NCBI GenBank assembly: GCA_947584535.1 | Contig: CANPWO010000001.1 | Location: 19,816-83,815 of the forward strand | Reading direction: 5' to 3' | Length of the DNA stretch: 64,000 nt | Source: an uncultured Clostridia bacterium | GTDB taxonomy: Bacteria > Bacillota > Clostridia > TANB77 > CAG-465 | In this document: in pieces, positions 1-64,000 of the stretch | Position numbering within the stretch: the first letter of the stretch is position 1 | Layout of the letters: each line of letters begins with the position of its first letter | Made by a program: the position numbers and the translations under genes | The notes under the pieces: generated by a model | The model's database searches: none | Seen by the model: the letters and a program-made list of their open reading frames with translations, nothing else | What the model was told of the DNA's origin: nothing

Positions 1-206
1 AGATTATATATAGATTCTGAAATAATACAAGGTTCAATAGTCTCATAAAAAGAGTCAGAATTTAGATACGCAGTTAAATAATAACCTAAAAATTTTTCTT
101 CATTTTGTCTACGATGTATTGAATAGTCTCTATCCTTATGAATAGCAAGTGTATCATCAAAATCAAAAATTGCTACTTTAATATTATTTAAGTTATTTTT
201 ATTCAT
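1..206 (-). CDS. HAD-superfamily hydrolase, N-terminal part (CDS runs off the left edge)
   Basis: Reverse-strand ATG at 204-206 preceded by an AAGGAG RBS. The translation MNKNNLNNIKVAIFDFDDTLAIH carries HAD motif I (DxDxT). Confidence 0.5.
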   Translation of the reverse strand, partial: MNKNNLNNIKVAIFDFDDTLAIHKDRDYSIHRRQNEEKFLGYYLTAYLNSDSFYETIEPCIISESIYN

Positions 207-281
207 TTTTAAATACTCCTTATTCAGATTAAATTATTCAATATATTTAATTATTTACATTATATAATAACACTTTTATCA

Positions 282-485
282 CTATATTAAATCCAAATAA
301 TATATATTTTCGGGTAAATTTAGCCTTTTATATATAGCATCTTTTATATATTTTCCCCTTAAATGTTTATAAAAGTCATTTGAAGAATTTCCTTTAAGAC
401 AAGCAATAATCATTTTATCGCATTTTATATCTACCTCTAAAACATATTGGTTATTATTACTTTCATCATATTCATCTTTTAACAT
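282..485 (-). CDS. hypothetical small protein (67 aa)
   Basis: ORF only; no recognisable motif. Confidence 0.3.
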   Translation of the reverse strand: MLKDEYDESNNNQYVLEVDIKCDKMIIACLKGNSSNDFYKHLRGKYIKDAIYKRLNLPENIYYLDLI

Positions 486-705
486 GTTAGCTATTTTATT
501 TCATTGCTAGTATTAATAAATGAGCTATAGATTTACAATCTTTAATTTTTTTCTAATCAAGTAGTTCATAAATCATCCTTTCCTATACTTACCAATATAT
601 TATATATTTATAATTAAGTCATTTTATAAAATTTAATATAAAGTTAGATTCATATGAAATAAGCATATAAATCTAACTTATATTATACTAAAATATATAT
701 TTTAA

Positions 706-3700
706 CTATCTTCTAGCTACTTTTACAATGGCAACTACAATACCAATCAAAACTACAGCCATAACTACAAATATAACTATAACAGGTATATTGCTCTTTT
801 CTTTACTTGTTACTTTAACTCCATTTGTTTCCTCATCATCTATTAAGTTATTTTTTTCTACTTCACTTTCTTGCTTCTCGTTTTCAGTAATTTCTTCTGT
901 TTCATTTTTAGTAATTTCTTTTGAATCATCTGCAGAATTAGATATTGAATTTTCTACAGTATCATTAAGATTATTTAATTGATTATTGGTACTATTTAAA
1001 CTTTGTCCTGAATAATTATTTTGCGCTTTTGATGTAGCTGAATTATTTTGACTAGTAGCTGTATTATTTGTTGCTTTTGCTTTTATCCAATTAACATTTG
1101 CAACTGTTGTATTCATATTTCCTGCTTCATCAGTATATGTAAATTCAAAAGTACCATTTTTATCAAATGTATAAGTATCTTTTCCACCATTATTTAGTAT
1201 AATTACCTTTTCATTTGCAACAAGCTTAGCTTTAACACTACCAGTTGTACTATTTTGTGTACTATAGCTTATATATCCTTGAGGAGCAACTCTATCAATA
1301 TTATTTACTGTAGCTGTTGCAGTTCCTTCATTTCCATAACGATCAATAAATTCAAAAGTAAATGAAGAATTATCATTAAATGTATAAGTATCACTATTGT
1401 TATTATTTGTTATAATTATACCCCTATCAGCATCTTTACTTACTAATTTTACTGTTACATCCTTATTTGTTTTTAAAGTTGTACTATACTCAAATGTAGT
1501 TGGCGGAACACCAGTAACTAACCAATCCACCTTAGCAGTTATTTGCCCTCTTTCTATTTCATTAAATTGCATTTTACCATCTAAGTATGCTTCATAATCT
1601 GCCTTTGATGCATAATAGAAATGATGTTCTCCACTTTGAGTAAATTCATATTCGAATTTATCTGCTCCATCAGGTAATTTATTTCCATCTTTATCTGTTA
1701 AAACTAATACATCAGAAATCAAAGTATCTTCATCTATACCACTATTTTCATCTTCAAAGTTAGCATCTGCTAATTTCAATGTAGCAGTTACTGGTTTATT
1801 AGTTGCTATATGTGTACTATAATCTATTTCAACTGCTGGCAAGTCATATTTAGTATTATCTTCAAAAAAGTTAAACATTGTAGCAGACATAAAATTCCCA
1901 ACTGATGAAAGCGCTTCTATTTTTATATATGATACTGGATTATTCACATTTAATTCTTCACGCTTTGGTGCAATATTATTTGCCCAATTAGTTGATTCAA
2001 TAGCAGTAGTCCATTTTGTATTTTCATTTAATTCTGTATCATAGGATACACTAATCTTAGCTTTAGTAATTGTACCATTTCCACCATCTTGACGTGGAAC
2101 ATACTCAATTGCATCTATATATGCTGGTCTTTCTAGTTTAAATATTATATATTTCTTAGTATCTGAACCATCCCATAAATTATGCCATATTGTATTCAAA
2201 CTTCCATCTAAAAGATTTTCAACTCCATTATTTTTGCTCTTTTCTTCACTTGAAAAACCAACTACACTAATTCTTGATAATGGAATATAATAATGATCTA
2301 ATTTTTCTCCATCAGATGTAAAATCAAATTCCTCCTCATCACTAGCCAAATTAGTTCCTGTTGCCCCAGTTCTAACATATATTTTCTTATCACCTTTTAA
2401 ATTAGGTTCTTTCTCATTAAAATAAGTCCATTCTTGGTCTTTATTTTCTCTCCATTGTAATGTTGTATTAACTCCAATAAATCTATTTTCTAAATCATTA
2501 GCACACAAATTAAGTGGTAACTTTCCCTTATTAATAGGTATATTGTAAATTGTCTCCATTGCTCCAACTATTCTTATTGAAATTCCATTTTCAGTATTAA
2601 TACGAGCAATTTCTTCATCAGATAATTTATATGTTGGAGTATGTATATTTTTACTCCATGTACCACTACGAGTACCATCTTTATTTGTAGAAATACCATC
2701 TACAGTATATTGCCAAGTTACTCCACCATCTGAGTACTTATCTGCAAGTTTTATATATCCCTTTGTATCTTCATTTCCATCAAATGAAAAATTTGCAACT
2801 GTTGTATCATTACTTCCAGCTAAATATTGTGCAACCCTTATACATGGAGATGGCTGTAACACATTTTCTTCTGTAGCTTTTTGTGCTCTATCTAAAGCTT
2901 CATCAAACATTATTTGATAATATGCATGATTTACTACTTCAAGTTTTGGTTCTATAATTCTAATTAAGTCATGCATTGGTAATGGATAATAATTTAAAGC
3001 ATCTATAACGTCTTTAACTAATTTTAAATATTCTGTTTGTGTTCTTTCAGTATTTGCATATAAATTTACTAGTCCAAGCCAAGCGTCAAAATTAAGTTTT
3101 TGTCTATCTATAGCTTTACGATAAATTTGTTCTAATTTTTCAGGATTATCTTTATATACTTTTGCTAAATACAATAATTCTTCTGAACTTTCATAATTAC
3201 TTATTGTCACATTGCCTCTTGTATCTCTATCTCCAGTTGTATCATCTAATGCTGCTTGAGCAAGTAAAACATAAGATGCAGGATATTTACCTACATATGA
3301 GCCTGTTCCCCAACCAAGTGGCATTCTAGTAGATAATTTTTCTGTTTTTCCTGAATAACCCCAGTTATCAACATCATTTCCTAAATTCCATATTTTTCTA
3401 CCTTTACTATCAAGTTGCATAAATATATATGCTGCATGACCTGGCTGTGAAACTACTGATGATGGAACACCATGTACTCCCCAAAGATTTGAACCAGTTT
3501 TTGAAAGTCCTCCACAAACACTTCCTTCTTCAAATACCATCCAAAGTCTTGGCATACCGTATTTTACTTGGAAACTATCTTGATTTAAATAATATTTTTC
3601 CTCCCACTTCTTTTGATTTTCTGGTAAATAATAGTCTTGTTTATTATAATTATAACCATCAGTATATCTTATATAATCATAAGGATTCATTGATTTCTTT

Positions 3701-5025
3701 ATGTAAGTTGAATAATAATTTAACCATTTCATCTCATCATCACTAATAATATTATTCATTACAAAACGCATTTCTTCAACAGATAAACTTTCAAATATCT
3801 TAGTATCAAAAGAATTCATAGTTGTACTTGTAGAATAACTAGAATTTTGAGCTAAATGAAAATCTTTAAATATTTTATATCTATTTAATGGGTTTGAACC
3901 ATTTGGATCATCTTGATCTTCTGGTGCACCAGTTACCCATGAACCTACACTTTGTGAATGTGTTAATGATAATGCTACCATCATCTTTTTATATAACTCG
4001 TTAAATTTTACATTATTTTTTGTTGTTTCTGTATTATTTAAATCATCTGCATATTCTGTGCGTAAGTCATTTAATATTTTTAGTGATGTTGCATAGTTAC
4101 CATCTGGTTCTCCACCTAGCAAAAATAATCTTAAAGTGTCTACATCTTCCATTAACCATGTAACTACATCTTCATAACATTTATCATAATTCATTAAAGC
4201 TTGTAAAATATCATATCCTACATTATTTACAAATTCTCTTTGTAATAGAATCTTTTCATATTCTGCTATATTGTAGTTATCTTTACCTTTTATTATATCA
4301 TCATAATATGATACTTCTTTTACTATATCAAAAACTTGATTTTTAGGTTCATATCCATCTTTAACAAGTTTTGCATCTGCATAAACTACATCATCATGCC
4401 ACATAGAGTACCAACTATCTCCATTTTCATATGCATAAAGTCTTAAATATTTTACATCTTTTATATCAATATCTACATATTTAGCATCATTCCAACCTTT
4501 TAAAGTATTAGTGTTATATACTTGTTTCCACTGTGTTTCTCCTTCTTTTAAAGTATATACTGTTATATTTGCACCTGAATTATAATCAGTACTAATTGAA
4601 GAAGCATCAATTCCTATATATGCCTGAAATTTATCATATGATGTACTAAGAGCAGATAAATCATAAATTACATTAGATGATGCCCAAGCTGAAACACCTT
4701 TTATATAATAATTCTTTTTTCCATTCACATTTACAGATATCATTTGACTATTTCCATTTTTGTCTTTTCTATAATGATAACCTGGCTCAACATAAGTTTC
4801 AAAAGATTTATCTTCACTATCTTTTATTTTTTCAACATAATCAATATCACTTAAATAAACCATTTTATCAGCGTCAACACGCGTTGCAAAATAGTTTTTA
4901 ACTTTTCCTTTAATTACTGTATTAGTACTAAAACTAAACAAGCATAGTACTATAACAACAAATAGAAAAATTATAAATGATATGTTATAAATAATTTTTT
5001 TATTATTTTTTTCAATCCTCTCCAT
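706..5025 (-). CDS. large cell-surface protein with NPCBM-like and F5/8 type C (discoidin)-like carbohydrate-binding modules and Ig-like repeats, membrane-anchored at both ends
   Basis: 1439-aa ORF. N-terminal TM helix (IIYNISFIIFLFVVIVLCLF). NPCBM-like segment (LSDIDYV...SAWASSNVIYDL...FQAYIGIDASS). Discoidin-like segment (NLLDGSLNTIWHNLWDGS...YVPRQDGGNGTI). Repeated Ig-like modules (VTATLKL / VTVKLVS / VKAKLVA). Ser/Asn/Glu-rich linker and C-terminal TM helix (IPVIVIFVVMAVVLIGIVVAIV). Confidence 0.75.
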   Translation of the reverse strand: MERIEKNNKKIIYNISFIIFLFVVIVLCLFSFSTNTVIKGKVKNYFATRVDADKMVYLSDIDYVEKIKDSEDKSFETYVEPGYHYRKDKNGNSQMISVNVNGKKNYYIKGVSAWASSNVIYDLSALSTSYDKFQAYIGIDASSISTDYNSGANITVYTLKEGETQWKQVYNTNTLKGWNDAKYVDIDIKDVKYLRLYAYENGDSWYSMWHDDVVYADAKLVKDGYEPKNQVFDIVKEVSYYDDIIKGKDNYNIAEYEKILLQREFVNNVGYDILQALMNYDKCYEDVVTWLMEDVDTLRLFLLGGEPDGNYATSLKILNDLRTEYADDLNNTETTKNNVKFNELYKKMMVALSLTHSQSVGSWVTGAPEDQDDPNGSNPLNRYKIFKDFHLAQNSSYSTSTTMNSFDTKIFESLSVEEMRFVMNNIISDDEMKWLNYYSTYIKKSMNPYDYIRYTDGYNYNKQDYYLPENQKKWEEKYYLNQDSFQVKYGMPRLWMVFEEGSVCGGLSKTGSNLWGVHGVPSSVVSQPGHAAYIFMQLDSKGRKIWNLGNDVDNWGYSGKTEKLSTRMPLGWGTGSYVGKYPASYVLLAQAALDDTTGDRDTRGNVTISNYESSEELLYLAKVYKDNPEKLEQIYRKAIDRQKLNFDAWLGLVNLYANTERTQTEYLKLVKDVIDALNYYPLPMHDLIRIIEPKLEVVNHAYYQIMFDEALDRAQKATEENVLQPSPCIRVAQYLAGSNDTTVANFSFDGNEDTKGYIKLADKYSDGGVTWQYTVDGISTNKDGTRSGTWSKNIHTPTYKLSDEEIARINTENGISIRIVGAMETIYNIPINKGKLPLNLCANDLENRFIGVNTTLQWRENKDQEWTYFNEKEPNLKGDKKIYVRTGATGTNLASDEEEFDFTSDGEKLDHYYIPLSRISVVGFSSEEKSKNNGVENLLDGSLNTIWHNLWDGSDTKKYIIFKLERPAYIDAIEYVPRQDGGNGTITKAKISVSYDTELNENTKWTTAIESTNWANNIAPKREELNVNNPVSYIKIEALSSVGNFMSATMFNFFEDNTKYDLPAVEIDYSTHIATNKPVTATLKLADANFEDENSGIDEDTLISDVLVLTDKDGNKLPDGADKFEYEFTQSGEHHFYYASKADYEAYLDGKMQFNEIERGQITAKVDWLVTGVPPTTFEYSTTLKTNKDVTVKLVSKDADRGIIITNNNNSDTYTFNDNSSFTFEFIDRYGNEGTATATVNNIDRVAPQGYISYSTQNSTTGSVKAKLVANEKVIILNNGGKDTYTFDKNGTFEFTYTDEAGNMNTTVANVNWIKAKATNNTATSQNNSATSKAQNNYSGQSLNSTNNQLNNLNDTVENSISNSADDSKEITKNETEEITENEKQESEVEKNNLIDDEETNGVKVTSKEKSNIPVIVIFVVMAVVLIGIVVAIVKVARR

Positions 5026-5170
5026 AATTTTTTCTCCTTTGTTTATTCTACTATAATTATATACTAAAAGTTACTTTTAAACAATATTTTTAGTTAAAAA
5101 AAATAAATAAAAATGTCATTATTTACAAGTTATAATTAACGACATTTTTACCTATTAAAAATATAATTAG

Positions 5171-5829
5171 TTATATCATTTTTTCTTTAATATATTTTAT
5201 ATCTTCTATTGATTTATCTATATTAAATCTACCATTTCCAACAGGATAATATACCGAATAGCATTTATATTTTTTCCATCTATATCTTTGTTAAATAATT
5301 TTTTTCTACACTTAGATACAGAAATTTTTTCATCTAGTACAATAGAGCTTACTTGATTACCAAATAAAATAATAACTTTTGGATTAATTATTTCAATTTC
5401 CTTTTCAAGTAAATGAAGATATTTTTTATATACACTATCTGGAAGTGGACGTGCATCAATTTGCGTACATTTTCCTAAATTTGTTATAAAATACTTATGT
5501 TTCTTAACATTTTCATATACTTCATTTGCAAATTCTTCTGTCCACTCATTTGCTTTTATTGCTTTTATTTTATCATATATGTCTTTATCAAGTAAATTTA
5601 GACTATAGAATAAATCCCATATATTTTTTGTACCTATCCAAGGTGATTTTATACCTTTCCAATTCTTAGAAGAATCAACATTCTTTCCTGTTGGATTCAT
5701 AAAAACAAAGCAAATATCGGGATTAGTTTCACAACCACCATTGTATATAGAATCTAAATATTTTGCACCATATTTTTATTGTAATTTATCATATTCTTTT
5801 TTTAAATCATCTAATTGTAATTTTACCAT
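5171..5829 (-). pseudogene. uracil-DNA glycosylase superfamily (family 4-like) gene disrupted by an in-frame TAA and a 3' frameshift
   Basis: An ATG at 5829 opens MVKLQLDDLKKEYDKLQ, followed by TAA, then the same frame continues KYGAKYLDSIYNGGCETNPDICFVFMNPTGKN into the 5218..5700 ORF. GGCETNPDICFVFMNPTG resembles UDG motif A. The C-terminus continues in another frame (YPVGNGRFNIDKSIEDIKYIKEKMI, stop at 5171-5173) after a T-run near 5265. Confidence 0.6.
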
Positions 5830-5861
5830 ATATATTCTCCTAATTAAATACCTTCTTAAAC

Positions 5862-6371
5862 CTATTTTATAATCTTAACATTTATATCACTACTACCTAA
5901 ATCTATTAGATTATCAATATGCCCAATTTTTGTATAACTATAATTTGTAGTAAATGATTTATAAAACAAAACTAAGCAATTATCACCATAAAGCATAATA
6001 TCACCTTTTTCTATTCTTTTTGACATACTTGAATTTGTAGGTAAAATTTTATCTAAATAGAAATATTTTTCATTTGAATTTAACTCACTCATTTTTATAT
6101 CTAAAGGTAAAATATCAATTAATGCAGTAACTGTTTCATTATGTTCTAAATTAACATTATATTCTTTATCACTAATAACTAATTTCATATTATAATCTTC
6201 ACTTTCATTTTTATTATTATTTTCTTCACTATTTTCTATATTCTCGTTTATACTTACATTATTTTCTTCATTATAATTTCTTTCTTCTTTATTTTGATTA
6301 ATTTTAAATACAAGTAGACATATCAAAACTACTACTAAAAGTGCAAGTACAATAAAAGATACTTTCTTCAT
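5862..6371 (-). CDS. membrane-anchored cyclophilin-like fold protein
   Basis: 169-aa ORF with an N-terminal TM helix. The C-terminal part (LEHNETVTALIDILPLDIKMSELNSNEKYFYL...GDIMLYGDNCLVLFYKSF) matches my recollection of the cyclophilin-like domain family. Confidence 0.5.
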   Translation of the reverse strand: MKKVSFIVLALLVVVLICLLVFKINQNKEERNYNEENNVSINENIENSEENNNKNESEDYNMKLVISDKEYNVNLEHNETVTALIDILPLDIKMSELNSNEKYFYLDKILPTNSSMSKRIEKGDIMLYGDNCLVLFYKSFTTNYSYTKIGHIDNLIDLGSSDINVKIIK

Positions 6372-6509
6372 AATTTATATAACCTCTATTTTTTTAATAT
6401 AATTATTTCATTTACTATTTTACTATAATAGCATTTAAAATTCAACTAATACAATTTTTTTATAAAAATAAAATGACACTAAAATTAATTAGCGTCATTT
6501 TATTTTTAC

Positions 6510-7265
6510 TTAAGCTTTAAGCTGTTTTTCGCTTTCTTCAATGTTATTAATCCAGACTTTACAATTAAGAAATTCCCTAATTTCACTTATTGAAGCAAGC
6601 AAAATCTTTCTATCCCCCTCACTTTTAGGATTAATAACAAAGGAGCTGTTCTTATCTTTGGCCTCTTTAACTTTACTTAAGTCAAAGATAGCATAAAAAT
6701 ATCTTTGGAATCCAGTATATGAATTTGGAAAACAAAGCTCAAGAATTGCAAAGCGTGACTTATCTATGACATTAATGTTACTAGAATTATTAACTATGCA
6801 ATAGCCTTGCTCACCTACCTCGTCATTAACCTTGTTAATCATTTTGGTTAACTTAAAGGTTGTAGATAAGGTATTCATTTTCTCCAAAATATATTTTATA
6901 TTTGGTACATCTATAGTATCATAAACAGTAGTGTATATATAGAGTCCAACTCCATTATCTACATACACCGGTACTGATTTTGTAGAAGATGATGATGTTT
7001 TACTAAAATCTATAGACTTTCCTGTTTTTCCTAAGTTTGAAAAGCCTAAATATTTTTTAGCAAAATCATAGCACTCATCACATTCTTCTTTTGTATTAAA
7101 ATGAATTGATGTTAAATCTTCTTCAGAAATAACTTTTCCATTCATTACCCACATATGCCGATACTCTTTTTTTCCTTCTTTTAATAGGAACATAAATCCC
7201 TCCTCAACACCTTCGCAACCTGGAACATAACCGTTAGCGTTTTTGTAGAAATACATAGGTATCAT
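6510..7265 (-). CDS. hypothetical protein (251 aa)
   Basis: Long ORF with normal composition; no recognisable motif. Confidence 0.5.
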   Translation of the reverse strand: MIPMYFYKNANGYVPGCEGVEEGFMFLLKEGKKEYRHMWVMNGKVISEEDLTSIHFNTKEECDECYDFAKKYLGFSNLGKTGKSIDFSKTSSSSTKSVPVYVDNGVGLYIYTTVYDTIDVPNIKYILEKMNTLSTTFKLTKMINKVNDEVGEQGYCIVNNSSNINVIDKSRFAILELCFPNSYTGFQRYFYAIFDLSKVKEAKDKNSSFVINPKSEGDRKILLASISEIREFLNCKVWINNIEESEKQLKA

Positions 7266-7467
7266 TTTTATTTCCTCCTTATTATCTTGTAAACATTTAT
7301 GTTTACAGCCTTTAATATTTTACATAACAATTATACTACATTTTTATAATTATGTCAAGTGATATAACTATATGATTACAAAAAAGTTATGACAAATAAT
7401 TATCATAACTGTCAACTATTTTATATATTTTTTAACTTTACTACTAATTGTATCTAATCAGAACAAA

Positions 7468-7509
7468 AGTGAATCTTCGATTCACTCCACTACAGCATAA
7501 GTTGTAGTG
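7468..7509 (-). ncRNA. two adjacent stem-loops 3' of tnpB (putative omega-RNA scaffold / right-end hairpins)
   Basis: AGTGAATC-ttc-GATTCACT (7468-7486, 8-bp stem) and CACTACA-gcataagt-TGTAGTG (7488-7509, 7-bp stem), 40-80 nt downstream of the tnpB stop. Confidence 0.35.
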
Positions 7510-7548
7510 TTCTTTATAAAGAGAATGTAGTCTTTAAGTTTTATACTT

Positions 7549-8817
7549 TTAGGCTACTCTTTTCTTTATTGGTCGTTGTTCTCGGCCCTTATCCATCGCA
7601 ATTTCTTGGTTTGGAATATAACTTTTTATATATTTTCTTAATATATTTAGACTTCCATTTATATCGGCATTTATTTCCTTTCCTTCTTCTGTTATAAATA
7701 GCCCTCTATATTTTCTTCTTTTTTTGTTATAATTTTCTTTTTTTACTTCTTCTTTATCTATCGCACTTACTCCTGATGTATATTTCTCACTTATTTTTAC
7801 TACCTCTATTCCTTCTAATTTTGCTTTGTATTCTATCTTTTTTACTAACTCTTCTAATGGTATCTGTACAAAGTCTTTGTTATAATCCATATTTTGCTTC
7901 ATATCTTTTAAATCTCCTATTACTATTTTTGAACATTTATTTTTTATTGCGTATTCTATTACCATTCTTGATACCTTATGCATAAATGTATTCATATAAT
8001 TCTTACGTTTTTCCCTTAACCTTTTTATTTGTTTTGTATCTTTATAATTTTTGCTTCCTACCATTTTCATTTTTATTTGTTGTAAGTGCTTTATTTTTTC
8101 ATTTATATACTTATTCTTGCTTTTTGCTTCTCTTCCTGATACAAGCATCATATCCATATTTTCTTTATTTGTACATGCTACTATATTATTTATCCCTAAG
8201 TCTATTGCCATTATATTTGTTGCTTTACTTGCTTCCTTTTCTTCTTTTTCATATATTATATTCATTTCTATTTCTTCTCCTTTGTTTTTTACCTTTATCA
8301 TTTTTATGCTTGAAATTAATATTTGCTTTTTTAATTTTCTTGGTATTAAAAAATTTAAACTCTTTACTTTATTCTTTTCTTGCATTTCTTTTGATATTGA
8401 TAATTTTATTTTATTTCCTTCTACTCTTACTGCATATTTTGTAAATACTATCTCTTGCACTTGTTTTTCTTTCTTGTATCTTGGATATTTTGGTTCTCCT
8501 TTTAATGATTTACTATCTTTTTCATATTTTTTCTTTAATGCTATATATGATTTGTAACTTCCTACCACACTCATTATGGCCTCTTGCAACATATGTGAAT
8601 GTAAATATTTTCCATGCCAGTTTTCCTGTCTATACTTTCTATATATTGGTGTTGTTATTATATTTATACTTTTTGTAACATCTATTTGTTCTTTTCCCTC
8701 TTTTATATCATACAACAACATATTCATTACTTTCTTTGTATGCCACTCTAAATCATTAATTATTTCTACTTGCTCTTTATTTGGATTTTTTACATTATAT
8801 TTTAAACTTAATTTCAA
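7549..8817 (-). CDS. tnpB: TnpB-like RNA-guided endonuclease (IS605 OrfB family)
   Basis: 422-aa ORF. RuvC-like motifs IMAIDLGINN, KIVIGDLKD and INADINGSLNILRKY. EKYTSGVSAID stands where many TnpBs carry a CxxC zinc finger. Confidence 0.85.
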   Translation of the reverse strand: MKLSLKYNVKNPNKEQVEIINDLEWHTKKVMNMLLYDIKEGKEQIDVTKSINIITTPIYRKYRQENWHGKYLHSHMLQEAIMSVVGSYKSYIALKKKYEKDSKSLKGEPKYPRYKKEKQVQEIVFTKYAVRVEGNKIKLSISKEMQEKNKVKSLNFLIPRKLKKQILISSIKMIKVKNKGEEIEMNIIYEKEEKEASKATNIMAIDLGINNIVACTNKENMDMMLVSGREAKSKNKYINEKIKHLQQIKMKMVGSKNYKDTKQIKRLREKRKNYMNTFMHKVSRMVIEYAIKNKCSKIVIGDLKDMKQNMDYNKDFVQIPLEELVKKIEYKAKLEGIEVVKISEKYTSGVSAIDKEEVKKENYNKKRRKYRGLFITEEGKEINADINGSLNILRKYIKSYIPNQEIAMDKGREQRPIKKRVA

Positions 8818-8969
8818 TTTATCACCTCTTTTCTTTTTTTACATTATATCAAACATATGTTTAAAAGTAAAGAGAAATGATTATATTTTTTATGTAAAAT
8901 TCCGACATTTTTCTACATTTATTTATCTAGTGTGTTTTTAATAATTAAGTATGACTTTCCCATTGTATA

Positions 8970-9004
8970 AAAAACTTAAGAGCTAACCTAAAAAGGAAAG
9001 CTCT
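8970..9004 (-). terminator. rho-independent terminator downstream of fba
   Basis: AGAGCT (8979-8984) pairs with AGCTCT (8999-9004). On the minus strand the stem is followed by TAAGTTTTTT. Confidence 0.45.
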
Positions 9005-9124
9005 CAAAAAATAATATTTATTTATCTACTTATGGTTTGCAAATAGATTTGGATATAAATACACTTAAGTATTCATATTATTATATATAATTATACTCTG
9101 AATTTATTATAATGTTAATATTTC

Positions 9125-10069
9125 TTATGCCTTGTTTTCACTTCCAAGCACATCTACAATTTTATGTTTTACCATATTTTTAACTGCATCTCTTGCTTTT
9201 GAAAGATATGTTCTAGGGTCAAATACACTTGGTTCATTTACAAATACTTCTCTTATATTAGCTGTCATTGCAAGACGAATATCGCTATCAATATTTATTT
9301 TACATACTGCCATTGTTGCAGCTTTTTTTAGCATTTCTTCAGGAACACCTTTTGCTCCTGGTATTTGTCCACCATATTCATTACACATTTTAACAAATTC
9401 TTGTGGTACAGAAGAAGCACCATGAAGTACAATTGGAAAGTTTGGTAATTTTTTTCCAACTTCTTCTAATATATCAAATCTAAGTTTTGCATCACCTTTA
9501 AACTTATATGCCCCATGACTTGTACCAATTGCAATTGCAAGAGAATCACAACCAGTCCTTTTAACAAATTCAACAGCTTCATCAGGATTTGTAAACATTG
9601 CATCACTATCTTTAACATTTACATCATCTTCTACTCCTGCAAGTTTTCCAAGTTCTGCCTCTACTACAACTCCTCTTTCATGTGCATAGTCGACAACTCT
9701 TTTTGTTAGTTCAACATTTTCTTCAAAACTATATTTTGAACCATCTATCATAACAGATGTAAAGCCACTATCTATACAGTCTTTGCAAGTTTCAAAGTCA
9801 GGTCCATGGTCTAAATGAAGTACAACTGGAATATCTTTTCCAGCTTTTTCATTACATTCAATTGCTGCCTCAACTAATTTTTTTAAATAAATTGGATTAG
9901 CATATTTTCTAGCACCAGCTGATACTTGCAAAATAACTGGTGAATTAGTCTCATTTGCTGCCTCCATTATTCCTTGTATTATTTCCATATTATTTACATT
10001 AAATGCACCTATTGCATACCCGCCTTTATATGCATCTTCAAACATTTTTTTAGTTGTTGTAAGTCCCAT
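9125..10069 (-). CDS. fba: class II fructose-1,6-bisphosphate aldolase
   Basis: 314 aa. GYAIGAFNVNNMEI, LHLDHG and AIGTSHGAYKF are typical class II FBA motifs. Confidence 0.95.
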   Translation of the reverse strand: MGLTTTKKMFEDAYKGGYAIGAFNVNNMEIIQGIMEAANETNSPVILQVSAGARKYANPIYLKKLVEAAIECNEKAGKDIPVVLHLDHGPDFETCKDCIDSGFTSVMIDGSKYSFEENVELTKRVVDYAHERGVVVEAELGKLAGVEDDVNVKDSDAMFTNPDEAVEFVKRTGCDSLAIAIGTSHGAYKFKGDAKLRFDILEEVGKKLPNFPIVLHGASSVPQEFVKMCNEYGGQIPGAKGVPEEMLKKAATMAVCKINIDSDIRLAMTANIREVFVNEPSVFDPRTYLSKARDAVKNMVKHKIVDVLGSENKA

Positions 10070-10075
10070 ATATAT

Positions 10076-11545
10076 TTACCCCTTTCTGTTACTATATAAA
10101 CTTCTTGTATATTGAAAATCTCTCTCATCAGTTGTATTTCTTTTTACATTTAATTTTTCTTCTACTTCTTTTACTCTTTTTTTTCTATTATCTCTTTCTG
10201 CCTCAATTTTTGCTACTTCATTCTCATCATTTGTAGCATTAAGTCTTGGATCATTTAAAATATTATCCCTTTTCTCCTCTTGTTCCTCTTGTAGTTTATC
10301 TGGCGTTTTTGAAGGTTCTTTTTCTGTTTTTGATGTCTCTATATCTTCGTATTTTATATCAGCCATAGCTTCAAGTGATTGCAATAATTCCTCAGCTTTA
10401 ATATAATTTCCTCTTTCTTCTGCTTCATAATATTGCTCAAGAATAACATCGGCATTTCTATCTATCGATGCATCTGCCTCATATGTTTGCTCATTACTTT
10501 CTTTTACATCTTGAACTAGTTTAACATCATTTTCTTTTTCAAGTGTATTAACTCTTTCACCAAGCTGTACATTGTGTTTTATTTCATAAGTATCTCCTAC
10601 TTCTTTACTTCTAAATCTTTCATCAGCTGCTCTTTCTTCTATACTTTTTTGTAATTCAATAGGATTAGGATAAATATTATGTATTTTTGCAGATATTTCT
10701 TTATATTCTTTTTGCAAAATATCCATTTGTGACATAAATTTTTCTGAAGACATAGTACTCGATCTTGTACTTAAATACGCAATATCTTCTGCTACATTTT
10801 CTCTTTTTACATATAGTTCATTTACTCTATCAAGTGACTCGTCATTCTTTTTAAGTATTGCGCGTTCATTTTTTCCTGATCTATATGCAAGTCCTTCCTC
10901 AAATTTCTTTATATCTTCATCATCACGTATAACTGATGTTTTAGCAATCCCCCTATAGCTTTTATCTATATTTTTTAAATACTTTTCATAGAGCACAAGT
11001 TTTGTTCCATTTTTATCTCCAACACTAATGTCACCAGTTGCAAGTTGATTATTTGGACCTTGTTCTTGTATCCCAAGTTTAAGGTTATAATAATCTTCAA
11101 GAACAGTCTTATACATTGCTTTATATACAACTGCTCTTAAATTTTCTTCACTTGACTCTCTTGCACCATTTTCTTGTTCTTTATCAACCTCTTTTTCTAT
11201 TTCATCCTTAGTTGCACTATCTACACCAATACCTGCACCTGATACCTCGCCTACAGCTTTAGATATTTCTCTTTGTTCTTGTTTCTTAATATCATCTATA
11301 TCTTTACCATCTATATCAGCTCTAATTCTTTCCATGGTTGTTGGCTCAAGATAGGCTCTTAGCTCCTTTTGAATATCTATACCATATTTTTTGCTATATG
11401 AAGCAAGTATCTCTTGCATAGCTGTATCTTCATATATATCTTTTACATTTTTTTGTAAATCATTTGATCTTGGTTTACCTGCCTCATCATATGCTTCTTT
11501 TACTAATTCTTGTAATTTATCTTTATTTTCTTCATATCTACTCAT
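10076..11545 (-). CDS. hypothetical Glu/Lys-rich, probably coiled-coil protein
   Basis: Long ORF. I place the start at the ATG at 11545 (MSRYEENK) because GGAGG lies 8 nt upstream. No catalytic motif recognised. Confidence 0.55.
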   Translation of the reverse strand: MSRYEENKDKLQELVKEAYDEAGKPRSNDLQKNVKDIYEDTAMQEILASYSKKYGIDIQKELRAYLEPTTMERIRADIDGKDIDDIKKQEQREISKAVGEVSGAGIGVDSATKDEIEKEVDKEQENGARESSEENLRAVVYKAMYKTVLEDYYNLKLGIQEQGPNNQLATGDISVGDKNGTKLVLYEKYLKNIDKSYRGIAKTSVIRDDEDIKKFEEGLAYRSGKNERAILKKNDESLDRVNELYVKRENVAEDIAYLSTRSSTMSSEKFMSQMDILQKEYKEISAKIHNIYPNPIELQKSIEERAADERFRSKEVGDTYEIKHNVQLGERVNTLEKENDVKLVQDVKESNEQTYEADASIDRNADVILEQYYEAEERGNYIKAEELLQSLEAMADIKYEDIETSKTEKEPSKTPDKLQEEQEEKRDNILNDPRLNATNDENEVAKIEAERDNRKKRVKEVEEKLNVKRNTTDERDFQYTRSLYSNRKG

Positions 11546-11605
11546 AAAACTTACCTCCCTCAAAAATAATTTTACTACAAATATTTTATTTATTCAACTA
11601 GAAAA

Positions 11606-12373
11606 TCAAATATTTATTTCAAGTCCAACTGGGCAATGATCGCTACCATAAATCTCACTATATATTCTTGCTTCTTCAATTCTCTCTTTTATTCTATCTG
11701 ATACAATGACATAGTCTATACGCCAGCCAGCATTATTTTTTCTTGCATTAAACATATATGACCACCAAGAATACATATCTTTTTTATCTTCATATAAATA
11801 TCTAAAAGTATCAACAAAACCATTACTTAGAAGTTTTGTTATTTTTTCTCTTTCCTCATCTGTAAAGCCTGCATTTTTATGATTTGAAGCAGGATTTTTT
11901 AAATCTATTTCTTTATGTGCTACATTTAAATCTCCACAGTATATAACTGGCTTTTTTGCATCAAGTTTTTTTAGATACCTTAGTATTTCATCTTCCCATT
12001 TCATTCTGTAATCTAGTCGTTCAAGTTGTCTTTTAGAATTTGGTGTATAACAATTTACAAGATAAAATTTCTCAAATTCTAATGTTATTACTCTACCTTC
12101 TTCATCATGTTCTTTTATACCTATACCGTAAGTAACATTTAGTGGCTTTTCTTTACTAAATACTGCTGTTCCCGAATATCCTTTTTTTACAGCGCTGTTA
12201 AAATATACATTATACTTTTTAAACTCACTAAGCATAATCATATCAATTTGATCTTCTTGCATTTTTGTCTCTTGAATACAAAATATATCTGCATTAAGTT
12301 CTTTAAATATATCGTTAAATCCCTTACTAAGCACTGATCTAAACCCATTTACATTCCATGATATAACCTTCAT
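11606..12373 (-). CDS. xth: exodeoxyribonuclease III (AP endonuclease)
   Basis: 255 aa. MKVISWNVNG, FCIQETK, GDLNVAH and SDHCPV are ExoIII/EEP motifs. Confidence 0.9.
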   Translation of the reverse strand: MKVISWNVNGFRSVLSKGFNDIFKELNADIFCIQETKMQEDQIDMIMLSEFKKYNVYFNSAVKKGYSGTAVFSKEKPLNVTYGIGIKEHDEEGRVITLEFEKFYLVNCYTPNSKRQLERLDYRMKWEDEILRYLKKLDAKKPVIYCGDLNVAHKEIDLKNPASNHKNAGFTDEEREKITKLLSNGFVDTFRYLYEDKKDMYSWWSYMFNARKNNAGWRIDYVIVSDRIKERIEEARIYSEIYGSDHCPVGLEINI

Positions 12374-12386
12374 ATTTTTTCTCCTT

Positions 12387-13019
12387 TTATTTAATAAATT
12401 TCTTGCAAAAACTTGGCCTATGAATATCTGTTAGTCCATATTTTTGTATTGCTTCTATATGTACTTTTGTACCATAACCTTTATGTTTGGCAAAGCCATA
12501 TTCAGGATATTTTTTATCATATTCAATTAACATTCTATCCCTTGTAACTTTAGCAATTATAGAAGCAGCAGCAATAGATTCAGACTTTGCATCACCTGAT
12601 ATAACAGTTTCAAAATTTATATCTATATCTATTCCTTGGTTTCCATCTATTAATACATAGTCTGGCTTAACTTTTAAATTACTTATTGCCTCTTTCATAG
12701 CAAGTTTTGTTGCATTTAATATATTAACTTCTTCTATTATATCTACATCTGATATGCCTACTCCAACTGCTATAGCCTTTTCTTTTATAACATCAAAAAG
12801 CTGTTCTCTTTTTTTCTCAGAGAGTTTCTTTGAGTCATTTACTCCTTCTATCTTTTCGTTTTTTGAAAGTATTACTGCTGCTGCAACTACTGGTCCACAA
12901 AGTGGTCCTCTACCTGCCTCGTCAACTCCACAAATATTACTATACCCTTTATTATATAATCTATTTTCTATTTCTAACATATTTGTTAGGCGTTGTTCTT
13001 CTTTTTCTTTCAACTTCAA
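12387..13019 (-). CDS. rnhB: ribonuclease HII
   Basis: 210 aa. GVDEAGRGPLCGPVVAAAV, DSKKLS and ASIIAKVTRD motifs. Confidence 0.9.
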   Translation of the reverse strand: MKLKEKEEQRLTNMLEIENRLYNKGYSNICGVDEAGRGPLCGPVVAAAVILSKNEKIEGVNDSKKLSEKKREQLFDVIKEKAIAVGVGISDVDIIEEVNILNATKLAMKEAISNLKVKPDYVLIDGNQGIDIDINFETVISGDAKSESIAAASIIAKVTRDRMLIEYDKKYPEYGFAKHKGYGTKVHIEAIQKYGLTDIHRPSFCKKFIK

Positions 13020-13092
13020 TCACCAATTAGTATTATACACAAAAAAGATTATAAAAGCAAATATGAGAAAAAATAGAATTATATTATTCATT

Positions 13093-13980
13093 CTATTTTT
13101 TCCCATAATCAATTTCATGCTTTTTTTCTTTTAATCTTGTAATAATTGAATAATCACTTACACATAAATTTCTATCTATTCCAAGTCCTATTTCTACACC
13201 ATCCCTATTTTTATGATAGTCACTTCCTGCTGTACCAATTAAGTTATATTTTTCACATATCTCATTATATATTTCTAATTCTTCTTTCTTCATTCTTGGA
13301 TTATGTATTTCTATACCAGCAAGTCCAACCTTAATTAATGGTTTAATAAACTTAATGAAATCAGTATAATTTAACTTCAAACTTTTGGGATGTGCAATTA
13401 CAGGAACTCCACCACATTTTACAATTTTTGTGATATGTTCAGATGGAGACATTTTCCGTCTTTCAATATATGCCATTTGTCCATAATCTAAATATTTTGC
13501 ATACGCATCTTCTGGTGTATATGCAAGACCATTCTTTGCCATATATTTTGCAATATCATATCTTCCAAAACTTTTTCCTTTAGCAAATCTTTTAACTTTT
13601 CCGTAAGTTATATCTATTCCTTGTTTTTTTAAAGCATTTATTATCCGTTCATTAGTCTTTTTTCTGTCTTCTTCATATTCAGCAAGTATTGAATATATCT
13701 TATTTGATACAAAATATGCAAGTATATGACAAATATGGTTTTTTGATAGTCCTACATCTTTTAAACTTGTTCCAATTTCAATACCGGGTATTAATTCTAT
13801 ACCTTTATACTTTTCATCACTATTAATTATACTCTTAGCTAAACGATAAGAAGAAATATTGTAATGTTCTGTAAGTGATAGTACCCCAACGTTATTTTCT
13901 ACTGCTTTATCAAGTATTTCTTTTACTTCTAGTTTTCCATCAGAATATTTGCTGTGTACATGTAAATCTATATATTTCAT
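13093..13980 (-). CDS. PHP-domain metal-dependent phosphoesterase
   Basis: 295 aa. N-terminal IDLHVHSKYSDG and later AHP / SDYH histidine motifs. Confidence 0.8.
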   Translation of the reverse strand: MKYIDLHVHSKYSDGKLEVKEILDKAVENNVGVLSLTEHYNISSYRLAKSIINSDEKYKGIELIPGIEIGTSLKDVGLSKNHICHILAYFVSNKIYSILAEYEEDRKKTNERIINALKKQGIDITYGKVKRFAKGKSFGRYDIAKYMAKNGLAYTPEDAYAKYLDYGQMAYIERRKMSPSEHITKIVKCGGVPVIAHPKSLKLNYTDFIKFIKPLIKVGLAGIEIHNPRMKKEELEIYNEICEKYNLIGTAGSDYHKNRDGVEIGLGIDRNLCVSDYSIITRLKEKKHEIDYGKK

Positions 13981-14085
13981 AAATATCCCTCCAATTATGA
14001 ATGAACTATGTTACTAATTTATAAACATTATATCATTATACATAAATATAATCTAGTAAATTTAAAAAATTTTACTAGATTATTT

Positions 14086-14928
14086 CTATATATCTATACA
14101 TTCTTTATATAACTTATTCTTGCTTATATTATTTTCTTTTGCAACTTTCTTTATTGCATCTTTTTTATCCATTCCTTGTTTAATATATATACCAACTAAC
14201 TCTTTTAAATCCTGGCCTTCTTTACTTTCTTCTTTTTCAACGCTTTCTTTATTTATCCCTTCAACAATTAGTACTATTTCACCTCTTATTGAGTTTTCTT
14301 CTATATCTTTTATTTTATCAGCAATTGTAGTATGGATATATTCTTCGTGTATTTTTGTTAGTTCTCTTGCTACACAGATATTTCTATTTCCAAAATATTC
14401 ATACATATCTTTTAATGTTGCAAGTATTTTATGTGGTGCTTCATAAAATATCATTGTTCTTTCTTCATATTTCAGTTCTTCTAATCTTTTCTTTCTTTGT
14501 TTTTTATTTACAGAAAGAAATCCTTCAAATGTAAATCTTGTACTATCTAGTCCACTTCCTACAATAGCTGTTGCTAAGGCTGTTACACCTGGTATCACTT
14601 CAATTTCATAATTATTCTCAACTAAATATTTTACTAAATTTTGACCTGGATCAGATATTACAGGCATTCCTGCATCAGATACTAAAGCTAAATTTTTTCC
14701 CATATCTAAAAATTCAATTACTTTTGTTATTTTATCATCTTCATTATGTCTATGATAACTTATTAAATGTTTTTCAATATTTAGATGATTTAATAATTTG
14801 AGTGTTTGTCTTGTATCTTCTGCAAGTATTACATCTACATCTTTTAATGTATCTATAGCTCTTAATGTAATATCTGATAGATTCCCAATAGGTGTACCCA
14901 CTATATATAACTTCCCTTTTTCCTTCAT
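14086..14928 (-). CDS. rsmI: 16S rRNA (cytidine1402-2'-O)-methyltransferase
   Basis: GKLYIVGTPIGNLSDITLRAI and the tetrapyrrole-methylase fold, with a C-terminal helical extension. Start placed at MKEKGK (ATG 14928). Confidence 0.9.
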   Translation of the reverse strand: MKEKGKLYIVGTPIGNLSDITLRAIDTLKDVDVILAEDTRQTLKLLNHLNIEKHLISYHRHNEDDKITKVIEFLDMGKNLALVSDAGMPVISDPGQNLVKYLVENNYEIEVIPGVTALATAIVGSGLDSTRFTFEGFLSVNKKQRKKRLEELKYEERTMIFYEAPHKILATLKDMYEYFGNRNICVARELTKIHEEYIHTTIADKIKDIEENSIRGEIVLIVEGINKESVEKEESKEGQDLKELVGIYIKQGMDKKDAIKKVAKENNISKNKLYKECIDI

Positions 14929-15135
14929 TTTTTTCTCTCCTAAATTACATATATATTTTAACATATTTTACATGTAAAATAAAGTAGAAAAAATGAAAAT
15001 ATTTATTATTATGATAGAAATTATATAATCAGATTATATATTTTATTGATATTTACGCCATAAAATATTATAATAAATTTCGGCTCCAATCTGCTTTTAG
15101 ATTTGAACTAATTGTAAAAAAGTGGTGATTACTTC

Positions 15136-15225
15136 ATGAATATTTTCATAAATATTGCGAATGCAATAGCTCATATAATAAATGCTTTTTGCAATTTATA
15201 TAAAACTATATGCAAACGCAAGTAA
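15136..15225 (+). CDS. 29-aa amphipathic cationic-tailed peptide (MNIFINIANAIAHIINAFCNLYKTICKRK), not in the ORF track
   Basis: ATG at 15136, preceded by the purine-rich AAAGTGGTGA. Stop at 15223-15225, followed 5 nt later by a strong terminator hairpin. Confidence 0.35.
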   Translation: MNIFINIANAIAHIINAFCNLYKTICKRK

Positions 15226-15230
15226 CTTCT

Positions 15231-15262
15231 AGCACGGTTTCCAGACCGTGCTATTATTATTT
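15231..15262 (+). terminator. rho-independent terminator after the 29-aa ORF
   Basis: AGCACGGT-ttccag-ACCGTGCT (15231-15252), followed by ATTATTATTTTT. Confidence 0.55.
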
Positions 15263-15284
15263 TTATTCAATTAATTTGACTTTA

Positions 15285-15319
15285 TTCAAAAAAAGGAGAA
15301 GATAGTTCCAGCTATCTTC
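15285..15319 (-). terminator. rho-independent terminator for the 15480..16220 gene
   Basis: GAAGATAG-ttccag-CTATCTTC (15298-15319). On the minus strand it is followed by TCTCCTTTTTTT. Confidence 0.45.
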
Positions 15320-15479
15320 CCAACTACTTCATTTTATTTTCATAAACCTTTCCGTAACTTCAAAGAAAGGTGGTGTTGAAAAATAAATTCCAATACACCA
15401 TGGTACAATAAAATCATATAAGTTAGTATCTCATTGTAATTTTATTATACAATACTTTTACTAAAAAGTCAAATATTTA

Positions 15480-16220
15480 TTATTGTAATACATTCATTTT
15501 TCTTAATACATAATCTAAATCATAAAATTTTCCGTCTTTATTAAAAGCAATAGTTGTAACCCAACCACCACCATTTGGCGCACCAGCTGATACAGTCTTA
15601 ATGCTTATTATATCATTTACTCCTTCTAATTTACCATATGACTTTATACTATTATTTTTTACAGCTGTTGCTAAAGGCATATATTCAACTGTTCCATCTT
15701 CCATAATGAAAAATATTGTTTCATTTCCAGCAGCTTGACCAAAGCCACCAGCAACAATATCTACTACTTTCTTACTAAAATTAACTTTCCACTCTTTTGT
15801 TCCAGTTTCACTAGAAATATTTGGGAAATACATATTAAAATCTTTCATATCTAAACTTATAGTAACTTCCTTATCATTGGTATAATTACAATTTAAACCA
15901 TAAACAGTTCTATCAAAGCCTATTCTATCACTATATACATGACCATTAGTATTATTTAAGCAATTTGATGCATTTACATTAAATCTTCCATATTTTTCTA
16001 CTACTTTTTCAACAACCTTTTCTTGTGTAGTCACATTATTTTCTACTACTTGTGAATTTTCATTAAGTTCATTATTTTGTGAAGTTAATTCATCTACTTT
16101 TGCTTGCAATTTTTCTGTTTCATTATTTTTTGTAATTGCAAAATATACAGCTAAACATGATGCAATTATTGTAGTTATAACAAATATAGTTATATAAATA
16201 TTTTTTCTTTTGTTTTCCAT
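15480..16220 (-). CDS. membrane-anchored hypothetical protein
   Basis: ORF with the start placed at MENKRKNIYITIF (ATG 16220). One N-terminal TM helix, a coiled-coil segment and a C-terminal globular part. Confidence 0.55.
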   Translation of the reverse strand: MENKRKNIYITIFVITTIIASCLAVYFAITKNNETEKLQAKVDELTSQNNELNENSQVVENNVTTQEKVVEKVVEKYGRFNVNASNCLNNTNGHVYSDRIGFDRTVYGLNCNYTNDKEVTISLDMKDFNMYFPNISSETGTKEWKVNFSKKVVDIVAGGFGQAAGNETIFFIMEDGTVEYMPLATAVKNNSIKSYGKLEGVNDIISIKTVSAGAPNGGGWVTTIAFNKDGKFYDLDYVLRKMNVLQ

Positions 16221-16355
16221 ATTCAATTCCCCTCTCATATAATTATATGTTAACATATATAACAAAATATATCAATATATTGTTATAACTATTTTACTTT
16301 TTAAAATAAAAAAGATTAAGTTATATACAAAATATACTTAACCTTTTTTACTATT

Positions 16356-16493
16356 TTATTCTTCTACCTTTTCAAAGAATTCTTTTCCAACTCCACATAA
16401 TGGACAAGTCCAATCTTCTGGTAATTCATCAAATTTTTTTCCTTCTACTTCTTCATCATATATGTAGCCACATATTGTACATTTATACTTCAT
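16356..16493 (-). CDS. rubredoxin (45 aa), not in the ORF track
   Basis: Reverse translation: [45 protein letters not shown]. It has the two rubredoxin knuckles, CxxCG and CPxCG. Lies 20 nt downstream of the flavodiiron gene. Confidence 0.85.
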
Positions 16494-16512
16494 TTTTTTC
16501 CCTCCTTTTTTA

Positions 16513-17682
16513 CTATTTATTTAATATTTCATCTACAAGTGCTTCTAAATATGGTATATCATTTTCTTTTAATGTAGATTTAATAGTAACTACATTTTCG
16601 CATACATTAATATCTTTCATCTTTGCTATAGTATCAAACATTGTTTTAGCTGCACTTGGTGCCCAAGTACCATTTTCAATAATCCCTATAGTTCTTTTTT
16701 GAAAATTACGATGTAATAAATGATTTAAAAATACTTCCATTGGAGTAAATACTCCTCCATTATAGCTTGAAGCTGCAAGTATAATTTTGCCATACCTAAA
16801 TGCTTCTTCAACAGCCTCTGCCATATCATAATAAACTAAATCAACAAGTATAACCTTAGGTGCGTTTTTTTCCTCAAGTATTTTAGCAACTTTCTTTGCT
16901 ACTTCTTTAGTATTATTATGAATTGATGCATAAGCTACAACAACTCCTTCACTTTCTACATCATAATTACTCCAAGTATTATATTTATCTAGATAATACT
17001 CTAGATTATCTTTAAGAATTGGTCCATGTAAAGGACAAATTGTTTTTATATCAAGTGTAGCAGCTTTTTTAAGAAGTGCTTGTACTTGCATACCATATTT
17101 TCCAACAATATTAAAATAATATCTACGAGCTTCACAAGTCCAATCCTCATCAGTATCAAGTGTTCCAAACTTACCAAATGCATCTGCTGCAAATAGTACT
17201 TTTTCTTCCTTCTCATAAGCTACCATTACTTCTGGCCAGTGTACCATAGGAGCCATTACAAAAGTAAGTTCATGTTTTCCAATATTTAATGTATCTCCTT
17301 CTTTTACTATAACCTTTCTTTTATCTAAATCATCTATATTAAAAAATTGTTCAATAAACTTAAATGTTGTAGCATTTCCTACTATCTTCATATCAGGGTA
17401 CTTATTAGCAAGTACTTTTACATTAGAGCCATGATCTGGCTCCATATGAAGAACGACCAAATAATCTACGTTTTTACCATCTAACTCGCTTTCTAAATTA
17501 TTTAACCATTGATTAGTAACACTTTCATCTACTGTATCCATTACAACATTTTTCTCGTCTTTTATTAAATAAGAATTATATGACATTCCATTTGGTACAT
17601 CATATTGGTTTTCAAAAAGTCTAATTTCTTTATCATTTGCTCCTATATATCTTATACTCTCACTTATATTTATATCTTCCAC
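16513..17682 (-). CDS. flavodiiron protein (FprA-type O2/NO reductase: metallo-beta-lactamase plus flavodoxin domains)
   Basis: 389 aa. Di-iron motif HMEPDHGS and a C-terminal flavodoxin-like part ([16 protein letters not shown]). Confidence 0.9.
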
Positions 17683-17683
17683 T

Positions 17684-18457
17684 TTATTTTTCCTCCTTAT
17701 ATATACTTAAAAATTCATCTGTATAACTTCCATCTTTGTTATATTCAATTAATGGCTTTTCAACAATAACTTCATTATTTCCATCTTTTACATACTCAAG
17801 CAATACAATACTTGGTTTTAAATTTGCATATGGCTGAACAAACCTAATTCTTTTAGCCTCTAACCTATATCTTCTTGCTACCTCTATTAAATCAACTAAC
17901 CTTTCAGGCTTATGAACTAAATACAATTTACCTTTAGTATTTAGTAACTCACAACTTGATTTAAATACATCTTCTAGATTACACATTACTTCATGTCTTG
18001 CAATATATTTTACATCTTGCATATTTGTAATTCCTGTACCTTTTTTCTTGTATGGCGGATTACATACAATTATATCAGCTGTACCATTTTTGGTATTATC
18101 TATTAGTTTTTGTCTTATTTTTTTTATATCTTTTATATCAGCTTTTACAGGAATAATTATTTCTTTTAATTCATTGTATTTTATGTTTTTTTCAAGTAAA
18201 TCATACATTTCATTTTGAAGTTCTACTGAAAATATCTTATTATATTTCTTTTTTTTCGAAATAATAAGTGATATAACTCCACTACCACTACAAAAATCAA
18301 TAATACTATTATTTGAACTGTTACTTACTACAAAATTTGCAAGAAGTACACTATCTGTGCCAAAGCAAAAATATTCTGTATTTTGTATTACTTTTAGTCC
18401 ATCAAGATTTAAGTCATCTATTCTTTCATTTAAAGTTAATTCTATATCTTTTTCCAT
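17684..18457 (-). CDS. SAM-dependent N6-adenine methyltransferase, tRNA1(Val) m6A37 (TrmN6/YfiC)-like
   Basis: 257 aa. SAM-binding DFCSGSGV and catalytic IVCNPPYKKKG (NPPY) motifs. Confidence 0.75.
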   Translation of the reverse strand: MEKDIELTLNERIDDLNLDGLKVIQNTEYFCFGTDSVLLANFVVSNSSNNSIIDFCSGSGVISLIISKKKKYNKIFSVELQNEMYDLLEKNIKYNELKEIIIPVKADIKDIKKIRQKLIDNTKNGTADIIVCNPPYKKKGTGITNMQDVKYIARHEVMCNLEDVFKSSCELLNTKGKLYLVHKPERLVDLIEVARRYRLEAKRIRFVQPYANLKPSIVLLEYVKDGNNEVIVEKPLIEYNKDGSYTDEFLSIYKEEK

Positions 18458-18555
18458 TTTATCCTCATAAATTTTCCTTTATAATTTTACTATATTTTTA
18501 CTTAAAATGCAATAATAACTAGAACATATTTAACGCAAAAGAGTAGCTTAAATAA

Positions 18556-19731
18556 CTACTCTTTACTTATACCTACATATCCAGTTTCTTCAATTATCTC
18601 TTGTCCTTCATCTGATAATATCCAATCTATTAATTTTTTAACATTTTCATTATCATTTCCTTTATATGTTACAGCATATAAATCTGTTGTAATTTTGTAC
18701 TTACCACTTGCTATATTTTCTTTTGTTGGAGCAACACCATCTATCTCTAACATCTTAATATTTGGATTTTTTATTATTCCTTCTAAATAATATCTAAATG
18801 AAAAACCTATTGAATTTTTATAGTTTTTGTAATCTGCAACTTGATCTATTATTCCTGCCATAAAATCATTTACTTGCTCTTTTGGTGCATCCATAAGTTT
18901 TGTATCACCCATAAATCTTTTTAACATGCTTTGACTACCACTACCTTCATTTCTTTGAAAAGCAAGTATCTCTTTATTTTCTCCACCTACTTCCTTCCAG
19001 TTAGTTATTTTTCCAGAATATATATCTTTTATTTGTGATGTTGTAAGTCCATCTACTTTATTATCTTTATTTACAAAAAATACAAATGCTTCTCTACCTA
19101 TCTTTGTATATTCAAATTCTGTTCCAACTGATTTTGCATACTCTATTTGTTCTACTGAAGGATATGCTCCAAAAAATATATCTATATTCTGAGTTGCAAG
19201 ACTTATATAACCATTTACTGTATTAGTATATAAAAATGGGGTTAAGTTAAGTTTTACAGTACTTGGATAAACAGCATTTACAAAAGCAGAGTATACAGGA
19301 AAAACAGCCGCAGCTCCATCAAGTATTGGCATATCATCTGATGCATTAAATTTAAGAGAAGCCTCTTTATTTAACTTATATATTTTTGTATCTTCTACAA
19401 AAGGTAAATACTGACTTGTATCAATATTAATATCTGTTTTTATTTTTAATCCTCTATCATAATTTACACAAAAAATATTTATTCCAATAGCAAGAATAAC
19501 CAAAAATGTATAAATGCTAGAAAAAATATATAATTTTTTTCTATATTTGGGAATTAATACTGGTATAAGCATAAATGGCACAATAAACATTGCAAAAATT
19601 GCCACTACCAAATTTAAACTTGTAAAAGATGCAATAAAATACAAAATAGCTGCACATATAAATGTACATATTGCAATCATTATACTTATAACTACTTTAG
19701 ATATAATATTTGTTCCTTTTTTATTATCCAT
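18556..19731 (-). CDS. membrane-anchored PstS-like (PBP superfamily) substrate-binding protein
   Basis: 391 aa. Three N-terminal TM helices, then a periplasmic-binding-protein-like domain (QRNEGSGSQSML). Confidence 0.65.
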   Translation of the reverse strand: MDNKKGTNIISKVVISIMIAICTFICAAILYFIASFTSLNLVVAIFAMFIVPFMLIPVLIPKYRKKLYIFSSIYTFLVILAIGINIFCVNYDRGLKIKTDINIDTSQYLPFVEDTKIYKLNKEASLKFNASDDMPILDGAAAVFPVYSAFVNAVYPSTVKLNLTPFLYTNTVNGYISLATQNIDIFFGAYPSVEQIEYAKSVGTEFEYTKIGREAFVFFVNKDNKVDGLTTSQIKDIYSGKITNWKEVGGENKEILAFQRNEGSGSQSMLKRFMGDTKLMDAPKEQVNDFMAGIIDQVADYKNYKNSIGFSFRYYLEGIIKNPNIKMLEIDGVAPTKENIASGKYKITTDLYAVTYKGNDNENVKKLIDWILSDEGQEIIEETGYVGISKE

Positions 19732-19887
19732 AATTTATCACCTATTTTAACTTTATTATATATATAATGTAGAAATATGTCAATAAATTATAATTATATA
19801 ACATCAAACTTGCTATTTTATGTAAAATGTGTTATAATATAATTGTAACATATTCAAATATTTTTCTTTTAATGGGAGGAAATAAAA

Positions 19888-20220
19888 ATGATTAAAACAA
19901 GACTTGACGGAACTGAAAAAGATGCATTTGAAAAGGCTGATAAACTGGCTGGGAAAAATAACGTTGCAAAAAAGATACTTTACGCAATTATAAGGCAAAA
20001 TTTGCTTGATGAGTCTTTTTTTGATATACTTGACAAATTAGGTATATATGACAATCGTATAACATCATTATATAGATGTTGTAAAGGTTGTCAAATACTC
20101 GATTTTGCCGTTACAGTGTATGAACTTGATGAAGGAAATGTTTCCCGGGACGACATCAATGCAATAAAAACTCAGGCTGAGTTTAAGGCACTTAAAGAAA
20201 AATATGAAAGCAAAATATAA
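19888..20220 (+). CDS. hypothetical protein (110 aa)
   Basis: ORF preceded by the GGGAGG RBS; no motif recognised. Confidence 0.5.
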   Translation: MIKTRLDGTEKDAFEKADKLAGKNNVAKKILYAIIRQNLLDESFFDILDKLGIYDNRITSLYRCCKGCQILDFAVTVYELDEGNVSRDDINAIKTQAEFKALKEKYESKI

Positions 20221-20276
20221 AGCAAAATAAAATGAAAAAAGAGTGATTTTACAAATGTAATTTCACTCTTTTCTTA

Positions 20277-20723
20277 TCATAACAATTTATTTATTTCTCT
20301 TTTAAATTCATTTATATCTTTAAATTGTCTATAAACTGATGCAAACCTAACATAAGCTATTTCATCTAAATTTCTTAATTTTTCTATTACCATTTCACCT
20401 ATTTTTTGTGCATCAATTTCTTTACTTACAGTACTTGTAAGTTCAAACTCTATTTCATTTACTGCTTTTTCTATTTCCTCTCTTGAAATAGGTCTTTTCT
20501 CACAAGCTCTAAGCATACCATTTATGATTTTATCTCTGTTAAATTCTTGTCTTGCACCATTTTTTTTAATTACCATAATAGGAGTATATTCTATTTTTTC
20601 ATAAGTTGTAAAACGATGTTTACAATTTAGACATTCTCTCCTTCTTCTTATAGCATTTGTTTCTGGTACATTTCTTGAATCAACTACTTTGCTTTCTTCA
20701 AAGCCACATTTTAAACATTGCAT
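20277..20723 (-). CDS. nrdR: transcriptional repressor NrdR
   Basis: 148 aa. N-terminal zinc ribbon CLKCG...CLNCKHRFTTYE and an ATP-cone. Overlaps the nrdG stop by 13 nt. Confidence 0.95.
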   Translation of the reverse strand: MQCLKCGFEESKVVDSRNVPETNAIRRRRECLNCKHRFTTYEKIEYTPIMVIKKNGARQEFNRDKIINGMLRACEKRPISREEIEKAVNEIEFELTSTVSKEIDAQKIGEMVIEKLRNLDEIAYVRFASVYRQFKDINEFKREINKLL

Positions 20724-21247
20724 AATACTCTCCTTTTTTCAAAATCATATAAGCAAGTTTTATTAGTAGCCAAAGAATGTGGTACATCTATTGCTCTTTG
20801 ATTAGTACTTCCTCTAAATGGAGCTGCAATACTTTTTAATTCTTCTACAAATTTACCATCAATTAATATATCTGTACTTTCAAGTAGTTTCATATAGCCA
20901 TTTTCTTCTGTTGCATTTTCTAGTAAATATTCATATTCAAAGCCAGTATATGTCATTACATCATATCTATTTCTATCAAGTTTTGAAATTAAATTTGCTA
21001 CCTGACCTGCTTGCATAAATGGCTCGCCACCAGAAATAGTTACTCCTTTAAGTAATGGATCTTTCTCTATATCTTTTACTATATCGTTTATATCAACATA
21101 TTTACCACCCTCAAAGTCGTGTGTTTGAGGATTATGGCAACCTTTACATTTATGAGGGCAACCTTGTGTGAACACTACATACCTAATTCCTGGTCCATCT
21201 ACAATAGACTCTTTAACTATTCCAGATATTTTCAATAAATCTTTCAC
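20711..21247 (-). CDS. nrdG: anaerobic ribonucleoside-triphosphate reductase activating protein (radical SAM)
   Basis: 178 aa. GPGIRYVVFTQGCPHKCKGCHNP cluster motif. Confidence 0.9.
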   Translation of the reverse strand: MKDLLKISGIVKESIVDGPGIRYVVFTQGCPHKCKGCHNPQTHDFEGGKYVDINDIVKDIEKDPLLKGVTISGGEPFMQAGQVANLISKLDRNRYDVMTYTGFEYEYLLENATEENGYMKLLESTDILIDGKFVEELKSIAAPFRGSTNQRAIDVPHSLATNKTCLYDFEKRRVLCNV

Positions 21248-21262
21248 TTTTTAATTCAACTC

Positions 21263-21544
21263 CTAGCCACAGCAAGAACAACTTACATTATGTTTTACTC
21301 TATCTCTTTCTTCTGCTCTTTTTCCGTCATTAAATCTATCTACTGTTCCTACTAAATATCCTGTTATTCTTCTTATTCTCTCAAATGGAGCTGTTTCAAA
21401 TGTATATTTCATATCAACAAAATCTCCGTCAACTGTTAATTCTAAAGTATCTACAACTTCATTTGGGAATTTCTCAGCTAAATATGCTTTATATCCTTCA
21501 ATTTCTTTTTCTTCTAGGTTTCCACCTTTTACCATAACTTTCAT
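21263..21544 (-). CDS. stand-alone NrdD-type glycyl-radical domain protein (93 aa)
   Basis: Has its own GGAG RBS 9 nt before the ATG. Unique N-terminal 53 aa. The C-terminus FERIRRITGYLVGTVDRFNDGKRAEERDRVKHNV is nearly identical to the NrdD C-terminus, including the RRxxGY glycyl-radical site, and is then followed by SCSCCG. Confidence 0.75.
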   Translation of the reverse strand: MKVMVKGGNLEEKEIEGYKAYLAEKFPNEVVDTLELTVDGDFVDMKYTFETAPFERIRRITGYLVGTVDRFNDGKRAEERDRVKHNVSCSCCG

Positions 21545-21593
21545 AATATCAATCTCCTTCTTTATTTATATTTTTTTTATTTAAACACAGTAT

Positions 21594-24035
21594 TTATACA
21601 CTATGTTTTACCCTATCTCTCTCTTCTGCTCTTTTTCCGTCATTAAATCTATCTACTGTTCCTACTAAGTAACCTGTTATTCTTCTTATTCTCTCAAAGC
21701 CTTCATTTTTACCAACATGCTCTTTTCTTCCACATTTTGGACATACATCATTTATAATTCCTGTATATCCACAAACTGGGTCTCTATCAACTGGATGGTT
21801 AATTGCACCATAACCAATTCCATTTTCTTTCATACATCTAACAACAGCTTCAAATGCTTCCATATTTGTAGTTGGATCACCATCAAGTTCAATATAACTT
21901 ATATGTCCACCATTTGTTAAATTATGATATGGAGCTTCTAATTTTATTTTCTCAAATGCATTAATGTTATAATATACTGGAACATGGAAAGAGTTTGTAT
22001 AATACTCTCTATCTGTAACCCCTTCTATAACTCCAAATCTCTTTGCATCCATTTTAACAAATCTTCCTGAAAGTCCTTCAGCTGGTGTAGCAATTAAAGA
22101 GAAATTAAGTCCTGTTTCTTTACCTGCTTCATCCATTCTTTCTCTCATATGACCTATTATTTTAAGTCCTAGTTCTTGTGCCTCTTTACTTTCTCCATGA
22201 TGTTTACCAATTAATGCTTTAAGACATTCTGCAAGTCCTATAAATCCAGTTGTAAGTGTACCATGCTTTAGTACCTCACCAACCTCGTCATTTGGTTTTA
22301 ATTTATCAGAGTCTAACCATACTCCTTGACCCATTAAGAATGGATAATTCATTACTTTCTTTTTAGATTGTATTTTCAATCTATCAAGTAATTGTTCTAT
22401 AACTAAATCAATTTTCTTATCTAATAATTTGAAGAATTCATCTACATCCCCATTTGCAATAATACCAAGTCTTGGCAAATTAATAGATGTAAAGCTTAAA
22501 TTTCCTCTACCACAAGTAACTTCTCTTGTTTTATCGTAATTATTAGCTATAACTCTTGTTCTACAACCCATGTATGCTATTTCTGTATTATAATCACCTG
22601 GTTTATAATATTGTAAATTAAATGGTGCATCAATAAATGAGAAGTTAGGGAATAATCTTTTAGCAGATACTCTACAAGCAAGTTTAAATATATCGTAGTT
22701 TGGTTCTCCTTCATTATAATTTATACCATCTTTAATCTTTAATATTTGTATCGGGAATATTGGAGTTTCACCATTTCCAAGACCAGCATCAGTTGCAAGT
22801 AATACATTTTTCATTACCATTCTTCCCTCTGGTGTTGTATCAAGTCCATAGTTAATACTACTAAATGGAACTTGTGCACCAGCTCTTGAATGCATTGTAT
22901 TTAAATTATGTATAAATCCTTCCATTGCTTGATATGTAGCTCTATCTACTTCTTTTTCAGTATATTTTACTGTAAATTTTTGAATTTTATCTGCAAGTCT
23001 TTTTCCAAACTTTTCAGTTAATATCTTACTTTCTTCTTGTAAATATTTACTTGTATTGTGTAAAGTTGGATATATATGTTTTTCATTATATATTTTTTCT
23101 GTTATTTTTTTAGCAATATTTTCTGAATCATTTTCTTTGATTAAATCTTCTACTGCTTGTCTTAATGTAAGTACACTTTCAACACTTGGTGTAACATCTT
23201 TTTCTTCTTTTACTTTTTCAAGTATTGAGTCTACAATTTCATCTGCAGTATTTTCTTCAAATAATAACTCAATTGCTTTAGATAAATTACTTAAATATGT
23301 TTTTGCATAACTTTTTCTAACACCAATTGCCATAGCATATTCAAAGTTAGGTATACTTTGTCCACCGTGTTGATCATTTTGATTAGATTGTATAGCTATT
23401 GCTGCAAGTGCTGCATAAGAACCTATACTTTGTGGTTCTCTTAAATGACCTTCTCCTGTTGAGAAACCATTTTTAAATAATTTAATTAAATCAATTTGGC
23501 AACATGTAGTTGTTAATGTTAAAAAGTCTAAATCATGTATATGTATATCTCCATTTATATGCGCATCAGCATGTTCTTTCTTTAGTACAAACATTTGATA
23601 GAATTTCTTAGCACCTTCACTACCATATTTTAACATTGTTCCCATTGCAGTATCTGCATTAACATTTGCATTTTCTCTTTTTACATTACTATCTTTTGCA
23701 TCTTTAAATGTTAATTGTTCATATATTTTCATTATCTCAGAGTTCATTTCTCTTTTTTGAGTTCTTTCAGCTCTATATAAAATATATGCTTTGGCAGTTG
23801 CTGCGTGTCCTTCTTCTATTAAAACTTTTTCAACAGCATCTTGAACTTGTTCTACTGATGGATATTCAACTTTTAATTCTTTTTCTAAGTAATCGCAAAC
23901 TTTACTTGCAAGTTCTTGTGCTTCTTTGTAATTTTCTCCTCCAACAGAAACTGCTGCTTGATAAATTGCATTTGAAATTTTCTCAATATTAAAAGGTACC
24001 ATTCTACCGTCTCTTTTAAGGATCTTAGTTATCAT
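21594..24035 (-). CDS. nrdD: anaerobic ribonucleoside-triphosphate reductase (class III RNR)
   Basis: N-terminal ATP-cone (ITKILKRDGRMVPFNIEKI). C-terminal Cys cluster (CGYTGIINDVCPKCG) and glycyl-radical motif RIRRITGYLVG. Start placed at ATG 24035, downstream of the GGGGTGG RBS. Confidence 0.95.
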   Translation of the reverse strand: MITKILKRDGRMVPFNIEKISNAIYQAAVSVGGENYKEAQELASKVCDYLEKELKVEYPSVEQVQDAVEKVLIEEGHAATAKAYILYRAERTQKREMNSEIMKIYEQLTFKDAKDSNVKRENANVNADTAMGTMLKYGSEGAKKFYQMFVLKKEHADAHINGDIHIHDLDFLTLTTTCCQIDLIKLFKNGFSTGEGHLREPQSIGSYAALAAIAIQSNQNDQHGGQSIPNFEYAMAIGVRKSYAKTYLSNLSKAIELLFEENTADEIVDSILEKVKEEKDVTPSVESVLTLRQAVEDLIKENDSENIAKKITEKIYNEKHIYPTLHNTSKYLQEESKILTEKFGKRLADKIQKFTVKYTEKEVDRATYQAMEGFIHNLNTMHSRAGAQVPFSSINYGLDTTPEGRMVMKNVLLATDAGLGNGETPIFPIQILKIKDGINYNEGEPNYDIFKLACRVSAKRLFPNFSFIDAPFNLQYYKPGDYNTEIAYMGCRTRVIANNYDKTREVTCGRGNLSFTSINLPRLGIIANGDVDEFFKLLDKKIDLVIEQLLDRLKIQSKKKVMNYPFLMGQGVWLDSDKLKPNDEVGEVLKHGTLTTGFIGLAECLKALIGKHHGESKEAQELGLKIIGHMRERMDEAGKETGLNFSLIATPAEGLSGRFVKMDAKRFGVIEGVTDREYYTNSFHVPVYYNINAFEKIKLEAPYHNLTNGGHISYIELDGDPTTNMEAFEAVVRCMKENGIGYGAINHPVDRDPVCGYTGIINDVCPKCGRKEHVGKNEGFERIRRITGYLVGTVDRFNDGKRAEERDRVKHSV

Positions 24036-24071
24036 AATAATACCACCCCTTGTATACATCCTTTCTCTTAA

Positions 24072-24087
24072 ACACAATATGTTGTGT
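24072..24087. promoter_or_regulatory. NrdR-box-like palindrome upstream of nrdD
   Basis: ACACAATATGTTGTGT is a near-perfect 16-bp palindrome of the acaCwAtATaTwGtgt type, 37-52 nt upstream of the nrdD start. Confidence 0.6.
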
Positions 24088-24345
24088 TTTTAACTAGTTT
24101 GATTATAGCACTAAAAAAAATATGTGTCAACACTTTTTTTATAAAAAATTTAAAAAAATTTTGACATTTTTTTACAGTATTTTCAGCTGTAATTTTACAA
24201 GGTTTTTTAACTACATAAGCTCATTACTTTATAATGTAACATAAGTGTAAATTTTAATTATGTATTTATTTTATGTTTGAGAATATGCATGATTTTTATA
24301 TATAAAAAAAGATGAAATAGAATTAACTATCTCATCATTTTTTAA

Positions 24346-24684
24346 TTATATTAATTCGATAAAAATACCTAAGCATCCATATTTACTTATATCCTCAGCT
24401 GAATAATATGTAGTATCTTTAACTGCATCTTCTGGTGTTTTATACTTTTTATATAGATACATATCAAAAGTATCACTATACATATCAAGTAAAGTATTAT
24501 AATGTTTTAAATCTGTTACTTTAACTTTTATGCTTTCATCTTCAAGTGGTCTTTTTATAAAAGTTATAGTATCTCCTACTTTTATTTTTTGCCTTTTTTC
24601 ATCATTTAGTCTATACTCTACTTTTTTCTTACCATTTTTTATAAGATTAAATGGCTCTACATCAAGTCTCATTATATGTTCCAT
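24346..24684 (-). CDS. ASCH (PUA-like) domain protein
   Basis: 112 aa. MRLDVEPFNLIKNGKKKVEYRLNDEKRQKIKVGDTITF is the usual ASCH N-terminal beta-barrel pattern. Confidence 0.6.
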   Translation of the reverse strand: MEHIMRLDVEPFNLIKNGKKKVEYRLNDEKRQKIKVGDTITFIKRPLEDESIKVKVTDLKHYNTLLDMYSDTFDMYLYKKYKTPEDAVKDTTYYSAEDISKYGCLGIFIELI

Positions 24685-24742
24685 TTTTTTACTCCAATCT
24701 ATTTTTATATTTTAACTATATATTATTTCTTGCTTTACAAAA

Positions 24743-25264
24743 TTATAAAACGCTATTTATTATCATATCATTATAGTTCTTACCAATTTTTTTGTATATA
24801 CTTTGTACTTCTTCTAAAGAAATAGATTCAAAATACCATTCATAATAACCTAAATAATACTTACTCTTTTTAAAAAGAGCTACTCTGCCTTCAACTGTCC
24901 ATAAATCTATTATTTCTTCTTCAGATACATTTACATTTTTATTTAGTTTTTTAAAACCTAATTGTTGTAAATCTAAAATTGAATTTAAAGTTGCAACACT
25001 TTTATATGAACATGGCTTTATATTTTGAGTACTTTCAATATAATCAGTTAAATAAGATAAAACTTTAAATGCATCCTCACGACTCATCCCATTTGGTAGC
25101 GTAAATAAATCAAAGGGCCAATCAACAGTCCTATATTTGCTTGTATTATCCTCTGTTCTGTAATAATTAATATAATGTAATCTATATATTTTTTGATTAC
25201 CTAAAGTATGATTTTCAAAATCTGCCTCGAACTCATCTGCTAGTTTTACTGGTAAATTAAACAT
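24743..25264 (-). CDS. hypothetical protein
   Basis: ORF only. Start placed at MFNLPVKL, after a GGAGG RBS. Confidence 0.5.
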   Translation of the reverse strand: MFNLPVKLADEFEADFENHTLGNQKIYRLHYINYYRTEDNTSKYRTVDWPFDLFTLPNGMSREDAFKVLSYLTDYIESTQNIKPCSYKSVATLNSILDLQQLGFKKLNKNVNVSEEEIIDLWTVEGRVALFKKSKYYLGYYEWYFESISLEEVQSIYKKIGKNYNDMIINSVL

Positions 25265-25386
25265 AGATATTCCTCCTTGCATAATTATTAAGGTATTAAA
25301 AAACTAATTATGACAAGATTATACCACTGTATATTCAAAATATCAAGTATAAAAAAAAAAGAAGTACATTTCTTCTTTTTTTCTAT

Positions 25387-25461
25387 TGGCAGGGGCAGAA
25401 GGAATCGAACCCTCATCAAAAGTTTTGGAGACTTCTATATTAACCATTATACGATGCCCCT
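25387..25461 (-). tRNA. tRNA-Trp (anticodon CCA)
   Basis: Reverse strand reads AGGGGCATCGTATAATGGTTAATATAGAAGTCTCCAAAACTTTTGATGAGGGTTCGATTCCTTCTGCCCCTGCCA. It folds as a cloverleaf with anticodon loop CU-CCA-AA, a GGTTCGATTCC T-arm and an encoded CCA end. Confidence 0.9.
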
Positions 25462-25604
25462 ATATATTGTTACAATAACTAACATTTATTATTGTAACAT
25501 TTTATTTTATATTTTGCAATATATTTTATGCTAATTTTATTAATTTAAACTTTGTATAGTCACATGATACCATTATATATTCTACATTATTAATTATTCC
25601 TTCT

Positions 25605-26231
25605 TTAACCATAAAATGTCCGTATCCGATGTAAATGACCATATATACATTTTTTAACATTATACTCTTGTAATATTTCTTGATAATTTGATATAAACGG
25701 TGGAAAATGCATAGCTACGATTATATCTTTATTATTTTTCTCTTGCAATTTTTTGCCTTCATCAAGAGATAATCTAAGCCTTATCTTTTCTCTTTCTATT
25801 ATCTTTTTATCAAGTGCTTTATCAGAGCCTTCTGTATTTCCCCAACCTCTTGTTCCACAAAGTATATACTTTCCTATATCAATAGCATTATTGTGCAGAA
25901 TAGAAATAGTATCTAAATTATTTTGCTTTAAAAAATTTTCAAGTTTTGTCTTAGTAGAAAAATAATAATCGTGATTTCCTCTTAATATAATTTTCTTACC
26001 TGGCAAGTCGTTTATATACTTAAAGTCTGGTAAAGTTTCAGTTAAAGTCATTCCCCAAGATATATCTCCTGGAATTATTACTATATCATCAGGTTTTACT
26101 ATTTCTCTCCAGTTTTTTTCTATTTTTTTTTCATAATCTTGCCAAGTCTTACCAAATATATTCATAGGTTTATCTACACCAAAAGATAAATGCAGGTCAG
26201 ATATCGCAAATATACTCAAATTAATACTCAT
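25605..26231 (-). CDS. metallophosphoesterase (calcineurin-like)
   Basis: 208 aa. Motifs ISDLHL, PGDISWG, RGNHDYY and GHLH. Confidence 0.8.
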   Translation of the reverse strand: MSINLSIFAISDLHLSFGVDKPMNIFGKTWQDYEKKIEKNWREIVKPDDIVIIPGDISWGMTLTETLPDFKYINDLPGKKIILRGNHDYYFSTKTKLENFLKQNNLDTISILHNNAIDIGKYILCGTRGWGNTEGSDKALDKKIIEREKIRLRLSLDEGKKLQEKNNKDIIVAMHFPPFISNYQEILQEYNVKKCIYGHLHRIRTFYG

Positions 26232-26247
26232 CTCCTACCTATATAAT

Positions 26248-27249
26248 TTATTCACCAATTTTTAAATTTGCCTTTGCATTTAAGTCTAGTTTATCTTTTA
26301 TATTATATGCTTTGTTATTGATAAAGTTATAGTATGCAGCACAAGCTACCATAGCTGCATTATCTGTACAGTATTTTAAATCAGGCATATATGCTACAAA
26401 ATTATTCTTTTTTGCTTCTTCTTCTAACATTTTTCTAAGTAATCTATTTGCAGATACACCACCTGCTAAAACTACTTTTGTTATATTTTTTTCTTTCATT
26501 ACCTTAATTGTATTTTCTACAAGTTCTTCACATACAGTTTGCTCAAATGAAGCACACATATTAGCAATATTTAATTTTTTTCCTTCTTTATGTGCAATAT
26601 TTATTACCGCTGTTTTTATACCACTAAAACTAAAATCGTAATTTTCAAATTTAGTTTTTGGAAGTATATATGTAGCTTGTCCACTTTCTGCACATTTACT
26701 TATCTCAGGTCCACCTGGATAGCCAAGTCCTAAAGTTCTTGCTACTTTATCAAATGCTTCACCAACAGCATCATCCCTTGTTTTGCCAAGTATTTCAAAC
26801 TCTGTATAATCTTTTACAAATATAATATGAGAATGTCCCCCTGATACAACAAGTGCAATAAATGGTGGTTTTAAATCTTTATGTGTTATATAATTTGCTG
26901 CAATATGACCTTCAATATGATGTGTTGGAACTATTGGTATATTTAATGCATAAGCAAGTGATTTAGCATATGATACACCTACAAGTAAAGCACCTATTAG
27001 ACCTGGACCATGTGTAACTCCTATATAGTCTAAATCTTTAAAACTAATACCAGCCTCTTTCATTGCTTCATTTACAACATATGATATATTAGTTAAATGC
27101 TTACGAGATGCAATTTCTGGAACTACACCACCATATTCTTTATGTATTTCTATTTGAGTTGATACTATATTTGAAAGAACTTCTCTATTATCTTTAAGTA
27201 TAGCAACTGATGTTTCATCACAGCTTGATTCAATTGTTAACCCCAACAT
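26248..27249 (-). CDS. tsaD: tRNA N6-adenosine threonylcarbamoyltransferase
   Basis: 333 aa. LGLTIESSCDETSVAI, HHIEGHI and LAGGVSAN motifs. Confidence 0.95.
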   Translation of the reverse strand: MLGLTIESSCDETSVAILKDNREVLSNIVSTQIEIHKEYGGVVPEIASRKHLTNISYVVNEAMKEAGISFKDLDYIGVTHGPGLIGALLVGVSYAKSLAYALNIPIVPTHHIEGHIAANYITHKDLKPPFIALVVSGGHSHIIFVKDYTEFEILGKTRDDAVGEAFDKVARTLGLGYPGGPEISKCAESGQATYILPKTKFENYDFSFSGIKTAVINIAHKEGKKLNIANMCASFEQTVCEELVENTIKVMKEKNITKVVLAGGVSANRLLRKMLEEEAKKNNFVAYMPDLKYCTDNAAMVACAAYYNFINNKAYNIKDKLDLNAKANLKIGE

Positions 27250-27262
27250 ATTAATTTATCTC

Positions 27263-27916
27263 CTATAAAAATAAAATTAAATTAAGTAATCTAAGAGTTA
27301 GATTTACAATAGGTGTTATTATATATCCACCTATTCCTGTTATTAAAAATATAAGTATAATATAAAAAGAATACTTTTCTAAAGAGTACATTATACCTTT
27401 AAACTTTGTAGGTAAAAAGTAAAATAAAACTTTTGACCCATCAAAAGGTGGTATTGGTAACATATTAAATATGAAAAATACTACATTAAATTGTATACCT
27501 AAAACTAGCATATTAGTAAGTATATTTCCAGTAGTAGTAGAAATAGCCATATCAACAACTCCAGTCATCATACATATTTTAAGTATAATTGTAAATATAA
27601 TTGCTAATATAAAATTTGCAACTGGTCCTGCAAGTGCAGTTAGCATATTTCCTCTAGCTCTATTTTTAAAATTTCTATCATCAACTATAACAGGTTTACC
27701 CCAACCAAAACCAAGTAATGCAATACATATAAAGCCCCATATATCTATATGTGCAAACGGATTCATTGTCATTCTTCCATATGCTTTTTGGCTTTTATCA
27801 CCTAGTTTATATGCTACAAATGCATGTGCATATTCATGTATTGATAAACATACAAGTAAAACTGGTAAAAAATATAAAAAAGAAATTAAACCTTCTCTTG
27901 AAAATATGTTAAACAA
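27263..27916 (-). CDS. site-2 protease family (peptidase M50) membrane metalloprotease
   Basis: 217 aa, polytopic. HEYAHAF zinc motif and a later NMLPIPPFDGS motif. Confidence 0.8.
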   Translation of the reverse strand: MFNIFSREGLISFLYFLPVLLVCLSIHEYAHAFVAYKLGDKSQKAYGRMTMNPFAHIDIWGFICIALLGFGWGKPVIVDDRNFKNRARGNMLTALAGPVANFILAIIFTIILKICMMTGVVDMAISTTTGNILTNMLVLGIQFNVVFFIFNMLPIPPFDGSKVLFYFLPTKFKGIMYSLEKYSFYIILIFLITGIGGYIITPIVNLTLRLLNLILFL

Positions 27917-28168
27917 AATATACTCACTCCTCTTTTTTTATTACTAAATAATTATAACATAGACAGTAAAATATGTAAAGATATTTTATACTAAATAATA
28001 TATTCTATCCTTTTATTTAATATACTTTTTTATCAACTTATACAACATAAAAAATAATTAAAGAATATTATTTAAATGCAACTTATTTAAAAATGTTACA
28101 TTTATTTGCATAAAAAGAAATAAAGTTAATATATTGGTATTAAGAAAATTATAACGTGGAGGTATAAG

Positions 28169-29650
28169 ATGAAAAAAGAAGATATTTATAAAGATATATC
28201 AACAAGAACAAATGGTGATATATATATTGGAGTAGTAGGACCAGTTAGAACAGGAAAATCTACATTTATTAAAAATTTCATGGAAAATTTCGTTATACCA
28301 AATATAGATAATGACTATAAAAGAGATAGAGCTAAAGACGAACTTCCACAAAGTTCAGCAGGTAAAACTATAATGACTACAGAGCCTAAATTTGTACCAA
28401 ATGAATCAGTTGAAATTACTCTTGATAATAATGTTAAGTTTAAAACAAGATTAGTAGATTGCGTAGGTTATCTAGTAAATGGTGCTGTTGGACATATGGA
28501 AGACGATATGCCAAGAATGGTAAGAACTCCATGGTCAGATGAAGAATTACCATTTTCAAAGGCTGCTGAAATAGGTACAGAGAAAGTTATAAAAGATCAT
28601 TCAACTATTGGTATAGTAGTTACAACTGATGGAAGTATAACTGATATTGATAGAGATTCATATGTTGATGCAGAAACTAGAGTTATATCTGAACTTAAAG
28701 AATTAGATAAACCATTTGTAGTTTTACTTAATTCTATTCATCCAGATAGCGAAGAAACAAGAAGTTTAGCATTAGAACTAGAGCAAAAACATAATGCTTC
28801 TGTACTTCCTATGGATATAGCTAATATGGGTGAAAAAGAACTTGGTGAAGTATTTGAAAGAGTACTTGAAGAATTCCCTGTAACTGAAATTGGCTTTAAA
28901 CTTCCTGATTGGTTTAGTATACTTGATTTTAACCATTGGCTAAAACAAGATATTATAAATATTATCAAAGAAAGTTTTGAGGAAAATTATTCATTAAGAG
29001 AAATACAAGATTTAATTAATAAAATTTCTGCTGAAAATGATATATTTGATAATATTTCTGTAGATACTGCTAAAATGGAAGATGGTACAATAAAAGTTAG
29101 AATGGATATAAGTAAGACAATATTCTATAAAATATTAACTGAAATGTCTAATTTTGATATTAATTCAGATAAAGATATATTTGAATTACTTAAAGACTTT
29201 TCTAAAACTAAACAAGAGTATGATAAAATTGCTATAGCTCTTGAAGAAGTTAGAATAAAAGGTTATGGAATTGTTACTCCTCAAATGGATGAATTAACAC
29301 TTGAAGAACCTGAAATAGTTAAACAAGGTAATAAATACGGTGTTAAATTAAAGGCCAGTGCTCCATCAATACACATGATCCGCGCAGACATAGAAACCGA
29401 AGTCTCACCTATTGTTGGAAGTGAAAAACAGTCTGAAGATTTAGTTAAATACCTACTAAGTGAATTTGAAAATGATCCTAAGAAAATTTGGCAATCTAAT
29501 ATATTTGGAAAATCACTTCATGAACTAGTAAATGAGGGACTTCATAACAAACTTTATCGTATGCCAGATGAGGCACAAATGAAACTACAAGAAACTCTAC
29601 AAAAAATAATAAACGAAGGTAGTGGCGGACTAATTTGCATTATACTATAG
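28169..29650 (+). CDS. spoIVA: stage IV sporulation protein A (spore coat morphogenetic ATPase)
   Basis: 493 aa. N-terminus DIYIGVVGPVRTGKSTFIKNFME (Walker A). The full length and C-terminus are typical of SpoIVA. Confidence 0.95.
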   Translation: MKKEDIYKDISTRTNGDIYIGVVGPVRTGKSTFIKNFMENFVIPNIDNDYKRDRAKDELPQSSAGKTIMTTEPKFVPNESVEITLDNNVKFKTRLVDCVGYLVNGAVGHMEDDMPRMVRTPWSDEELPFSKAAEIGTEKVIKDHSTIGIVVTTDGSITDIDRDSYVDAETRVISELKELDKPFVVLLNSIHPDSEETRSLALELEQKHNASVLPMDIANMGEKELGEVFERVLEEFPVTEIGFKLPDWFSILDFNHWLKQDIINIIKESFEENYSLREIQDLINKISAENDIFDNISVDTAKMEDGTIKVRMDISKTIFYKILTEMSNFDINSDKDIFELLKDFSKTKQEYDKIAIALEEVRIKGYGIVTPQMDELTLEEPEIVKQGNKYGVKLKASAPSIHMIRADIETEVSPIVGSEKQSEDLVKYLLSEFENDPKKIWQSNIFGKSLHELVNEGLHNKLYRMPDEAQMKLQETLQKIINEGSGGLICIIL

Positions 29651-29736
29651 TATTAAATATATATTACTAGTGATGTAAAATTCACTAGCCAAAAAAGATA
29701 TAGAAAGTAAATATTATACTAACTATATCTTTTTTT

Positions 29737-30390
29737 TTATTTAAAAAATACCCTATATATAATTTCAAAAACATTAGTACCAGTAAAAATCGAAACTAGT
29801 AAGAAAAATAATAAACACGCTATAATTATTCCAATTATTTTTGTAATAAATACTAAGAATGTATGAATATAACCTTCAGATATACTTTTTGATGGTCTAT
29901 TCGGGTTATAGAAATTTTGAATTTTTTCAAATGTATTTTTAGGATTATCATGATAAGTATACTCTGTTTGATCTGTATGCTCACTAACTTCATCATAGTT
30001 TTTTACATCATCATACTTGAATTTTTCATGAGTATTATTCATGCTATTTTCATATTCTGATAGATCCATACCACCTAAAAAATGGTCTATTATTTGCTCT
30101 TTCTCATATAATTTATTTTTTAGTTCTTCAATTTGCTTTCTAAGTAATTGTTCACTTTCACTTAACGAACCTTCATTTTTTAATTTTTCATCATATTCTT
30201 TACGCTTAACTTCGTCAGATAATACATCATAAGCTTCATTTAATTCTTTAACTTTATTTTCTGCAAAAGCTTTATCTTCTTGTGTAACAGTATCTGGATG
30301 ATATTTTTTAATTTGCATTTTAAATACTTTTTTTATAGTATCAAGTGATGCTTTGTTATTTACCTCTAATATCTCATAATAATCTTTCAT
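29737..30390 (-). CDS. J-domain (DnaJ-like) membrane protein
   Basis: 217 aa. DYYEILEV...KKYHPD J-domain and a C-terminal TM helix. Confidence 0.8.
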   Translation of the reverse strand: MKDYYEILEVNNKASLDTIKKVFKMQIKKYHPDTVTQEDKAFAENKVKELNEAYDVLSDEVKRKEYDEKLKNEGSLSESEQLLRKQIEELKNKLYEKEQIIDHFLGGMDLSEYENSMNNTHEKFKYDDVKNYDEVSEHTDQTEYTYHDNPKNTFEKIQNFYNPNRPSKSISEGYIHTFLVFITKIIGIIIACLLFFLLVSIFTGTNVFEIIYRVFFK

Positions 30391-30639
30391 ACTAACTCCT
30401 ACTTTTCTTGATTTTCATTGTATAATATAACTTTTTAAAAGTCAATATTATATATATTAAAAATAATGTTTATAAAATAGTAAATTAGAGAATTTTGTCG
30501 TTTTTTTATTAAATTTCTAAAAATTGATTGACAAGATTATAAAAAAAAGATATACTAATATGTGCAATATGCAAAATTATACATATAATATTTAGTATTA
30601 TATGTTTTATTTATGTTATTTACGAGGGAGTGAAATTTT

Positions 30640-32103
30640 ATGAAAAAAACAAAAATAGTATGTACAATTGGGCCTTCAAGTCAAGACCCTGAAATCTTTG
30701 AAGAATTAATAAAATCAGGTATGAATGTAATGAGAATGAACTTTTCTCATGGTGACCATGCTGAGCAATTTGCTAAAGTTAAAACATTAAGAGAACTTAA
30801 CAAAAAACTTGGTACAAATGTTGCTTTTATGCTTGATACTAAAGGACCAGAAATTAGAACAACTGATTTTGCTGATGATGAAAAACATCAATTTAATAAA
30901 GGTGAAAAAGTTACTTTGACAACAAGAGATATTAAAGGAGATGATAAAACTTTAGGTATTACATATAAAGGGCTTCCTAATGATATATCTGTTGGTTCAC
31001 ACATATTAATTGATGATGGTCTTATTGATGTTGTTGTTGATAAAATAGATGGTACAGAAATAGAATGTACTTTACAAAATAGTGGTCTTTTAAGAGGAAA
31101 AAGAGGAATTAATGTTCCAGGTGCTAAACTACAACTTGCCGCTATGACAGAAAAAGATAAAGCTGACTTAAAATTTGCAGTTGAAAATGATATTGATTTT
31201 ATTGCTGCTTCATTTATTCGTAAACCACAAGATGTTATAGATATGAGAGAATATCTAGATAGTTTAGGTGGAGAAAAAATAAAAATAATATCTAAAATAG
31301 AAAATCAAGAAGGATTAGATAACTTTGATGAAATACTAAAAGTTTCTGATGGTATTATGGTTGCTCGTGGTGATTTAGGTGTTGAAATACCAGAAGAAGA
31401 TGTTCCAGCTGCTCAAAAAATGATGATTAAAAAGACAGTAGCTGCTGGTAAACCTGTTATTACAGCTACACAAATGCTTGAATCTATGCAAAAAAATCCT
31501 AGACCAACAAGAGCTGAGGTTTCTGATGTTGCAAATGCAGTATATGACGGTACATCTGCTACTATGCTTTCTGGTGAGTCTGCACAAGGTGACTACCCTA
31601 TTGAAGCTGTAAAGACAATGGCAAAAATATTAGAAGCAAGCGAAAAAAATATTTTATATTGGAAAAGATTTAAGAAGAAGAATATAGAAAAATTAACTAC
31701 ATTTGAAAAAATAGATATAATAAATGATTATGAATTTAAAAAACAATCTAATTTCTCTGTAGTATGTTCTGCTATGTTCTCAAATGCAGATGCAATCATT
31801 GCTGTTTCAGAACATGGTGTAACACCATCACTTCTTTCAAGTTTTAAACCTGCTTGTCCTATATATGTTATAACAGCTAATGAAAAAACATATAGACAAT
31901 TTGCAGTTGAATTCGGTGTTACTGCAGTACTTATTCCTGGTGTTCATGACTTTGATAAAATATTAAATCAAGGTATTGAAATACTAAAAGAAAAAGGTTA
32001 TTTAAAAGAAAATGATACTGTTGTATTAAGTGGTGGATTCCCAAATAAAGATACAGATAAACGTTTAACAAGCCAAGCAACAGGTACAATTATTAAGATA
32101 TAA
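30640..32103 (+). CDS. pyk: pyruvate kinase
   Basis: 487 aa. KTKIVCTIGP, MNVMRMNFSHG and MVARGDLGVEIP motifs. Confidence 0.95.
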   Translation: MKKTKIVCTIGPSSQDPEIFEELIKSGMNVMRMNFSHGDHAEQFAKVKTLRELNKKLGTNVAFMLDTKGPEIRTTDFADDEKHQFNKGEKVTLTTRDIKGDDKTLGITYKGLPNDISVGSHILIDDGLIDVVVDKIDGTEIECTLQNSGLLRGKRGINVPGAKLQLAAMTEKDKADLKFAVENDIDFIAASFIRKPQDVIDMREYLDSLGGEKIKIISKIENQEGLDNFDEILKVSDGIMVARGDLGVEIPEEDVPAAQKMMIKKTVAAGKPVITATQMLESMQKNPRPTRAEVSDVANAVYDGTSATMLSGESAQGDYPIEAVKTMAKILEASEKNILYWKRFKKKNIEKLTTFEKIDIINDYEFKKQSNFSVVCSAMFSNADAIIAVSEHGVTPSLLSSFKPACPIYVITANEKTYRQFAVEFGVTAVLIPGVHDFDKILNQGIEILKEKGYLKENDTVVLSGGFPNKDTDKRLTSQATGTIIKI

Positions 32104-32232
32104 TATACTAAAAAACATAAGCTTTTTGCTTATGTTTTTTATAAATTATATGATTTTACTTGATTATTAATATATTTTATGTTAAAATATATTAGTAATT
32201 AGTTCATTAAAACAAAAAAGGAGGGTTTTATT

Positions 32233-32421
32233 ATGGCAAAATGTGAAATATGTGATAAAGAAGTTGAGTTTTCTCTACAAGTGAGTCACTCACATAGAAG
32301 AACTGCTAGAACTTTTAAACCTAATGTTCAAAAAGTAAAAGTAAATGATAATGGTACAGTTAAAAAAATGAATGTATGCACTAAATGTTTAAAAAGTGGT
32401 AAAGTTCAAAGAGCTATATAA
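32233..32421 (+). CDS. rpmB: 50S ribosomal protein L28
   Basis: 62 aa. MAKCEICDK...VSHSHRRTARTFKPNVQK. Confidence 0.95.
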   Translation: MAKCEICDKEVEFSLQVSHSHRRTARTFKPNVQKVKVNDNGTVKKMNVCTKCLKSGKVQRAI

Positions 32422-32423
32422 AA

Positions 32424-32451
32424 AGCGGGTATTTTTATTACCTGCTTTTTT
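32424..32451. terminator. bidirectional rho-independent terminator between rpmB and the spoVM-like ORF
   Basis: AGCGGGTA-tttttat-TACCTGCT, with T-runs on both strands. Confidence 0.5.
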
Positions 32452-32457
32452 ATGTAT

Positions 32458-32526
32458 TTAAACTTTAAAAATAGTTCTTAAAATCATTCTCATAAATTTA
32501 CCCGGTTGATATACTACAATCTTCAT
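32458..32526 (-). CDS. spoVM: SpoVM-like 22-aa sporulation peptide (MKIVVYQPGKFMRMILRTIFKV), not in the ORF track
   Basis: AAGGAGG RBS 8 nt upstream. Aligns without gaps to my recollection of B. subtilis SpoVM (MKFYTIKLPKFLGGIVRAML). Lies next to rpmB, as in B. subtilis. Confidence 0.6.
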   Translation of the reverse strand: MKIVVYQPGKFMRMILRTIFKV

Positions 32527-32540
32527 AACTTTACCTCCTT

Positions 32541-32693
32541 CTAGCAAAATAGCCAAGATATTCCAATTATAACAACGGCTATTGCAACTATTGCAATCCA
32601 GCCCCAGATAGGAAGAACTACGCTAAGTCCTACTCCTAGTCCTAAGGCAAGTAAAAATAGTCCTATTGTTTTTCTAAAAGCTCCTCTAAACAT
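32541..32693 (-). CDS. 50-aa two-helix hydrophobic membrane peptide, not in the ORF track
   Basis: AGGAGGAAG RBS. Translation: MFRGAFRKTIGLFLLALGLGVGLSVVLPIWGWIAIVAIAVVIIGISWLFC. Sits immediately upstream of the spoVM-like ORF. Confidence 0.5.
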   Translation of the reverse strand: MFRGAFRKTIGLFLLALGLGVGLSVVLPIWGWIAIVAIAVVIIGISWLFC

Positions 32694-32779
32694 ACTTCCT
32701 CCTTTTTTTGACAAACTTATAAAAATATTATAAAATATTTATTATATATTATGATTTTTTTTAATAGTTGGTGATTTTT

Positions 32780-33442
32780 ATGGGAAAAGAAAAAGTAAAA
32801 ACTAAATATAATAAACTTAGTAAAAATAAAATAAATGAAATGATAAATATACTTGAAGATTACTATAAAGATGCTAAATGTAGTTTAGACTATAACTCCC
32901 CTATTGAACTTGTTGTAGCCTTAATACTTGCTGCACAATGTACAGATGAAAGAGTTAATAAAATTATACCTATATTATTTAACAAGTATAAAAATGTATA
33001 TGAACTAGCTAAAGCTCCTATATCCGATATTGAAGAAATAATTAAACCTTGTGGTTTCTACAAAAATAAAGCTTTAAATATATCAAAAACTGCTAATATT
33101 ATAGTTAATAATTATAATGGTAATGTTCCTAATACTATGGAAGATTTATGTACGCTTTGTGGCATTGGAAGAAAGTCATCTAACATTATCTTGCAAGAAT
33201 GTTTTAAAAATACCGTTGGTATTGCAGTAGATACACATGTTACAAGGATTTCAAGAAAAATTGGGCTTTCAAATGCTAATACTCCTGAAAATATTGAAAA
33301 AGATCTAACTTTAATTATACCAAAAAAATATTGGAGTAAGATAAATCATATTTTTGTATATCATGGTAGAGCAATTTGCATTGCAAGAAAGCCAAACTGC
33401 GATATATGCCCTATAAAAGATATATGTATGAAAAATGTATAA
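32780..33442 (+). CDS. nth: endonuclease III (DNA-(apurinic or apyrimidinic site) lyase)
   Basis: HhH-GPD motif (LCGIGRKSSNIIL, VDTHV) and a C-terminal 4Fe-4S loop (CIARKPNCDICPIKDIC). Start placed at ATG 32780. Confidence 0.9.
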   Translation: MGKEKVKTKYNKLSKNKINEMINILEDYYKDAKCSLDYNSPIELVVALILAAQCTDERVNKIIPILFNKYKNVYELAKAPISDIEEIIKPCGFYKNKALNISKTANIIVNNYNGNVPNTMEDLCTLCGIGRKSSNIILQECFKNTVGIAVDTHVTRISRKIGLSNANTPENIEKDLTLIIPKKYWSKINHIFVYHGRAICIARKPNCDICPIKDICMKNV

Positions 33443-33490
33443 AATAAATAGAAAGAACCTATTTTGTAAGTTCTTCCTATTTATTTTTTT

Positions 33491-35248
33491 CTAACTTATT
33501 GGAATTGTAATATAAAATGTTGTTCCTTCTCCCTGCTCTGTTTCAAAAGTTATATCTCCATTAAAGTTACCTTTTATTACTGAATAAGCTAAATATAGTC
33601 CAAGTCCAGTACCAAAAGTACCTTTAGTTGTTAATATATTTTTAAATATATATGGTGTTATACTTGGATCAAGACCACCAGCATAATCTGTTACTTTAAT
33701 TATAGCCTTCTTCTTAGGTGCTTTTTCAACAGTTACCTCTACTTTACCACCTTTATCTTCTCCATATGCTTGGGCAGCATTTACTACTAAATTTGTAAGT
33801 ACTTGTCCAAGTTTAGTAGGATCTCCATTTATCTCTAAGTCATCATTTATATTAACAATTACCTCTGAATTATTTTTTGCTACTTCGTGATAAGTTATTA
33901 TCTTTACATCATTTACAACTTCACTTATCTTAAATTTTACATTTGTATCTCCACCTAAGTTTCTAATTTGGTTTCTCATACTATTTACTATATTAATTAT
34001 TTTTGTAGCACAATTATCCATTCTTTGAAGTATCTCTTTTTCATCATCAGACCTATCTTTATCCATCTGATTTAACATTACAATTCCAGTTTTTATAGCA
34101 GATATTGGTGTGTTTATATCATGTGCTACTCCTCCTGCAAGCTCACCAATTGATACTAGTTGTCCTTGTTTTACGATTATATCCTGCTTTTCTTCTATCT
34201 GTTTTATATCCTCTTTATGCTGCGTTATATCTTTAAGTAGTAATAGTGTTCCTATATATTCTTTAGAATTTGATTTGGCCGAAATTGGATGTATATCTAC
34301 TTCAAAATATTTATCGTTTCCTTTTGCGACAAAGTGATATTCATCTGTTACTATCTCTCCTGTCTTACGAGTTCTTTCTATATTATCTTTTAATTTACTT
34401 AAATTAATTGTTTTGCTTTTTTCAATTATCTTAAATAAATTATCATCTTTTGACATAGCAAAAATATTTGAAAATTTTTCTTCAAATGTTTTGTTCATAT
34501 CTACAATAGTTCCGTCATCTGATATTACTACAAAAGCATCTGACATTGTATTTATAACTGTTTTAAATGCAACAGGCGTTATATTTAATGCTTTAAATTT
34601 AAATATCGATATAGAGCAACAAATTGAAGTAAATATAAACATAATCGGCATAACATATATAGTAACAGGTAGGATTTTAAATAATCCAATACAATTTGAA
34701 AGTGTAGGCATAGTCATTCCAATTACAATAAGCATTGTTTGCTTAGAAAAGAATCCTGACCTTTTTATACTTGTTATAATCATAAGTAACATAGAAATAA
34801 TAAATAGTGAATATGAATACAAAGCATACATAATTAATACAGGTCCATATACTGTTTCACTTAAATATATTGAATATTTTATATAAAATAAATGATGTAA
34901 ATCATTTGTAAATAAAAATGCTAAAAATATAAAAGGTAAAACATACAATATTTTTAATTTTTTAATATACTTTAAATTATTATTATATGCAAGAGATATA
35001 AAAAGCAAAAATATTGGTGAAAATGATGCTCCAATATATGTTATATAGTCAAAATAAATTGGGGGAATACTTGTATTATAAAACAATATTTGCAATATTA
35101 AACCAAATATATGTATAACTAAAGTAATATCAAAACAGAAAAAATATTTATATATATTATTACTACTATACTTCTCACTTAATCTATTTAACATAAATAA
35201 CATAATAATTAAAGATATTATTAAAGCACATAAATAAATAGTTAACAT
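33491..35248 (-). CDS. orphan sensor histidine kinase (multi-TM N-terminus, PAS-like, HisKA, HATPase_c)
   Basis: 585 aa. About 7 N-terminal TM helices. H-box LAGGVAHDINTPISAI, N-box LTNLVVNAAQA and G-boxes DYAGGL / GTGLGLYLA. No response regulator gene is adjacent. Confidence 0.85.
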   Translation of the reverse strand: MLTIYLCALIISLIIMLFMLNRLSEKYSSNNIYKYFFCFDITLVIHIFGLILQILFYNTSIPPIYFDYITYIGASFSPIFLLFISLAYNNNLKYIKKLKILYVLPFIFLAFLFTNDLHHLFYIKYSIYLSETVYGPVLIMYALYSYSLFIISMLLMIITSIKRSGFFSKQTMLIVIGMTMPTLSNCIGLFKILPVTIYVMPIMFIFTSICCSISIFKFKALNITPVAFKTVINTMSDAFVVISDDGTIVDMNKTFEEKFSNIFAMSKDDNLFKIIEKSKTINLSKLKDNIERTRKTGEIVTDEYHFVAKGNDKYFEVDIHPISAKSNSKEYIGTLLLLKDITQHKEDIKQIEEKQDIIVKQGQLVSIGELAGGVAHDINTPISAIKTGIVMLNQMDKDRSDDEKEILQRMDNCATKIINIVNSMRNQIRNLGGDTNVKFKISEVVNDVKIITYHEVAKNNSEVIVNINDDLEINGDPTKLGQVLTNLVVNAAQAYGEDKGGKVEVTVEKAPKKKAIIKVTDYAGGLDPSITPYIFKNILTTKGTFGTGLGLYLAYSVIKGNFNGDITFETEQGEGTTFYITIPIS

Positions 35249-35255
35249 ATAACAT

Positions 35256-38200
35256 TTACCCCCTTTTTATATCTTTTAAGAATCCTATTTGAATTAAGTA
35301 ATTTAAATATCTATGTATATATTCTTCATTAATTATAGGCCATTCAAATCCCATACTTTTTAATAATTTAATAGTAAAGTCAGATTTTACTATAATATTT
35401 GGTTTATATTCTATTTCTTTGTTTTTATTTACATCTAATATTATACCATTAATTTGATTTGCTTTTTCAGGATCTCTACTAAAATCTGTTATAAGCTTTG
35501 TCATTTCTTCTTTTGTAATTTCTTGTAAATTAATTCCAAAACTCTTAAAAGCTTTTAAAGCATCTACCATTTGTACGTGCTTATGGTTAAATATGTGAAA
35601 TACTGAATATTTACTATTAGTTTTTGAAAGAGTTATAACTGCTTTCGCTGCAAAATCAATAGGAGTAAACTCTAAATAAAAGTCAAGTAAATTAGTAGGT
35701 ATTACATTTAATGTTATAAATGTTTTTAATCGATTAGCGAATGCATTTTCTTCAACATTTGGTTGAAACTTACCATCATACATTCTTCCTGTTAAATTAC
35801 CCATTCTCATTATTTTACCATTAAGTTTATTCTCTGCAATAGCTTCTAAAACATATTTTTCTCCCATAAATTTTGTAAAAGCATATACATTATCTAAGTT
35901 TTGTTTAATATATAAATTTTCTTCACAATACTTTGTATTTGGTAATATATTTACTTGTTCTACTTGACCAGTTTCAAGTATATTACCTGATACACTAAGT
36001 GTAGATATATGAATTAATTTTTTATTATTTTCTATACAAAATTTTATAATATTTTTTACTGCATATTCATTTACTTTTCTAAATTTTTCTATATTTCCAA
36101 AATGTCTAACATTGGCTGCTGAGTTAATAATGGTATCAACTTTACTTTTTACAATTTCATAGTCTACTTCATTATTAATTATTTTAGAAGAATTCATATC
36201 TCCTTGTATTATAACTATTCTTTTTCCAAATTCATTATCATATTTATTTCCAAAGAAGAAATTTAATCTTTGTTTTAATCTTTGCTCTGCTGTTACCCCA
36301 TTTTTAGTTCTTACTAAACAATAAATTGTTCCGGTTTCTTGTTTCATATATTCATCTAAAATATGTGCACCTAAAAAACCTGTAACTCCAGTAAGTAGTA
36401 CATTTCCTAATTTTTCATTATTACTTAGGCTTTCATCTATTTGATTATTCTTTAACAAGTTATCAATATTAGTATAATCTAATGTTTCTATCTCTTCAGA
36501 TATAGAGATATTTTTTCTTGTTTTATCAAATATACCACCTAATTGATTTATAGTTGGATTTTTATACAGTTCATTATATGTTAGTGAAATATTTTTTGAA
36601 ATAGCTTTTGTAACTAAGTCAATTGCAAGTAAAGAGTCTCCTCCTATTTCAAAAAAATTATCATCAGGTAAAATATCCTTCCTTTTTAATACATCACAAA
36701 ATAAATCATATATTTCTTTGTAAATACCAACATAATTAGTTTCTTTTTTTTCTAATACATTATATCTTTTAGGTATTAATTTCTCTATTTCGTTTTTATC
36801 TACTTTTCCGTTTTTATTAAGAGGTATATTAGATATTTTAAATATATACTTTGGTATCATATAATATGGTAGCTCTTTTTTCAAAAAATCTTTTATTTCG
36901 TCTACGTCCAAATTTAATATTGATGTATAAAGTAATATAATATCTTTACTTTCCCCATTATTAATAACTGTTACATAACAATCATTAATCTTTTTATTTT
37001 TTAATGCTGTATTTTTTATCTCATCTAATTCTATTCTAAAGCCTCTTATTTTTATCTGACTATCAATTCTGCCTGCAAATTTTACATTTCCATCTTGCAA
37101 AAAATACGCATTATCTCCTGTTTTATATGCTTTCATAGAATTATCAAATGGATCTTTTATAAAACTTTTTGCAGTTCTTATATCATCTTTAAAATATCCT
37201 TTTGCAACTCCATCACCACTAACTAGTAATTCGCCTTCTACAAATATTGGAAGTAACCTATATTTTTTATCAACAATATAGCATTTACTATTTGAAATTG
37301 GTTTTCCAATAGGAATACTATCAGTATATTTACTCTTTATATTAAAGCAACAAGAAAAAGTTGTATTTTCAGTAGGTCCATAACCATTTATTAATTGAAC
37401 ATTTTTACATCTATCTAAAAGCTTATTTACATGTTTTACTGAAAGCACATCTCCACCTATTAATAAAACTCTAAGGTTATTAAACATAGATACATTATAA
37501 TCAACCATTTTATTAAATAAAGGTGCTGTTAACCACATTACAGATATTTTACTTGCTATAATAAAATCTTCAAATGTACTAGGGTTTAGTAACTTTTCTT
37601 TTGATATAAGATATAAAGTTAATCCATTTAATAAAGCTCCCCAAATTTCTAATGTTGATGCATCAAAACCTATTGAACCAGTTTGTACTATTCTGTCACC
37701 ATCTTTAAATGATATATAATTTGTATTTTTTACAAGTCTAACTATATTACGATTTGTAACTTCAACACCTTTAGGTTCTCCTGTTGTTCCAGATGTATAC
37801 ATTATATAAACACTATCTTCTACTTTGTGTGATTTTTCTATTCTTCTAGTTTCAGATGCACTGTTAAGAATATCAGCATTTATATTTTTAGCTCCTTTTA
37901 AACTGCATTCATCAACATCTGTTATAATTAAAGAACTAGAAGAATTATTTATAATATAATTTATTCTATCTTTAGGATATGTTTTTTCTAAAGGTAAATA
38001 AATACAATTTGCTTTTAAAATTCCCAAAATAGTTATTATAATTTCTATAGATTTATCCATAAAAATACTAACTACACTTTGATCTTTAAGCTTTAATATA
38101 TTTATTATATAATGTGCAACTTTATCTGCTTTTTCATTTAATTCTTTATAAGTCATAGTTTTATTTTCAAAAACAAGTGCAATATTATCAGGAGTTTTTC

Positions 38201-39590
38201 TAACTTGTTCTTCAAAAAGTTCTATAACTGTTTTATCTTTAGGATATTCTTTATATGTATCGTTAAATTCATTAAGTATTTTACTTTCTTCTTCCCTACT
38301 AATTATCCTAATATTTTCTATATCAATATCTTTATTTTCTATAGCGTTTTCTATTATAGCTAGTAATCTTGTATGCAAATATTCTATTTCTATATCTTTA
38401 TATAAATCTGTTTTATAATCATAATTTATATTTAAAATACCTGTATCATCCATATCCATAATATGAATTTGAAGTTCATCTTCTAAAGAATTTGAAAACG
38501 CCCAACTTGTACTATATTTTTTTTCATCAACTATATTTGTTCTAGCATTTTGATATGAAAGTACTATATTATACAAATTACCTTTTATATCACTGTTTTG
38601 TCTAATACTTTCTAAAGTTTTCATATATGGATATTTTTGATGTCTAAATACACTTAAAGTATCTCTTGAAATTTTTTGTGTTAAGCTTAGGAAATTTTCG
38701 CCTTCTTCTAACTTTATCCTAAGTGGCAAAGTCGATACAAACATTCCAAGCATTTTTTTCTCTTTAAAATTAGCTCTGTTAAGTACTGGTGTACCAAGTA
38801 CAAAATCATTTTTATCCTTTATCCTATAAATATATGTTGAAAGTGCAGATAAAAACAACGCATAAGGTGATAGTCTATTTTCCTTGCAATAACTAATAAT
38901 ATTACTATTTATTTTTTCATCAAGTCTTACAGAATATCTTTTTGCTTTGTGTGAAGTTAAAGGTGTCTGTTCTTTTATTGATACAGTTTCATTTATTCCA
39001 TTTAAATAATCTTTCCAAAATTCTTCATCTTTTATATATTTATCAGAGTTTTTATACTCATTTTCACTTGCTATATATTCTAAATAACTTGGTAAATTTT
39101 CTACTTCTACATCCTCATTATAACTTTCAAGTACTTGTATAATATACGTACCAATTTTACTACATGACCATGCATCAGAAATTATATGGTGTATCCTCAT
39201 AAAAATACTACCTGTATTATTTGTGTATTTTAATATTTTAAAATCATATAGTTTACTATTTAATGAAAAAAGAGATTGTGAAGCTAAGCCATCAATATAT
39301 TCTCTAATTTCCTCATTAGATAATGATGACATATCAACTACTTCAATCTCCTCATATTTGTATTCTTCATAATATTGCATATATTCATTTTCTTGTTCTA
39401 CAAGTCTTGTTCTCATAGCAATATTTTTTTCTATTACTTCATTTATTGCTTTTTTGCACAAATCTATATTAAAATCTTTTTGTATGTTAATTAATCCAGT
39501 TATAACATTAACTGAACTATTCTCATTAAATTTTTCCATAAATAATATATTTTGTTGTGGGAACGTTAAATTGTACATTTTATTATCCAT
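35256..39590 (-). CDS. single-module nonribosomal peptide synthetase, C-A-T-R (terminal thioester reductase)
   Basis: C domain HHIISDAWS. A-domain cores YIMYTSGTTGEPKGV, NGYGPTE, YKTGD, GRIDSQIKIRGFRIEL and NGKVD. Carrier FFEIGGDSLLAI. Reductase NAD(P) motif LLTGVTGFLGAHIL. Start placed at ATG 39590 (MDNKMYNLTFPQQ), after a GAGAGG RBS. Confidence 0.9.
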   Translation of the reverse strand: MDNKMYNLTFPQQNILFMEKFNENSSVNVITGLINIQKDFNIDLCKKAINEVIEKNIAMRTRLVEQENEYMQYYEEYKYEEIEVVDMSSLSNEEIREYIDGLASQSLFSLNSKLYDFKILKYTNNTGSIFMRIHHIISDAWSCSKIGTYIIQVLESYNEDVEVENLPSYLEYIASENEYKNSDKYIKDEEFWKDYLNGINETVSIKEQTPLTSHKAKRYSVRLDEKINSNIISYCKENRLSPYALFLSALSTYIYRIKDKNDFVLGTPVLNRANFKEKKMLGMFVSTLPLRIKLEEGENFLSLTQKISRDTLSVFRHQKYPYMKTLESIRQNSDIKGNLYNIVLSYQNARTNIVDEKKYSTSWAFSNSLEDELQIHIMDMDDTGILNINYDYKTDLYKDIEIEYLHTRLLAIIENAIENKDIDIENIRIISREEESKILNEFNDTYKEYPKDKTVIELFEEQVRKTPDNIALVFENKTMTYKELNEKADKVAHYIINILKLKDQSVVSIFMDKSIEIIITILGILKANCIYLPLEKTYPKDRINYIINNSSSSLIITDVDECSLKGAKNINADILNSASETRRIEKSHKVEDSVYIMYTSGTTGEPKGVEVTNRNIVRLVKNTNYISFKDGDRIVQTGSIGFDASTLEIWGALLNGLTLYLISKEKLLNPSTFEDFIIASKISVMWLTAPLFNKMVDYNVSMFNNLRVLLIGGDVLSVKHVNKLLDRCKNVQLINGYGPTENTTFSCCFNIKSKYTDSIPIGKPISNSKCYIVDKKYRLLPIFVEGELLVSGDGVAKGYFKDDIRTAKSFIKDPFDNSMKAYKTGDNAYFLQDGNVKFAGRIDSQIKIRGFRIELDEIKNTALKNKKINDCYVTVINNGESKDIILLYTSILNLDVDEIKDFLKKELPYYMIPKYIFKISNIPLNKNGKVDKNEIEKLIPKRYNVLEKKETNYVGIYKEIYDLFCDVLKRKDILPDDNFFEIGGDSLLAIDLVTKAISKNISLTYNELYKNPTINQLGGIFDKTRKNISISEEIETLDYTNIDNLLKNNQIDESLSNNEKLGNVLLTGVTGFLGAHILDEYMKQETGTIYCLVRTKNGVTAEQRLKQRLNFFFGNKYDNEFGKRIVIIQGDMNSSKIINNEVDYEIVKSKVDTIINSAANVRHFGNIEKFRKVNEYAVKNIIKFCIENNKKLIHISTLSVSGNILETGQVEQVNILPNTKYCEENLYIKQNLDNVYAFTKFMGEKYVLEAIAENKLNGKIMRMGNLTGRMYDGKFQPNVEENAFANRLKTFITLNVIPTNLLDFYLEFTPIDFAAKAVITLSKTNSKYSVFHIFNHKHVQMVDALKAFKSFGINLQEITKEEMTKLITDFSRDPEKANQINGIILDVNKNKEIEYKPNIIVKSDFTIKLLKSMGFEWPIINEEYIHRYLNYLIQIGFLKDIKRG

Positions 39591-39835
39591 TTTAAAACAA
39601 CCTCTCATATATAACTTCAACATCTTATTTAATATATAGTATATCAAAAACAAAAATTAAAAGCAATATGTAAAAGTATAATTTACAACGTTTTTTTACA
39701 TATTATAACTTATTTATACAAAACAAATTTACTATGTTACTTCTACACAATTTCTATATTTTTTTCTAATACAACTATTGACAAACAAAAAATACTATGT
39801 TATTATATATAAGTATTTAAAATTATTATTTACTT

Positions 39836-39920
39836 GCGGGTATGGCGGAATTGGCAGACGCGCCGGACTTAGAATCCGGTGTCTCACGACGTGAAGGTTC
39901 AAGTCCTTTTACCCGCACCA
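39836..39920 (+). tRNA. tRNA-Leu (anticodon TAG)
   Basis: GCGGGTATGGCGGAATTGGCAGACGCGCCGGACTTAGAATCCGGTGTCTCACGACGTGAAGGTTCAAGTCCTTTTACCCGCACCA. Long variable arm, anticodon loop CT-TAG-AA, encoded CCA. Confidence 0.9.
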
Positions 39921-40050
39921 ATATGGATGTTGTTATATAATTTATTATATAATAACATTTTTTTACTTTAAAAAGGCTTGAAATATAAATATATTAAAAA
40001 ATTGCAATTAACAATAATTTGATATAGAATAAATAAAGGTGATTAAAAAA

Positions 40051-40335
40051 ATGTTAGGAAATATATTATTAGGAATAGTATCATTATGCACAATGATTTC
40101 TTATTTACCACAAACTATAAAATTAATAAGGACAAAGAAATCAAACGATTTAAGTATTAACTCTTGTATTCTATGGGTAATAAGTAGTTTATCATATACA
40201 TTATATGCTGTTTTATATAGTAAGGATTTTATGCTAATTTTTGAAACATCTCTAGAATCATTTTTCTGTTTACTAATTTTATTATTAGCAATAAAGTATA
40301 AAGATGATAAATATTTTAAAGATAAAACTGTGTAG
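40051..40335 (+). CDS. PQ-loop / SemiSWEET-like small membrane protein
   Basis: About 94 aa with three TM helices and an LPQ motif (ISYLPQTIKLIRTKKS) after TM1. Confidence 0.55.
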   Translation: MLGNILLGIVSLCTMISYLPQTIKLIRTKKSNDLSINSCILWVISSLSYTLYAVLYSKDFMLIFETSLESFFCLLILLLAIKYKDDKYFKDKTV

Positions 40336-40461
40336 TTATTTATTTTTTAAATTTTACTTCTTACGTATTACATGTAGTTTTATACAAATTATTAAACTTT
40401 AAATATATATTTATATAAATTAAGCTACCTAAAAAATTAATTTTTAGATAGCTTATCTTAT

Positions 40462-40776
40462 TTACTTAAATATTGAAATATTAGATAACATTACAACTAT
40501 TATCATAAGCTTGTATTTTAATGATGACCTTACATAATTTTTATATAATCTTATCCACGTACTTTTTAACTCATAAGGTACATTAACATATGCTACATTA
40601 TCATAGAACATATATGAACTCCCACTTGTCCTACAAGCAAGTGATGAATCAACGCCATAATTTTTTTCAAAATCTCTTAATTGCCGTCTTTGTTTATTAT
40701 TTCTTTTTAACACCATTTTGAAACTATTAAGTGGTAAATCAAGTTCAAATACATTAATTGACTTTACTTTTATCAT
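40462..40776 (-). CDS. hypothetical protein (104 aa)
   Basis: ORF only. Confidence 0.35.
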   Translation of the reverse strand: MIKVKSINVFELDLPLNSFKMVLKRNNKQRRQLRDFEKNYGVDSSLACRTSGSSYMFYDNVAYVNVPYELKSTWIRLYKNYVRSSLKYKLMIIVVMLSNISIFK

Positions 40777-40981
40777 TAAAAAGTCCCCCTTTATAAATTA
40801 TTATAATTTCTAAGATAAATCTATAATGTTATTATACCATATTTTATGATTTTTTTCAATTTATAGTTTATAGCACTTTTATAAAAAAAATGTGAAACAT
40901 TTTTTTACATTTTTTACTTATTTTGTTTCACATTTATTTTTACAAAAAATAGAGCTAATTGAAACTAGCTCTATTTTATAT

Positions 40982-41296
40982 TTACTTATTAGCATCTATA
41001 AATATCTTTTCATAAGGCTTAACATAACCAAGTGTATCTCTTGCAACATCTTCTATATACTCATCAGTTTCTATATTAGTTTTTTGATTATCATAATAAC
41101 TAACTAATTTGGCTTTAGAGTCAATATCTGCCTTATATGTTTCTATTTTAGAATTATAACTATTTATTTTTATTTGTTGCTCACAAACTGTGTATACAAA
41201 ATACACAATAAAAGCAAATACAACTACATTAAATAGTCTTATTTTCTTCCTTTTTTTTCTTACAACTTTGTTTGAAGCATTATATGCTTTCCTCAT
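40982..41296 (-). CDS. divIC: septum formation initiator family protein (DivIC/FtsB-like)
   Basis: 104 aa. Basic N-terminus, one TM helix, a coiled coil, and the conserved tail DEYIEDVARDTLGYVKPYEKIF. Follows yabP-yabQ as in Bacillus. Confidence 0.75.
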   Translation of the reverse strand: MRKAYNASNKVVRKKRKKIRLFNVVVFAFIVYFVYTVCEQQIKINSYNSKIETYKADIDSKAKLVSYYDNQKTNIETDEYIEDVARDTLGYVKPYEKIFIDANK

Positions 41297-41786
41297 AATT
41301 TAATACCTTCTTCTTTCGTTTTTTTACTTTATTTTTTCTTTTCTTTAGTGATTCTGTAATAAATGTTATCACATAAAAAAACTTTTTGCAACATTTTTTT
41401 ACTATTTTTTTCATAAATATACATATTCTAGCAACAACATATATATTTAAATACAATGGTAATACAAAAAAATCTACTATACTTTTAGATGCTTTAAATA
41501 AAATTATGTATAGTTTAATAGCGTATTTGCTTAGAAATGAAAAATGTATAAAGCAGCCAAGTATTATTGCTAAAAAAATATAAAACCTCATATTTGTATC
41601 TAATATTTTTATAACGCCATACATTATTATTAATGTTGCAATTATGAAATATATAATGTCTTGTATTACTACTATAAGGGGTGGAATTTTTTTTATTTTT
41701 CTTAATGCTCTAAAAAAATCAAATATTACAGCTATTACAATACCGATAATAACAAACCCTATAAAATCAAGTAATTGATTAATCAT
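41280..41786 (-). CDS. yabQ: spore cortex biosynthesis protein YabQ
   Basis: 168 aa, polytopic. The DFFRALRK motif after TM1. Position between yabP and divIC. Confidence 0.7.
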   Translation of the reverse strand: MINQLLDFIGFVIIGIVIAVIFDFFRALRKIKKIPPLIVVIQDIIYFIIATLIIMYGVIKILDTNMRFYIFLAIILGCFIHFSFLSKYAIKLYIILFKASKSIVDFFVLPLYLNIYVVARICIFMKKIVKKCCKKFFYVITFITESLKKRKNKVKKRKKKVLNYEESI

Positions 41787-41807
41787 GAGTATAATACTTC
41801 CCTTTAA

Positions 41808-42104
41808 CTATTTAAATAATTTATTCATAAATCCTGATTTCTTAGCTTGGTTTGTATCACTATATGCAACAGCAATTATTTGCCCTTCAACTATAAGCTC
41901 ATTATTTTCAAGATTTAACTTATTCATCTTTAAATCATCACCTTTTATAGTTAATATACCAAGATCTGTCTGTGCAAGAACAAGTTCATCATCAAAACTA
42001 TGGATATCAATTACACCTGTGACTGATATTTTTTCTCTATTTTCCATAATTATATTTTGATTTGTAACTATTTTTGATATTTTTTTATCTTCCATTTTCT
42101 TCAC
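41808..42104 (-). CDS. yabP: sporulation protein YabP
   Basis: 98 aa. NREKISVTGVIDIHSFDDELVLAQTDLGILTIKGDDLKMNKLNLE matches the YabP/YqfC family pattern. Confidence 0.85.
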   Translation of the reverse strand: MKKMEDKKISKIVTNQNIIMENREKISVTGVIDIHSFDDELVLAQTDLGILTIKGDDLKMNKLNLENNELIVEGQIIAVAYSDTNQAKKSGFMNKLFK

Positions 42105-42238
42105 CTCTTTATTTTATCTACAGTTTATCTATTATTATATATTCACAGATTTAATTATTTATTACTATTTTGTCCAAAATATTTTTTATTTTAAAAAAAG
42201 AATAACTAGAAAAATTATTCTAGTTACTCCTTTTATAT

Positions 42239-43087
42239 TTACATATCAAGCCACTTATTTCTTTGATATACAAATAAAACAATCAAACCCATAGTAAATA
42301 ATATCCAAAAAAACCAAAATGCTATATTAGCACTATTAATTGAGCTTTCAACTGACTCAAGATATGATGCAATACTTTTGTTATGCACTTTTATAACTGA
42401 TTCATCCACAGGATATATACTGTCATCTCTTAAGTTTACAAATACTGTACCACTAAAACTTAAAGGGATTATTTTATAACTATACCGTACATTTCCTAAT
42501 AAATCACCTGTCTTGCTAGTACCAAACCAAGTATCTTTTACCCTATCATAATAGTAATTCCCAATTACATTATTAGCATATTTAGGAGCTATGTTTTTCG
42601 AGTCAAGTTTTAAACTTACACAATATGAAGAAAAATCAAATTTAGCTGTATCAAAAGGTATCCCCATAAATTTAACTTTCTCATTTTTATAGGTATTACT
42701 ACCACAATAGTCCCATTCTTCATAGGTTTCTATTCTAGTATGAGTATTTCCTTCTGAATCTTCATATGTTACAGTTCTTGTCTTTTCAACGTACTTCTCC
42801 TTTTTACACACTATATACATGTAATTAGTTGCAAGCTCATCTAAAGAAACAGTATCAATTGCTTCAAATTTGCCATGCACTATAGACATACCAACATTTG
42901 TCTCCATTGCATACTTAAAGAGTTCCTGTTCATCTTCTTCGTATTTAACAGCAGAGCTATACTTTTCATTACTTGTTTTCATAGAAATAACAATTTTATT
43001 TGAAATAAATAGCCCAATAGCTATCATAGCAAGTGCTATAGCAATGGATACTAATACCTCGCCAAATGTTATTTTTATGCGATACAT
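42239..43087 (-). CDS. hypothetical membrane protein with a TM helix at each end
   Basis: 282-aa ORF directly downstream of the LemA gene. Confidence 0.5.
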   Translation of the reverse strand: MYRIKITFGEVLVSIAIALAMIAIGLFISNKIVISMKTSNEKYSSAVKYEEDEQELFKYAMETNVGMSIVHGKFEAIDTVSLDELATNYMYIVCKKEKYVEKTRTVTYEDSEGNTHTRIETYEEWDYCGSNTYKNEKVKFMGIPFDTAKFDFSSYCVSLKLDSKNIAPKYANNVIGNYYYDRVKDTWFGTSKTGDLLGNVRYSYKIIPLSFSGTVFVNLRDDSIYPVDESVIKVHNKSIASYLESVESSINSANIAFWFFWILFTMGLIVLFVYQRNKWLDM

Positions 43088-43098
43088 GTTATTTCACC

Positions 43099-43683
43099 TT
43101 ACCCTTGTTTGTTCCAGTTAATATTTGGTAAATCTGAATTATCACCAAGTGTTTCAGAGAGTTCTTTAAAATCAACTTTTTCATATCCTGTCATATTTAA
43201 GAAGATTTTTCTTATTGGATCTCTTAACGTTTTATTATAATCTCTTATGCTATCATTATATGCTTTTCTGGACGCTTCAAGATCTTTTTCCCATGTCATA
43301 ACAGCTTTGTTATAATCCTTATATAACTCAGTTGACTGAATTGTAGGATAAGCTTCAACGATAGCTGATAATGCAGTATTTACATTTGTATGGGCTTCAT
43401 CGAAATCACCATCTTCAATGTCTTTTCTTGCATTAGCTATATTCGCATATACATTTGACTCGAAATTTGTGTGCGCCATTGCAGAATCGGCAAGCAATTG
43501 AAGCGAGTCTACTTTGCTTTTTTCAATAGCCTTTATATCCTCATAATACTTCTTAACCCGAAGTTCAGCATCAATTGCATGCTTTTCAGCTGAAATTCTC
43601 GCTCCGAAAATTACTGCAATAATTGCGACTATGATACCAAGCACGCAACCTTCAAAAACAAATATACTTTTTCTACTTTTCAT
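43099..43683 (-). CDS. LemA family protein
   Basis: 194 aa. N-terminal TM helix followed by a helical LemA-like domain. Confidence 0.7.
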   Translation of the reverse strand: MKSRKSIFVFEGCVLGIIVAIIAVIFGARISAEKHAIDAELRVKKYYEDIKAIEKSKVDSLQLLADSAMAHTNFESNVYANIANARKDIEDGDFDEAHTNVNTALSAIVEAYPTIQSTELYKDYNKAVMTWEKDLEASRKAYNDSIRDYNKTLRDPIRKIFLNMTGYEKVDFKELSETLGDNSDLPNINWNKQG

Positions 43684-43822
43684 TTTAGTTTCCTCCTCTT
43701 TTAATTAAAATAAAGTTTGTAATAATTACTATTATATTATACCATATTTATGATATTATGTCAAATTATTCTTATGAAAAATGGCACTATTAAAATCAAT
43801 AGTACCAAGTTAAAATATTATA

Positions 43823-44323
43823 TTATGCTATAGGTATCATTATATTAGTCATATACTTACTTTCATCTTTTTCATTCCACCTACCACAAATAAATTGCTC
43901 CATAGGTGGTCCAACAATTTTTTTATTCTCTGCTTTTATAACCTTTAATAATCTACTATATGTTTGATAAATAGTATCATATTTTCCAATATGCTTTAAT
44001 GTAGCATATAAATTTATATCACATAATTTATTAATTTTTTTATCAAAGTATTCATTTACATATTTTTTATAGTCATCTTTACCTAAGTATATATTGTTAC
44101 ATAAATAATAACTATCACCTATTAACTTTAATTTTGTTATTTCATTTAAGCTGCGAATATCTGATAATAAAAGATTTTTGTCATTTATACACTTTTCAAA
44201 GTTTTTAATAATACCTATACTATCATCAAAGAAATAATCTACATTATCTTCTTTTTTATATTTAATATAATTTATATTTTTTAAACTGTCACTTGATTTT
44301 AAATTATAACTTTCCATATTCAT
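43823..44323 (-). CDS. hypothetical protein with a GyrI-like (small-molecule-binding) C-terminal half
   Basis: 166 aa. The tail YATLKHIGKYDTIYQTYSRLLKVIKAENKKIVGPPMEQFICGRWNEKDESKYMTNIMIPI resembles effector-binding GyrI-like domains. Confidence 0.45.
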   Translation of the reverse strand: MNMESYNLKSSDSLKNINYIKYKKEDNVDYFFDDSIGIIKNFEKCINDKNLLLSDIRSLNEITKLKLIGDSYYLCNNIYLGKDDYKKYVNEYFDKKINKLCDINLYATLKHIGKYDTIYQTYSRLLKVIKAENKKIVGPPMEQFICGRWNEKDESKYMTNIMIPIA

Positions 44324-44365
44324 TCCTTCTTTCTTGCCTTAAGTATATCATAACTCTACTTCTTT

Positions 44366-44391
44366 AAAAAGATAGGTGGTCACATATGGTA
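44366..44391 (-). promoter_or_regulatory. operator-like motif, copy 1 (upstream of the GyrI-like gene)
   Basis: AAAAAGATAGGTGGTCACATATGGTA matches 47075-47100 at 22 of 26 positions. It lies 43-68 nt upstream of the 44323 start codon and contains the GTGGTCAC imperfect palindrome. Confidence 0.45.
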
Positions 44392-44434
44392 TTAAAAATG
44401 GTATTAAAAAGAAATTTGTTTAATTTTCTAACTA

Positions 44435-45340
44435 TTAATTTTCTAAAATTAACTTTCCTCTCGATTTAATTGCATCTTTTAAAAGCTTAAAATATTTTAA
44501 ATATGAATTTTTATCCTTTGGAAAAGGACTATTCCAATTATGTATATCTGTAAATTCTTTTTTAATAGTATAATCTTCTTCAACATATGCTTGTAAATAA
44601 TTCTTTTTAACGAAATTTTCAAAGGTTTCATATTGTTTTAGCCATAATCTTGTGCTTTGTATAATATTTTCGTTTTTCTCATTTTTAGTCGTTAAATGTA
44701 GCAAATTTTTTAACGTATTATATGCTGCTTCCTCTTTATTTTCTTCTTTAAATACAAAATACTCATAAATTCTCATTAAAGTTAAATCAAACATATCATG
44801 TATCGCAGATTTTCCTGGACCGCTTCTACAAGAATTAAAGTCTCTTGGCACAGGAATATAATTTCCTATTGTATGATATAAACTAATAAGATCTACAATA
44901 TCCTTATATTCCTTTTCTTCTTTAAGAAAAATATTTTGAAAATTTGGATAATCTTCTATTTTACTCATCATATTATTCATGGAAATAGCACTTGGAAACT
45001 TCGCATTAGGACATTCAAATTTTTCTTTATACTTTTTCCACTCGTCTGGATTATTTTCTATATAAAAATGTGAAATTAAAGTTTGAACACTTGTCATTGT
45101 ATCTGAAAATACACTATTTTTATCTTTTTTACATGTCTTTAGATAAATATTATCCCATTTCTTTTTATATACTTCTTGAAGTTTATTACTATAGTTATCA
45201 GGATCTTTTTTGTTATTACTTGATAATCTATACTCTAAATATTTTTCAAATCGTTCTTTTTTTTGATATTTATCGTAACTCTCTTTATTTATCTTTTCAT
45301 TTCCCAATGTATCATTTGTAAAATCATATTCTATATCCAT
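44435..45340 (-). CDS. hypothetical protein (301 aa), last gene of the WYL operon
   Basis: Its start codon abuts the WYL gene stop (45340/45341). Conserved-looking core YHTIGNYIPVPRDFNSCRSGPGKSAIHDMFDLTL. No family recognised. Confidence 0.6.
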   Translation of the reverse strand: MDIEYDFTNDTLGNEKINKESYDKYQKKERFEKYLEYRLSSNNKKDPDNYSNKLQEVYKKKWDNIYLKTCKKDKNSVFSDTMTSVQTLISHFYIENNPDEWKKYKEKFECPNAKFPSAISMNNMMSKIEDYPNFQNIFLKEEKEYKDIVDLISLYHTIGNYIPVPRDFNSCRSGPGKSAIHDMFDLTLMRIYEYFVFKEENKEEAAYNTLKNLLHLTTKNEKNENIIQSTRLWLKQYETFENFVKKNYLQAYVEEDYTIKKEFTDIHNWNSPFPKDKNSYLKYFKLLKDAIKSRGKLILEN

Positions 45341-46315
45341 TTATTTAACTCCCTTAATTACTCTTTTTATATCTTTTATTAAACTTTCTGGTGATAATAC
45401 TTTAACAGTTTCTATATTTCTTAAGCACCAATATCTAAACCCTTTAATAGTTGTATAAAATGATGCATAAAATTTATTTTTGTCTATTTTTCTAAATTTA
45501 ACGTCTTTACCATATAATTCAATTACATTATCAAGCATTGACATATCACACTCTATTTCTACCTTCTCCGTATCACCTGATAACATGTTAACATTACTTT
45601 TTATAAAGAAATCTATTTCATTATCATCAAACTTACTAGATATTTTTTCATTAGTAATATTTATATTCTTCATTCTATCTAACCTACGGCTATATAGCTC
45701 TTTTTTATCTTCATCTAAACATATTAGATAAAATTTTTGCAAAGCATAAATAAGTTTATATGGTGACGTTTTTACTCTTTTTTCTAATACATATTCTAGA
45801 TTTTCATTTAACTCATATTTATAATAATCAAATGATATTTTCTTTTTATAAAATATAGCTTCATTAATATCTTCTATATTCTTTATAATTTCTTGATTAT
45901 CTGTTCTTGTATTTTTAATAGATGGCTTGTAATTTTTATACTTATCTCTTTCGTAAATATCCATCATATTAATACATTTGTTAATAATTGAATATGACAT
46001 CTTTTCAGGTATAAAATTAGAATATGCAAAAGTATTAAGTATTGCTGATAACTCGCCTTTTTCAAATTCATACTCAGGGTCTTGCCTTATAAAATAACCT
46101 TTTTTATTTTCTTCATACTTTTCTATATCATAGTTAAATTTTTCTATTAATAAATTAATATTTCTTCTAACAGTTCTTGAATCAATTGAGACATTATATT
46201 CTTTTTTTATTAAATCTCTTATTTTATTAGAAGATATTGCATAATCTTCATTACTATACTTTTTTAAAATATTTAAAATATACAATATATTACCATTTTT
46301 CTCATAAAGTTCCAT
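45341..46315 (-). CDS. HTH plus WYL-domain transcriptional regulator
   Basis: 324 aa. N-terminal winged-HTH (ISSNKIRDLIKKEYNVSIDSRTVRRNINLL). Central WYL-like domain (ISFDYYKY...PYKLIYALQKFYLICLDEDKKELYSRRLDRMKNINI). Confidence 0.75.
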   Translation of the reverse strand: MELYEKNGNILYILNILKKYSNEDYAISSNKIRDLIKKEYNVSIDSRTVRRNINLLIEKFNYDIEKYEENKKGYFIRQDPEYEFEKGELSAILNTFAYSNFIPEKMSYSIINKCINMMDIYERDKYKNYKPSIKNTRTDNQEIIKNIEDINEAIFYKKKISFDYYKYELNENLEYVLEKRVKTSPYKLIYALQKFYLICLDEDKKELYSRRLDRMKNINITNEKISSKFDDNEIDFFIKSNVNMLSGDTEKVEIECDMSMLDNVIELYGKDVKFRKIDKNKFYASFYTTIKGFRYWCLRNIETVKVLSPESLIKDIKRVIKGVK

Positions 46316-46316
46316 A

Positions 46317-47033
46317 TTACACCTCTACTATCTGCTTTTTTTCATTGATTAAAGTATTGCAATCATCATAACTTTTCCCAATTAAAAATCTATTATAACC
46401 AATTATTTTTAAATATTTATATTCTGGCTTAATTATCTCTTTTTTTAATTTTAAATCATACACACCATATAAATCATTATTTACTACTTTTACTTGATAT
46501 ATATTATCTGGATATGTACTGCAAAATTCATTTTCTACCATTAATTCTAAATCAGGTGATGCTACTAGAAAGTCATATTCAAATGGAACAATAACATTAT
46601 TATTCTTATCTATAACTCCAGCTTTATATGTTTTATTATCTGCAACTCTAAAATATGTACCAGTACTGTCCATTGCCTCCATATTTATATATTTAATTGG
46701 TATTATAACATTGCCTTTTTTATTTATTAAACCATGTTTTAACAAAACTATTTTTTCTTTACTTTCAATTTCTTTATATTCATTTGGTAACATTACTTGA
46801 TAATTATCACCACATTCTATAAAAGGATATATATACTTAGGCTCAATTATTACATTTCCATTTTTATCTACTAATCCCCATTTACCTTCCATACCATACA
46901 CTTCATCTATATTTGTATGAGCGAAGTAACACACCTCTGTTATTTCATTTGGACTTTTAGTGCTTACCATATAATTACCATCTTTTAATTCATATATTTG
47001 CTTATATCTTTTTTCTAATTCTTCTTTATTCAT
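46317..47033 (-). CDS. WG-repeat (KWG) beta-propeller-like protein
   Basis: Repeats GKWGLVDKNGNVIIEPKY, HGLINKKGNVIIPIKY, KAGVIDKNNNVIVPFEY and LYGVYDLKLKKEIIKPEY. Start placed at ATG 47033, after an AAGGAG RBS. The stop lies 1 nt from the WYL start. Confidence 0.7.
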   Translation of the reverse strand: MNKEELEKRYKQIYELKDGNYMVSTKSPNEITEVCYFAHTNIDEVYGMEGKWGLVDKNGNVIIEPKYIYPFIECGDNYQVMLPNEYKEIESKEKIVLLKHGLINKKGNVIIPIKYINMEAMDSTGTYFRVADNKTYKAGVIDKNNNVIVPFEYDFLVASPDLELMVENEFCSTYPDNIYQVKVVNNDLYGVYDLKLKKEIIKPEYKYLKIIGYNRFLIGKSYDDCNTLINEKKQIVEV

Positions 47034-47074
47034 ATTTACTCCTTTAATTATATTATACATTAAAATATAAAATA

Positions 47075-47100
47075 AAAAAGATATGTGGTCATATAGTGTA
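47075..47100 (-). promoter_or_regulatory. operator-like motif, copy 2 (upstream of the WG-repeat/WYL operon)
   Basis: AAAAAGATATGTGGTCATATAGTGTA. On the minus strand it sits about 20 nt upstream of a TGTATAAT extended -10 element. Confidence 0.45.
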
Positions 47101-47223
47101 CCAATTTACTAAAATTATATTATAAATATTATTATTTCTATACTATTATACTATAAATTACTCTTTTTATAGTTTAAGTGGATACTATTATGAAAATAGT
47201 ACCCACCCTCTTAAATTAAATAA

Positions 47224-49284
47224 TTAAAAATTAATTGTTTGTTCTTTTGCAAGTTGTCCGTTTAAATATATTTTTAATACAGCTTTTTGATAGCCATTTA
47301 TACTAAATGATGTAGTTGTTTCAGTAGGAGCAAATGACTTTTCAAAAATAGTATTAGTTGCACCATTATCAATACTTGCAGTTACTTTAACTGTAATTGT
47401 TTCAGCATCTATTGGACTACCACCTTGAAGCTCTAATAAATCAAGAGATACATTCTTTGTAATCAAAAGTTTATTAACAGTAATTTCTACTATATCCCCT
47501 TCTTTTAGTTCCTGATTTTGTGGATAACTTTGTGCAATTACTACACCATTTGATTTTGAATTATCTTCAGAATATTTTACATTAACTTTAAGTTTTAGTT
47601 TCTCAAGTTTAGCTTTTGCATCTGCCTCTGTACTTCCAAGTACACTTGGCATAAGCACAGATTCTTTTCCATCTCCCTTACTTACTACTAATTTAATTGT
47701 ACTTCCATATGGTTTTTGTCCTTCTTTAGGATCTTGTGAGATTATAATACCAGCTGTAACTTTTTCATTAACTACTTCTTCTGTTTCAATTACAAAGCCA
47801 AGTGTATCTTGAAGTTCATAAGTTGCAACTTTTATATCTTTACCTGTTACATCTGTAACTTCAACTAGTTTTTCACCTTTACTTACTACAACGTAAATTT
47901 TCTTTTCTTTAGTTTTTGTTCCCTTTTCAGGTGTTTGTGATATTATATTTCCTTCAGGTTGTTCAGAACTATAATCTGATTTTTCTTGTATTATTTCTAT
48001 ACCTTGGTTTTTATATTCTTCAACTACTTCATCAAATTTTCTTCCTACAAGATTTGGTACATCAATTTGTGCATTTGCTTCATTTTGTGCTTTAATTTTA
48101 TTATACATTTTTATTCCAAATACAGAGCCACCTATTAAAACTATTACACCAACACAAATTAATATAATTAAAGTTTTCTTTTTGTTCTTTTTAGGTTGTT
48201 TATTATTATCTCTTACAGTTTCTTTTGGTTGTTGTACTTTTTCTTCCTCATCTTGTACAGTAGCTGCTTCTGCCCTTCTTCTATTACTTGCAGAAACTAC
48301 ATTCATCCTATTTGCATTTGCAGCCTGTCTTGTTCTTAAATTTGGTACTTTATTTTCTTCTTCATTTACTGTTTCATCTACTTTTATAATTGGTATAACT
48401 TGTGTTTCACCTGCTGAAACAGAGCTACTAGGCTTTGATATATTAATATTAGGATTTGCAAGAGCAAGTGATATATCAGATAAAAGTTCAGTTGCATTTT
48501 GGTATCTTGTAACTGTACTTTTTGACATTGCTTTCATTATAATCTGATTAAGTGCAATACTTACTTTTGGATTTTTAACTATCGGCTCAATTGGTTCTTC
48601 CTGTATGTGTTTAAGAGCAACAGATACTGGACTATCTCCATCAAATGGTAATTTACCAGTTGCCATTTCATACATTACTACACCAAGTGAATAAATATCA
48701 GATTTTTCATCAGTGTATCCACCTTTAGCATGTTCTGGTGAAAAGTAATGCACAGAGCCCATAGTATTTCCAAAACTAGTTATAGTAGCACTTGGTGCAT
48801 TTGTTATTTTAGCTATACCAAAATCAGTAACTTTAGCTACCATATTTTTATTTAATACTATATTTTGTGGCTTTATATCTCTATGTATAATATGTGATTT
48901 ATGTGCTGCTTCAAGAGCAGATGCAATTTGTGCAGCAATTTTAAGTGTTAGTTCATTTCTTAATGCACCATTTTCCTCTATATAATCTTTTAATGTCTTG
49001 CTTTCTAAAAGCTCCATAACAATATAGTTTATTCCATCTTCTTCTCCAACATCAAAAACGGAAACTATATTTGGATGAGTAAGTGCAGCAGCTGATTGTG
49101 CTTCTGCTCTAAATCTTTTTACAAAAGTCTCATCCTTTGAATATTCACTTTTTAATACTTTTATAGCGACAAATCTATTTAAAAGTCTACATTTAGCCCT
49201 ATATACAGTTGCCATACCACCTTCGCCAATTTTCTCAAGTATTTCATATCTAGAGCCAAGTACCTTTCCAACTAAATCGTCCAT
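47224..49284 (-). CDS. prkC: Ser/Thr protein kinase with PASTA repeats
   Basis: 686 aa. GEGGMATVY, HRDIKPQN, DFGIAK, one TM helix, then PASTA repeats (VPNLVGRKFDEV..., VTDVTGKDIKVA..., MPSVLGSTEADA...). Confidence 0.95.
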   Translation of the reverse strand: MDDLVGKVLGSRYEILEKIGEGGMATVYRAKCRLLNRFVAIKVLKSEYSKDETFVKRFRAEAQSAAALTHPNIVSVFDVGEEDGINYIVMELLESKTLKDYIEENGALRNELTLKIAAQIASALEAAHKSHIIHRDIKPQNIVLNKNMVAKVTDFGIAKITNAPSATITSFGNTMGSVHYFSPEHAKGGYTDEKSDIYSLGVVMYEMATGKLPFDGDSPVSVALKHIQEEPIEPIVKNPKVSIALNQIIMKAMSKSTVTRYQNATELLSDISLALANPNINISKPSSSVSAGETQVIPIIKVDETVNEEENKVPNLRTRQAANANRMNVVSASNRRRAEAATVQDEEEKVQQPKETVRDNNKQPKKNKKKTLIILICVGVIVLIGGSVFGIKMYNKIKAQNEANAQIDVPNLVGRKFDEVVEEYKNQGIEIIQEKSDYSSEQPEGNIISQTPEKGTKTKEKKIYVVVSKGEKLVEVTDVTGKDIKVATYELQDTLGFVIETEEVVNEKVTAGIIISQDPKEGQKPYGSTIKLVVSKGDGKESVLMPSVLGSTEADAKAKLEKLKLKVNVKYSEDNSKSNGVVIAQSYPQNQELKEGDIVEITVNKLLITKNVSLDLLELQGGSPIDAETITVKVTASIDNGATNTIFEKSFAPTETTTSFSINGYQKAVLKIYLNGQLAKEQTINF

Positions 49285-49289
49285 ATCAA

Positions 49290-50033
49290 CTATTCTCCTT
49301 TTTTAACTAAAACAACAGTAATGTTATCGTTTCCACCCTTTTCATTTGCTTTTAATACAAGTTTTTCTGCAATGTATTCAAAATTATTGTCTTGTATTAC
49401 TTTTAATATTTCTTTATCATTTAGCATATTAGTAAGACCATCAGTACATAACAGTAAATAGCCTTTTTTCTTATCAAGTTTCTTTATCTCTACATCTATA
49501 TCTTTTAATATTCCTACCGCTTTTGTTAACATATGCTTTTGAGGATGATTTTCCGCCTCTTCCTTAGTTATAACATTAGTCCTTATTAACTCATTTACAT
49601 ATGTATCGTCCTCTGTAATTTGTATAATATTTTTTAATTTTTCATCTATATAATATATTCTTGTATCACCTACAGAAGTATAATATATATTATTTTTTAC
49701 CTTAAGTATAGCGACAACAGTTGTACCCATGCCTTCATATTTAGCATCAGTTTTCTCTAAATTATATATTTTCTCGTTTGCTCTTACTACAGATTCTTTA
49801 AAAATTTCCTTTATTTGCTCTTCTTTTTTTGCTGGTAATATATTAATATATTCTTCTATACACGCAGACATTGTTTCGGTAATTATACCACTTGCAACTT
49901 CTCCACTTGCATAGCCACCAAGTCCGTCAGCTACTACAAATAAAGAAACATCTTCATTATATTCTTTGGCAAAGAAACTATCTTCATTATTTGTTCTTCT
50001 TTTACCAACATCCGACCTTGCGACAAAATTCAT
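49290..50033 (-). CDS. prpC: PP2C-family Ser/Thr phosphatase
   Basis: 247 aa. RRTNNEDSF, VADGLGG and CTDGLTN motifs. Immediately upstream of prkC. Confidence 0.9.
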   Translation of the reverse strand: MNFVARSDVGKRRTNNEDSFFAKEYNEDVSLFVVADGLGGYASGEVASGIITETMSACIEEYINILPAKKEEQIKEIFKESVVRANEKIYNLEKTDAKYEGMGTTVVAILKVKNNIYYTSVGDTRIYYIDEKLKNIIQITEDDTYVNELIRTNVITKEEAENHPQKHMLTKAVGILKDIDVEIKKLDKKKGYLLLCTDGLTNMLNDKEILKVIQDNNFEYIAEKLVLKANEKGGNDNITVVLVKKGE

Positions 50034-50137
50034 TATTTCACCTCTTTGTTACATATATATTATACCAAAAGATAGATTTATTTCAATACTTTATGTTATT
50101 TTTTATCTTATCTTTACAATTATTTTATTAAATAATA

Positions 50138-51181
50138 TTATTTATTAATACTTTCTATGTATTTTTTTCTTAACTGACCACACGCTGCATCAATATCTGA
50201 GCCAAGCTCACGTCTAACAGTTGTTACAATTCCACATGAATTTAATGTATTCATAAACTTTTCAACAGACTTTTCAGTTGCTTTTTTATACTGTCCATTT
50301 TTTATCTCATTTACAGGAATTAAATTTACATGTGCTATCATTCCCCTTAGTAATTTAGCAAGAGCTATAGCATCTTCATAACTATCATTTTCACCATAAA
50401 TTAGAGCATATTCAAAACTTATTCTTCTTTTTGTAATTTTTATATATTCCTTACAAGCAGTTAATAACTCTTCAATACTATATTTATTTGCTATTGGCAT
50501 TATTTCTTTTCTTTTTTCATCAGTTGTTGCGTGAAGTGATATAGAAAGAGTACATTGTATATTTTCCTCTGCAAGTTTATATATCATAGGTACTATTCCA
50601 CAAGTTGACAAGCTTATATGTCTTGCACCTATTCCAAGTCCATATGGGTTATTTATTAATCTTATTGACTTAACTACATTTTCATAGTTATCAAGTGGTT
50701 CTCCTATTCCCATATATACTACATTTGATATTCTTTCATTTGTATATCTTTGCACTGTTAAAATTTGTCCTTCTATTTCACTTGCAAGTAAATGTCTTTC
50801 AAAGCCTTCTTTAGTAGATGCACAAAATTTACATCCCATTTTACAACCTACTTGTGTTGAAACACATAATGTATTTCCATGATGATACCTCATAAATACT
50901 GATTCAATTGCAGTGTTATCATCTAGTTTAATTAAAAATTTCATTGTACCATCTTTTTTTGATTTCTGACACTCTATTATTTCTAAATTTGGTATATATG
51001 CCATATCCTTTAATTTATCTCGAAGTGTCTTTGATATATCACTCATTTCATCAAAACTTGTAACGCCAATTCTATGCAACCATTTAAAAATTTGACGTGC
51101 ATGGAATTTTTTTTCGCCAATACTTTCTATATATTTTTCTAATTCTTCCATTGCTAATTCATTTATATTTATCTTATCCAT
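50138..51181 (-). CDS. rlmN: 23S rRNA/tRNA (adenine-C2)-methyltransferase, radical SAM
   Basis: 347 aa. VSTQVGCKMGCKFCAS cluster motif and a C-terminal Cys (DIDAACGQL). Confidence 0.95.
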   Translation of the reverse strand: MDKININELAMEELEKYIESIGEKKFHARQIFKWLHRIGVTSFDEMSDISKTLRDKLKDMAYIPNLEIIECQKSKKDGTMKFLIKLDDNTAIESVFMRYHHGNTLCVSTQVGCKMGCKFCASTKEGFERHLLASEIEGQILTVQRYTNERISNVVYMGIGEPLDNYENVVKSIRLINNPYGLGIGARHISLSTCGIVPMIYKLAEENIQCTLSISLHATTDEKRKEIMPIANKYSIEELLTACKEYIKITKRRISFEYALIYGENDSYEDAIALAKLLRGMIAHVNLIPVNEIKNGQYKKATEKSVEKFMNTLNSCGIVTTVRRELGSDIDAACGQLRKKYIESINK

Positions 51182-51235
51182 CTTATTCTCCTAAATTTCT
51201 TAATATATTTTACTACATAATTAATTATTATGCAA

Positions 51236-51272
51236 GAAAAGTACCTATAGATAATTTCTATAAGTACTTTTC
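51236..51272. other. 16-bp-stem inverted repeat upstream of rlmN
   Basis: GAAAAGTACCTATAGA-taatt-TCTATAAGTACTTTTC (one mismatch). No flanking T-run on either strand. Confidence 0.4.
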
Positions 51273-51456
51273 AATGTATATGAGTAATATTCATTAGCAT
51301 TCAATTTTAAAATATTATAAAATATTATGCATTTTCAAAAGCTTTAATTTGATTATTTAATTAGATTATTTATAATTAGCTTTTTTTATTTAAAATTAAT
51401 CCTTTTATAATTAAATATTTTAGTTTGCATAATATTGTGTGGCTGGATTTTCTCCT

Positions 51457-51476
51457 GCGGGATTTCATCCCGCTTG
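51457..51476 (-). other. conserved hairpin element, copy H2 (downstream of the TR-like segment)
   Basis: Plus strand GCGGGAT-ttc-ATCCCGC followed by TTG. Minus-strand sense is CAAGCGGGATGAAATCCCGC. A near-identical 19-20-mer recurs at 51727-51745. Confidence 0.5.
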
Positions 51477-51583
51477 CTTTTTTCTTTTTTTCGCTTTTCT
51501 TTTTTGCTTTTTCTCTTTTTGATAGGATTTACGTTGCTTTGGTATTTTTATTCAACATTTTCCTTAAACAGTTGCTTATCTTT

Positions 51584-51646
51584 AGTACCACTTCTATTGT
51601 AATTGCCTCCTCGTTTCATGTACGGATTCGTCGTGTTAGAGAAATT
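51584..51646 (-). other. DGR template-repeat (TR)-like segment
   Basis: 63 nt aligning without gaps to 51936-51998 (48/63 identical). 13 of 15 mismatches are at positions where this copy has A in the coding (minus) sense. In the gene's frame it reads AAT TTC TCT AAC ACG ACG AAT CCG TAC ATG AAA CGA GGA GGC AAT TAC AAT AGA AGT GGT ACT, which is rich in AAY codons. Confidence 0.6.
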
Positions 51647-51726
51647 GCAACATAATCCCTGTATTATGTTAATAATTTAAATAATTATTAATTAATACCT
51701 TGATTAAAACCCACGACAAAGCGCAC

Positions 51727-51745
51727 GCAGGATTTCATCCGCTTG
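51727..51745 (-). other. conserved hairpin element, copy H1 (about 105 nt downstream of the adhesin stop codon)
   Basis: Plus strand GCAGGAT-ttc-ATCCGC followed by TTG. Minus-strand sense is CAAGCGGATGAAATCCTGC. The stem has one bulge. Confidence 0.45.
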
Positions 51746-51851
51746 ACTCTTGCCGTTCCCTTGCCAAAATATTGAGTTTATCTTAGTTATTATTATTTAT
51801 CTAATTAACTACTTTATCACAAAAAAGTGTTCAGTGTATCAGTGCCACATT

Positions 51852-51998
51852 TTAAAGTGAGACCCACACCGCGCGAAAACTGCCGAAACTGTTCGCATAG
51901 CCAAAGTCGGGGAAGAAGTAGAACAGACCCGCGCTAGCACCACTATTATTGTAACTGCCTCCACGTAGCAAGAACGGAGCCAACGTGTAAGAGAAATA
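51852..51998 (-). other. DGR variable-repeat (VR)-like 3' end of the adhesin gene
   Basis: Encodes ...YFSYTLAPFLLRGGSYNNSGASAGLFYFFPDFGYANSFGSFRAVWVSL-stop inside an FGE/C-type-lectin-like domain. The segment 51852-51935 is roughly 54% G+C by hand count, in an otherwise AT-rich window. Confidence 0.6.
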
Positions 51999-54782
51999 TG
52001 AAGCGTCGCCAAACCAACTTGTATGTTCAGTTCCGGAAGTGGATGTCTCCCATATTGCTTCTCCTTTTCTTTTACTGTTTGTTGCATCGTTATAATTTAT
52101 ATTTTCATCATAATTATCACCTTCGTATACAGATACGTATTTTGTTGAATTTCCGTTGTTATTTTTACTTGTTTCGTCTACTAGTGATTGTCCGTATTTT
52201 GTTAAATTACTAGTTCCACCTTTTTGATATCCTGCTGTAAATTCAGATGCTCCTCCACTCATATCATATATTCCGTATATGTTTCCTGTTGTTGATGCTT
52301 TCTGTCCTTCTGGTGTGTTATATGTATTTGATGAGCTTGCTCCATATCCTGTTTTTGTTCCACTACTATTAACTTTGTTTTGCTGTACCTCTACTCCATT
52401 TCTTCCATATTTACTTTGTGCTAGGTAAGCTACTGCTCCCCATTCACTATTCTTCATTTGATGTGTGTCTACTTTTGAAGAAGAAAATCCGTATGGATTA
52501 CCACTTTGGTTTAGATTTTTACATAGTGTAAATACTTCTCCTATTTTGATATCTCCATATGAACTTTGTCCTGGTACAAATTTTGGATATGTTTGTTTTG
52601 ATTGACTTTCTATTCCAGTTCCTTTGCTTGCTTCGTATTTTGCTACCCATATTCCTGTTAACTCTTCGTCCCATCCACCATTTGCAAATTGTGTGTCTGT
52701 TTCATCTGTGAATGCTGAATGTACTATATAATCTTCTGGTAAGTCTTGCTCAGCTTCATTTTCGTCTTCATACTTATCACTTGTTCCTTTTAAGAATATT
52801 ATATCTATTTGATTTGCTGTACTTGTTCCAGGATTTGTTATCTTGTATGCATATCTTGGTATCCACACCCACTGGCTTCCATCTGCTGTTTCTGCATTTG
52901 CCCAATGGCTTGTTGTATTATCTGTTCCAAATTCTTCTTTGCTTTCTTTGTATGCATACCATTCTGGGTCACTTGTTGTTGTTTTTTCTGATGTTCCATC
53001 TTCTTTAAATTTTATTGCCTTCATTCCAGGCATTATATTTGGTGGATTTACTTTTGATACTCCATCTTCTGTATTTCCATTTGTTCCATATTCTCCTTTT
53101 GCAATTTCTGCAAGTGTTGCAGTTTTATCATTTACTACTATCTCATATCCCTCAGGTACATTTACTTCAGCTTGTTCTTTAAATTGTGTACTTCCTGTTA
53201 CTGCTCCATCATAAAAGTTTGCTATAAATGTATCAGTTCCATTATCTACTGCTGTATTTGTTGCTGTTATTGTTGGCTTAGTTGTATCTACTGGTGCACT
53301 CTCATTTCCTATTATTAATGTCTTACTTGCATCTGCTCCTGAATTGTATACGCAATTATTTCCTGTTACTGCTCCATCTCTTATATTTATTGTTCCTTTT
53401 GCAAATTCTATTGCATTTCCATTTGTTGCTTCTATTTTTCCATTTGATACTAATGTTCCATTTGTTCTTATTCCATTAGCTCCTTTTATAGAACTATATT
53501 CTGAAATAATTACACTTGCTTCTGTCGAATTACTTTTTATTACATAGCCACTATCTCCTGTTGAAGTTATTATTCCAGCGCTTATATTAACAGTTCCTGT
53601 ATTATTTATTACTGGTTCATTTGAAGAAGAGTTTATAAGCGCTACTAAAAAACTTGAACTACCTCCACCACCAATAGGGCTACCTGGCGCATAACCTCCG
53701 ATATTTACTTCGTCTACATTATTTATTACTGAACCTTTTGCATTAGAATTTATTGTGATATGCCCTATACTAATATTACCATTATTTTCTATTGCATCTG
53801 AATTAGAATTCAATGTAATCGATGACGTATCATCACTATTAAAACTAAAATATCCAATATTTTTTATTGCAACAGTATTATCAGATTTCGTATCTATTGT
53901 TGCATTGCCATATATATAAAATTTTCCATTACTATCATTATCTACTGCTAAATTTGATGTTGAGCTTATATTTGTATTTGCAATTGAGATTTCAGAAGTA
54001 TTGTATATTGTAGGGTTATTATTAGACTCTGATGTTATTTTTCCACCTGATATTATACACTTTCCAGTTTCATTATATACTGCCGAATTTAATGTTGAGC
54101 TTATATTTGTTGTATTATTTATTATTATTTGACTATCTTTATATGTAGAACTATCACAATTATTATATATTGTAGGACTACTATCTGACTGTGATGTTAT
54201 TTCTCCACCAGATATTGTACACTTTCCAGCTTCATTATTATATATTGCTGAATTTGATGTTGAACTTACATTTGCATTTGTTATTATGACTTCGTCATTA
54301 TTATATATCGTAGGATTATTATTAGACTCTGATGTTATTTCTCCACCAGTTATTTCACACTTTCCAGCTTCATTATATACTGCCGAATTCAATGTTGAAC
54401 TTATATTTGTTGTACCATTTATTAACATTTGATTATATATTAAACCATTACAATTATTATATATTGTAGGACTACTATCTGACTGTGATGTTATTGTTCC
54501 ACCAGTTATTGTGCACTTTCCAAATTCATCATTATATACTGCTGAATTTAATGTTGAACTTACATTTGCATTTGTTATTATGACTTCGCCATTATTATAT
54601 ATTGTAGGGTTATTATTAGACTCTGATGTTATTTCTCCACCAGTTATTTCACACTTTCCATCCTCATTATATATTGCTGAATTTGATGTTGAGTTTATAT
54701 TTGCATTTGTTATTGTGATTTCGGAATCACTATATATTATTGTAGGGCTACTATCTGACTGTGATGTTATCGTTCCACCGTT
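51852..54782 (-). CDS. C-terminal portion of a split giant surface protein: beta-helix-like Asn/Ser/Thr repeats plus an FGE-sulfatase / C-type-lectin-like domain
   Basis: The frame is open from 54782. The first ATG is at 54428. Repeats are of the type NxSSTxNSAxYNxxGKCxIxGGxITSxSxxxPTIYN. The C-terminal part carries WVWIPRYAYKI, IWVAKYE, YGIYDMSGGASEFT and LRGGSYNN...GSFRAV. Confidence 0.8.
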   Translation of the reverse strand, partial: NGGTITSQSDSSPTIIYSDSEITITNANINSTSNSAIYNEDGKCEITGGEITSESNNNPTIYNNGEVIITNANVSSTLNSAVYNDEFGKCTITGGTITSQSDSSPTIYNNCNGLIYNQMLINGTTNISSTLNSAVYNEAGKCEITGGEITSESNNNPTIYNNDEVIITNANVSSTSNSAIYNNEAGKCTISGGEITSQSDSSPTIYNNCDSSTYKDSQIIINNTTNISSTLNSAVYNETGKCIISGGKITSESNNNPTIYNTSEISIANTNISSTSNLAVDNDSNGKFYIYGNATIDTKSDNTVAIKNIGYFSFNSDDTSSITLNSNSDAIENNGNISIGHITINSNAKGSVINNVDEVNIGGYAPGSPIGGGGSSSFLVALINSSSNEPVINNTGTVNISAGIITSTGDSGYVIKSNSTEASVIISEYSSIKGANGIRTNGTLVSNGKIEATNGNAIEFAKGTINIRDGAVTGNNCVYNSGADASKTLIIGNESAPVDTTKPTITATNTAVDNGTDTFIANFYDGAVTGSTQFKEQAEVNVPEGYEIVVNDKTATLAEIAKGEYGTNGNTEDGVSKVNPPNIMPGMKAIKFKEDGTSEKTTTSDPEWYAYKESKEEFGTDNTTSHWANAETADGSQWVWIPRYAYKITNPGTSTANQIDIIFLKGTSDKYEDENEAEQDLPEDYIVHSAFTDETDTQFANGGWDEELTGIWVAKYEASKGTGIESQSKQTYPKFVPGQSSYGDIKIGEVFTLCKNLNQSGNPYGFSSSKVDTHQMKNSEWGAVAYLAQSKYGRNGVEVQQNKVNSSGTKTGYGASSSNTYNTPEGQKASTTGNIYGIYDMSGGASEFTAGYQKGGTSNLTKYGQSLVDETSKNNNGNSTKYVSVYEGDNYDENINYNDATNSKRKGEAIWETSTSGTEHTSWFGDASYFSYTLAPFLLRGGSYNNSGASAGLFYFFPDFGYANSFGSFRAVWVSL

Positions 54783-54790
54783 CTATACTT
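53890..54790 (-). repeat. in-frame tandem coding repeats (about 280-295-nt super-repeat, each made of two ~37-50-aa sub-repeats)
   Basis: TATTGTAGGACTACTATCTGACTGTGATGTTAT recurs near 54168, 54463 and 54739. TAGACTCTGATGTTATTTCTCCACC recurs near 54026, 54316 and 54617. Confidence 0.8.
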
Positions 54791-57700
54791 AACTTATTAT
54801 CATAAATTCCAGCCTCTATTGCACTCTCTTTATTTGTTGAAATAGATAAATTATACAAACTAAATAAATTATTTGTACCATAACTTTCTAAACTTACTGC
54901 ACCAGTATTAGTAGAAATTTCTTTAAATTCCATTTCTCCATTTTCAATCTTTATATTACAATTAGAAGCTTGATTCACTATAGCCATAATAGAAGCATTA
55001 TACAATATCTTGTGATTACATAAATCTATATCGTAATTTTTATCATCTTCAAATAATTCAATAAAACTACCATCATTAATAGTCGTATCATGTAATAATT
55101 CCAATTTAAATTCACCATCTTCATAAGTAACATACTCACAATAATAAATCAATGCTTCATCAAATGTATAAAAACTTTCCATTTCTTCTGAACTATTTAT
55201 ATCAACAATTCTTGCTACTGGTTTTATATGTTCTAATGTTGCTGTATTTTCATTTACAACTATTTCATACATATCTGGAACAACTACTGTTTCTTTATTT
55301 TTAAACTGTATTTTTCCTGTTACCGAACCATCATAAAAATTCACCTTAAATTTATCATTTCCATTGTCTACACCTGTTTCTGTTACATTTATTATTGGTG
55401 CTTCTTTCTTTACTCCTTCATCACTATTATTTCCAAAAGTTAATGTTTTTTCTACGTCATTTCCTGAATTAAATACTCCATTTACTCCTGTTATACTTCC
55501 TCCTGTTATTTCTATTTCTCCTTTTGCAAATTCTATTGCATTTTGCTTTAAACTTTTTATTGTCCCTTCTGACATTGTTATTTTTCCATTGTTTTTTATT
55601 GCATTATAACCCTCTACATCTCCTCCTGTTATATTTACATTTCCTTGTGTTGAACTATTATTTATTCCGTGACTATTATTCTCATCATTTCCTGTTGATT
55701 TTATTGTTCCATTTGCTACAGTTAATGTTTTTGTATTATCTATTGCATCTTGATTTGATGTTATTATTCCACTTGTATTTATTGTTAATGTATTTGCATT
55801 ATATATTGCATTTTCACCTGTACTTGATATAGTTCCTTCTCCTACTATCTCCATATATCCTTCATTTGTTATTGTTGCTTTATCTCCTTGGTCATTTTTT
55901 ACTGTATATGTTCCTAGATTTAGTTTTGCATATTTGTTATTTGCTAGTGTTGCTGTTTTATTTGTTATATCTTTTAATACTACTACTTCATTATATGAGC
56001 TTGAACTTCCAGTTACAGCATTAAATGCTTCTTGAAGTGTTGCATATTTTATTGCACCTATTTGTGCTACTGCTTCTACTACATTTACTGTATATTCTGC
56101 TTTCATTGCTTCATTATCTTTTGATGTTACTGTTATTTTTGCTTGACCTACTCCTTTTATTGTTACTGTTGCATTTAATTCGTTACCTTCTACTGTTGCT
56201 ACTCCTTCATTATCTGTTGTCCATGTTACTTCTTTATTTGATGCATTCTCTGGTTCTACTGTTGCTGTAAGTTGTATTGTTTTTGTATCTTCAATAAACA
56301 CAGTATCTTCTGTTTTATCTAATGTTACTTTTGTTACATCTATCTTCTTTGTTTTTGCTGTTATTTCTCCTTTTGTATATTTATGACCTGTTGATATTGT
56401 TACTGTTACTTCTATATCATATGTTGTATATGGTTCTAGTCCTTTTATTGTATATGTTCCACCATATGATTGTTTACCTTCCCCTATATCAGATGTTGTT
56501 AATGTTTCTGTTTTCCAATTTTGTTGTGTTCCGTTTTCTTTGTATTTTATTTCTATACTGCTTAATGTTCCAAATAATGTTGATGTTGTTATTTCTACTG
56601 GTATTGTATCTGATGTTGTTGTGTCTGGTGTAGCTTCAAGTGATATTGGTTCTATTACATGTACTTGACATGTATCACTTGCCTGAGGATTATCTTGTGA
56701 TGTTACTGTTACTGTTGTGTCTCCTATTTGTTTTGTTGTTACTGTCCCTCCATCTACTTCTGCTATATCTGTTTGACTACTTTGCCATGTTAAACTTTTA
56801 TTTGTTGCGTTTGTTGGGTCTATTGTTGCTGTTAATTCTCCTGTATCTCCTAAATATACATTTAATGGTTTTGGACTTAATGTTACGTTATTTACTGGTA
56901 TTTTCAGTGTTGTACCAGTTAAATCAGTTATTGATACTTTATGCCCATTTGCATATTGACTTTCACTTGCTATTTCTACTTCTACTTGTATATTATATTT
57001 TGTTACATCTTTTAAGTTATCTATTGTTATTATTCCTTCATATTCTGTTTGTCCTGTTACATCTTGTGTTACTTCTTTTTTTGACCAAGTTGCTTCATCT
57101 TCTCTTTTATACATTATTGTTATCTTAGATAATGTTCCATGTTTAGTTGATGTTGTTACTTGTACTGGTATTGTGCTTGATGTTGTTGCACTTACGCTTG
57201 CTTTTAATGATATTGGTTCTAATACTTTTACACTACATTGTGCTTGTTTTTCCTTATCATCATTTGCTTTTGCTGTTATTGTTGTATTACCTACATCTTT
57301 TGTTGTTATTACTCCTTCGCTTACTATTGCCTTGTTCTGATCACTACTTTCCCATATTACTGTTTTATCTGATGCATCTTCTGGCAATACTGTTGCTGTT
57401 AATTTTCCTGTTTCTCCTAAATACACATTTAATGTATCTGGTGCTACTGATATGCTTGTTACTGGTATCCATTTTGGTTCTGCTTGTAGTGTTACTTCCT
57501 TTTGACATGATTTATCCTTTAATGTTGCTACTACTTTTATTTCAAATATCTTTCTTGGTTCTAATCCATTTATTACATAGTCATTTGTGTTATATTCTGT
57601 TTTATTTACGTCTATTGATGGATCTGTTATCCAATCTTCTTTACCTTTTTCTCTATGTTTTATTTCTATCTTATCTATCTGATTATATGTTGTATTTGCT

Positions 57701-58992
57701 GATATTTTTAATGTTGCTTTTGTTCCTCTTGCTTCTGTTACTTCTGCACTTAACTCTAATGGGTCTAATACTTCTACTTGACAAGTTACACTTTTTGTTA
57801 AATATTTTGCTGTTATTGTTGCACTTCCTACTTCTTTTGCTGTTATATTTCCTTCTTGGTCTACTCCTACTTTTGCATCATCACTTGTTTCCCATGTTAA
57901 TGTTCCTTCTCTTACATTTCCATTTTCTACTATTGCTTGTAATTTACCTTCTTGTCCTTTTCTTAATTGCAATGTTTGCTTATCTAGTGTTATTTTTGTT
58001 TTATCTATTACACTTACACTACATACTTCTGATGTTAAGTTTCCATATTCTCCTTTTGCTATTATCTTTGCTGTTCCTATATCTCTTCCTGTTACTTCTC
58101 CTGTTTGTGTTAAATCTACTGCATTATCTGGGCTTTGACTTTCTACTTCCCATGATACATCTTGGTTATCTGCTGTCTCAGGTGTTATTATTGCTCTTAA
58201 CTTAGCTGGCTCATCTAAGCCAAGTACTACACTACTTGGGTCTATTGTTATTTTTTCTACTTTTATATAATCTCCTACATTTACTTTTATTGTTACTTTC
58301 TTTTCTATTTCTGTTCCATCTTCTGCTGTTACTTTTGCTGTTAGTATTGCTACTCCATCACTTATTCCTTGTATATCTACTGTGTTTTCTTTTTCTTCTA
58401 TTATTCTTGCTTTTGTTGGCTCATCTATTTCAAAATCTACTTGACTATCTATATCTGGTAATACTGTTGCATATATTCTTTCTTTTTGACTTATCTTTAA
58501 ACTTACTTCCTCTGTACTTAATACTAGTACTTCTCCTTCATTTAATACATTTATCCCTACTTCTTTTGCCCATTCTTGTTGCTCTTCACTTAAAAAATTA
58601 TCTCTGTTATCTATATATATCTTCCCATCTGCTACAAATACTTTTCCTTCGTATTCTGTTCCTACTATACTTGGCATGATAGAAGCGAGACTGTTATTTT
58701 CACCCTCGTTTACTATTTTTCCTTTATATATTATATTTCCTTCTTTTGTTATATTCATCTTATCTGTATAGTATCCTTTTGTATTTGATACATTATCAAA
58801 CAAGGCACTTGAGTAAAAATTATTATACTCATCTTTTAATGCTGTTAAATCTGTTTTTACCTTAGTTTCATTTGCTCTTGATATTGGATTATTACCTGTT
58901 ATTGACAAGATTACAGCGCTCGCCAATATAATCATTACTATTATTGTTATAATCAATACTAGTAATGATATTCCATTATTTCTTTTTTTCAT
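54751..58992 (-). CDS. N-terminal portion of the split giant surface protein: pilin-like signal/anchor, Big_2 and Fn3-like array, beta-helix-like module
   Basis: MKKRNNGISLLVLIITIIVMIILASAVILSITGNNP resembles a prepilin-type N-terminus that lacks Glu5. There are at least 5 Big_2-like units (for example VTSISVAPDTLNVYLGETGKLTATVLPEDASDKTVIWESSD) alternating with Fn3-like units. Start placed at ATG 58992, after a GAGGAAAAG RBS. Confidence 0.8.
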   Translation of the reverse strand: MKKRNNGISLLVLIITIIVMIILASAVILSITGNNPISRANETKVKTDLTALKDEYNNFYSSALFDNVSNTKGYYTDKMNITKEGNIIYKGKIVNEGENNSLASIMPSIVGTEYEGKVFVADGKIYIDNRDNFLSEEQQEWAKEVGINVLNEGEVLVLSTEEVSLKISQKERIYATVLPDIDSQVDFEIDEPTKARIIEEKENTVDIQGISDGVAILTAKVTAEDGTEIEKKVTIKVNVGDYIKVEKITIDPSSVVLGLDEPAKLRAIITPETADNQDVSWEVESQSPDNAVDLTQTGEVTGRDIGTAKIIAKGEYGNLTSEVCSVSVIDKTKITLDKQTLQLRKGQEGKLQAIVENGNVREGTLTWETSDDAKVGVDQEGNITAKEVGSATITAKYLTKSVTCQVEVLDPLELSAEVTEARGTKATLKISANTTYNQIDKIEIKHREKGKEDWITDPSIDVNKTEYNTNDYVINGLEPRKIFEIKVVATLKDKSCQKEVTLQAEPKWIPVTSISVAPDTLNVYLGETGKLTATVLPEDASDKTVIWESSDQNKAIVSEGVITTKDVGNTTITAKANDDKEKQAQCSVKVLEPISLKASVSATTSSTIPVQVTTSTKHGTLSKITIMYKREDEATWSKKEVTQDVTGQTEYEGIITIDNLKDVTKYNIQVEVEIASESQYANGHKVSITDLTGTTLKIPVNNVTLSPKPLNVYLGDTGELTATIDPTNATNKSLTWQSSQTDIAEVDGGTVTTKQIGDTTVTVTSQDNPQASDTCQVHVIEPISLEATPDTTTSDTIPVEITTSTLFGTLSSIEIKYKENGTQQNWKTETLTTSDIGEGKQSYGGTYTIKGLEPYTTYDIEVTVTISTGHKYTKGEITAKTKKIDVTKVTLDKTEDTVFIEDTKTIQLTATVEPENASNKEVTWTTDNEGVATVEGNELNATVTIKGVGQAKITVTSKDNEAMKAEYTVNVVEAVAQIGAIKYATLQEAFNAVTGSSSSYNEVVVLKDITNKTATLANNKYAKLNLGTYTVKNDQGDKATITNEGYMEIVGEGTISSTGENAIYNANTLTINTSGIITSNQDAIDNTKTLTVANGTIKSTGNDENNSHGINNSSTQGNVNITGGDVEGYNAIKNNGKITMSEGTIKSLKQNAIEFAKGEIEITGGSITGVNGVFNSGNDVEKTLTFGNNSDEGVKKEAPIINVTETGVDNGNDKFKVNFYDGSVTGKIQFKNKETVVVPDMYEIVVNENTATLEHIKPVARIVDINSSEEMESFYTFDEALIYYCEYVTYEDGEFKLELLHDTTINDGSFIELFEDDKNYDIDLCNHKILYNASIMAIVNQASNCNIKIENGEMEFKEISTNTGAVSLESYGTNNLFSLYNLSISTNKESAIEAGIYDNKLSIERWNDNITVR

Positions 58993-59049
58993 GAATATCA
59001 CTTTTCCTCTCAACACACATATATAATTACATATTTAATATTTAAATAA

Positions 59050-59223
59050 TTATATTTTTAGATATATCTTCTTTTTATTTAAAGTATATAAAATGCTACA
59101 ATTTCCTTTAAAATCAAAGAAAAAATATATCATTAAATATGTAACTAAAATTATTGTAACACAAAACCAAACTACTTGCAATGGTGCGACATAAATTTTA
59201 TTAAAAATTTTTTTATTTTTCAT
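59050..59223 (-). CDS. possible 57-aa membrane peptide upstream of the giant gene
   Basis: MKNKKIFNKIYVAPLQVVWFCVTIILVTYLMIYFFFDFKGNCSILYTLNKKKIYLKI. The RBS is weak (AGGGA). Confidence 0.25.
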   Translation of the reverse strand: MKNKKIFNKIYVAPLQVVWFCVTIILVTYLMIYFFFDFKGNCSILYTLNKKKIYLKI

Positions 59224-59345
59224 ATAAATCCCTAATATATAGCCAAAAAATGAGGAATAGAAATTTTCTATTCCTCATTAAATATATTTATTAATTTATA
59301 TAACTAGTAAAAATTAATTATATCAATTGTACTCAAAATAAAATA

Positions 59346-60290
59346 TTATACAAACCTACCTTCAATATTGCTATTTCCAGCAAGAAAAGCAGTTATATCC
59401 ATTCTTTTACCATTTTGTGGTTGTATGTTTTTAATTAATATATATCCATCCGCACATTTTATCTTTAATTCTTTTTTCGTAACTTCAACTATTTGTCCAT
59501 TTGGTATACCCTGTATATCTTCTAATTTATATTCTACTTTATATACCTTATATCTCTTTAAATTTTCATGTTCCATATATGTACCTGGAAAAGGTGATAG
59601 TCCTCTTACAAAGTTGTATATTTCTATACCTCTTTTATTAAAATCGATTTTTGTCATACTTTTATCTATCATTGGTGCTATTGTACCTTCTTCTGGTTGT
59701 TTAATTCTTTCTATATCACCACATTCTATTTTTTCTAAAGTTTTTACTAATAACTTAGCTCCAACAATTTTCATTTTATCATGTAAAGTTTCAAAATCAT
59801 CTTCATCATTTATATCAACTTCTTCTTTAAGTAGCATATCTCCTGTGTCCATACCTTCGTCCATAAACATAGTTGTAATACCTGTTACTTTTTCACCATT
59901 TATTAATGCCCACTGCATTGGTGCAGCTCCTCTATATTTTGGAAGTAAAGATCCATGCACATTTACACATCCAAGTCTTGGTATATCAAGTATCTCTTTT
60001 GGAAGTATTTTTCCATAAGCCACAACAACAATAACATCAGGAGCTATATTCTTTAGTAAATCAAATACCTCTTGATTATTTCTTAGTTTTGCAGGCTGAT
60101 ATACTTGTATATTATTTGATATAGCATATTTTTTTACCTCTGATTCGTTCATTTTCATTCCTCTACCTGATGGTTTATCAGGATTAGTAAAACAAGCTAC
60201 TACATTTGCTCCTTGTTCTACAAGTTCTTTTAAAGAGTACATTGCAAAATCAGGTGTACCCATAAATACAATTTTTAAATTTTTATCCAT
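59346..60290 (-). CDS. fmt: methionyl-tRNA formyltransferase
   Basis: 314 aa. KIVFMGTPDFA, NVHGSLLPKYRGAAPMQWALING. Confidence 0.95.
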   Translation of the reverse strand: MDKNLKIVFMGTPDFAMYSLKELVEQGANVVACFTNPDKPSGRGMKMNESEVKKYAISNNIQVYQPAKLRNNQEVFDLLKNIAPDVIVVVAYGKILPKEILDIPRLGCVNVHGSLLPKYRGAAPMQWALINGEKVTGITTMFMDEGMDTGDMLLKEEVDINDEDDFETLHDKMKIVGAKLLVKTLEKIECGDIERIKQPEEGTIAPMIDKSMTKIDFNKRGIEIYNFVRGLSPFPGTYMEHENLKRYKVYKVEYKLEDIQGIPNGQIVEVTKKELKIKCADGYILIKNIQPQNGKRMDITAFLAGNSNIEGRFV

Positions 60291-60351
60291 ATATATAATC
60301 TACTCCTTCTTTTAAGAAAAAGGCATAAAGTATATTTATGCCTTTTATATA

Positions 60352-61236
60352 TTATTTTACTTTTACTTCTGTTTTATTATACACTAATTTGTTATTATCA
60401 TCAATTTTAAATGTTGTGTCTACCACACCTGCTGTTTTTGCTAAGTCTTTATTGTTATTATCAATTAGATATAATATATTTTGTACACCTATTAATTCAA
60501 ATTTTTTATCATTATCAATATCTTCTAATTTATAACTGCAGAATTTATTTGCAAGATAAGTAGCTCTATAATTATCTTTATTTATATTTTTATCTTCAAA
60601 TTCAAGAGCAGTTTCATCATTTATTGCTGTTAAATATGACCTTGCATAATTATCTAGCTTTACTTTTATTTTTGATGAGTTTTCTGCGTCAAATGCAACA
60701 TTTATAGTGTAACCATTAAAATCTGACTGAATAGAATCTTTAACAATATTTACCAAGTTATTGTCTTTTAGAATTAATAATACTACATTACCACTACTTT
60801 CATCACTTACAAAAATATACTTATTTTTATCGTCATTTTTTGCTTCAAGTTTTACTTCCGGATAAAAAGACATTTCACTTACATAAGTTTTTAATTCTTT
60901 ACTTTTTCCATCAACATAAACTACTTCTACATCTTGATACAACTCAAGTGTTGAATTTGCTTTTGAAGTGATACTATTATCTTCTTTATTATGTTTCTCT
61001 ATACCAGTAATACCAATATAGTCATCAACTTTATCTGAGTTATAATCTGATTTAATCATTTTAATTAATGTTCTTTTTTCATCAAGTGGCAAATTATCTT
61101 TTATTTCTGAGTAGTATTTCTTAGTAAGTCCAGCCTCTGAATTATTATATGACTCTACAAAGTACATAACTGTTCCTATTGCACCAAGAACAACTACAAC
61201 AATTATTGTTAGTAAAATTTTCTTTTTCATTTTCAT
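60352..61236 (-). CDS. membrane-anchored hypothetical protein between def and fmt
   Basis: 294 aa with an N-terminal TM helix. The start overlaps the def stop (ATGA). Confidence 0.55.
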   Translation of the reverse strand: MKMKKKILLTIIVVVVLGAIGTVMYFVESYNNSEAGLTKKYYSEIKDNLPLDEKRTLIKMIKSDYNSDKVDDYIGITGIEKHNKEDNSITSKANSTLELYQDVEVVYVDGKSKELKTYVSEMSFYPEVKLEAKNDDKNKYIFVSDESSGNVVLLILKDNNLVNIVKDSIQSDFNGYTINVAFDAENSSKIKVKLDNYARSYLTAINDETALEFEDKNINKDNYRATYLANKFCSYKLEDIDNDKKFELIGVQNILYLIDNNNKDLAKTAGVVDTTFKIDDNNKLVYNKTEVKVK

Positions 61237-61724
61237 TTCTTTTTTCCTCTTTTTCTATTTTTTTCATCTACTCTGGATAAAAATACTATTCCGTCTAAAT
61301 GGTCTGTTTCATGCTGAATAACTATAGCTTCCATTTCTTTTGCACTTTTTATTCTTTTTTTTCCATCAATTCCAATATATTCAACCTTTACTTTTTCATA
61401 CCTTTCAATGTTTTCAAATACATCTGGAAAACTTAAGCAACCTTCTTCTACAAGCACTTTATTTTTAGATGTCCATACGATTTTTGGATTTATCATTACC
61501 ATAGGTTTCTTTTTTGAATTTTCTTCAATGTACGAACAGTCATATACTATCATTCTTTTAAGAACACCTACTTGAACTGCTGCAAGTCCTAGCCCATCAT
61601 ATTTATACATAGTTTCAAGCATATCTTTAGATAACTGTACTATTTCATCATCTACTTTAGTTATTTCCTCTGATTTTTCAAGTAATAATTTATTTCCATC
61701 ATATACTAATTCTCTAATTGCCAT
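61233..61724 (-). CDS. def: peptide deformylase
   Basis: 163 aa. GLAAVQVG, EGCLSFP and HETDHLDG motifs. Confidence 0.95.
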   Translation of the reverse strand: MAIRELVYDGNKLLLEKSEEITKVDDEIVQLSKDMLETMYKYDGLGLAAVQVGVLKRMIVYDCSYIEENSKKKPMVMINPKIVWTSKNKVLVEEGCLSFPDVFENIERYEKVKVEYIGIDGKKRIKSAKEMEAIVIQHETDHLDGIVFLSRVDEKNRKRGKKK

Positions 61725-61742
61725 TTGTTTTTATATCTCCTT

Positions 61743-64000
61743 CTATAATTCAATGTTATATTTTGATTTTTTAGGCACTTGTTCTTCTACTAATTCACTT
61801 TGTGAATTATCTATTTGATGAGTAACTTGTGGCATATCTAATACTTCTGATACATTTTCATCAGAACTATCAGTATTACTTGAATTATTCCCTTTATTTC
61901 CAAGTTTTAGTTCCTGCCACTCTGATTTAGATATAAGGACTTGACGTGGTTTACTACCTTCATAACCAGATATAAGCCCTCTTGCTTCCATTTGGTCTAC
62001 TATCCTTCCAGCTCTTGAATATCCTATTTTAAATCTTCTTTGAAGCATTGAAGCAGATGCTTGTCCCATATCAACAACTAAATCAATTGCTTCATTTAAT
62101 ATTGGATCTGCATCATCTTCTTCAGATGAGTCAGAGTTTTTATTTGAATTATTTGCATTTTCTATACTTTCTATAATTGCCTCACTATATGTAGTTTCAG
62201 ATTTCTTCTTAATTTCTGCAACTATCTTTTCTATTTCTTTTTCTGAGATAAATGCTCCTTGTATTCTAAGAGGTTTTGTTTCACCAACAGGGAAATATAG
62301 CATATCACCTTTTCCAAGTAATTTTTCAGCTCCTGCCATATCAAGTATAGTCCTTGAATCTACTTGTGATGATACAGTAAATGCTATACGAGATGGTATA
62401 TTTGCTTTAATTATACCAGTAATTACATCAACTGATGGTCTTTGAGTAGCAATAACTAGGTGCATACCTGCAGCTCTTGCCATTTGAGCTAAACGGCATA
62501 TTGCATCTTCTACATCATTTGGTGCTACCATCATTAGATCAGCAAGCTCATCTACAATTATAACTATCTGAGGAAGTTTTACTCCTTCTTCCTTTCCCAT
62601 TATAGCATTATAGCCTTTTATATCTTTTACACCTTTATCAGCAAATAGCTTGTATCTATTTACCATTTCTTGTACTGCCCAATTTAATGCACCTGCTGCT
62701 TTTTTAGGATCTGTAACAACTGGAATAAGTAAATGTGGGATTCCATTATATCCTGATAGTTCTACCATCTTTGGATCAATTAAAATCATTTTTACTTCAC
62801 TAGGTTTAGCTTTGTATAATATTGAAACAATAAGCGTATTTATACATACACTCTTTCCTGAACCAGTTGAACCTGCAATTAATGTATGAGGCATTTTTGC
62901 AATATCTCCAACAACTATCTCTCCTGCTGCATCTTTTCCAAGTGAGAAAGCAAGCTTTGACTTATGATTTTGAAACTGTTCTGATTCTATTACTTCTCGT
63001 AAAAATACAGATTCAGCAGTAGTATTTGGAACTTCTATTCCAACAGCAGCTTTTCCAGGTATTGGTGCTTCTATTCTTATACTTTTAGCTGCTAAATTTA
63101 AAGCTATATCATCTGATAAATTAACAATTTTACTTACCTTTACTCCTGTACTTGGTGTTAATTCATATCTAGTTACAGTAGGTCCTTTAGTTATATTAGT
63201 AACTTTGGCTTCCACTCCAAAACTTGCTAATGTTTTCTGTAATTTAACAGCTGTTGCATGTATTGCTTTTTTATCAAATGTTTCTCCTGCTTTAGGCTTA
63301 CCAAGTAAATTAAATGAAGGAAATTCATAATTATCCACTTCTGCATGTGCAGTATGATCAAGAGTTAAAACTTCTTTTACAGACTTATCCTCTTTTTGCT
63401 CTTTTTGCTTTTTAAAGAAGTCATCTCTTTGTTGTTTAGCCTGAATTTCTTTTTCGCTTGGCTTTCCGCCTAATTTATTAAAATCAAATTCTATTTGTTC
63501 TGTCTTATCAAGTGTTAAATTTTCTTCTACATTATTTGGGTTTCCTTTTTCTTTCATTAAGAGTGCCTTTTGTCTTTGTTCTTTTTCAAATTTTGCTCTT
63601 TGTCTCCTTGAAAGTTTTGGTTCTTCATCTTCAACTTCTTCTATTTCTTCTTCATCTTCATCACTTGCACCAAATAATATATTTATAACTGATACTATTG
63701 CATTATATACATATGCATAAACGTTATATATACCATAGAATAAATCTTTAAATGATATATTAAATACTACAAGTATTGATATAAATGTAGCAAATGTAAG
63801 TAAAATTCTTGATGCTATTATACCAATTAAATTTGTAAATAAACCTGCAATTATTACTCCTATAACACCTGCTATATTTGTTCCTTGTACAGCACCGTTA
63901 TATAAATCTATTACAGTCTTTAAAAAATTATCAAATAAATTAAATGAAGAATTAGCATAAACTGCAACTGTTGCAGATACCATTACAACTAAATATAGCG
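61743..64000 (-). CDS. ftsK: DNA translocase FtsK/SpoIIIE (the 5' end probably runs off the right edge)
   Basis: N-terminal TM segments, an acidic/basic linker, Walker [13 protein letters not shown], Walker [12 protein letters not shown], and a C-terminal winged-helix gamma domain ([24 protein letters not shown]). Confidence 0.9.

Follow-up and report, generated by a model that had tools for sequence, protein, structure and literature searches.

Results

Organization of the nrdD locus

The window, a 64-kb stretch of DNA from an uncultured Clostridia bacterium, contains four minus-strand genes in the order nrdD-ORF-nrdG-nrdR that form a single operon (Table 1). Family assignments of nrdD, nrdG, and nrdR were made with Pfam and NCBIfam. 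NrdD matched the Pfam NRDD model (E 6.7e-208) together with an ATP-cone and scored 1147 bits against NCBIfam NF005497, and its ATG start codon at 24035, from which the 813 residues are counted, agrees with homologues (MITKI...). Both NrdG and NrdR met the membership test by scoring above curated equivalog cut-offs. Between nrdD and the small ORF are 49 nt, and 15 nt separate the ORF from nrdG further downstream. No terminator-like sites were found inside the operon, and the promoter-like site upstream of nrdD is the sole perfect consensus match within positions 20100-24400. The NrdR-box-like palindrome, ACACAATATGTTGTGT, has one mismatch as compared to ACACWATATATWGTGT and is the sole match with fewer than three mismatches across the 64-kb window. 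This consensus is reportedly that of Rodionov & Gelfand 2005. No riboswitch or other RNA element was detected in the operon with Rfam, which gave only two tRNAs in the whole window.

Table 1. Coordinates of the operon features within the window
Feature	Position	Strand	Description
Promoter-like site upstream of nrdD	24102..24130	-	TTGACA-17-TATAAT with extended TG; 12/12 consensus match
NrdR-box-like palindrome	24072..24087		Between the -10 hexamer and the nrdD start
nrdD	21594..24035	-	Class III ribonucleotide reductase catalytic subunit, 813 aa; ATP-cone, Zn-ribbon cysteines, own intact glycyl-radical tail
NrdD glycyl-radical segment	21597..21698	-	FERIRRITGYLVGTVDRFNDGKRAEERDRVKHSV; direct-repeat copy 2; Gly788 codon 21672..21674
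RBS of small ORF	21554..21559	-	AAGGAG, read from sequence; 9 nt before ATG
Small ORF	21263..21544	-	93 aa, ATG start; stand-alone NrdD-type glycyl-radical-domain protein
N-terminal domain, residues 1-53	21386..21544	-	Predicted beta-alpha-beta-beta fold; family-defining
Glycyl-radical segment of small protein, residues 54-87	21284..21385	-	Direct-repeat copy 1; Gly62 codon 21359..21361
Cys-rich C-terminal tail, residues 88-93 of small protein	21266..21283	-	SCSCCG; missing from this genome's NrdD
nrdG	20711..21247	-	Radical-SAM activase; TIGR02491 NrdG 145 bits (cut-off 126.1); Pfam Fer4_12 and Radical_SAM
nrdR	20277..20723	-	Transcriptional repressor of RNR genes; last gene of the operon; TIGR00244 203 bits (cut-off 124.65); Zn_ribbon_NrdR and ATP-cone

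The glycyl-radical segment of the small protein

BLASTP aligned residues 54-87 of the small protein with the last 34 residues of NrdD, with 33 of 34 positions identical (97%), and the radical glycine Gly62 corresponds to Gly788 of NrdD. At the DNA level, the two segments form a 102-nt direct repeat with 95% identity and a spacing of 313 nt, and with unrelated flanks and an in-frame position in both genes the match is far beyond chance. An initial annotation of this DNA had described an ORF with its own RBS, located between nrdD and nrdG in an operon that includes nrdR, whose C-terminal half is nearly identical to the end of NrdD and contains the radical glycine; the coordinates, family models, and alignment confirm each of these points. 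The direct repeat it reported is real and its flanks are unrelated, with a length slightly greater than the 97 nt originally given. No similarity beyond the glycyl-radical segment was detected by BLASTP against the last 168 residues of NrdD, and hidden homology of the N-terminal domain to NrdD was rejected, as the alignment covered the glycyl-radical domain (GRD) alone. A peptide of the small-ORF product reads MKVMVKGGNLEEK...

Profile searches placed the similarity at the extreme end of the NrdD family. Pfam NRDD (PF13597) matched residues 53-85 at profile positions 532-562 of 562, with a score of 31.5 that exceeds the cut-off of 26.2 through the tail only, and NCBIfam NrdD models matched at C-terminal positions only, with 31-45 bits as compared to cut-offs of 326-764. 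The small protein does not meet the membership test for a full NrdD, as it matches only the last 31-36 model positions of PF13597, TIGR02487, and NF005497, and it meets the NrdD C-terminal motif test of RxxGY followed by ...DRVKH. A profile search of the PDB identified residues 704-738 of the NrdD in 8p23 (E 2.9e-10) and returned NrdD only, with no pyruvate formate-lyase (PFL) or YfiD. Homology to the GrcA/YfiD family (IPR011140; PF01228) was not met, Pfam giving PF13597 only and NCBIfam giving no GrcA model. A test for a GrcA-like layout was met, in that the protein has 93 aa, carries RRITG62YLVG, and is flanked by full-length cognate nrdD and the activase gene nrdG. CxC or CC tails occur in 41 of 222 members of the small-protein family and also in some NrdDs.

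The N-terminal domain and its protein family

The N-terminal half of the small protein, described as unique in the initial annotation, is instead a conserved domain of a large family. A profile search with this domain identified 297 clusters at 50% identity (E≤1e-3), almost all of less than 140 aa, in which the domain is always N-terminal and located in small proteins. The suggested database search for the spread of the protein additionally yielded more than 120 full-length homologues with 58-100% identity. Each complete member examined contains the N-domain followed by an NrdD-type FxRIRRITGYLVG...DRVKH, and a complete protein with the N-domain but without a GRD was never found among the profile-search members. 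The family can be defined by a ~50-residue beta-alpha-beta-beta N-domain leading directly into this motif, with a total of 85-100 aa, and the window ORF fits this definition. Conserved N-domain residues in alignments A1 and A5 are E14, Y18, P27, G40, V43, and Y47. On sequence grounds, the small proteins are a new family that combines this N-domain with an NrdD-type GRD.

AF2 predicts the N-domain confidently (pLDDT 81-88 for residues 1-50) and the Gly loop with low confidence, as would be expected of a loop that folds only within a partner. Foldseek searches of both AF2 models against the PDB revealed no significant neighbour (best E 0.03-0.17). The sub-threshold matches were generic beta-alpha-beta-beta folds, for example HPF/YfiA, and provided no functional lead for the N-domain.

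Detached and phage-borne copies

The notion that the small gene might always lie beside nrdD and nrdG did not survive a wider survey, as ~85% of informative loci have it detached from both (the NrdD status of those genomes is not included). Carriers of a detached copy include Ruminococcus flavefaciens FD-1 and ATCC 19208 and Ca. Limiplasma OY776489. Rubrerythrin is encoded immediately downstream of the detached gene at 9 of 70 loci, a Crp/Fnr-type regulator upstream at 8 of 74, and a flavodiiron protein is a neighbour at one locus. Such oxygen-stress genes next to the small gene favor the spare-part reading, but they trace to essentially a single Ruminococcus lineage and one further locus and thus represent few independent events.

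In one phage group, the small gene was observed alone at 16 loci, between tail fibre/acyltransferase genes and the holin-endolysin lysis cassette. A tblastn search of 50,697 phage records recovered the full small protein in two unannotated metagenomic fragments only, and PHROGs contains no family for it. A phage scan with the window NrdD as sole query yielded nothing useful, and an alignment was required.

NrdDs that lack their own radical tail

In at least four lineages, among them a human-gut bacterial clade, several phage clades, and an abundant high-GC bacterium, NrdD was found to end at or within three residues of the radical-glycine position or to carry a degenerate relic. The NrdD end in the human-gut clade (L090 and L094-L097), ...CPHCGRKE[HN]ESDIKCSERLKRFVTHGECASLE.., is such a relic, with the Gly replaced. 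At 13 phage-like loci, NrdD stops just past the Zn ribbon (..EKVRRIK, ..ERVRRIK, or ..ETIRRLK, each followed by the stop), and the small gene abuts or overlaps the stop of the truncated nrdD. The neighbouring genes at locus L211 match phage-only PHROGs, and the 120 closest NrdDs are truncated without exception. In the high-GC bacterium (P0391, 1802 member sequences, 1.7-Mb contig), the NrdD tail is ..TERIKRIKVEG followed by the stop, and no small gene was found within 10 kb of this truncated nrdD; 13 related clusters are truncated and sister clusters are intact. The truncated NrdDs show no variation at their catalytic residues. A programmed frameshift or hidden GRD at the truncated nrdD loci was rejected by a six-frame motif search, which identified one GRD motif per locus.

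Where a tail-less NrdD has an adjacent small gene, that gene is the sole glycyl-radical carrier encoded beside nrdG. Because related NrdDs have lost their tails and the small protein is the sole carrier in the loci examined, its action in trans is very probable. The concerted evolution of the two copies, described below, and the solitary phage genes lend further support to action in trans. L270 is a split system without the N-domain, so complementation does not strictly depend on this domain. The split systems make function in trans feasible and do not establish O2 repair as the role in this genome. In some lineages, the small protein appears to be an obligatory subunit, not a spare.

These systems raise the question of whether the small protein is generally the main or preferred substrate of NrdG, such that the reductase is effectively two-component and the NrdD tail is secondary or being lost. 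The GRD of NrdD has been lost repeatedly and independently once a small gene was present, the small gene lies directly upstream of nrdG, the bulk of the family is encoded away from nrdDG, and a truncated NrdD without an adjacent partner occurs in at least one abundant bacterium. However, seven species retain an intact NrdD GRD that is matched to the small-protein GRD, which argues that both are used, and among 80 phage NrdDs sampled, 70 are intact without any small gene, a count that also weighs against the spare-part reading. We consider a primary radical subunit rather unlikely here, and favor a redundant carrier that can replace the tail of NrdD.

Synteny, selection, and concerted evolution

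The operon position of the small ORF is the same in 8 other species-level relatives, and the order nrdD-small-nrdG-nrdR with an intact NrdD was observed at L001, L081, L085, L088, L089, and L091, where the flanking genes differ. dN/dS for the N-domain is mostly 0.2-0.4, and the GRD of the small protein has a dN of 0.01-0.09 as compared to a dS of 0.2-1.1. Judged by these rates, the small gene is under purifying selection. Absence or degradation in all relatives, which would have refuted the original proposal, was not seen, since intact homologues are maintained under this selection.

Within a genome, nrdD and the small gene share 91-98% identity over their 96-nt GRD segments, whereas segments from different genomes average 88-89%, and the two GRDs are 100% identical at the amino-acid level in six of seven genomes. 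The true genome pairing of the GRD copies is the single best of 5040 permutations, at all sites and at third codon positions alike. These alignments indicate that the nrdD and small-gene copies are evolving in concert where both exist. Recent duplication, gene conversion, and strong constraint had all been put forward to explain the repeat; conversion or constraint does keep the small gene matched to NrdD, and a duplication scar was rejected on the basis of family size, selection, and synteny.

Gene conversion by itself can hold a repeat similar, and truncated NrdD tails resemble decayed relics of the duplicated segment, both of which are compatible with a neutral or transitional duplication in which the nrdD 3' end was copied behind an existing small ORF and kept by conversion as a step to gene fission, with no selected function here. 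This is improbable, as the two-copy state persists among species with as much as ~40% amino-acid divergence in the N-domain, both halves have dN/dS values far below 1, the N-domain does not occur without the GRD in complete proteins, and detached and phage-borne copies are still intact. A selected, replaceable radical carrier remains our preferred explanation.

A regulatory role could be imagined if the small protein competed for NrdG or plugged the NrdD barrel, thereby tuning the reductase as a radical sink, buffer, or inhibitor. The operon is shared with the repressor gene nrdR, and Asp replaces the radical Gly in a few family members (P0166, P0269, and P0243), for which binding would be possible and radical formation would not. 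Yet the radical motif is invariant across a 123-sequence alignment, and pure inhibition would leave GRD-less loci with no active reductase, even though nrdD, nrdG, and the catalytic residues are kept, so such a decoy has little to recommend it. Although homologues are unnamed or listed as 'hypothetical protein' in several sources and no expression data are available, the gene has a strong RBS, sits within the operon, is under purifying selection, and has intact homologues in the hundreds, all of which leaves next to no room for an unexpressed annotation-level ORF or pseudogene.

Discussion

Destruction of glycyl radical enzymes by O2 is irreversible, and to our knowledge GrcA/YfiD, which serves PFL, is the sole known repair device for these enzymes. 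Cleavage by O2 occurs at the radical glycine, and YfiD/PFL provides the precedent for rescue (PMC8683613, PMC13450708). A 2026 review still lists as open the question of stand-alone radical domains for other glycyl radical enzymes. The initial annotation knew of no stand-alone NrdD equivalent of GrcA, and no description of one was found in the literature we searched. Its central concept of a GrcA-like protein is supported by the conserved stand-alone carrier, the GRD-less NrdDs, and the solitary phage copies that we observe. On balance, we think that the small ORF probably encodes an autonomous GRD protein for class III ribonucleotide reductase (RNR) that acts as a redundant, replaceable 'spare part' for O2-cut NrdD, a function that is inferred. 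It would be a redundant copy because the NrdD of this genome keeps an intact GRD. With NrdD intact here, the small protein is dispensable on paper.

In the mechanism we propose, an NrdR-controlled promoter would drive transcription of the small gene together with nrdD, nrdG, and nrdR, and NrdG would install the radical on Gly62. The GRD loop (FERIRRITGYLVG..., with the radical on its Gly) would then enter the barrel of an NrdD without a usable GRD of its own, although no model of the complex is available, and regenerate the catalytic thiyl radical at the finger-loop cysteine (MGC491RTRV), restoring an NrdD whose tail had been cut by O2 at Gly788. The N-domain may act as a scaffold or mediate docking with NrdG and/or NrdD. 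That NrdG activates the small protein, that the protein binds NrdD and rescues it from O2 damage, and that the N-domain plays this part are all inferences without support from experiment, transcriptome, or proteome. For radical installation and for restoration of O2-cleaved NrdD, the support is solely indirect and comes from the natural GRD-less NrdDs whose loci encode this protein as the sole glycyl-radical carrier.

A broader proposal, which in our estimate could equally prove right or wrong, is that class III RNR of many gut Clostridia and their phages is, or can become, two-component, with the oxygen-labile GRD as an exchangeable cartridge (N-domain plus GRD) encoded by a gene of its own. 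Both copies would be homogenised by gene conversion in genomes like this one, the built-in copy would have been discarded elsewhere, and the cartridge of temperate phages would be a moron that sustains host dNTP supply after oxygen. If true, a glycyl radical enzyme other than PFL would for the first time be known to have a spare-part or repair system, and the family would answer the review's question for the enzyme that supplies the DNA precursors of strict anaerobes, with bearing on gut-anaerobe oxygen tolerance, phage auxiliary metabolism, and NrdG substrate recognition. The GRD-less NrdD systems and solitary phage copies are ready natural experiments, and the hypothesis is directly testable in vitro. 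There is also an annotation problem, in that truncated NrdDs and small ORFs are either unnamed or named as complete reductases.

GrcA/YfiD of E. coli and Y06I of phage T4 are likewise small, stand-alone proteins that carry the C-terminal GRD of a large enzyme from the same genome. They further resemble the present system in having a dedicated radical-SAM activase, phage-borne versions, and a proposed role in swapping an O2-cleaved domain (PMC8683613, PMC13450708), and the solitary phage genes parallel the carriage of Y06I by T4. Unlike GrcA, the small protein is homologous to NrdD and not PFL, over only ~34 residues; it has no sequence relationship to GrcA, with no match to Pfam Gly_radical, GrcA models, or PFL/GrcA chains, and its gene is often inside the nrdDG operon. 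Its N-terminal half is folded and conserved, whereas the YfiD N-terminus is disordered, and NrdD has lost its own domain in several lineages, which has not been reported for PFL in the literature examined. As compared to the NrdD GRD (Prevotella copri 8p23, T4 1h7a), residues 51-85 align with the last 35 NrdD residues, including RITGYLVG, but the small protein lacks the barrel, ATP-cone, and Zn-ribbon, and a beta-alpha-beta-beta domain precedes the Gly loop in place of the Zn-ribbon. Split phage RNRs include nrdA-a/nrdA-b of Aeromonas phage Aeh1, nrdJ-a/b of a Thermus phage, and intron- or intein-split nrdD (PMC3653736). The truncated-NrdD loci resemble them in encoding the catalytic subunit in two adjacent genes, presumably assembled from two polypeptides. 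In those RNRs, the breaks arise from introns, inteins, and homing endonucleases and fall within the catalytic core, whereas NrdD is broken at the radical glycine, its small piece has acquired a domain of its own, and whole NrdD and small piece coexist in the window.

A second copy of the NrdD radical segment within an nrd operon

The minus-strand region 20277-24130 is a single operon, in which no terminator-like site was found between nrdD, the 93-amino-acid (aa) ORF, nrdG and nrdR. The palindrome upstream of nrdD is called NrdR-box-like by comparison with a consensus sequence alone.

Features of the operon in the window
Feature	Position	Strand	Remarks
Sigma-70-type promoter	24130..24102	-	perfect; sequence motif match
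NrdR-box-like palindrome	24072-24087		1 mismatch to consensus; sole such site in window
nrdD	21594..24035	-	first gene
93-aa ORF	21263..21544	-	second gene; AAGGAG ribosome-binding site 9 nt before ATG
nrdG	20711..21247	-	third gene
nrdR	20277..20723	-	fourth gene

The direct repeat described in the initial annotation is real, and its length had been slightly understated: 21284-21385 and 21597-21698 are 95% identical over 102 nt. In protein sequence, the ORF and NrdD share 33 of 34 residues there, and no other stretch aligns. The repeat spans the glycyl-radical motif RRITG*YLVG, with the glycine numbered Gly62 in the ORF product and Gly788 in NrdD.

Elsewhere in the window (G+C 27%; nearest relatives uncultured Bacillota from gut metagenomes), 16356-17682 (-), 2.6 kb downstream of nrdR, encodes a 45-aa rubredoxin and a flavodiiron-type protein (ODP/metallo-beta-lactamase and flavodoxin domains). 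These are O2/NO-detoxification genes, and the same sort of genes adjoin detached copies of the small gene in other genomes. A 110-aa ORF without a Pfam match (19888-20220, +) is convergent to nrdR.

The small protein belongs to a family under purifying selection

The 93-aa query aligns end to end with more than 120 proteins, 87-99 aa long, at 58-100% identity. The N-terminal 53 residues (N-domain), initially regarded as unique, recur in 297 clusters at E<=1e-3 (70 at E<=1e-10) when a profile of them alone is searched across 1.84 billion cluster representatives. Once a few repetitive false positives and assembly fragments are set aside, the matches carry the domain at the N-terminus of a small protein, and in every complete family member examined it is followed by FxRIRRITGYLVG...DRVKH. 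The small protein is under purifying selection, with dN/dS mostly 0.2-0.4 in the N-domain and dN of 0.01-0.09 at dS of 0.2-1.1 in the radical segment. The full-length homologues, the 297 clusters and this selection rule out the duplication scar that had been put forward as an alternative; the protein is a member of a family.

In the AlphaFold2 prediction, made from 123 aligned sequences, the N-domain is modelled as a beta-alpha-beta-beta fold (pLDDT 81-88), and the Gly-loop region is poorly defined (pLDDT 53-72). Fold and sequence searches of the PDB gave no significant relative of the N-domain; matches were limited to the last ~35 residues, to NrdD chains (8p23, E 2.9e-10; T4 NrdD). Because the small protein matches neither Pfam Gly_radical nor any GrcA model, it falls outside the GrcA/YfiD family, which it resembles in design but to which it does not belong.

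Two variations were seen. Asp replaces the radical glycine in a few family members (P0166, P0269 and P0243; ..ATDYLV.., ..SADYLV.., ..ITDYLVG..). No radical can be carried by these proteins, which might be inhibitors or copies in decay. Cys-rich tails follow ..VKH in 41/222 small proteins (SCSCCG, CC, CSC.., CDCALEEIA), including that of the window (21266-21283). Some full-length NrdDs also end in this way (ECNCD, QCNCDD, KCDCDNK; nrdD 3' ends of L001, L088 and L089), and the NrdD of the window does not. These may be metal-binding or redox tails; they recall the Cys pairs at the C-termini of class I/II ribonucleotide reductases (RNRs).

NrdDs without a radical domain

The most informative result is the natural occurrence of NrdDs that lack the glycyl-radical domain (GRD). 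In a human-gut clade (loci L090 and L094-L097) with the operon arranged as in the window, NrdD ends ...CPHCGRKE[HN]ESDIKCSERLKRFVTHGECASLE..., which is a short degenerate relic of FERIRRITGYLVG with the glycine gone. The sole RITGY motif of these loci is located in the small gene, whose product has index entries in 117 blocks of the collection. In 13 phage-like IMG/VR loci, NrdD stops just past the Zn-ribbon (e.g. ...CPCCGRTEHITITEKVRRIK*), and the small gene, which adjoins the nrdD stop codon or overlaps it, is followed by nrdG. At the junction of one of them, L211, whose neighbours match phage-only PHROGs (L211:4984-5003, AGG AGG ATT AAG TAATG), stop and start codons overlap (TAATG), and both relic Arg codons (AGGAGG) also provide the small gene with its Shine-Dalgarno sequence. 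The tail is absent from all of the 120 closest NrdD homologues (602-616 aa), many of them on ~60-kb contigs.

When 80 IMG/VR NrdD loci were sampled irrespective of the small gene, 70 encoded an intact tail and lacked the small gene; the other 10 were tail-less. Four of these 10 have a gene for N-domain plus GRD nearby; one (L270:2280-2468) carries, between truncated nrdD and nrdG, a 62-aa ORF consisting of a ~25-residue leader and the GRD, so that at least one split system manages without the N-domain. The other five have no partner GRD gene within 2.5 kb. At L274:4772-5575, on an AT-rich phage-like contig, a 267-aa ORF of unassigned function, possibly a mobile insert, separates truncated nrdD from the small GRD gene.

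One partnerless locus (L266) is identical to P0391, a very abundant 750-aa NrdD (1802 member sequences) of a high-GC bacterium, whose gene lies on a bacterial contig of 1.7 Mb with nrdG adjacent. Truncation extends across thirteen related clusters (82-100% identity) with variant tails (..TERIKRIKVEG*, ..TERMKRIQVEE*, ..KERIPRIHV*), and sister clusters of 773-776 aa have the complete PFERIRRITGYLVG...VKH. As no small or other GRD gene lies within 10 kb of this nrdD, its partner, if any, is one of the detached genes. NrdDs of this kind, naturally truncated at the radical-glycine position, are annotated as complete reductases.

The truncated NrdDs retain all alignment-invariant catalytic-core residues, including the finger-loop MGCRTRV, and the end point of several independent truncations is the radical-glycine position itself or no more than three residues away from it. 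Oxygen cleaves glycyl radical enzymes at the radical glycine (PMC13450708, PMC12288474). In effect, these lineages are deletion experiments carried out by nature, in which the small protein must supply the GRD in trans unless a second nrdD lies elsewhere, which loci of 10-20 kb do not exclude.

Most copies are detached from nrdD

Our classification covers 255 loci, drawn from species-representative genomes, metagenomes, IMG/VR and exact-protein look-ups. The small gene lies behind an intact nrdD in 12 and a truncated one in 18, and in 60 the flank was too short for classification. The remaining 165 are detached, with no nrdD in at least 2.8 kb of upstream sequence and neither an nrdD nor an nrdG match anywhere in the locus, so that the small gene does not always neighbour nrdD/nrdG. 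The order nrdD-small gene-nrdG-nrdR with a complete NrdD tail recurs in L001, L081, L085, L088, L089 and L091, which come from different species, as their flanking genes differ.

Detachment, the commonest state, is found in Ruminococcus, Oscillospiraceae and other Clostridia, with heterogeneous direct neighbours. Rubrerythrin is the most frequent downstream (9/70) and a Crp/Fnr-type regulator the most frequent upstream neighbour (8/74), the two co-occurring in genomes that resemble Ruminococcus flavefaciens; in one additional locus, the small gene is flanked by genes for a Crp/Fnr protein and a flavodiiron protein, one to each side. These neighbours are consistent with an oxygen-stress role, but represent only a few independent events. 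Separately, metK (S-adenosylmethionine synthetase) lies directly downstream in 4/70 genomes (loci L002, L004, L006 and L032 among them), an adjacency of note because glycyl-radical installation consumes SAM.

In 16 IMG/VR loci (L235-L256 group), the small gene sits between tail-fibre/acyltransferase genes and a holin-endolysin cassette, the classical moron position, with a GIY-YIG endonuclease and an antirepressor close by and neither nrdD nor nrdG within 5 kb. Phage T4 Y06I, a phage-encoded GrcA homologue (PMC8683613), offers a parallel to these solo copies.

Concerted evolution of the two radical segments

Seven genomes have an intact NrdD as well as the small gene. Within each of them, the 96-nt radical segments of the two genes share 91-98% identity, versus a mean of 88-89% between genomes, and the encoded proteins are 100% identical in 6/7. 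The two genes share lineage-specific substitutions (AEVNDRVKH in L085, DAKKAEVKDRVKH in L091), and in 5/7 genomes each segment has the other as its nearest neighbour. An exact permutation test over 5040 pairings placed the true one alone at the top, both at all sites and at third codon positions. As the pairing signal holds at third codon positions, this indicates gene conversion between the two genes, which results in a spare that is always matched to the enzyme.

Proposed function and relation to known systems

The best-supported reading is that the small protein is an autonomous, trans-acting NrdD-type glycyl-radical protein; expression, radical formation and rescue have not been demonstrated. 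It would be activated by NrdG, and its Gly loop would enter an NrdD barrel that has no usable tail. Since the NrdD of the window organism keeps its own tail, the protein is there best understood as a spare, in agreement with the initial proposal. The YfiD N-terminus promotes radical installation (PMC13450708), and by analogy it may be speculated that the N-domain aids recognition by NrdG.

Of the rivals, a primary radical subunit is a variant of the same mechanism, fitting the tail-less lineages, with the intact NrdD tails counting against it. A neutral, transitional duplication could be imagined from the near-identical segments; the purifying selection on the family speaks against it. A decoy or regulator is a further rival; against it, the truncated NrdDs keep their catalytic core and would need a GRD from elsewhere. 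That the small ORF is simply not expressed sits poorly with the same purifying selection.

No description of an NrdD-type spare, autonomous or split GRD protein was found in the full-text literature, from which most subscription journals were missing, and the initial statement that no NrdD equivalent of GrcA had been described holds within that coverage. A paper on YfiD from 2021 and a review of June 2026 list validated spare parts for pyruvate formate-lyase only and treat the matter as undecided for the remaining glycyl radical enzymes. The split RNR genes known from phages arise from introns, inteins or homing endonucleases and are different in nature from the pairing of the small gene with NrdD. 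The design principle is shared with GrcA and is already known, whereas the family, the target enzyme, the added folded domain and the naturally obligate two-piece versions set the small protein apart and are what we rate as new.

Follow-up and report, generated by a model that had tools for sequence, protein, structure and literature searches.

A WYL regulator and DUF6994 gene cassette of a rabbit-gut Firmicute as a candidate stress or anti-phage module

A self-contained cassette of 3.4 kb with two predicted promoters is found at ~43.78–47.20 kb of the window (the whole 64-kb stretch of DNA analysed), which derives from a rabbit-gut Firmicute. The combination of a WYL regulator with a DUF6994 protein, and the probable binding site of the regulator, are found again in many genomes, which makes it a well-supported candidate stress or anti-phage module. 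We tentatively read it, with a little less than even confidence, as an ssDNA-inducible, nuclease-type conflict module (anti-phage or anti-mobile-element defence) that would act via a WYL regulator, an operator-like box and a DUF6994 protein. This reading is judged the likeliest because the putative enzyme diverges independently of the regulator, the accessory genes are mosaic (including PD-(D/E)XK nuclease genes) and the cassette has the look of an insertion. WYL regulators increasingly turn out to be the common ssDNA-sensing switch of DNA-damage responses and anti-phage systems. The features of the cassette are as follows.

47184..47203, minus strand: terminator-like hairpin GGTACTATTttcatAATAGT directly after the prkC stop; left boundary, copy 1 of the repeat
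47075..47100, minus strand: operator-like box O1, core TACACTATATGACCA (47086..47100) plus CATATCTTTTT, upstream of the WG-WYL-DUF6994 operon
47052..47057, minus strand: predicted −10 hexamer TATAAT of promoter P1, from sequence
46317..47033 (47060 if the longest reading frame is taken), minus strand: WG-repeat (WG_beta_rep) gene, 238 aa from the ATG at 47033
45341..46315, minus strand: wHTH-WYL-WCX regulator gene, 324 aa (Pfam WYL, PADLOC, AlphaFold2, Foldseek)
44435..45340, minus strand: DUF6994-family gene, 301 aa (Pfam PF22507)
44366..44391, minus strand: operator-like box O2, core TACCATATGTGACCA (44377..44391) plus CCTATCTTTTT, upstream of the GyrI-like gene
44342..44350, minus strand: predicted extended −10 TGaTATACT of promoter P2, from sequence
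43823..44323, minus strand: GyrI-like gene, 166 aa (164 aa from the ATG at 44317), second transcription unit
43782..43807, minus strand: intrinsic-terminator-like hairpin GGTACTATTgattttAATAGT with a T-run, after the GyrI-like gene; right boundary, copy 2 of the repeat

The first three genes lie end to end on the minus strand, as the first-pass annotation had described. Read from the sequence, the WG-repeat stop (TAA, ending at 46317) and the WYL ATG (46315) are 1 nt apart, and the WYL stop (TAA, ending at 45341) directly adjoins the DUF6994 ATG (45340; gap 0 nt). The WYL ATG is preceded by the Shine-Dalgarno sequence AGAGGTG, and AAGGGAG lies 9 nt upstream of the DUF6994 ATG. Similarly tight or overlapping WYL/DUF6994 junctions occur in seven other loci (L001, L002, L017, L029, L038, L047, L048), which bears out the proposal of a tightly coupled unit with an HTH-WYL regulator at its head. 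The three-gene operon that had been suggested holds for its WYL-DUF6994 core; the WG-repeat gene is an inconstant member, absent from many cassettes and downstream in some. This gene probably starts at the ATG 47033 (238 aa) rather than at 47060: the Shine-Dalgarno sequence AAAGGAG (47045..47039) stands ahead of the former, the predicted −10 box (47057..47052) overlaps the latter, and the nearest homologue (L053) has 239 aa. The start of the GyrI-like gene is probably the ATG 44317, not 44323.

The block had been placed between prkC and a LemA gene. LemA is confirmed by Pfam, and PrkC (a kinase with 3 PASTA domains) and PP2C are confirmed too. The cassette between prkC and LemA looks like an insertion because a hairpin repeated in direct orientation brackets it. 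The two hairpins are identical; their pattern occurs twice in the 64 kb, at both cassette ends, where shuffles expect 0.00 occurrences. The copy at 43782..43807 is the sole terminator-like site called in 42.0–49.5 kb. GC content is 21–25% within the cassette vs 28–33% in the flanks. In one contig of a different gut metagenome 43728 is followed directly by 47111, with 3,382 nt missing, as in an empty site; this is a hint only, since the shorter side of the joint is just 25 nt and many spurious joints lie beside it. The cassette has no homologue among viral contigs, annotated phages or plasmids, which lends no support to an origin from a phage or plasmid.

The neighbourhood comparison proposed in the first-pass annotation shows that the linkage of the WYL gene to the 301-aa gene is kept across distant genomes. 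Among 35 distinct DUF6994-like genes, 30 loci are informative; in 23 of these a WYL regulator lies within 3 kb of DUF6994 (adjacent or overlapping in 16), and the remaining 7 have no adjacent WYL gene. The linkage holds even where the proteins are just 20–30% identical to those of the window. The two partners do not change at one pace: the WYL protein of L053 is 88% identical to that of the window and its DUF6994 protein 29%, the values for L033 being 84% and 28%. From these sequences, DUF6994 diverges or is swapped independently of the regulator; its faster divergence could also simply reflect weaker constraint. The cassette is patchily distributed and its accessory content mosaic. Mobile or defence genes adjoin several copies: L048 has an R-M system, L018 and L054 have serine recombinases, L047 a T4SS coupling protein and L006 a conjugative element. 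DNA-repair genes lie beside some cassettes (Ogt-like in L056/57, MutY-like in L054, RecU in L055).

The regulator matches the Pfam WYL model (36.5 bits, residues 146–218), and the PADLOC WYL profile spans residues 136–321. In its AlphaFold2 model (pLDDT 82) the N-domain is helical, the WYL domain beta-rich and the C-domain alpha/beta, with linker helices as well, and the single chain with an N-terminal winged HTH, WYL and WCX belongs to the wHTH-WYL-WCX proteins. All 32 significant Foldseek matches are WYL regulators, among them DriD (E 2e-11), PafBC (4.5e-11), BrxR (3e-7) and CapW (1e-6), each aligned over the full length (330–345 columns). The best fold and profile matches are DriD of Caulobacter crescentus and PafBC of Actinobacteria, at a sequence identity of just 12–14%; the E values of BrxR and CapW, known from BREX, BrxU, CBASS and other islands, are weaker than that of DriD by about four orders. 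Against PDB sequences a broad regulator profile (A4) matched DriD and PafC only, not BrxR or CapW, and a narrow-clade WYL profile (A5) had no match. The DriD residues contacting ssDNA, Y168, Y192 and R207-LDRM (PMC9186387), correspond to Y164, Y196 and R211-LDRM. Three of the six key DriD residues are identical (Y164, Y196, R211) and one is conservatively replaced (K179 for R176), while the other two differ (V181, with R180 adjacent, for R178; Y208 for R204). The regulator thus resembles, in sequence and predicted fold, the ssDNA-sensing activators DriD/PafBC more than the repressors BrxR/CapW. Its earlier assignment to the HTH-WYL regulators stands; of the examples named with it, BrxR and CapW prove to be more distant than PafBC by both Foldseek and profile. 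Single-stranded DNA is sensed by activator and repressor WYL regulators alike (PMC11662680), and is a candidate ligand here.

The operator-like box has the consensus TACAYTnTRTGWCCA (15 nt) within a conserved block of 15–20 bp. O1 and O2 share a 17-nt motif exactly (16 specified positions, from an alignment of the two upstream regions) and lie 29 and 30 nt, respectively, upstream of the predicted −10 boxes. A PWM trained on 10 sites, all from other loci, ranks O1 first and O2 second of 128,000 window positions, both on the gene strand and each directly upstream of one of the two transcription units. The third match (57073..57087) was dismissed as chance; it is antisense within a 1421-aa surface-protein gene, with no −10 at the right spacing. 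The exact window box TGACCACNTATC is absent from the other loci, the conserved part being the 5' half, TACAYTnTRTGWCC; in L054 the GyrI-like gene likewise has a near-identical box ahead of it. From the co-occurrence of regulator and box, which is the sole basis of their pairing, we infer that the WYL regulator binds the box.

In more than 20 sites from about 12 loci, TGWCC of the box is separated from the −10 by 29–33 nt, mostly 30, which therefore puts the box at about −58 to −38. DriD binds at −55 to −36 and likewise keeps a constant spacing to the −10 (PMC9186387; PMC13004042). The −35 positions of the window read CTTTTT and TTTTTA, and the layout as a whole is that of DriD/PafBC targets: a fixed distance from the predicted −10, a box abutting the −35, and weak −35 boxes (PMC13004042). 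The DriD site itself, ATACGTCCGTTTCTGGCGCA, is unrelated in sequence to the window box. Beyond a 3-bp ACA...TGT the box has no dyad, and there is no local inverted repeat at either window box. An operator of the BrxR/CapW type, a palindrome or inverted repeat lying across the core promoter or beyond it, was not found, the box lying upstream of the −35 position.

The conflict module could be pictured in three steps. Single-stranded DNA from DNA damage or from phage or mobile-element replication would be bound by the WYL domain. The loaded regulator would then turn on both promoters from the box at −58 to −38, the position that DriD uses, unless it works by derepression instead. What the cassette always yields would be the DUF6994 protein (300 aa), presumably acting through an invariant polar cluster of D46/D48, H156-x3-N160-x8-N169, R172 and D182/D185.

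The 301-aa protein had been called unassignable to any family; this proved wrong. It scores 35.5 bits with Pfam DUF6994 (PF22507; cutoff 27), 64 of 70 full-length relatives exceed the threshold, and no other Pfam family, of HNH type or otherwise, recurs among them. Only the C-terminal third of the model is matched (profile positions 146–224 of 226), and the window protein is therefore, by its sequence, a divergent branch of the family; the L008 homologue covers positions 8–226. The family counts about 1,177 clusters. D46, D48, H156, G159, N160, N169, R172, D182, D185 and R294 are invariant or near-invariant in the alignment, and H156-x3-N160-x8-N169 with its flanking acidic residues is conserved family-wide. 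In the AlphaFold2 model (pLDDT 92.5) a strand and a short helix flank this pattern.

The sole paper on the family proposes a degenerate HNH-like core of beta-beta-alpha form, similar to that of type IV restriction enzymes, with two invariant aspartates and the catalytic His position replaced by alanine (PMC11701544). The conserved D46/D48 and D182/D185 match the curators' two aspartates. A histidine, H156, is at least 90% conserved in the present alignment, and may or may not correspond to the position that they describe as alanine. The Foldseek search that had been suggested for the 301-aa model found no neighbour in PDB or BFVD, HNH/His-Me nucleases included, and the published structural link to HNH enzymes was not reproduced. 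Sequence and profile searches against PDB gave nothing meaningful, and there was no match in PHROGs, NCBIfam or PADLOC. With no HNH link by fold or profile, the nuclease assignment therefore draws on a short motif and on others' reading of predicted models. Following the proposal of the Pfam curators, DUF6994 is treated here as a putative nuclease that depends on metal and has a degenerate His-Me-finger-like site, and its model suggests a mostly helical enzyme of novel overall fold.

The WG-repeat protein belongs to WG_beta_rep (PF14903; 56.2 bits vs 25.6, 3 stretches). Its homologues share 62–70% identity in L001, L018 and L053 and are recognised by E-value also in L051 and L054; the gene is missing from many cassettes, and in L001, L018 and L051 it is downstream with its own promoter. 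The 166-aa protein barely passes the GyrI-like threshold (PF06445; 26.6 bits vs 26, residues 105–165 only), and in PDB it matches the EcmrR effector domain (E 4e-6). These matches, to the GyrI-like (SbmC/Rob/BmrR effector-domain) proteins, are confined to the C-terminal 60 residues; no DNA-binding domain is fused to them, and the N-terminal 100 residues match no domain. Homologues pass 26 bits in L051 (28.8) and L054 (26.3) and fall below in L053 (22.4); the homologues are linked to the 'a141' family of L002, L018, L033, L047, L048 and L055. The box layout shared by the two window promoters recurs in about 12 related loci, and the gene therefore belongs to the module, in agreement with its earlier inclusion in the block. 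The WG-repeat and GyrI-like proteins are taken to be variable accessories that could bind a ligand or target. A PD-(D/E)XK nuclease gene, its product weakly matching the PADLOC DruK and Cas4 models, follows DUF6994 in L047, L021, L054 and L055, and weakly SepF-like small proteins recur in sister cassettes. In PADLOC-DB v2 the window cassette is matched only through its regulator, by generic WYL models; DUF6994, WG-repeat, GyrI-like and the accessories a120, a141, a311 and a63 have no match, so that, unlike with BrxR/CapW, the genes presumably controlled correspond to no catalogued defence system. In a broader form of the conflict reading, which is possible and distinctly less probable, the regulator, DUF6994 and the accessories (GyrI-like, WG-repeat, PD-(D/E)XK, metallophosphoesterase) would constitute an undescribed ssDNA-triggered immune family of gut Firmicutes, with an activating regulator and a degenerate His-Me-finger nuclease of new fold.

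In the main rival reading the cassette has no immune role and is a DNA-damage or genotoxin regulon like those of DriD and PafBC, its WYL regulator being activated by ssDNA at lesions; we consider this a real but doubtful option. DUF6994 could then serve DNA processing or repair, the GyrI-like protein could protect gyrase or bind a small molecule, and the SepF-like proteins of sister cassettes could hold back division in the manner of DidA under DriD. SbmC of E. coli is induced in the SOS response. The kinship of the regulator by profile and fold, the recurrence of GyrI-like and weakly SepF-like proteins and the repair genes adjoining some cassettes (L054, L055, L056/57) favour such a regulon, as do the box position and fixed −10 spacing of DriD-activated promoters (PMC9186387; PMC13004042). 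DriD itself controls the endonuclease gene bapE, to which the putative nuclease gene of the window would be a counterpart, and the division inhibitor didA (PMC13004042). Taken by themselves, the DriD/PafBC similarity, the GyrI-like gene and the SepF-like genes fit a damage response as well as defence. However, a housekeeping damage regulon would normally occupy a fixed locus and have scattered targets, and DriD and PafBC govern dispersed chromosomal damage regulons of Proteobacteria and Actinobacteria, whereas here the regulator travels with its targets in a small mosaic cassette of low-GC gut Firmicutes and all recognisable boxes are inside the cassette. The patchy, mosaic distribution, often beside mobile-element genes, and the apparent insertion in the window also speak against it, and the repair neighbours vary by locus and may be a coincidence.

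A repressor of the BrxR/CapW type, silencing a toxic effector at both promoters until released by ssDNA of infection, is an unlikely alternative. The wHTH-WYL-WCX architecture is common to the three regulators (Foldseek E ~1e-6 to 1e-7), and tight coupling with a leading regulator gene, as in BrxR and CapW operons, fits the autoregulation of a dangerous product. BrxR too has two boxes per island, at its own and a downstream promoter, and about half of its homologues adjoin defence systems (PMC9122601); the pEFER island under BrxR includes the type IV nuclease BrxU, and ssDNA releases CapW (PMC11662680). Operator geometry argues the other way: BrxR boxes are inverted repeats downstream of the −10 and the CapW site is a palindrome (PMC9122601; PMC11662680), whereas the window box has no evident dyad and stands upstream of the −35. 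Sequence profiles likewise reach DriD and PafC, not BrxR/CapW. A toxin-antitoxin-like addiction pair, with DUF6994 as a toxin checked by the DNA-binding protein encoded first and stabilising a mobile element, would suit the abutting or overlapping core frames and the frequent mobile-element contexts, but it is very improbable given a 324-aa ligand-sensing three-domain regulator in place of a small labile antitoxin, a second regulated promoter with several accessories, and the 7 of 30 informative loci where DUF6994 has no adjacent WYL gene.

For the DUF6994 family (~1,200 clusters) the cassette provides a regulatory context, a predicted operator and a short list of candidate catalytic residues. 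If DUF6994 is an effector nuclease as the conflict reading holds, then Clostridia, Lachnospiraceae and Erysipelotrichales of the gut would commonly carry a new defence family. A WYL protein of the activator type that travels with its target genes would, if true, blur the split between "damage-response activators" and "defence repressors"; to our knowledge it is an unusual case. A portable damage-response unit would be out of the ordinary as well, given that regulons of this kind usually have a fixed chromosomal place.

A functional link of the cassette to the neighbouring prkC/PP2C signalling genes was rejected, neither being near any related locus. The runs containing the sequence are DNA metagenome runs only. 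The rpmB and spoVM genes reported at 32.2–32.5 kb are present, rpmB (L28) occupying 32233..32421 with a SpoVM-like peptide beside it.

The WYL regulator and the DUF6994 enzyme securely form a conserved, mobile unit, which has its own conserved promoter box and to which the GyrI-like gene belongs. In the window, the three packed minus-strand ORFs (WG-repeat, WYL, 301-aa protein) are found exactly where the first-pass annotation had placed them, and both junctions, when read directly, are as tight as it had described: GTG TAA t ATG at 46319..46313 between the WG-repeat and WYL genes (1-nt gap), and AAA TAA ATG at 45346..45338 between the WYL and 301-aa genes (0-nt gap). A good Shine-Dalgarno (SD) sequence precedes both downstream starts. 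The earlier assignments of WG_beta_rep, WYL, GyrI-like and LemA are borne out by Pfam, as are the upstream genes prkC (kinase and three PASTA domains) and PP2C. rpmB and a SpoVM-like peptide are located at 32.2-32.5 kb, as stated previously. For the WG-repeat gene, the sequence makes ATG 47033 (SD AAAGGAG) the most likely start: the alternative, ATG 47060, shares bases with the predicted -10 box, and the closest homologue has 239 aa. The GyrI-like gene probably starts at ATG 44317, because the SD abuts the other candidate, ATG 44323.

Related loci (57, numbered L001 onwards) were gathered from genomes and metagenomes, and their ORFs were scored with HMMs. They hold 35 distinct DUF6994-like genes (≤ 90% identity), 30 with informative flanks. 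Gene-neighbourhood conservation, proposed earlier as a check, is observed: a wHTH-WYL-WCX gene lies within 3 kb of the DUF6994-like gene in 23 of the 30 informative cases and is adjacent or overlapping in 16/30. Without L053 and L054, which were found via the regulator, linkage is 21/28. The distant partners of ~400 aa carry WYL, usually also WCX, by Pfam. The window falls in the low-GC branch, where these accessory genes occur.

WG-repeat protein: window, L001, L018, L051, L053, L054, L055
GyrI-like protein ("a141" family): window, L002, L018, L033, L047, L048, L051, L053, L054, L055
PD-(D/E)XK nuclease: L021, L047, L054, L055
Small proteins a120, a311 and SepF-like a63: several loci

WG-WYL-DUF is the gene order of the window, L053 and L054, WYL-DUF-WG that of L001 and L018; retention of the set despite shuffled order argues for functional coupling. 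The earlier grouping of the GyrI-like gene with the block stands, as its family recurs in related cassettes and the GyrI-like gene of L054 is likewise preceded by a near-identical box (TGTGACCAggTATCTTTTTA).

Cassettes of the Lachnospiraceae-type branch often have a calcineurin-like metallophosphoesterase as third gene (10 loci). One or more such enzymes accompany WYL-DUF6994 in L004, L009, L012, L014, L015, L029, L030, L035 and L049; they are lambda-phosphatase-like, of ~235 aa, and start with MHYVxGDIHG. In L004 the phosphoesterase gene is placed between WYL and DUF6994, with its own box in front.

The sequence TGACCAC[A/C]TATCTTTTT is common to both intergenic regions of the window, and these exact copies are the sole zero-mismatch matches in 64 kb. 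The 5' part of the element (TACAYTnTRTGWCCA) is present before the WYL operon in related loci, a second copy preceding the second transcription unit. A PWM built only from ten non-window sites gives the two window sites as the best and second best of 128,000 positions, at 17.3 and 14.9 bits. These scores alone are not extreme, as random windows reach 13.2 ± 2.2; that both matches fall on the gene strand within two short promoter regions is hard to explain by chance. At >20 sites a -10-like hexamer follows TGWCC at a distance of 29-33 nt, in most cases 30. Where the WG gene comes after DUF6994 (L001, L018 and L051), it is preceded by a variant box, TTCTTTTTnTGACCA. These variant copies (L001 8907, L018 8710, L051 1011) stand exactly 30 nt before TATAAT, giving the WG gene its own promoter. 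With boxes at the WYL operon, the second unit and some WG genes, the cassette constitutes a small regulon of two or three boxed promoters, and the regulator presumably binds the box.

Homologues of the regulator number 1,086 at E ≤ 1e-5, with ~25 clusters 80-88% identical. Its AlphaFold2 model (pLDDT 82) aligns full-length with solved WYL regulators, and all 32 significant Foldseek matches (32/32) are WYL regulators, including the ssDNA-activated activators DriD and PafBC and the repressors of defence islands BrxR and CapW.

DriD: E 2e-11
PafBC: E 4.5e-11
BrxR: E 3e-7
WYL1: E 4e-7
CapW: E 1e-6

DriD and PafC are the only ones reached by the sequence profile. When the ssDNA contacts of DriD (PMC9186387) are mapped by profile alignment, the window regulator has identical residues at Y168, Y192 and the R207-LDRM motif, whereas R176 is K, and R178 and R204 are replaced. 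The minimal site of DriD extends from -55 to -36; within the DriD regulon its spacing to the -10 box is constant, and the promoters lack a good -35 box (PMC9186387; PMC13004042). Similarly, the window box maps to about -58 to -38, and the window -35 positions are poor (CTTTTT, TTTTTA). BrxR and CapW, in contrast, have palindromic operators that overlap the core promoter or lie downstream of it (PMC9122601; PMC11662680), a layout which does not fit the box. The DriD-like box position, the poor -35 and this misfit favour a role of the regulator as an activator. It could respond to ssDNA.

The 301-aa protein, which the first-pass annotation could not assign to any family, belongs to Pfam DUF6994 (35.5 bits vs cutoff 27), the match being confined to the C-terminal third of the Pfam model. 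A word-indexed search returned only 20 relatives; an exhaustive profile search reached 1,177 clusters at E ≤ 1e-3, of which 636 remain at E ≤ 1e-10, and the matches are mostly full-length. DUF6994 is matched by 64 of 70 diverse relatives, and no other Pfam family recurs. Across the 70 members Y37, G159, N160, N169, D182, W233 and R294 are invariant, and D6, D46, D48, Y58, W62, T81, S84, H156, P163, P165, R172 and D185 are ≥90% conserved; these residues make up a polar cluster of enzyme-like type. The AlphaFold2 model is confident (pLDDT 92.5, pTM 0.90) and mostly helical, with a small three-stranded sheet. Foldseek gave no match for it at E <1 in PDB and BFVD, and PDB searches by sequence and by profile were empty. 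In the literature, the family is named solely in the Pfam paper of 2024 (PMC11701544). A minimal beta-beta-alpha core is described there, similar to that of HNH and type IV restriction enzymes; the catalytic residues are non-canonical, and two aspartates are invariant. The pattern H156-x3-N160-x8-N169 appears compatible with an HNH-like core, and DUF6994 is a putative metal-dependent nuclease.

The closest genome-derived homologue (L008 7563-8885, Bacilli MAG; 50% identity) carries an extra N-terminal domain of ~145 aa; no WYL regulator precedes it, and a 228-aa protein without a Pfam match comes after instead. L038 (9507-11684) has, 3 kb downstream of its WYL-DUF6994 pair, a 726-aa protein with a second DUF6994-like domain at the N-terminus. 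In L055 (7975-8778) the DUF6994 slot behind a 72%-identical WYL regulator holds a 267-aa protein without HTIGN/FN motifs or a Pfam match, a possible effector replacement; in L056 the same slot holds a truncated DUF6994-like protein with the motifs retained.

The enzyme and its regulator have diverged separately, as identities to the window show.

L053: WYL 88%, DUF6994 29%
L033: WYL 84%, DUF6994 28%
L002: WYL 80%, DUF6994 43%
L001: WYL 46%, DUF6994 45%

The WG and GyrI-like proteins of L053 share 70% and 42% identity, respectively, with those of the window. GC content is 21-25% across the window cassette vs 28-33% in prkC and LemA. The hairpin GGTACTATT-N(4-8)-AATAGT has only 2 copies in 64 kb (0.00 expected), both terminator-like.

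47184-47203, minus strand: hairpin directly after prkC
43786-43806, minus strand: hairpin directly after the GyrI-like gene, same orientation

Such pairing is the signature expected of insertion at the prkC terminator, and the bracketing copies have the appearance of a duplicated insertion target or recombination site. The window sequence derives from a rabbit-gut metagenome; in another gut metagenome (run X5), a single contig joins 43728 to 47111 with 22 unrelated bases between. This joint, thinly supported as the shorter flank is only 25 nt, skips 43729..47110 (3,382 nt), almost exactly the cassette, and may represent an empty site in a related strain. On its downstream side, the L004 cassette directly adjoins a peptidase M50-TsaD pair (4574-6354); in the window the pair (26248-27916) is ~17 kb away from the cassette, which suggests different insertion points in related chromosomes.

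Cassette neighbours elsewhere include a Bsp6I-type R-M pair (L048), large serine recombinases (L018 and L054), a T4SS coupling protein (L047) and a conjugative-element backbone with ArdA (L006). DNA-repair genes are also found nearby: an Ogt-like methyltransferase (L056/L057 6354-6869), a MutY-like glycosylase (L054 11309-12325) and RecU (L055 5010-5594). L006 (11821-13989) has AlkZ-like glycosylase genes that are paired with another, different WYL regulator.

A conflict or defence role of the cassette is a tentative reading, slightly short of an even chance. The mosaic content, independent enzyme turnover, added PD-(D/E)XK nuclease, mobile-element neighbourhoods and insertion signature lean towards it; against it, no cassette component occurs in the defence systems of PADLOC, and no paper in the searchable literature links DUF6994 with WYL regulators. 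Ranked below the defence role, a portable DNA-damage response is rather unlikely. The regulator adds a new member to a well-known family, and DUF6994 is a named, uncharacterised family without a structural neighbour; the combination, its operator and the two-promoter layout are undescribed as far as the searchable literature shows. That the cassette is a truly new immune system is doubtful.

Other features of the window are the following.

54751-59016, minus strand: repeat-rich surface-type protein, 1421 aa
35256-39653, minus strand: single-module NRPS-like protein (C-A-T-reductase), 1465 aa
33491-35248, minus strand: 7TM-PAS histidine kinase adjoining the NRPS-like gene

Long leucine-rich ORFs (up to 352 aa) antisense to the 1421-aa gene were rejected as artefacts of codon composition. 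The NRPS-like and kinase genes both lie between sporulation genes and rpmB.

Follow-up and report, generated by a model that had tools for sequence, protein, structure and literature searches.

A diversity-generating retroelement footprint at the end of a giant Clostridia adhesin, with a probably orphaned and truncated template copy beside it

A canonical diversity-generating retroelement (DGR) requires a reverse transcriptase (RT) together with homology between the 3′ ends of its template repeat (TR) and variable repeat (VR). The DGRs of BPP-1 Mtd, Treponema denticola TvpA and Thermus aquaticus TaqVP have adenine-specific TR-to-VR differences, an AAY-rich template, and a VR in the ligand-binding face of a C-terminal C-type-lectin (CLec)/FGE fold of a surface protein. 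Efficient homing in Bordetella phage BPP-1 depends on the IMH and on a hairpin next to it (PMC3240598). Remote, non-adjacent targets have been described, for example in Treponema and Lineage 4, and avd, TR and brt carried on a plasmid are reported to act in trans (Wu et al. 2018, PMC5758913). DGR surveys begin from the RT, so TR/VR relics that have no RT go uncounted.

The locus described here, at the 3′ end of a giant adhesin gene of an uncultured gut Clostridia bacterium, is like the Mtd, TvpA and TaqVP DGRs in its adenine-specific differences, its AAY-rich template and the placement of its VR, with TaqVP as the best structural match. Unlike them, it has no RT or Avd within the at least 67 kb searched, its apparent TR is of half length, 3′ IMH/IMH* homology is absent, and no hairpin directly follows the VR. 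The lack of an RT near the target is shared with the remote targets of Wu et al. 2018 (PMC5758913); those, however, are VRs that match a TR beside the RT, whereas here a TR-like copy lies beside the target. The end of the target carries a genuine DGR footprint, and the locus is a known kind of system in a degenerate state, not a new one.

The window, which is the whole stretch of 64,000 nt (64 kb) that was analysed, has 27% G+C and the ordinary gene set of a spore-forming Clostridia bacterium. Pfam scans of its ORFs found SpoIVA, YabQ, NrdD, pyruvate kinase and an ftsK-def-fmt ... rlmN-PP2C-PASTA kinase block, in which the giant adhesin is sited between fmt and rlmN. The genes and domains around the target are as follows.

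54751..59016 (−): proximal reading frame of the adhesin, 1421 aa, with Big_2 and fn3 domains
51852..54782 (−): distal reading frame of the same adhesin and target of diversification, open from 54782, first ATG at 54428 (858 aa)
51852..52910 (−): C-terminal FGE-sulfatase/C-type-lectin-fold domain, 352 aa, from an AlphaFold2 model, Foldseek and profile matches
50138..51181 (−): rlmN, the next gene downstream of the target, bounding a 670-nt spacer

The RlmN_N and Radical_SAM domains of the last of these agree with the initial annotation, which had placed rlmN downstream of the adhesin. The spacer holds no plausible ORF, and no known RNA family was found by Rfam in 51100-52100. The initial annotation had also described the target as split by an upstream frameshift, which is located near 54760-54782: the TITGG.ITS.S...PTIYNN repeats of the proximal frame carry on in the distal frame, as TITGG(T/E)ITS(Q/E)S...PTIYNN, and are followed there by the CLec domain. 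At the junction, within the adhesin repeat array (window 54751-54785, minus strand), the sequence reads 'ata gaa c ggt gga': 4 nt stand in the place that a single codon has in the repeats. Since the frameshift lies outside a homopolymer tract, phase variation by slippage is unlikely. It is common to all four assemblies, namely the window and ERZ27249419, ERZ27059885 and ERZ27249416.

The last 352 aa of the target were modelled with AlphaFold2 (37 homologs; pLDDT 83.5, pTM 0.90). The best Foldseek match in the PDB was TaqVP (5vf4, E 1.3e-7), the DGR variable protein of Thermus aquaticus, followed by PvdO, PorK, TvpA (2y3c) and EgtB, mostly FGE-sulfatase/C-type-lectin folds. The sequence profile of the domain matches 5vf4 and pFGE 1y4j. 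The CLec/FGE fold that had been assigned to the C-terminal domain is borne out by the model, the TaqVP match and the profile matches together.

The putative repeats divide into three segments.

51932..51998 (−): 5′ part of the VR, still matched by the template copy, encoding YFSYTLAPFLLRGGSYNNSGAS; ungapped match to 51580-51646
51855..51931 (−): 3′ part of the VR, whose template is absent from the window, encoding AGLFYFFPDFGYANSFGSFRAVWVSL; coding-strand A 0.12-0.15, G+C 0.53-0.57
51580..51646 (−): putative truncated TR copy in the spacer, which would read NFSNTTNPYMKRGGNYNRSGTK and correspond to the first ~66 nt of a 140-144-nt family TR

The VR spans ~145 nt (about 51855-52000) in the last 49 codons of the target ORF, and so lies at the 3′ end of that ORF, in the C-type-lectin/FGE fold. 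The last 150 nt of the gene have a coding-strand A content of 0.147 (window mean 0.42, sd 0.063) and a G+C content of 0.53 (window mean 0.27, sd 0.053), and these two values are the extremes of the 64-kb window. The G+C-rich gene end that had been pointed out from a hand count was confirmed, at 0.53-0.57 over the last 60-90 nt. In the 3′ half of the VR (AGLFYFFPDFGYANSFGSFRAV), NNY codons (TTC, CCC, GAC, TTT, TAT, TTC) stand where the TRs of related phages have AAY.

The initial annotation had aligned 51936-51998 with 51584-51646 on the minus strand (offset 352) at 48/63 identities, and had placed 13 of the 15 mismatches at an A of the spacer copy. Both counts were reproduced, with 13/24 A sites but only 2/39 non-A sites changed in this 63-nt core (Fisher p=1.6e-5). 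The gapless match can be drawn out to a 67-nt pair, 51998-51932 in the gene and 51646-51580 in the spacer (minus strand), in which 15/17 mismatches fall at template A and the changed sites comprise 15/27 template A versus 2/40 non-A. An adenine-tolerant Smith-Waterman alignment returned 51645-51580 against 51997-51932, likewise gapless, with significant extension on neither side. By these counts the DGR-type, adenine-specific signature of the pair is genuine: the two copies differ almost only at template adenines, over 66 of the ~145 nt of the VR. Where a template A is changed, the VR has T at 8 sites, G at 4 and C at 3, and C/T differences do not occur. At non-A sites the VR and the spacer copy are 95% identical, but the flanks of both are barely alignable. 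The A-to-N pattern of the template matches exactly two places in the window, which are the two members of the pair, and gave 0 matches in 100 shuffles.

At the 3′ side, homology stops at 51580/51932 in the adenine-tolerant alignment, 77 nt short of the VR end, so that 3′ TR/VR homology (IMH/IMH*) was not found. This accords with the earlier remark that no IMH-type 3′ end is evident; the weak homology that had been read over the next 12 nt did not hold, similarity there being no better than chance. Towards the 3′ end of the pair, exact matches run to ~8 nt at most, and the 77 nt at the 3′ end of the VR match nowhere in the spacer in local alignments, adenine-tolerant ones included. An extension of the homology into the A-rich tract 51482-51531, allowing gaps and adenine tolerance, scored 42 against 25 +/- 3.6 and was rejected, the signal being mostly a 25-nt hairpin repeat. 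No significant BPP-1-type inverted repeat was detected right after the VR in a DNA fold of 51800-51900 (z=+0.37).

Homologs of the target domain number >8000 and come mostly from uncultured gut Clostridia, often behind a prepilin-like N-terminus. Three IMG/VR phage contigs (L042, L043 and L044) carry intact cassettes, ordered RT, TR and target, with a homologous domain (33-36% identity). These were used as positive controls for the scans and as the yardstick for a full family TR.

L043, cassette 8479-10927: TR 9535-9678, VR 10773-10916, 144 nt; mismatches at A 19/19
L042, cassette 4212-6790: TR 5361-5500, VR 6640-6779, 140 nt; mismatches at A 20/20
L044, cassette 7278-9781: TR 8426-8502, VR 9705-9781 (cut by the contig end), 77 nt; mismatches at A 10/10

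Summed over the three cassettes, 49/49 mismatches are at A and 0/269 non-A sites are changed, which shows that DGRs diversify the target-domain family in relatives. Translated, the phage TRs give NSANSNFPNSSNPVFHRGGNYNNDNAGLAYFNNNTGNANSNNGFRTC and closely similar peptides, with the pattern NF.N..NP...RGGNYN, and the spacer copy (NFSNTTNPYMKRGGNYNRSGTK) has Asn (AAY) at the same five positions. L042 and L043 differ from the present locus in their complete 140-144-nt TRs, placed directly after the RT; in L044, the contig ends within the pair. The fraction of A sites changed here (56%) is within the 48-61% range of the three intact same-family DGRs, whereas non-A drift is 2/40 here versus 0/269 in them. 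In the A-tolerant scan, intact DGRs score 67-125 and the background at the loci of 33 relatives is <=23; the window pair scores ~46, a figure derived arithmetically from its match and mismatch counts on the scale of the scan, without a separate run. From the Asn positions, the substitution pattern and the identity at non-A sites, we conclude that the spacer copy in all likelihood is, or was, a TR, of which it covers only the 5′ half.

Three further observations were made on phage and related contigs. L045 has the same RT and target as the three cassettes, and its contig stops before the VR. L043 has a complete ORF of 757 aa whose N-terminal part contains both the CLec domain and the VR, so that the VR is internal and not C-terminal. 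For L041, which encodes a related 987-aa ORF, an RT is absent from the 5.7-kb contig.

The A-tolerant scan found no local TR near the 33 chromosomal relatives. A 555-aa subgroup from gut Clostridia (P0020-P0119; L010 10001-11674), with a prepilin-like N-terminus, comprises dozens of DGR-type VR variants. It is hypervariable in its last 55 residues, where ...FPAV..PFS.RGG..W.GEGAGLF.F.R..G......GFRSV is conserved and the variable positions are scattered. As neither RT nor TR was found within 10 kb of these genes, the subgroup must rely on a distant DGR, and trans service is evidently normal in the target-domain family; the 555-aa relatives fit the class of remote targets (PMC5758913). Another chromosomal target is found in the Clostridia MAG HGM13618 (contig CAAEBC010000072; L028), where our RT HMM detected a 44-aa fragment of a DGR RT C-terminus (INSWHGHASHCNSYKLQQKIL, E 3.7e-5) at 3770-3919 (−). 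The fragment is 184 nt upstream of a 1244-aa pilin-like/CLec target homolog, near which a TR was not found. Both there and at the present locus, a chromosomal target of this family is accompanied by no more than a relic of DGR machinery; in HGM13618 the RT C-terminal fragment is kept and a TR was not found, while here half a TR is kept and an RT was not found. The HGM13618 locus thus has the look of another DGR of the family that decayed independently. An RT remnant beside a target homolog suggests that RT loss next to such targets happened elsewhere and that decay recurs.

The remainder of the spacer bears on the origin of the TR copy and contains three elements.

51505..51575 (−): flank immediately past the 3′ end of the TR copy, homologous to the sequence after the gene of the paralog P0001 (L004 6843-6912)
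51457..51481 (−): G+C-rich hairpin element with a perfect 7-bp stem (51457-51473) and loop GAA; repeat of 51727-51751; fold z = -4.4
51705..51766 (−): terminator-like stem-loop past the target gene, followed by GGGTTTT and holding a degenerate hairpin copy (51727-51751); its fold alone is not significant

P0001 (64% identical) was also present in the samples that gave the window (L004). The 70 nt that follow the TR copy are ~83% identical to the sequence just past the P0001 stop codon (local alignment 81.5 versus 27.1 +/- 4.5 for shuffles, z about 12). Pairwise local alignments with shuffle controls were used here, as MAFFT, given both copies and P0001 together, aligned the AT-rich DNA poorly. 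At four positions, which include family-conserved Tyr and Phe codons, the spacer copy has A where the VR and P0001 both have T, and this argues against simple decay of a gene copy. In DNA fold tests, the hairpin at 51457-51473, downstream of the TR copy, is the only significant one. The 25-nt hairpin element recurs after each copy (51751-51727 and 51481-51457) at an offset of 270, not 352. Together with the homology to the P0001 flank, this difference in offset suggests that the TR is a duplicate of the gene 3′ end plus flank that then suffered an internal loss of ~80-130 nt. The flank homology points, on sequence grounds, to an origin as a gene-end copy and to an internal deletion of the 3′ half of the TR.

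The paralogous giant-adhesin locus in L004 (1-7646; also in L005) is itself fragmented, with ORFs of 1428, 51, 386 and 403 aa. At its end is the CLec domain P0001, which is far less A-depleted (0.27), and an IS200-type Y1 transposase comes after it. On the plus strand of the window, 51457-51520 comprises a perfect hairpin, GCGGGATTTCATCCCGC, and then a long T-rich run. It scores as an intrinsic terminator, and no plus-strand gene precedes it. A promoter-like site is also present at 51349-51376 (+), and the two could delimit a short antisense or orphan transcript.

The RT search used an HMM of the three family DGR RTs against every six-frame segment of the window of >=30 aa, with filters off, and gave no match at E<=10. 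The only YxDD motif in a real ORF, at 4053, is in a 1439-aa NPCBM / F5_F8_type_C protein, where an RT-like context is absent. Pfam scans found no RVT family in any sizeable window ORF and no Avd or HRDC-type accessory family in window ORFs >=100 aa. These searches uphold the earlier statement that the window has no RT or Avd. In the 3.4 kb past the right end of the window, which carry FtsK, RsmD-like and other genes, there is no RT either.

The VR and TR are identical in three other assemblies of near-identical strains, in which the kinase gene has 2-4 SNPs relative to the window and which may share one study or host population. A more divergent strain, in samples ERZ27249248 and ERR10663695, differs by about 1.7% in def-fmt. 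No close allele of the target was found among 5.8 billion protein clusters. Scans for a second TR/VR copy gave 0 A-to-N matches in GTDB representatives, IMG/VR and JGI metagenomes; the species is absent from the genome set (best 38% identity), so these negatives are weak for the present genome. The 90% cluster of the 858-aa target (window 51852-54428) has no members besides the window protein and its representative, a 50-aa JGI fragment (P0131) that looks unrelated; this is probably a clustering artefact. Within the adhesin, every difference from the other assemblies falls in the Big_2 repeats at 57600-58460 (−), a pattern that points to recombination among repeats or collapse in assembly and not to point divergence.

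We hold, with moderate confidence, that the locus is an orphaned, truncated DGR remnant. On this account, the CLec-fold domain of a giant Big_2/fn3 surface protein would have borne the ~145-nt VR, which was presumably rewritten from a TR by adenine-mutagenic retrohoming. The TR itself would have arisen as a duplicate of the gene 3′ end and its downstream flank, ~290 nt beyond the stop codon. Homing would then have held TR and VR near-identical at non-A positions while their flanks diverged; the 95% identity at these positions between barely alignable flanks indicates a transfer of information after the duplication, as in retrohoming. A later internal deletion may have taken the 3′ half of the TR, together with whatever served as IMH* 3′ homology for the start of homing. 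The RT, and Avd if there was one, would be lost or elsewhere, and the target ORF would have been frameshifted and have accumulated a few ordinary substitutions. We infer that the spacer copy was a working template, that the events took this order and that the locus is now inactive. The orphaned state has points against it: the frameshift could be bypassed, trans service appears normal in the family, as the 555-aa group has no RT or TR within 10 kb, and the requirement for 3′ homology was established in another lineage, that of BPP-1 (PMC3240598). The initial annotation had spoken of a canonical DGR signature, of which the adenine-specific pattern stands and the word canonical is an overstatement, RT and 3′ TR/VR homology not having been found in the searched DNA. 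It had also left the locus as either orphaned or serviced in trans; absent 3′ homology, non-A drift, the frameshift and the invariant VR favour the former, though not decisively.

Service in trans would take one of two forms. A remote DGR (RT, possibly Avd, and its own full-length TR) may still diversify the target, with the local 66-nt copy as a dead duplicate. We regard this as a serious rival, if the less likely reading: remote targets are documented (PMC5758913), hypervariable chromosomal relatives have no RT or TR within 10 kb, and the 3′ half of the VR is clearly A-mutagenised while its local template is absent. Against it, one genome would have to carry two nearly identical TR copies, the reading frame of the target is broken by the frameshift, the VR and TR are invariant in the three assemblies, and the A-to-N scans of the genome, viral and JGI collections, weak as they are for an absent species, returned no second copy. 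Alternatively, the short local TR could be the working template of an RT encoded far away, with a non-canonical 3′ homing boundary. A promoter-like site lies just upstream of the TR copy (51691-51663, minus strand), TR and VR are much more similar than their flanks, and avd, TR and brt are reported to act in trans from a plasmid (PMC5758913). Such a layout is nevertheless improbable, and less probable than any reading discussed here except chance: 3′ homology is absent past 51580/51932, with a longest exact run of ~8 nt; the 77 nt at the 3′ end of the VR are diversified yet lie outside the local template; the pair has 2 non-A mismatches where intact relatives have 0/269; and a significant hairpin right after the VR is missing.

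Two further readings give the spacer copy no template role. It might be a fossil gene 3′ end, left by a tandem duplication in its original A-rich state, with the expressed copy altered by a remote DGR or by selection. The homology of the post-copy flank to the post-gene flank of P0001 and the hairpin element duplicated with the expected offset speak for a gene end, and the gene body itself is 45% A, so AAY richness alone is not TR-specific. We still think this quite unlikely, because the copy has A against T in both VR and paralog at four positions, conserved Tyr and Phe codons included, because its Asn positions coincide with those of the phage TRs, and because a 95% non-A match between barely alignable flanks needs information transfer after the duplication. 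The mismatch spectrum given above (T, G and C opposite A, no C/T differences) is also not that of AT-drift. AT-drift of a pseudogene copy was itself considered and rejected: 8/15 A-site differences are A/T transversions, C-to-T changes are none, and A stands at sites where the two paralogs share T. An artefact of chance or selection, with no retroelement involved, could appeal to the A-poor 3′ ends that all family members have to some degree, undiversified-looking ones included (L004 0.27, L007 0.30). It is very improbable given an adenine bias of p=1.6e-5, an A-to-N pattern for which 0 chance matches are expected, and the arithmetic estimate of ~46 for the pair score against <=23 in the loci of 33 relatives.

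As an orphaned remnant, the locus would be a dated-looking snapshot of the death of a DGR, in which the template is truncated, the VR frozen and the target frameshifted, and it hints at how a TR may originate, by duplication of a gene 3′ end with its flank. It also shows a very large Clostridia family of pilin- or adhesin-linked CLec domains to be a DGR target family, in which phage cassettes are intact and the chromosomal copies of some lineages are DGR-type hypervariable with no RT within 10 kb. If true, a local template served by a remote RT would widen the known DGR architectures; the template of such a split DGR would travel with the target and not with the enzyme, a layout that RT-anchored DGR finders miss by design.

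Two other genes of the window were noted in passing. A TnpB-type protein with OrfB_IS605 and Cas12f1-like TNB domains is encoded at 7549-8817 (−), and no neighbouring Y1 transposase ORF was noted. At 35256-39653 (−), an NRPS-like single-module protein (condensation, adenylation, carrier and terminal reductase) adjoins a 7TM-PAS histidine kinase.
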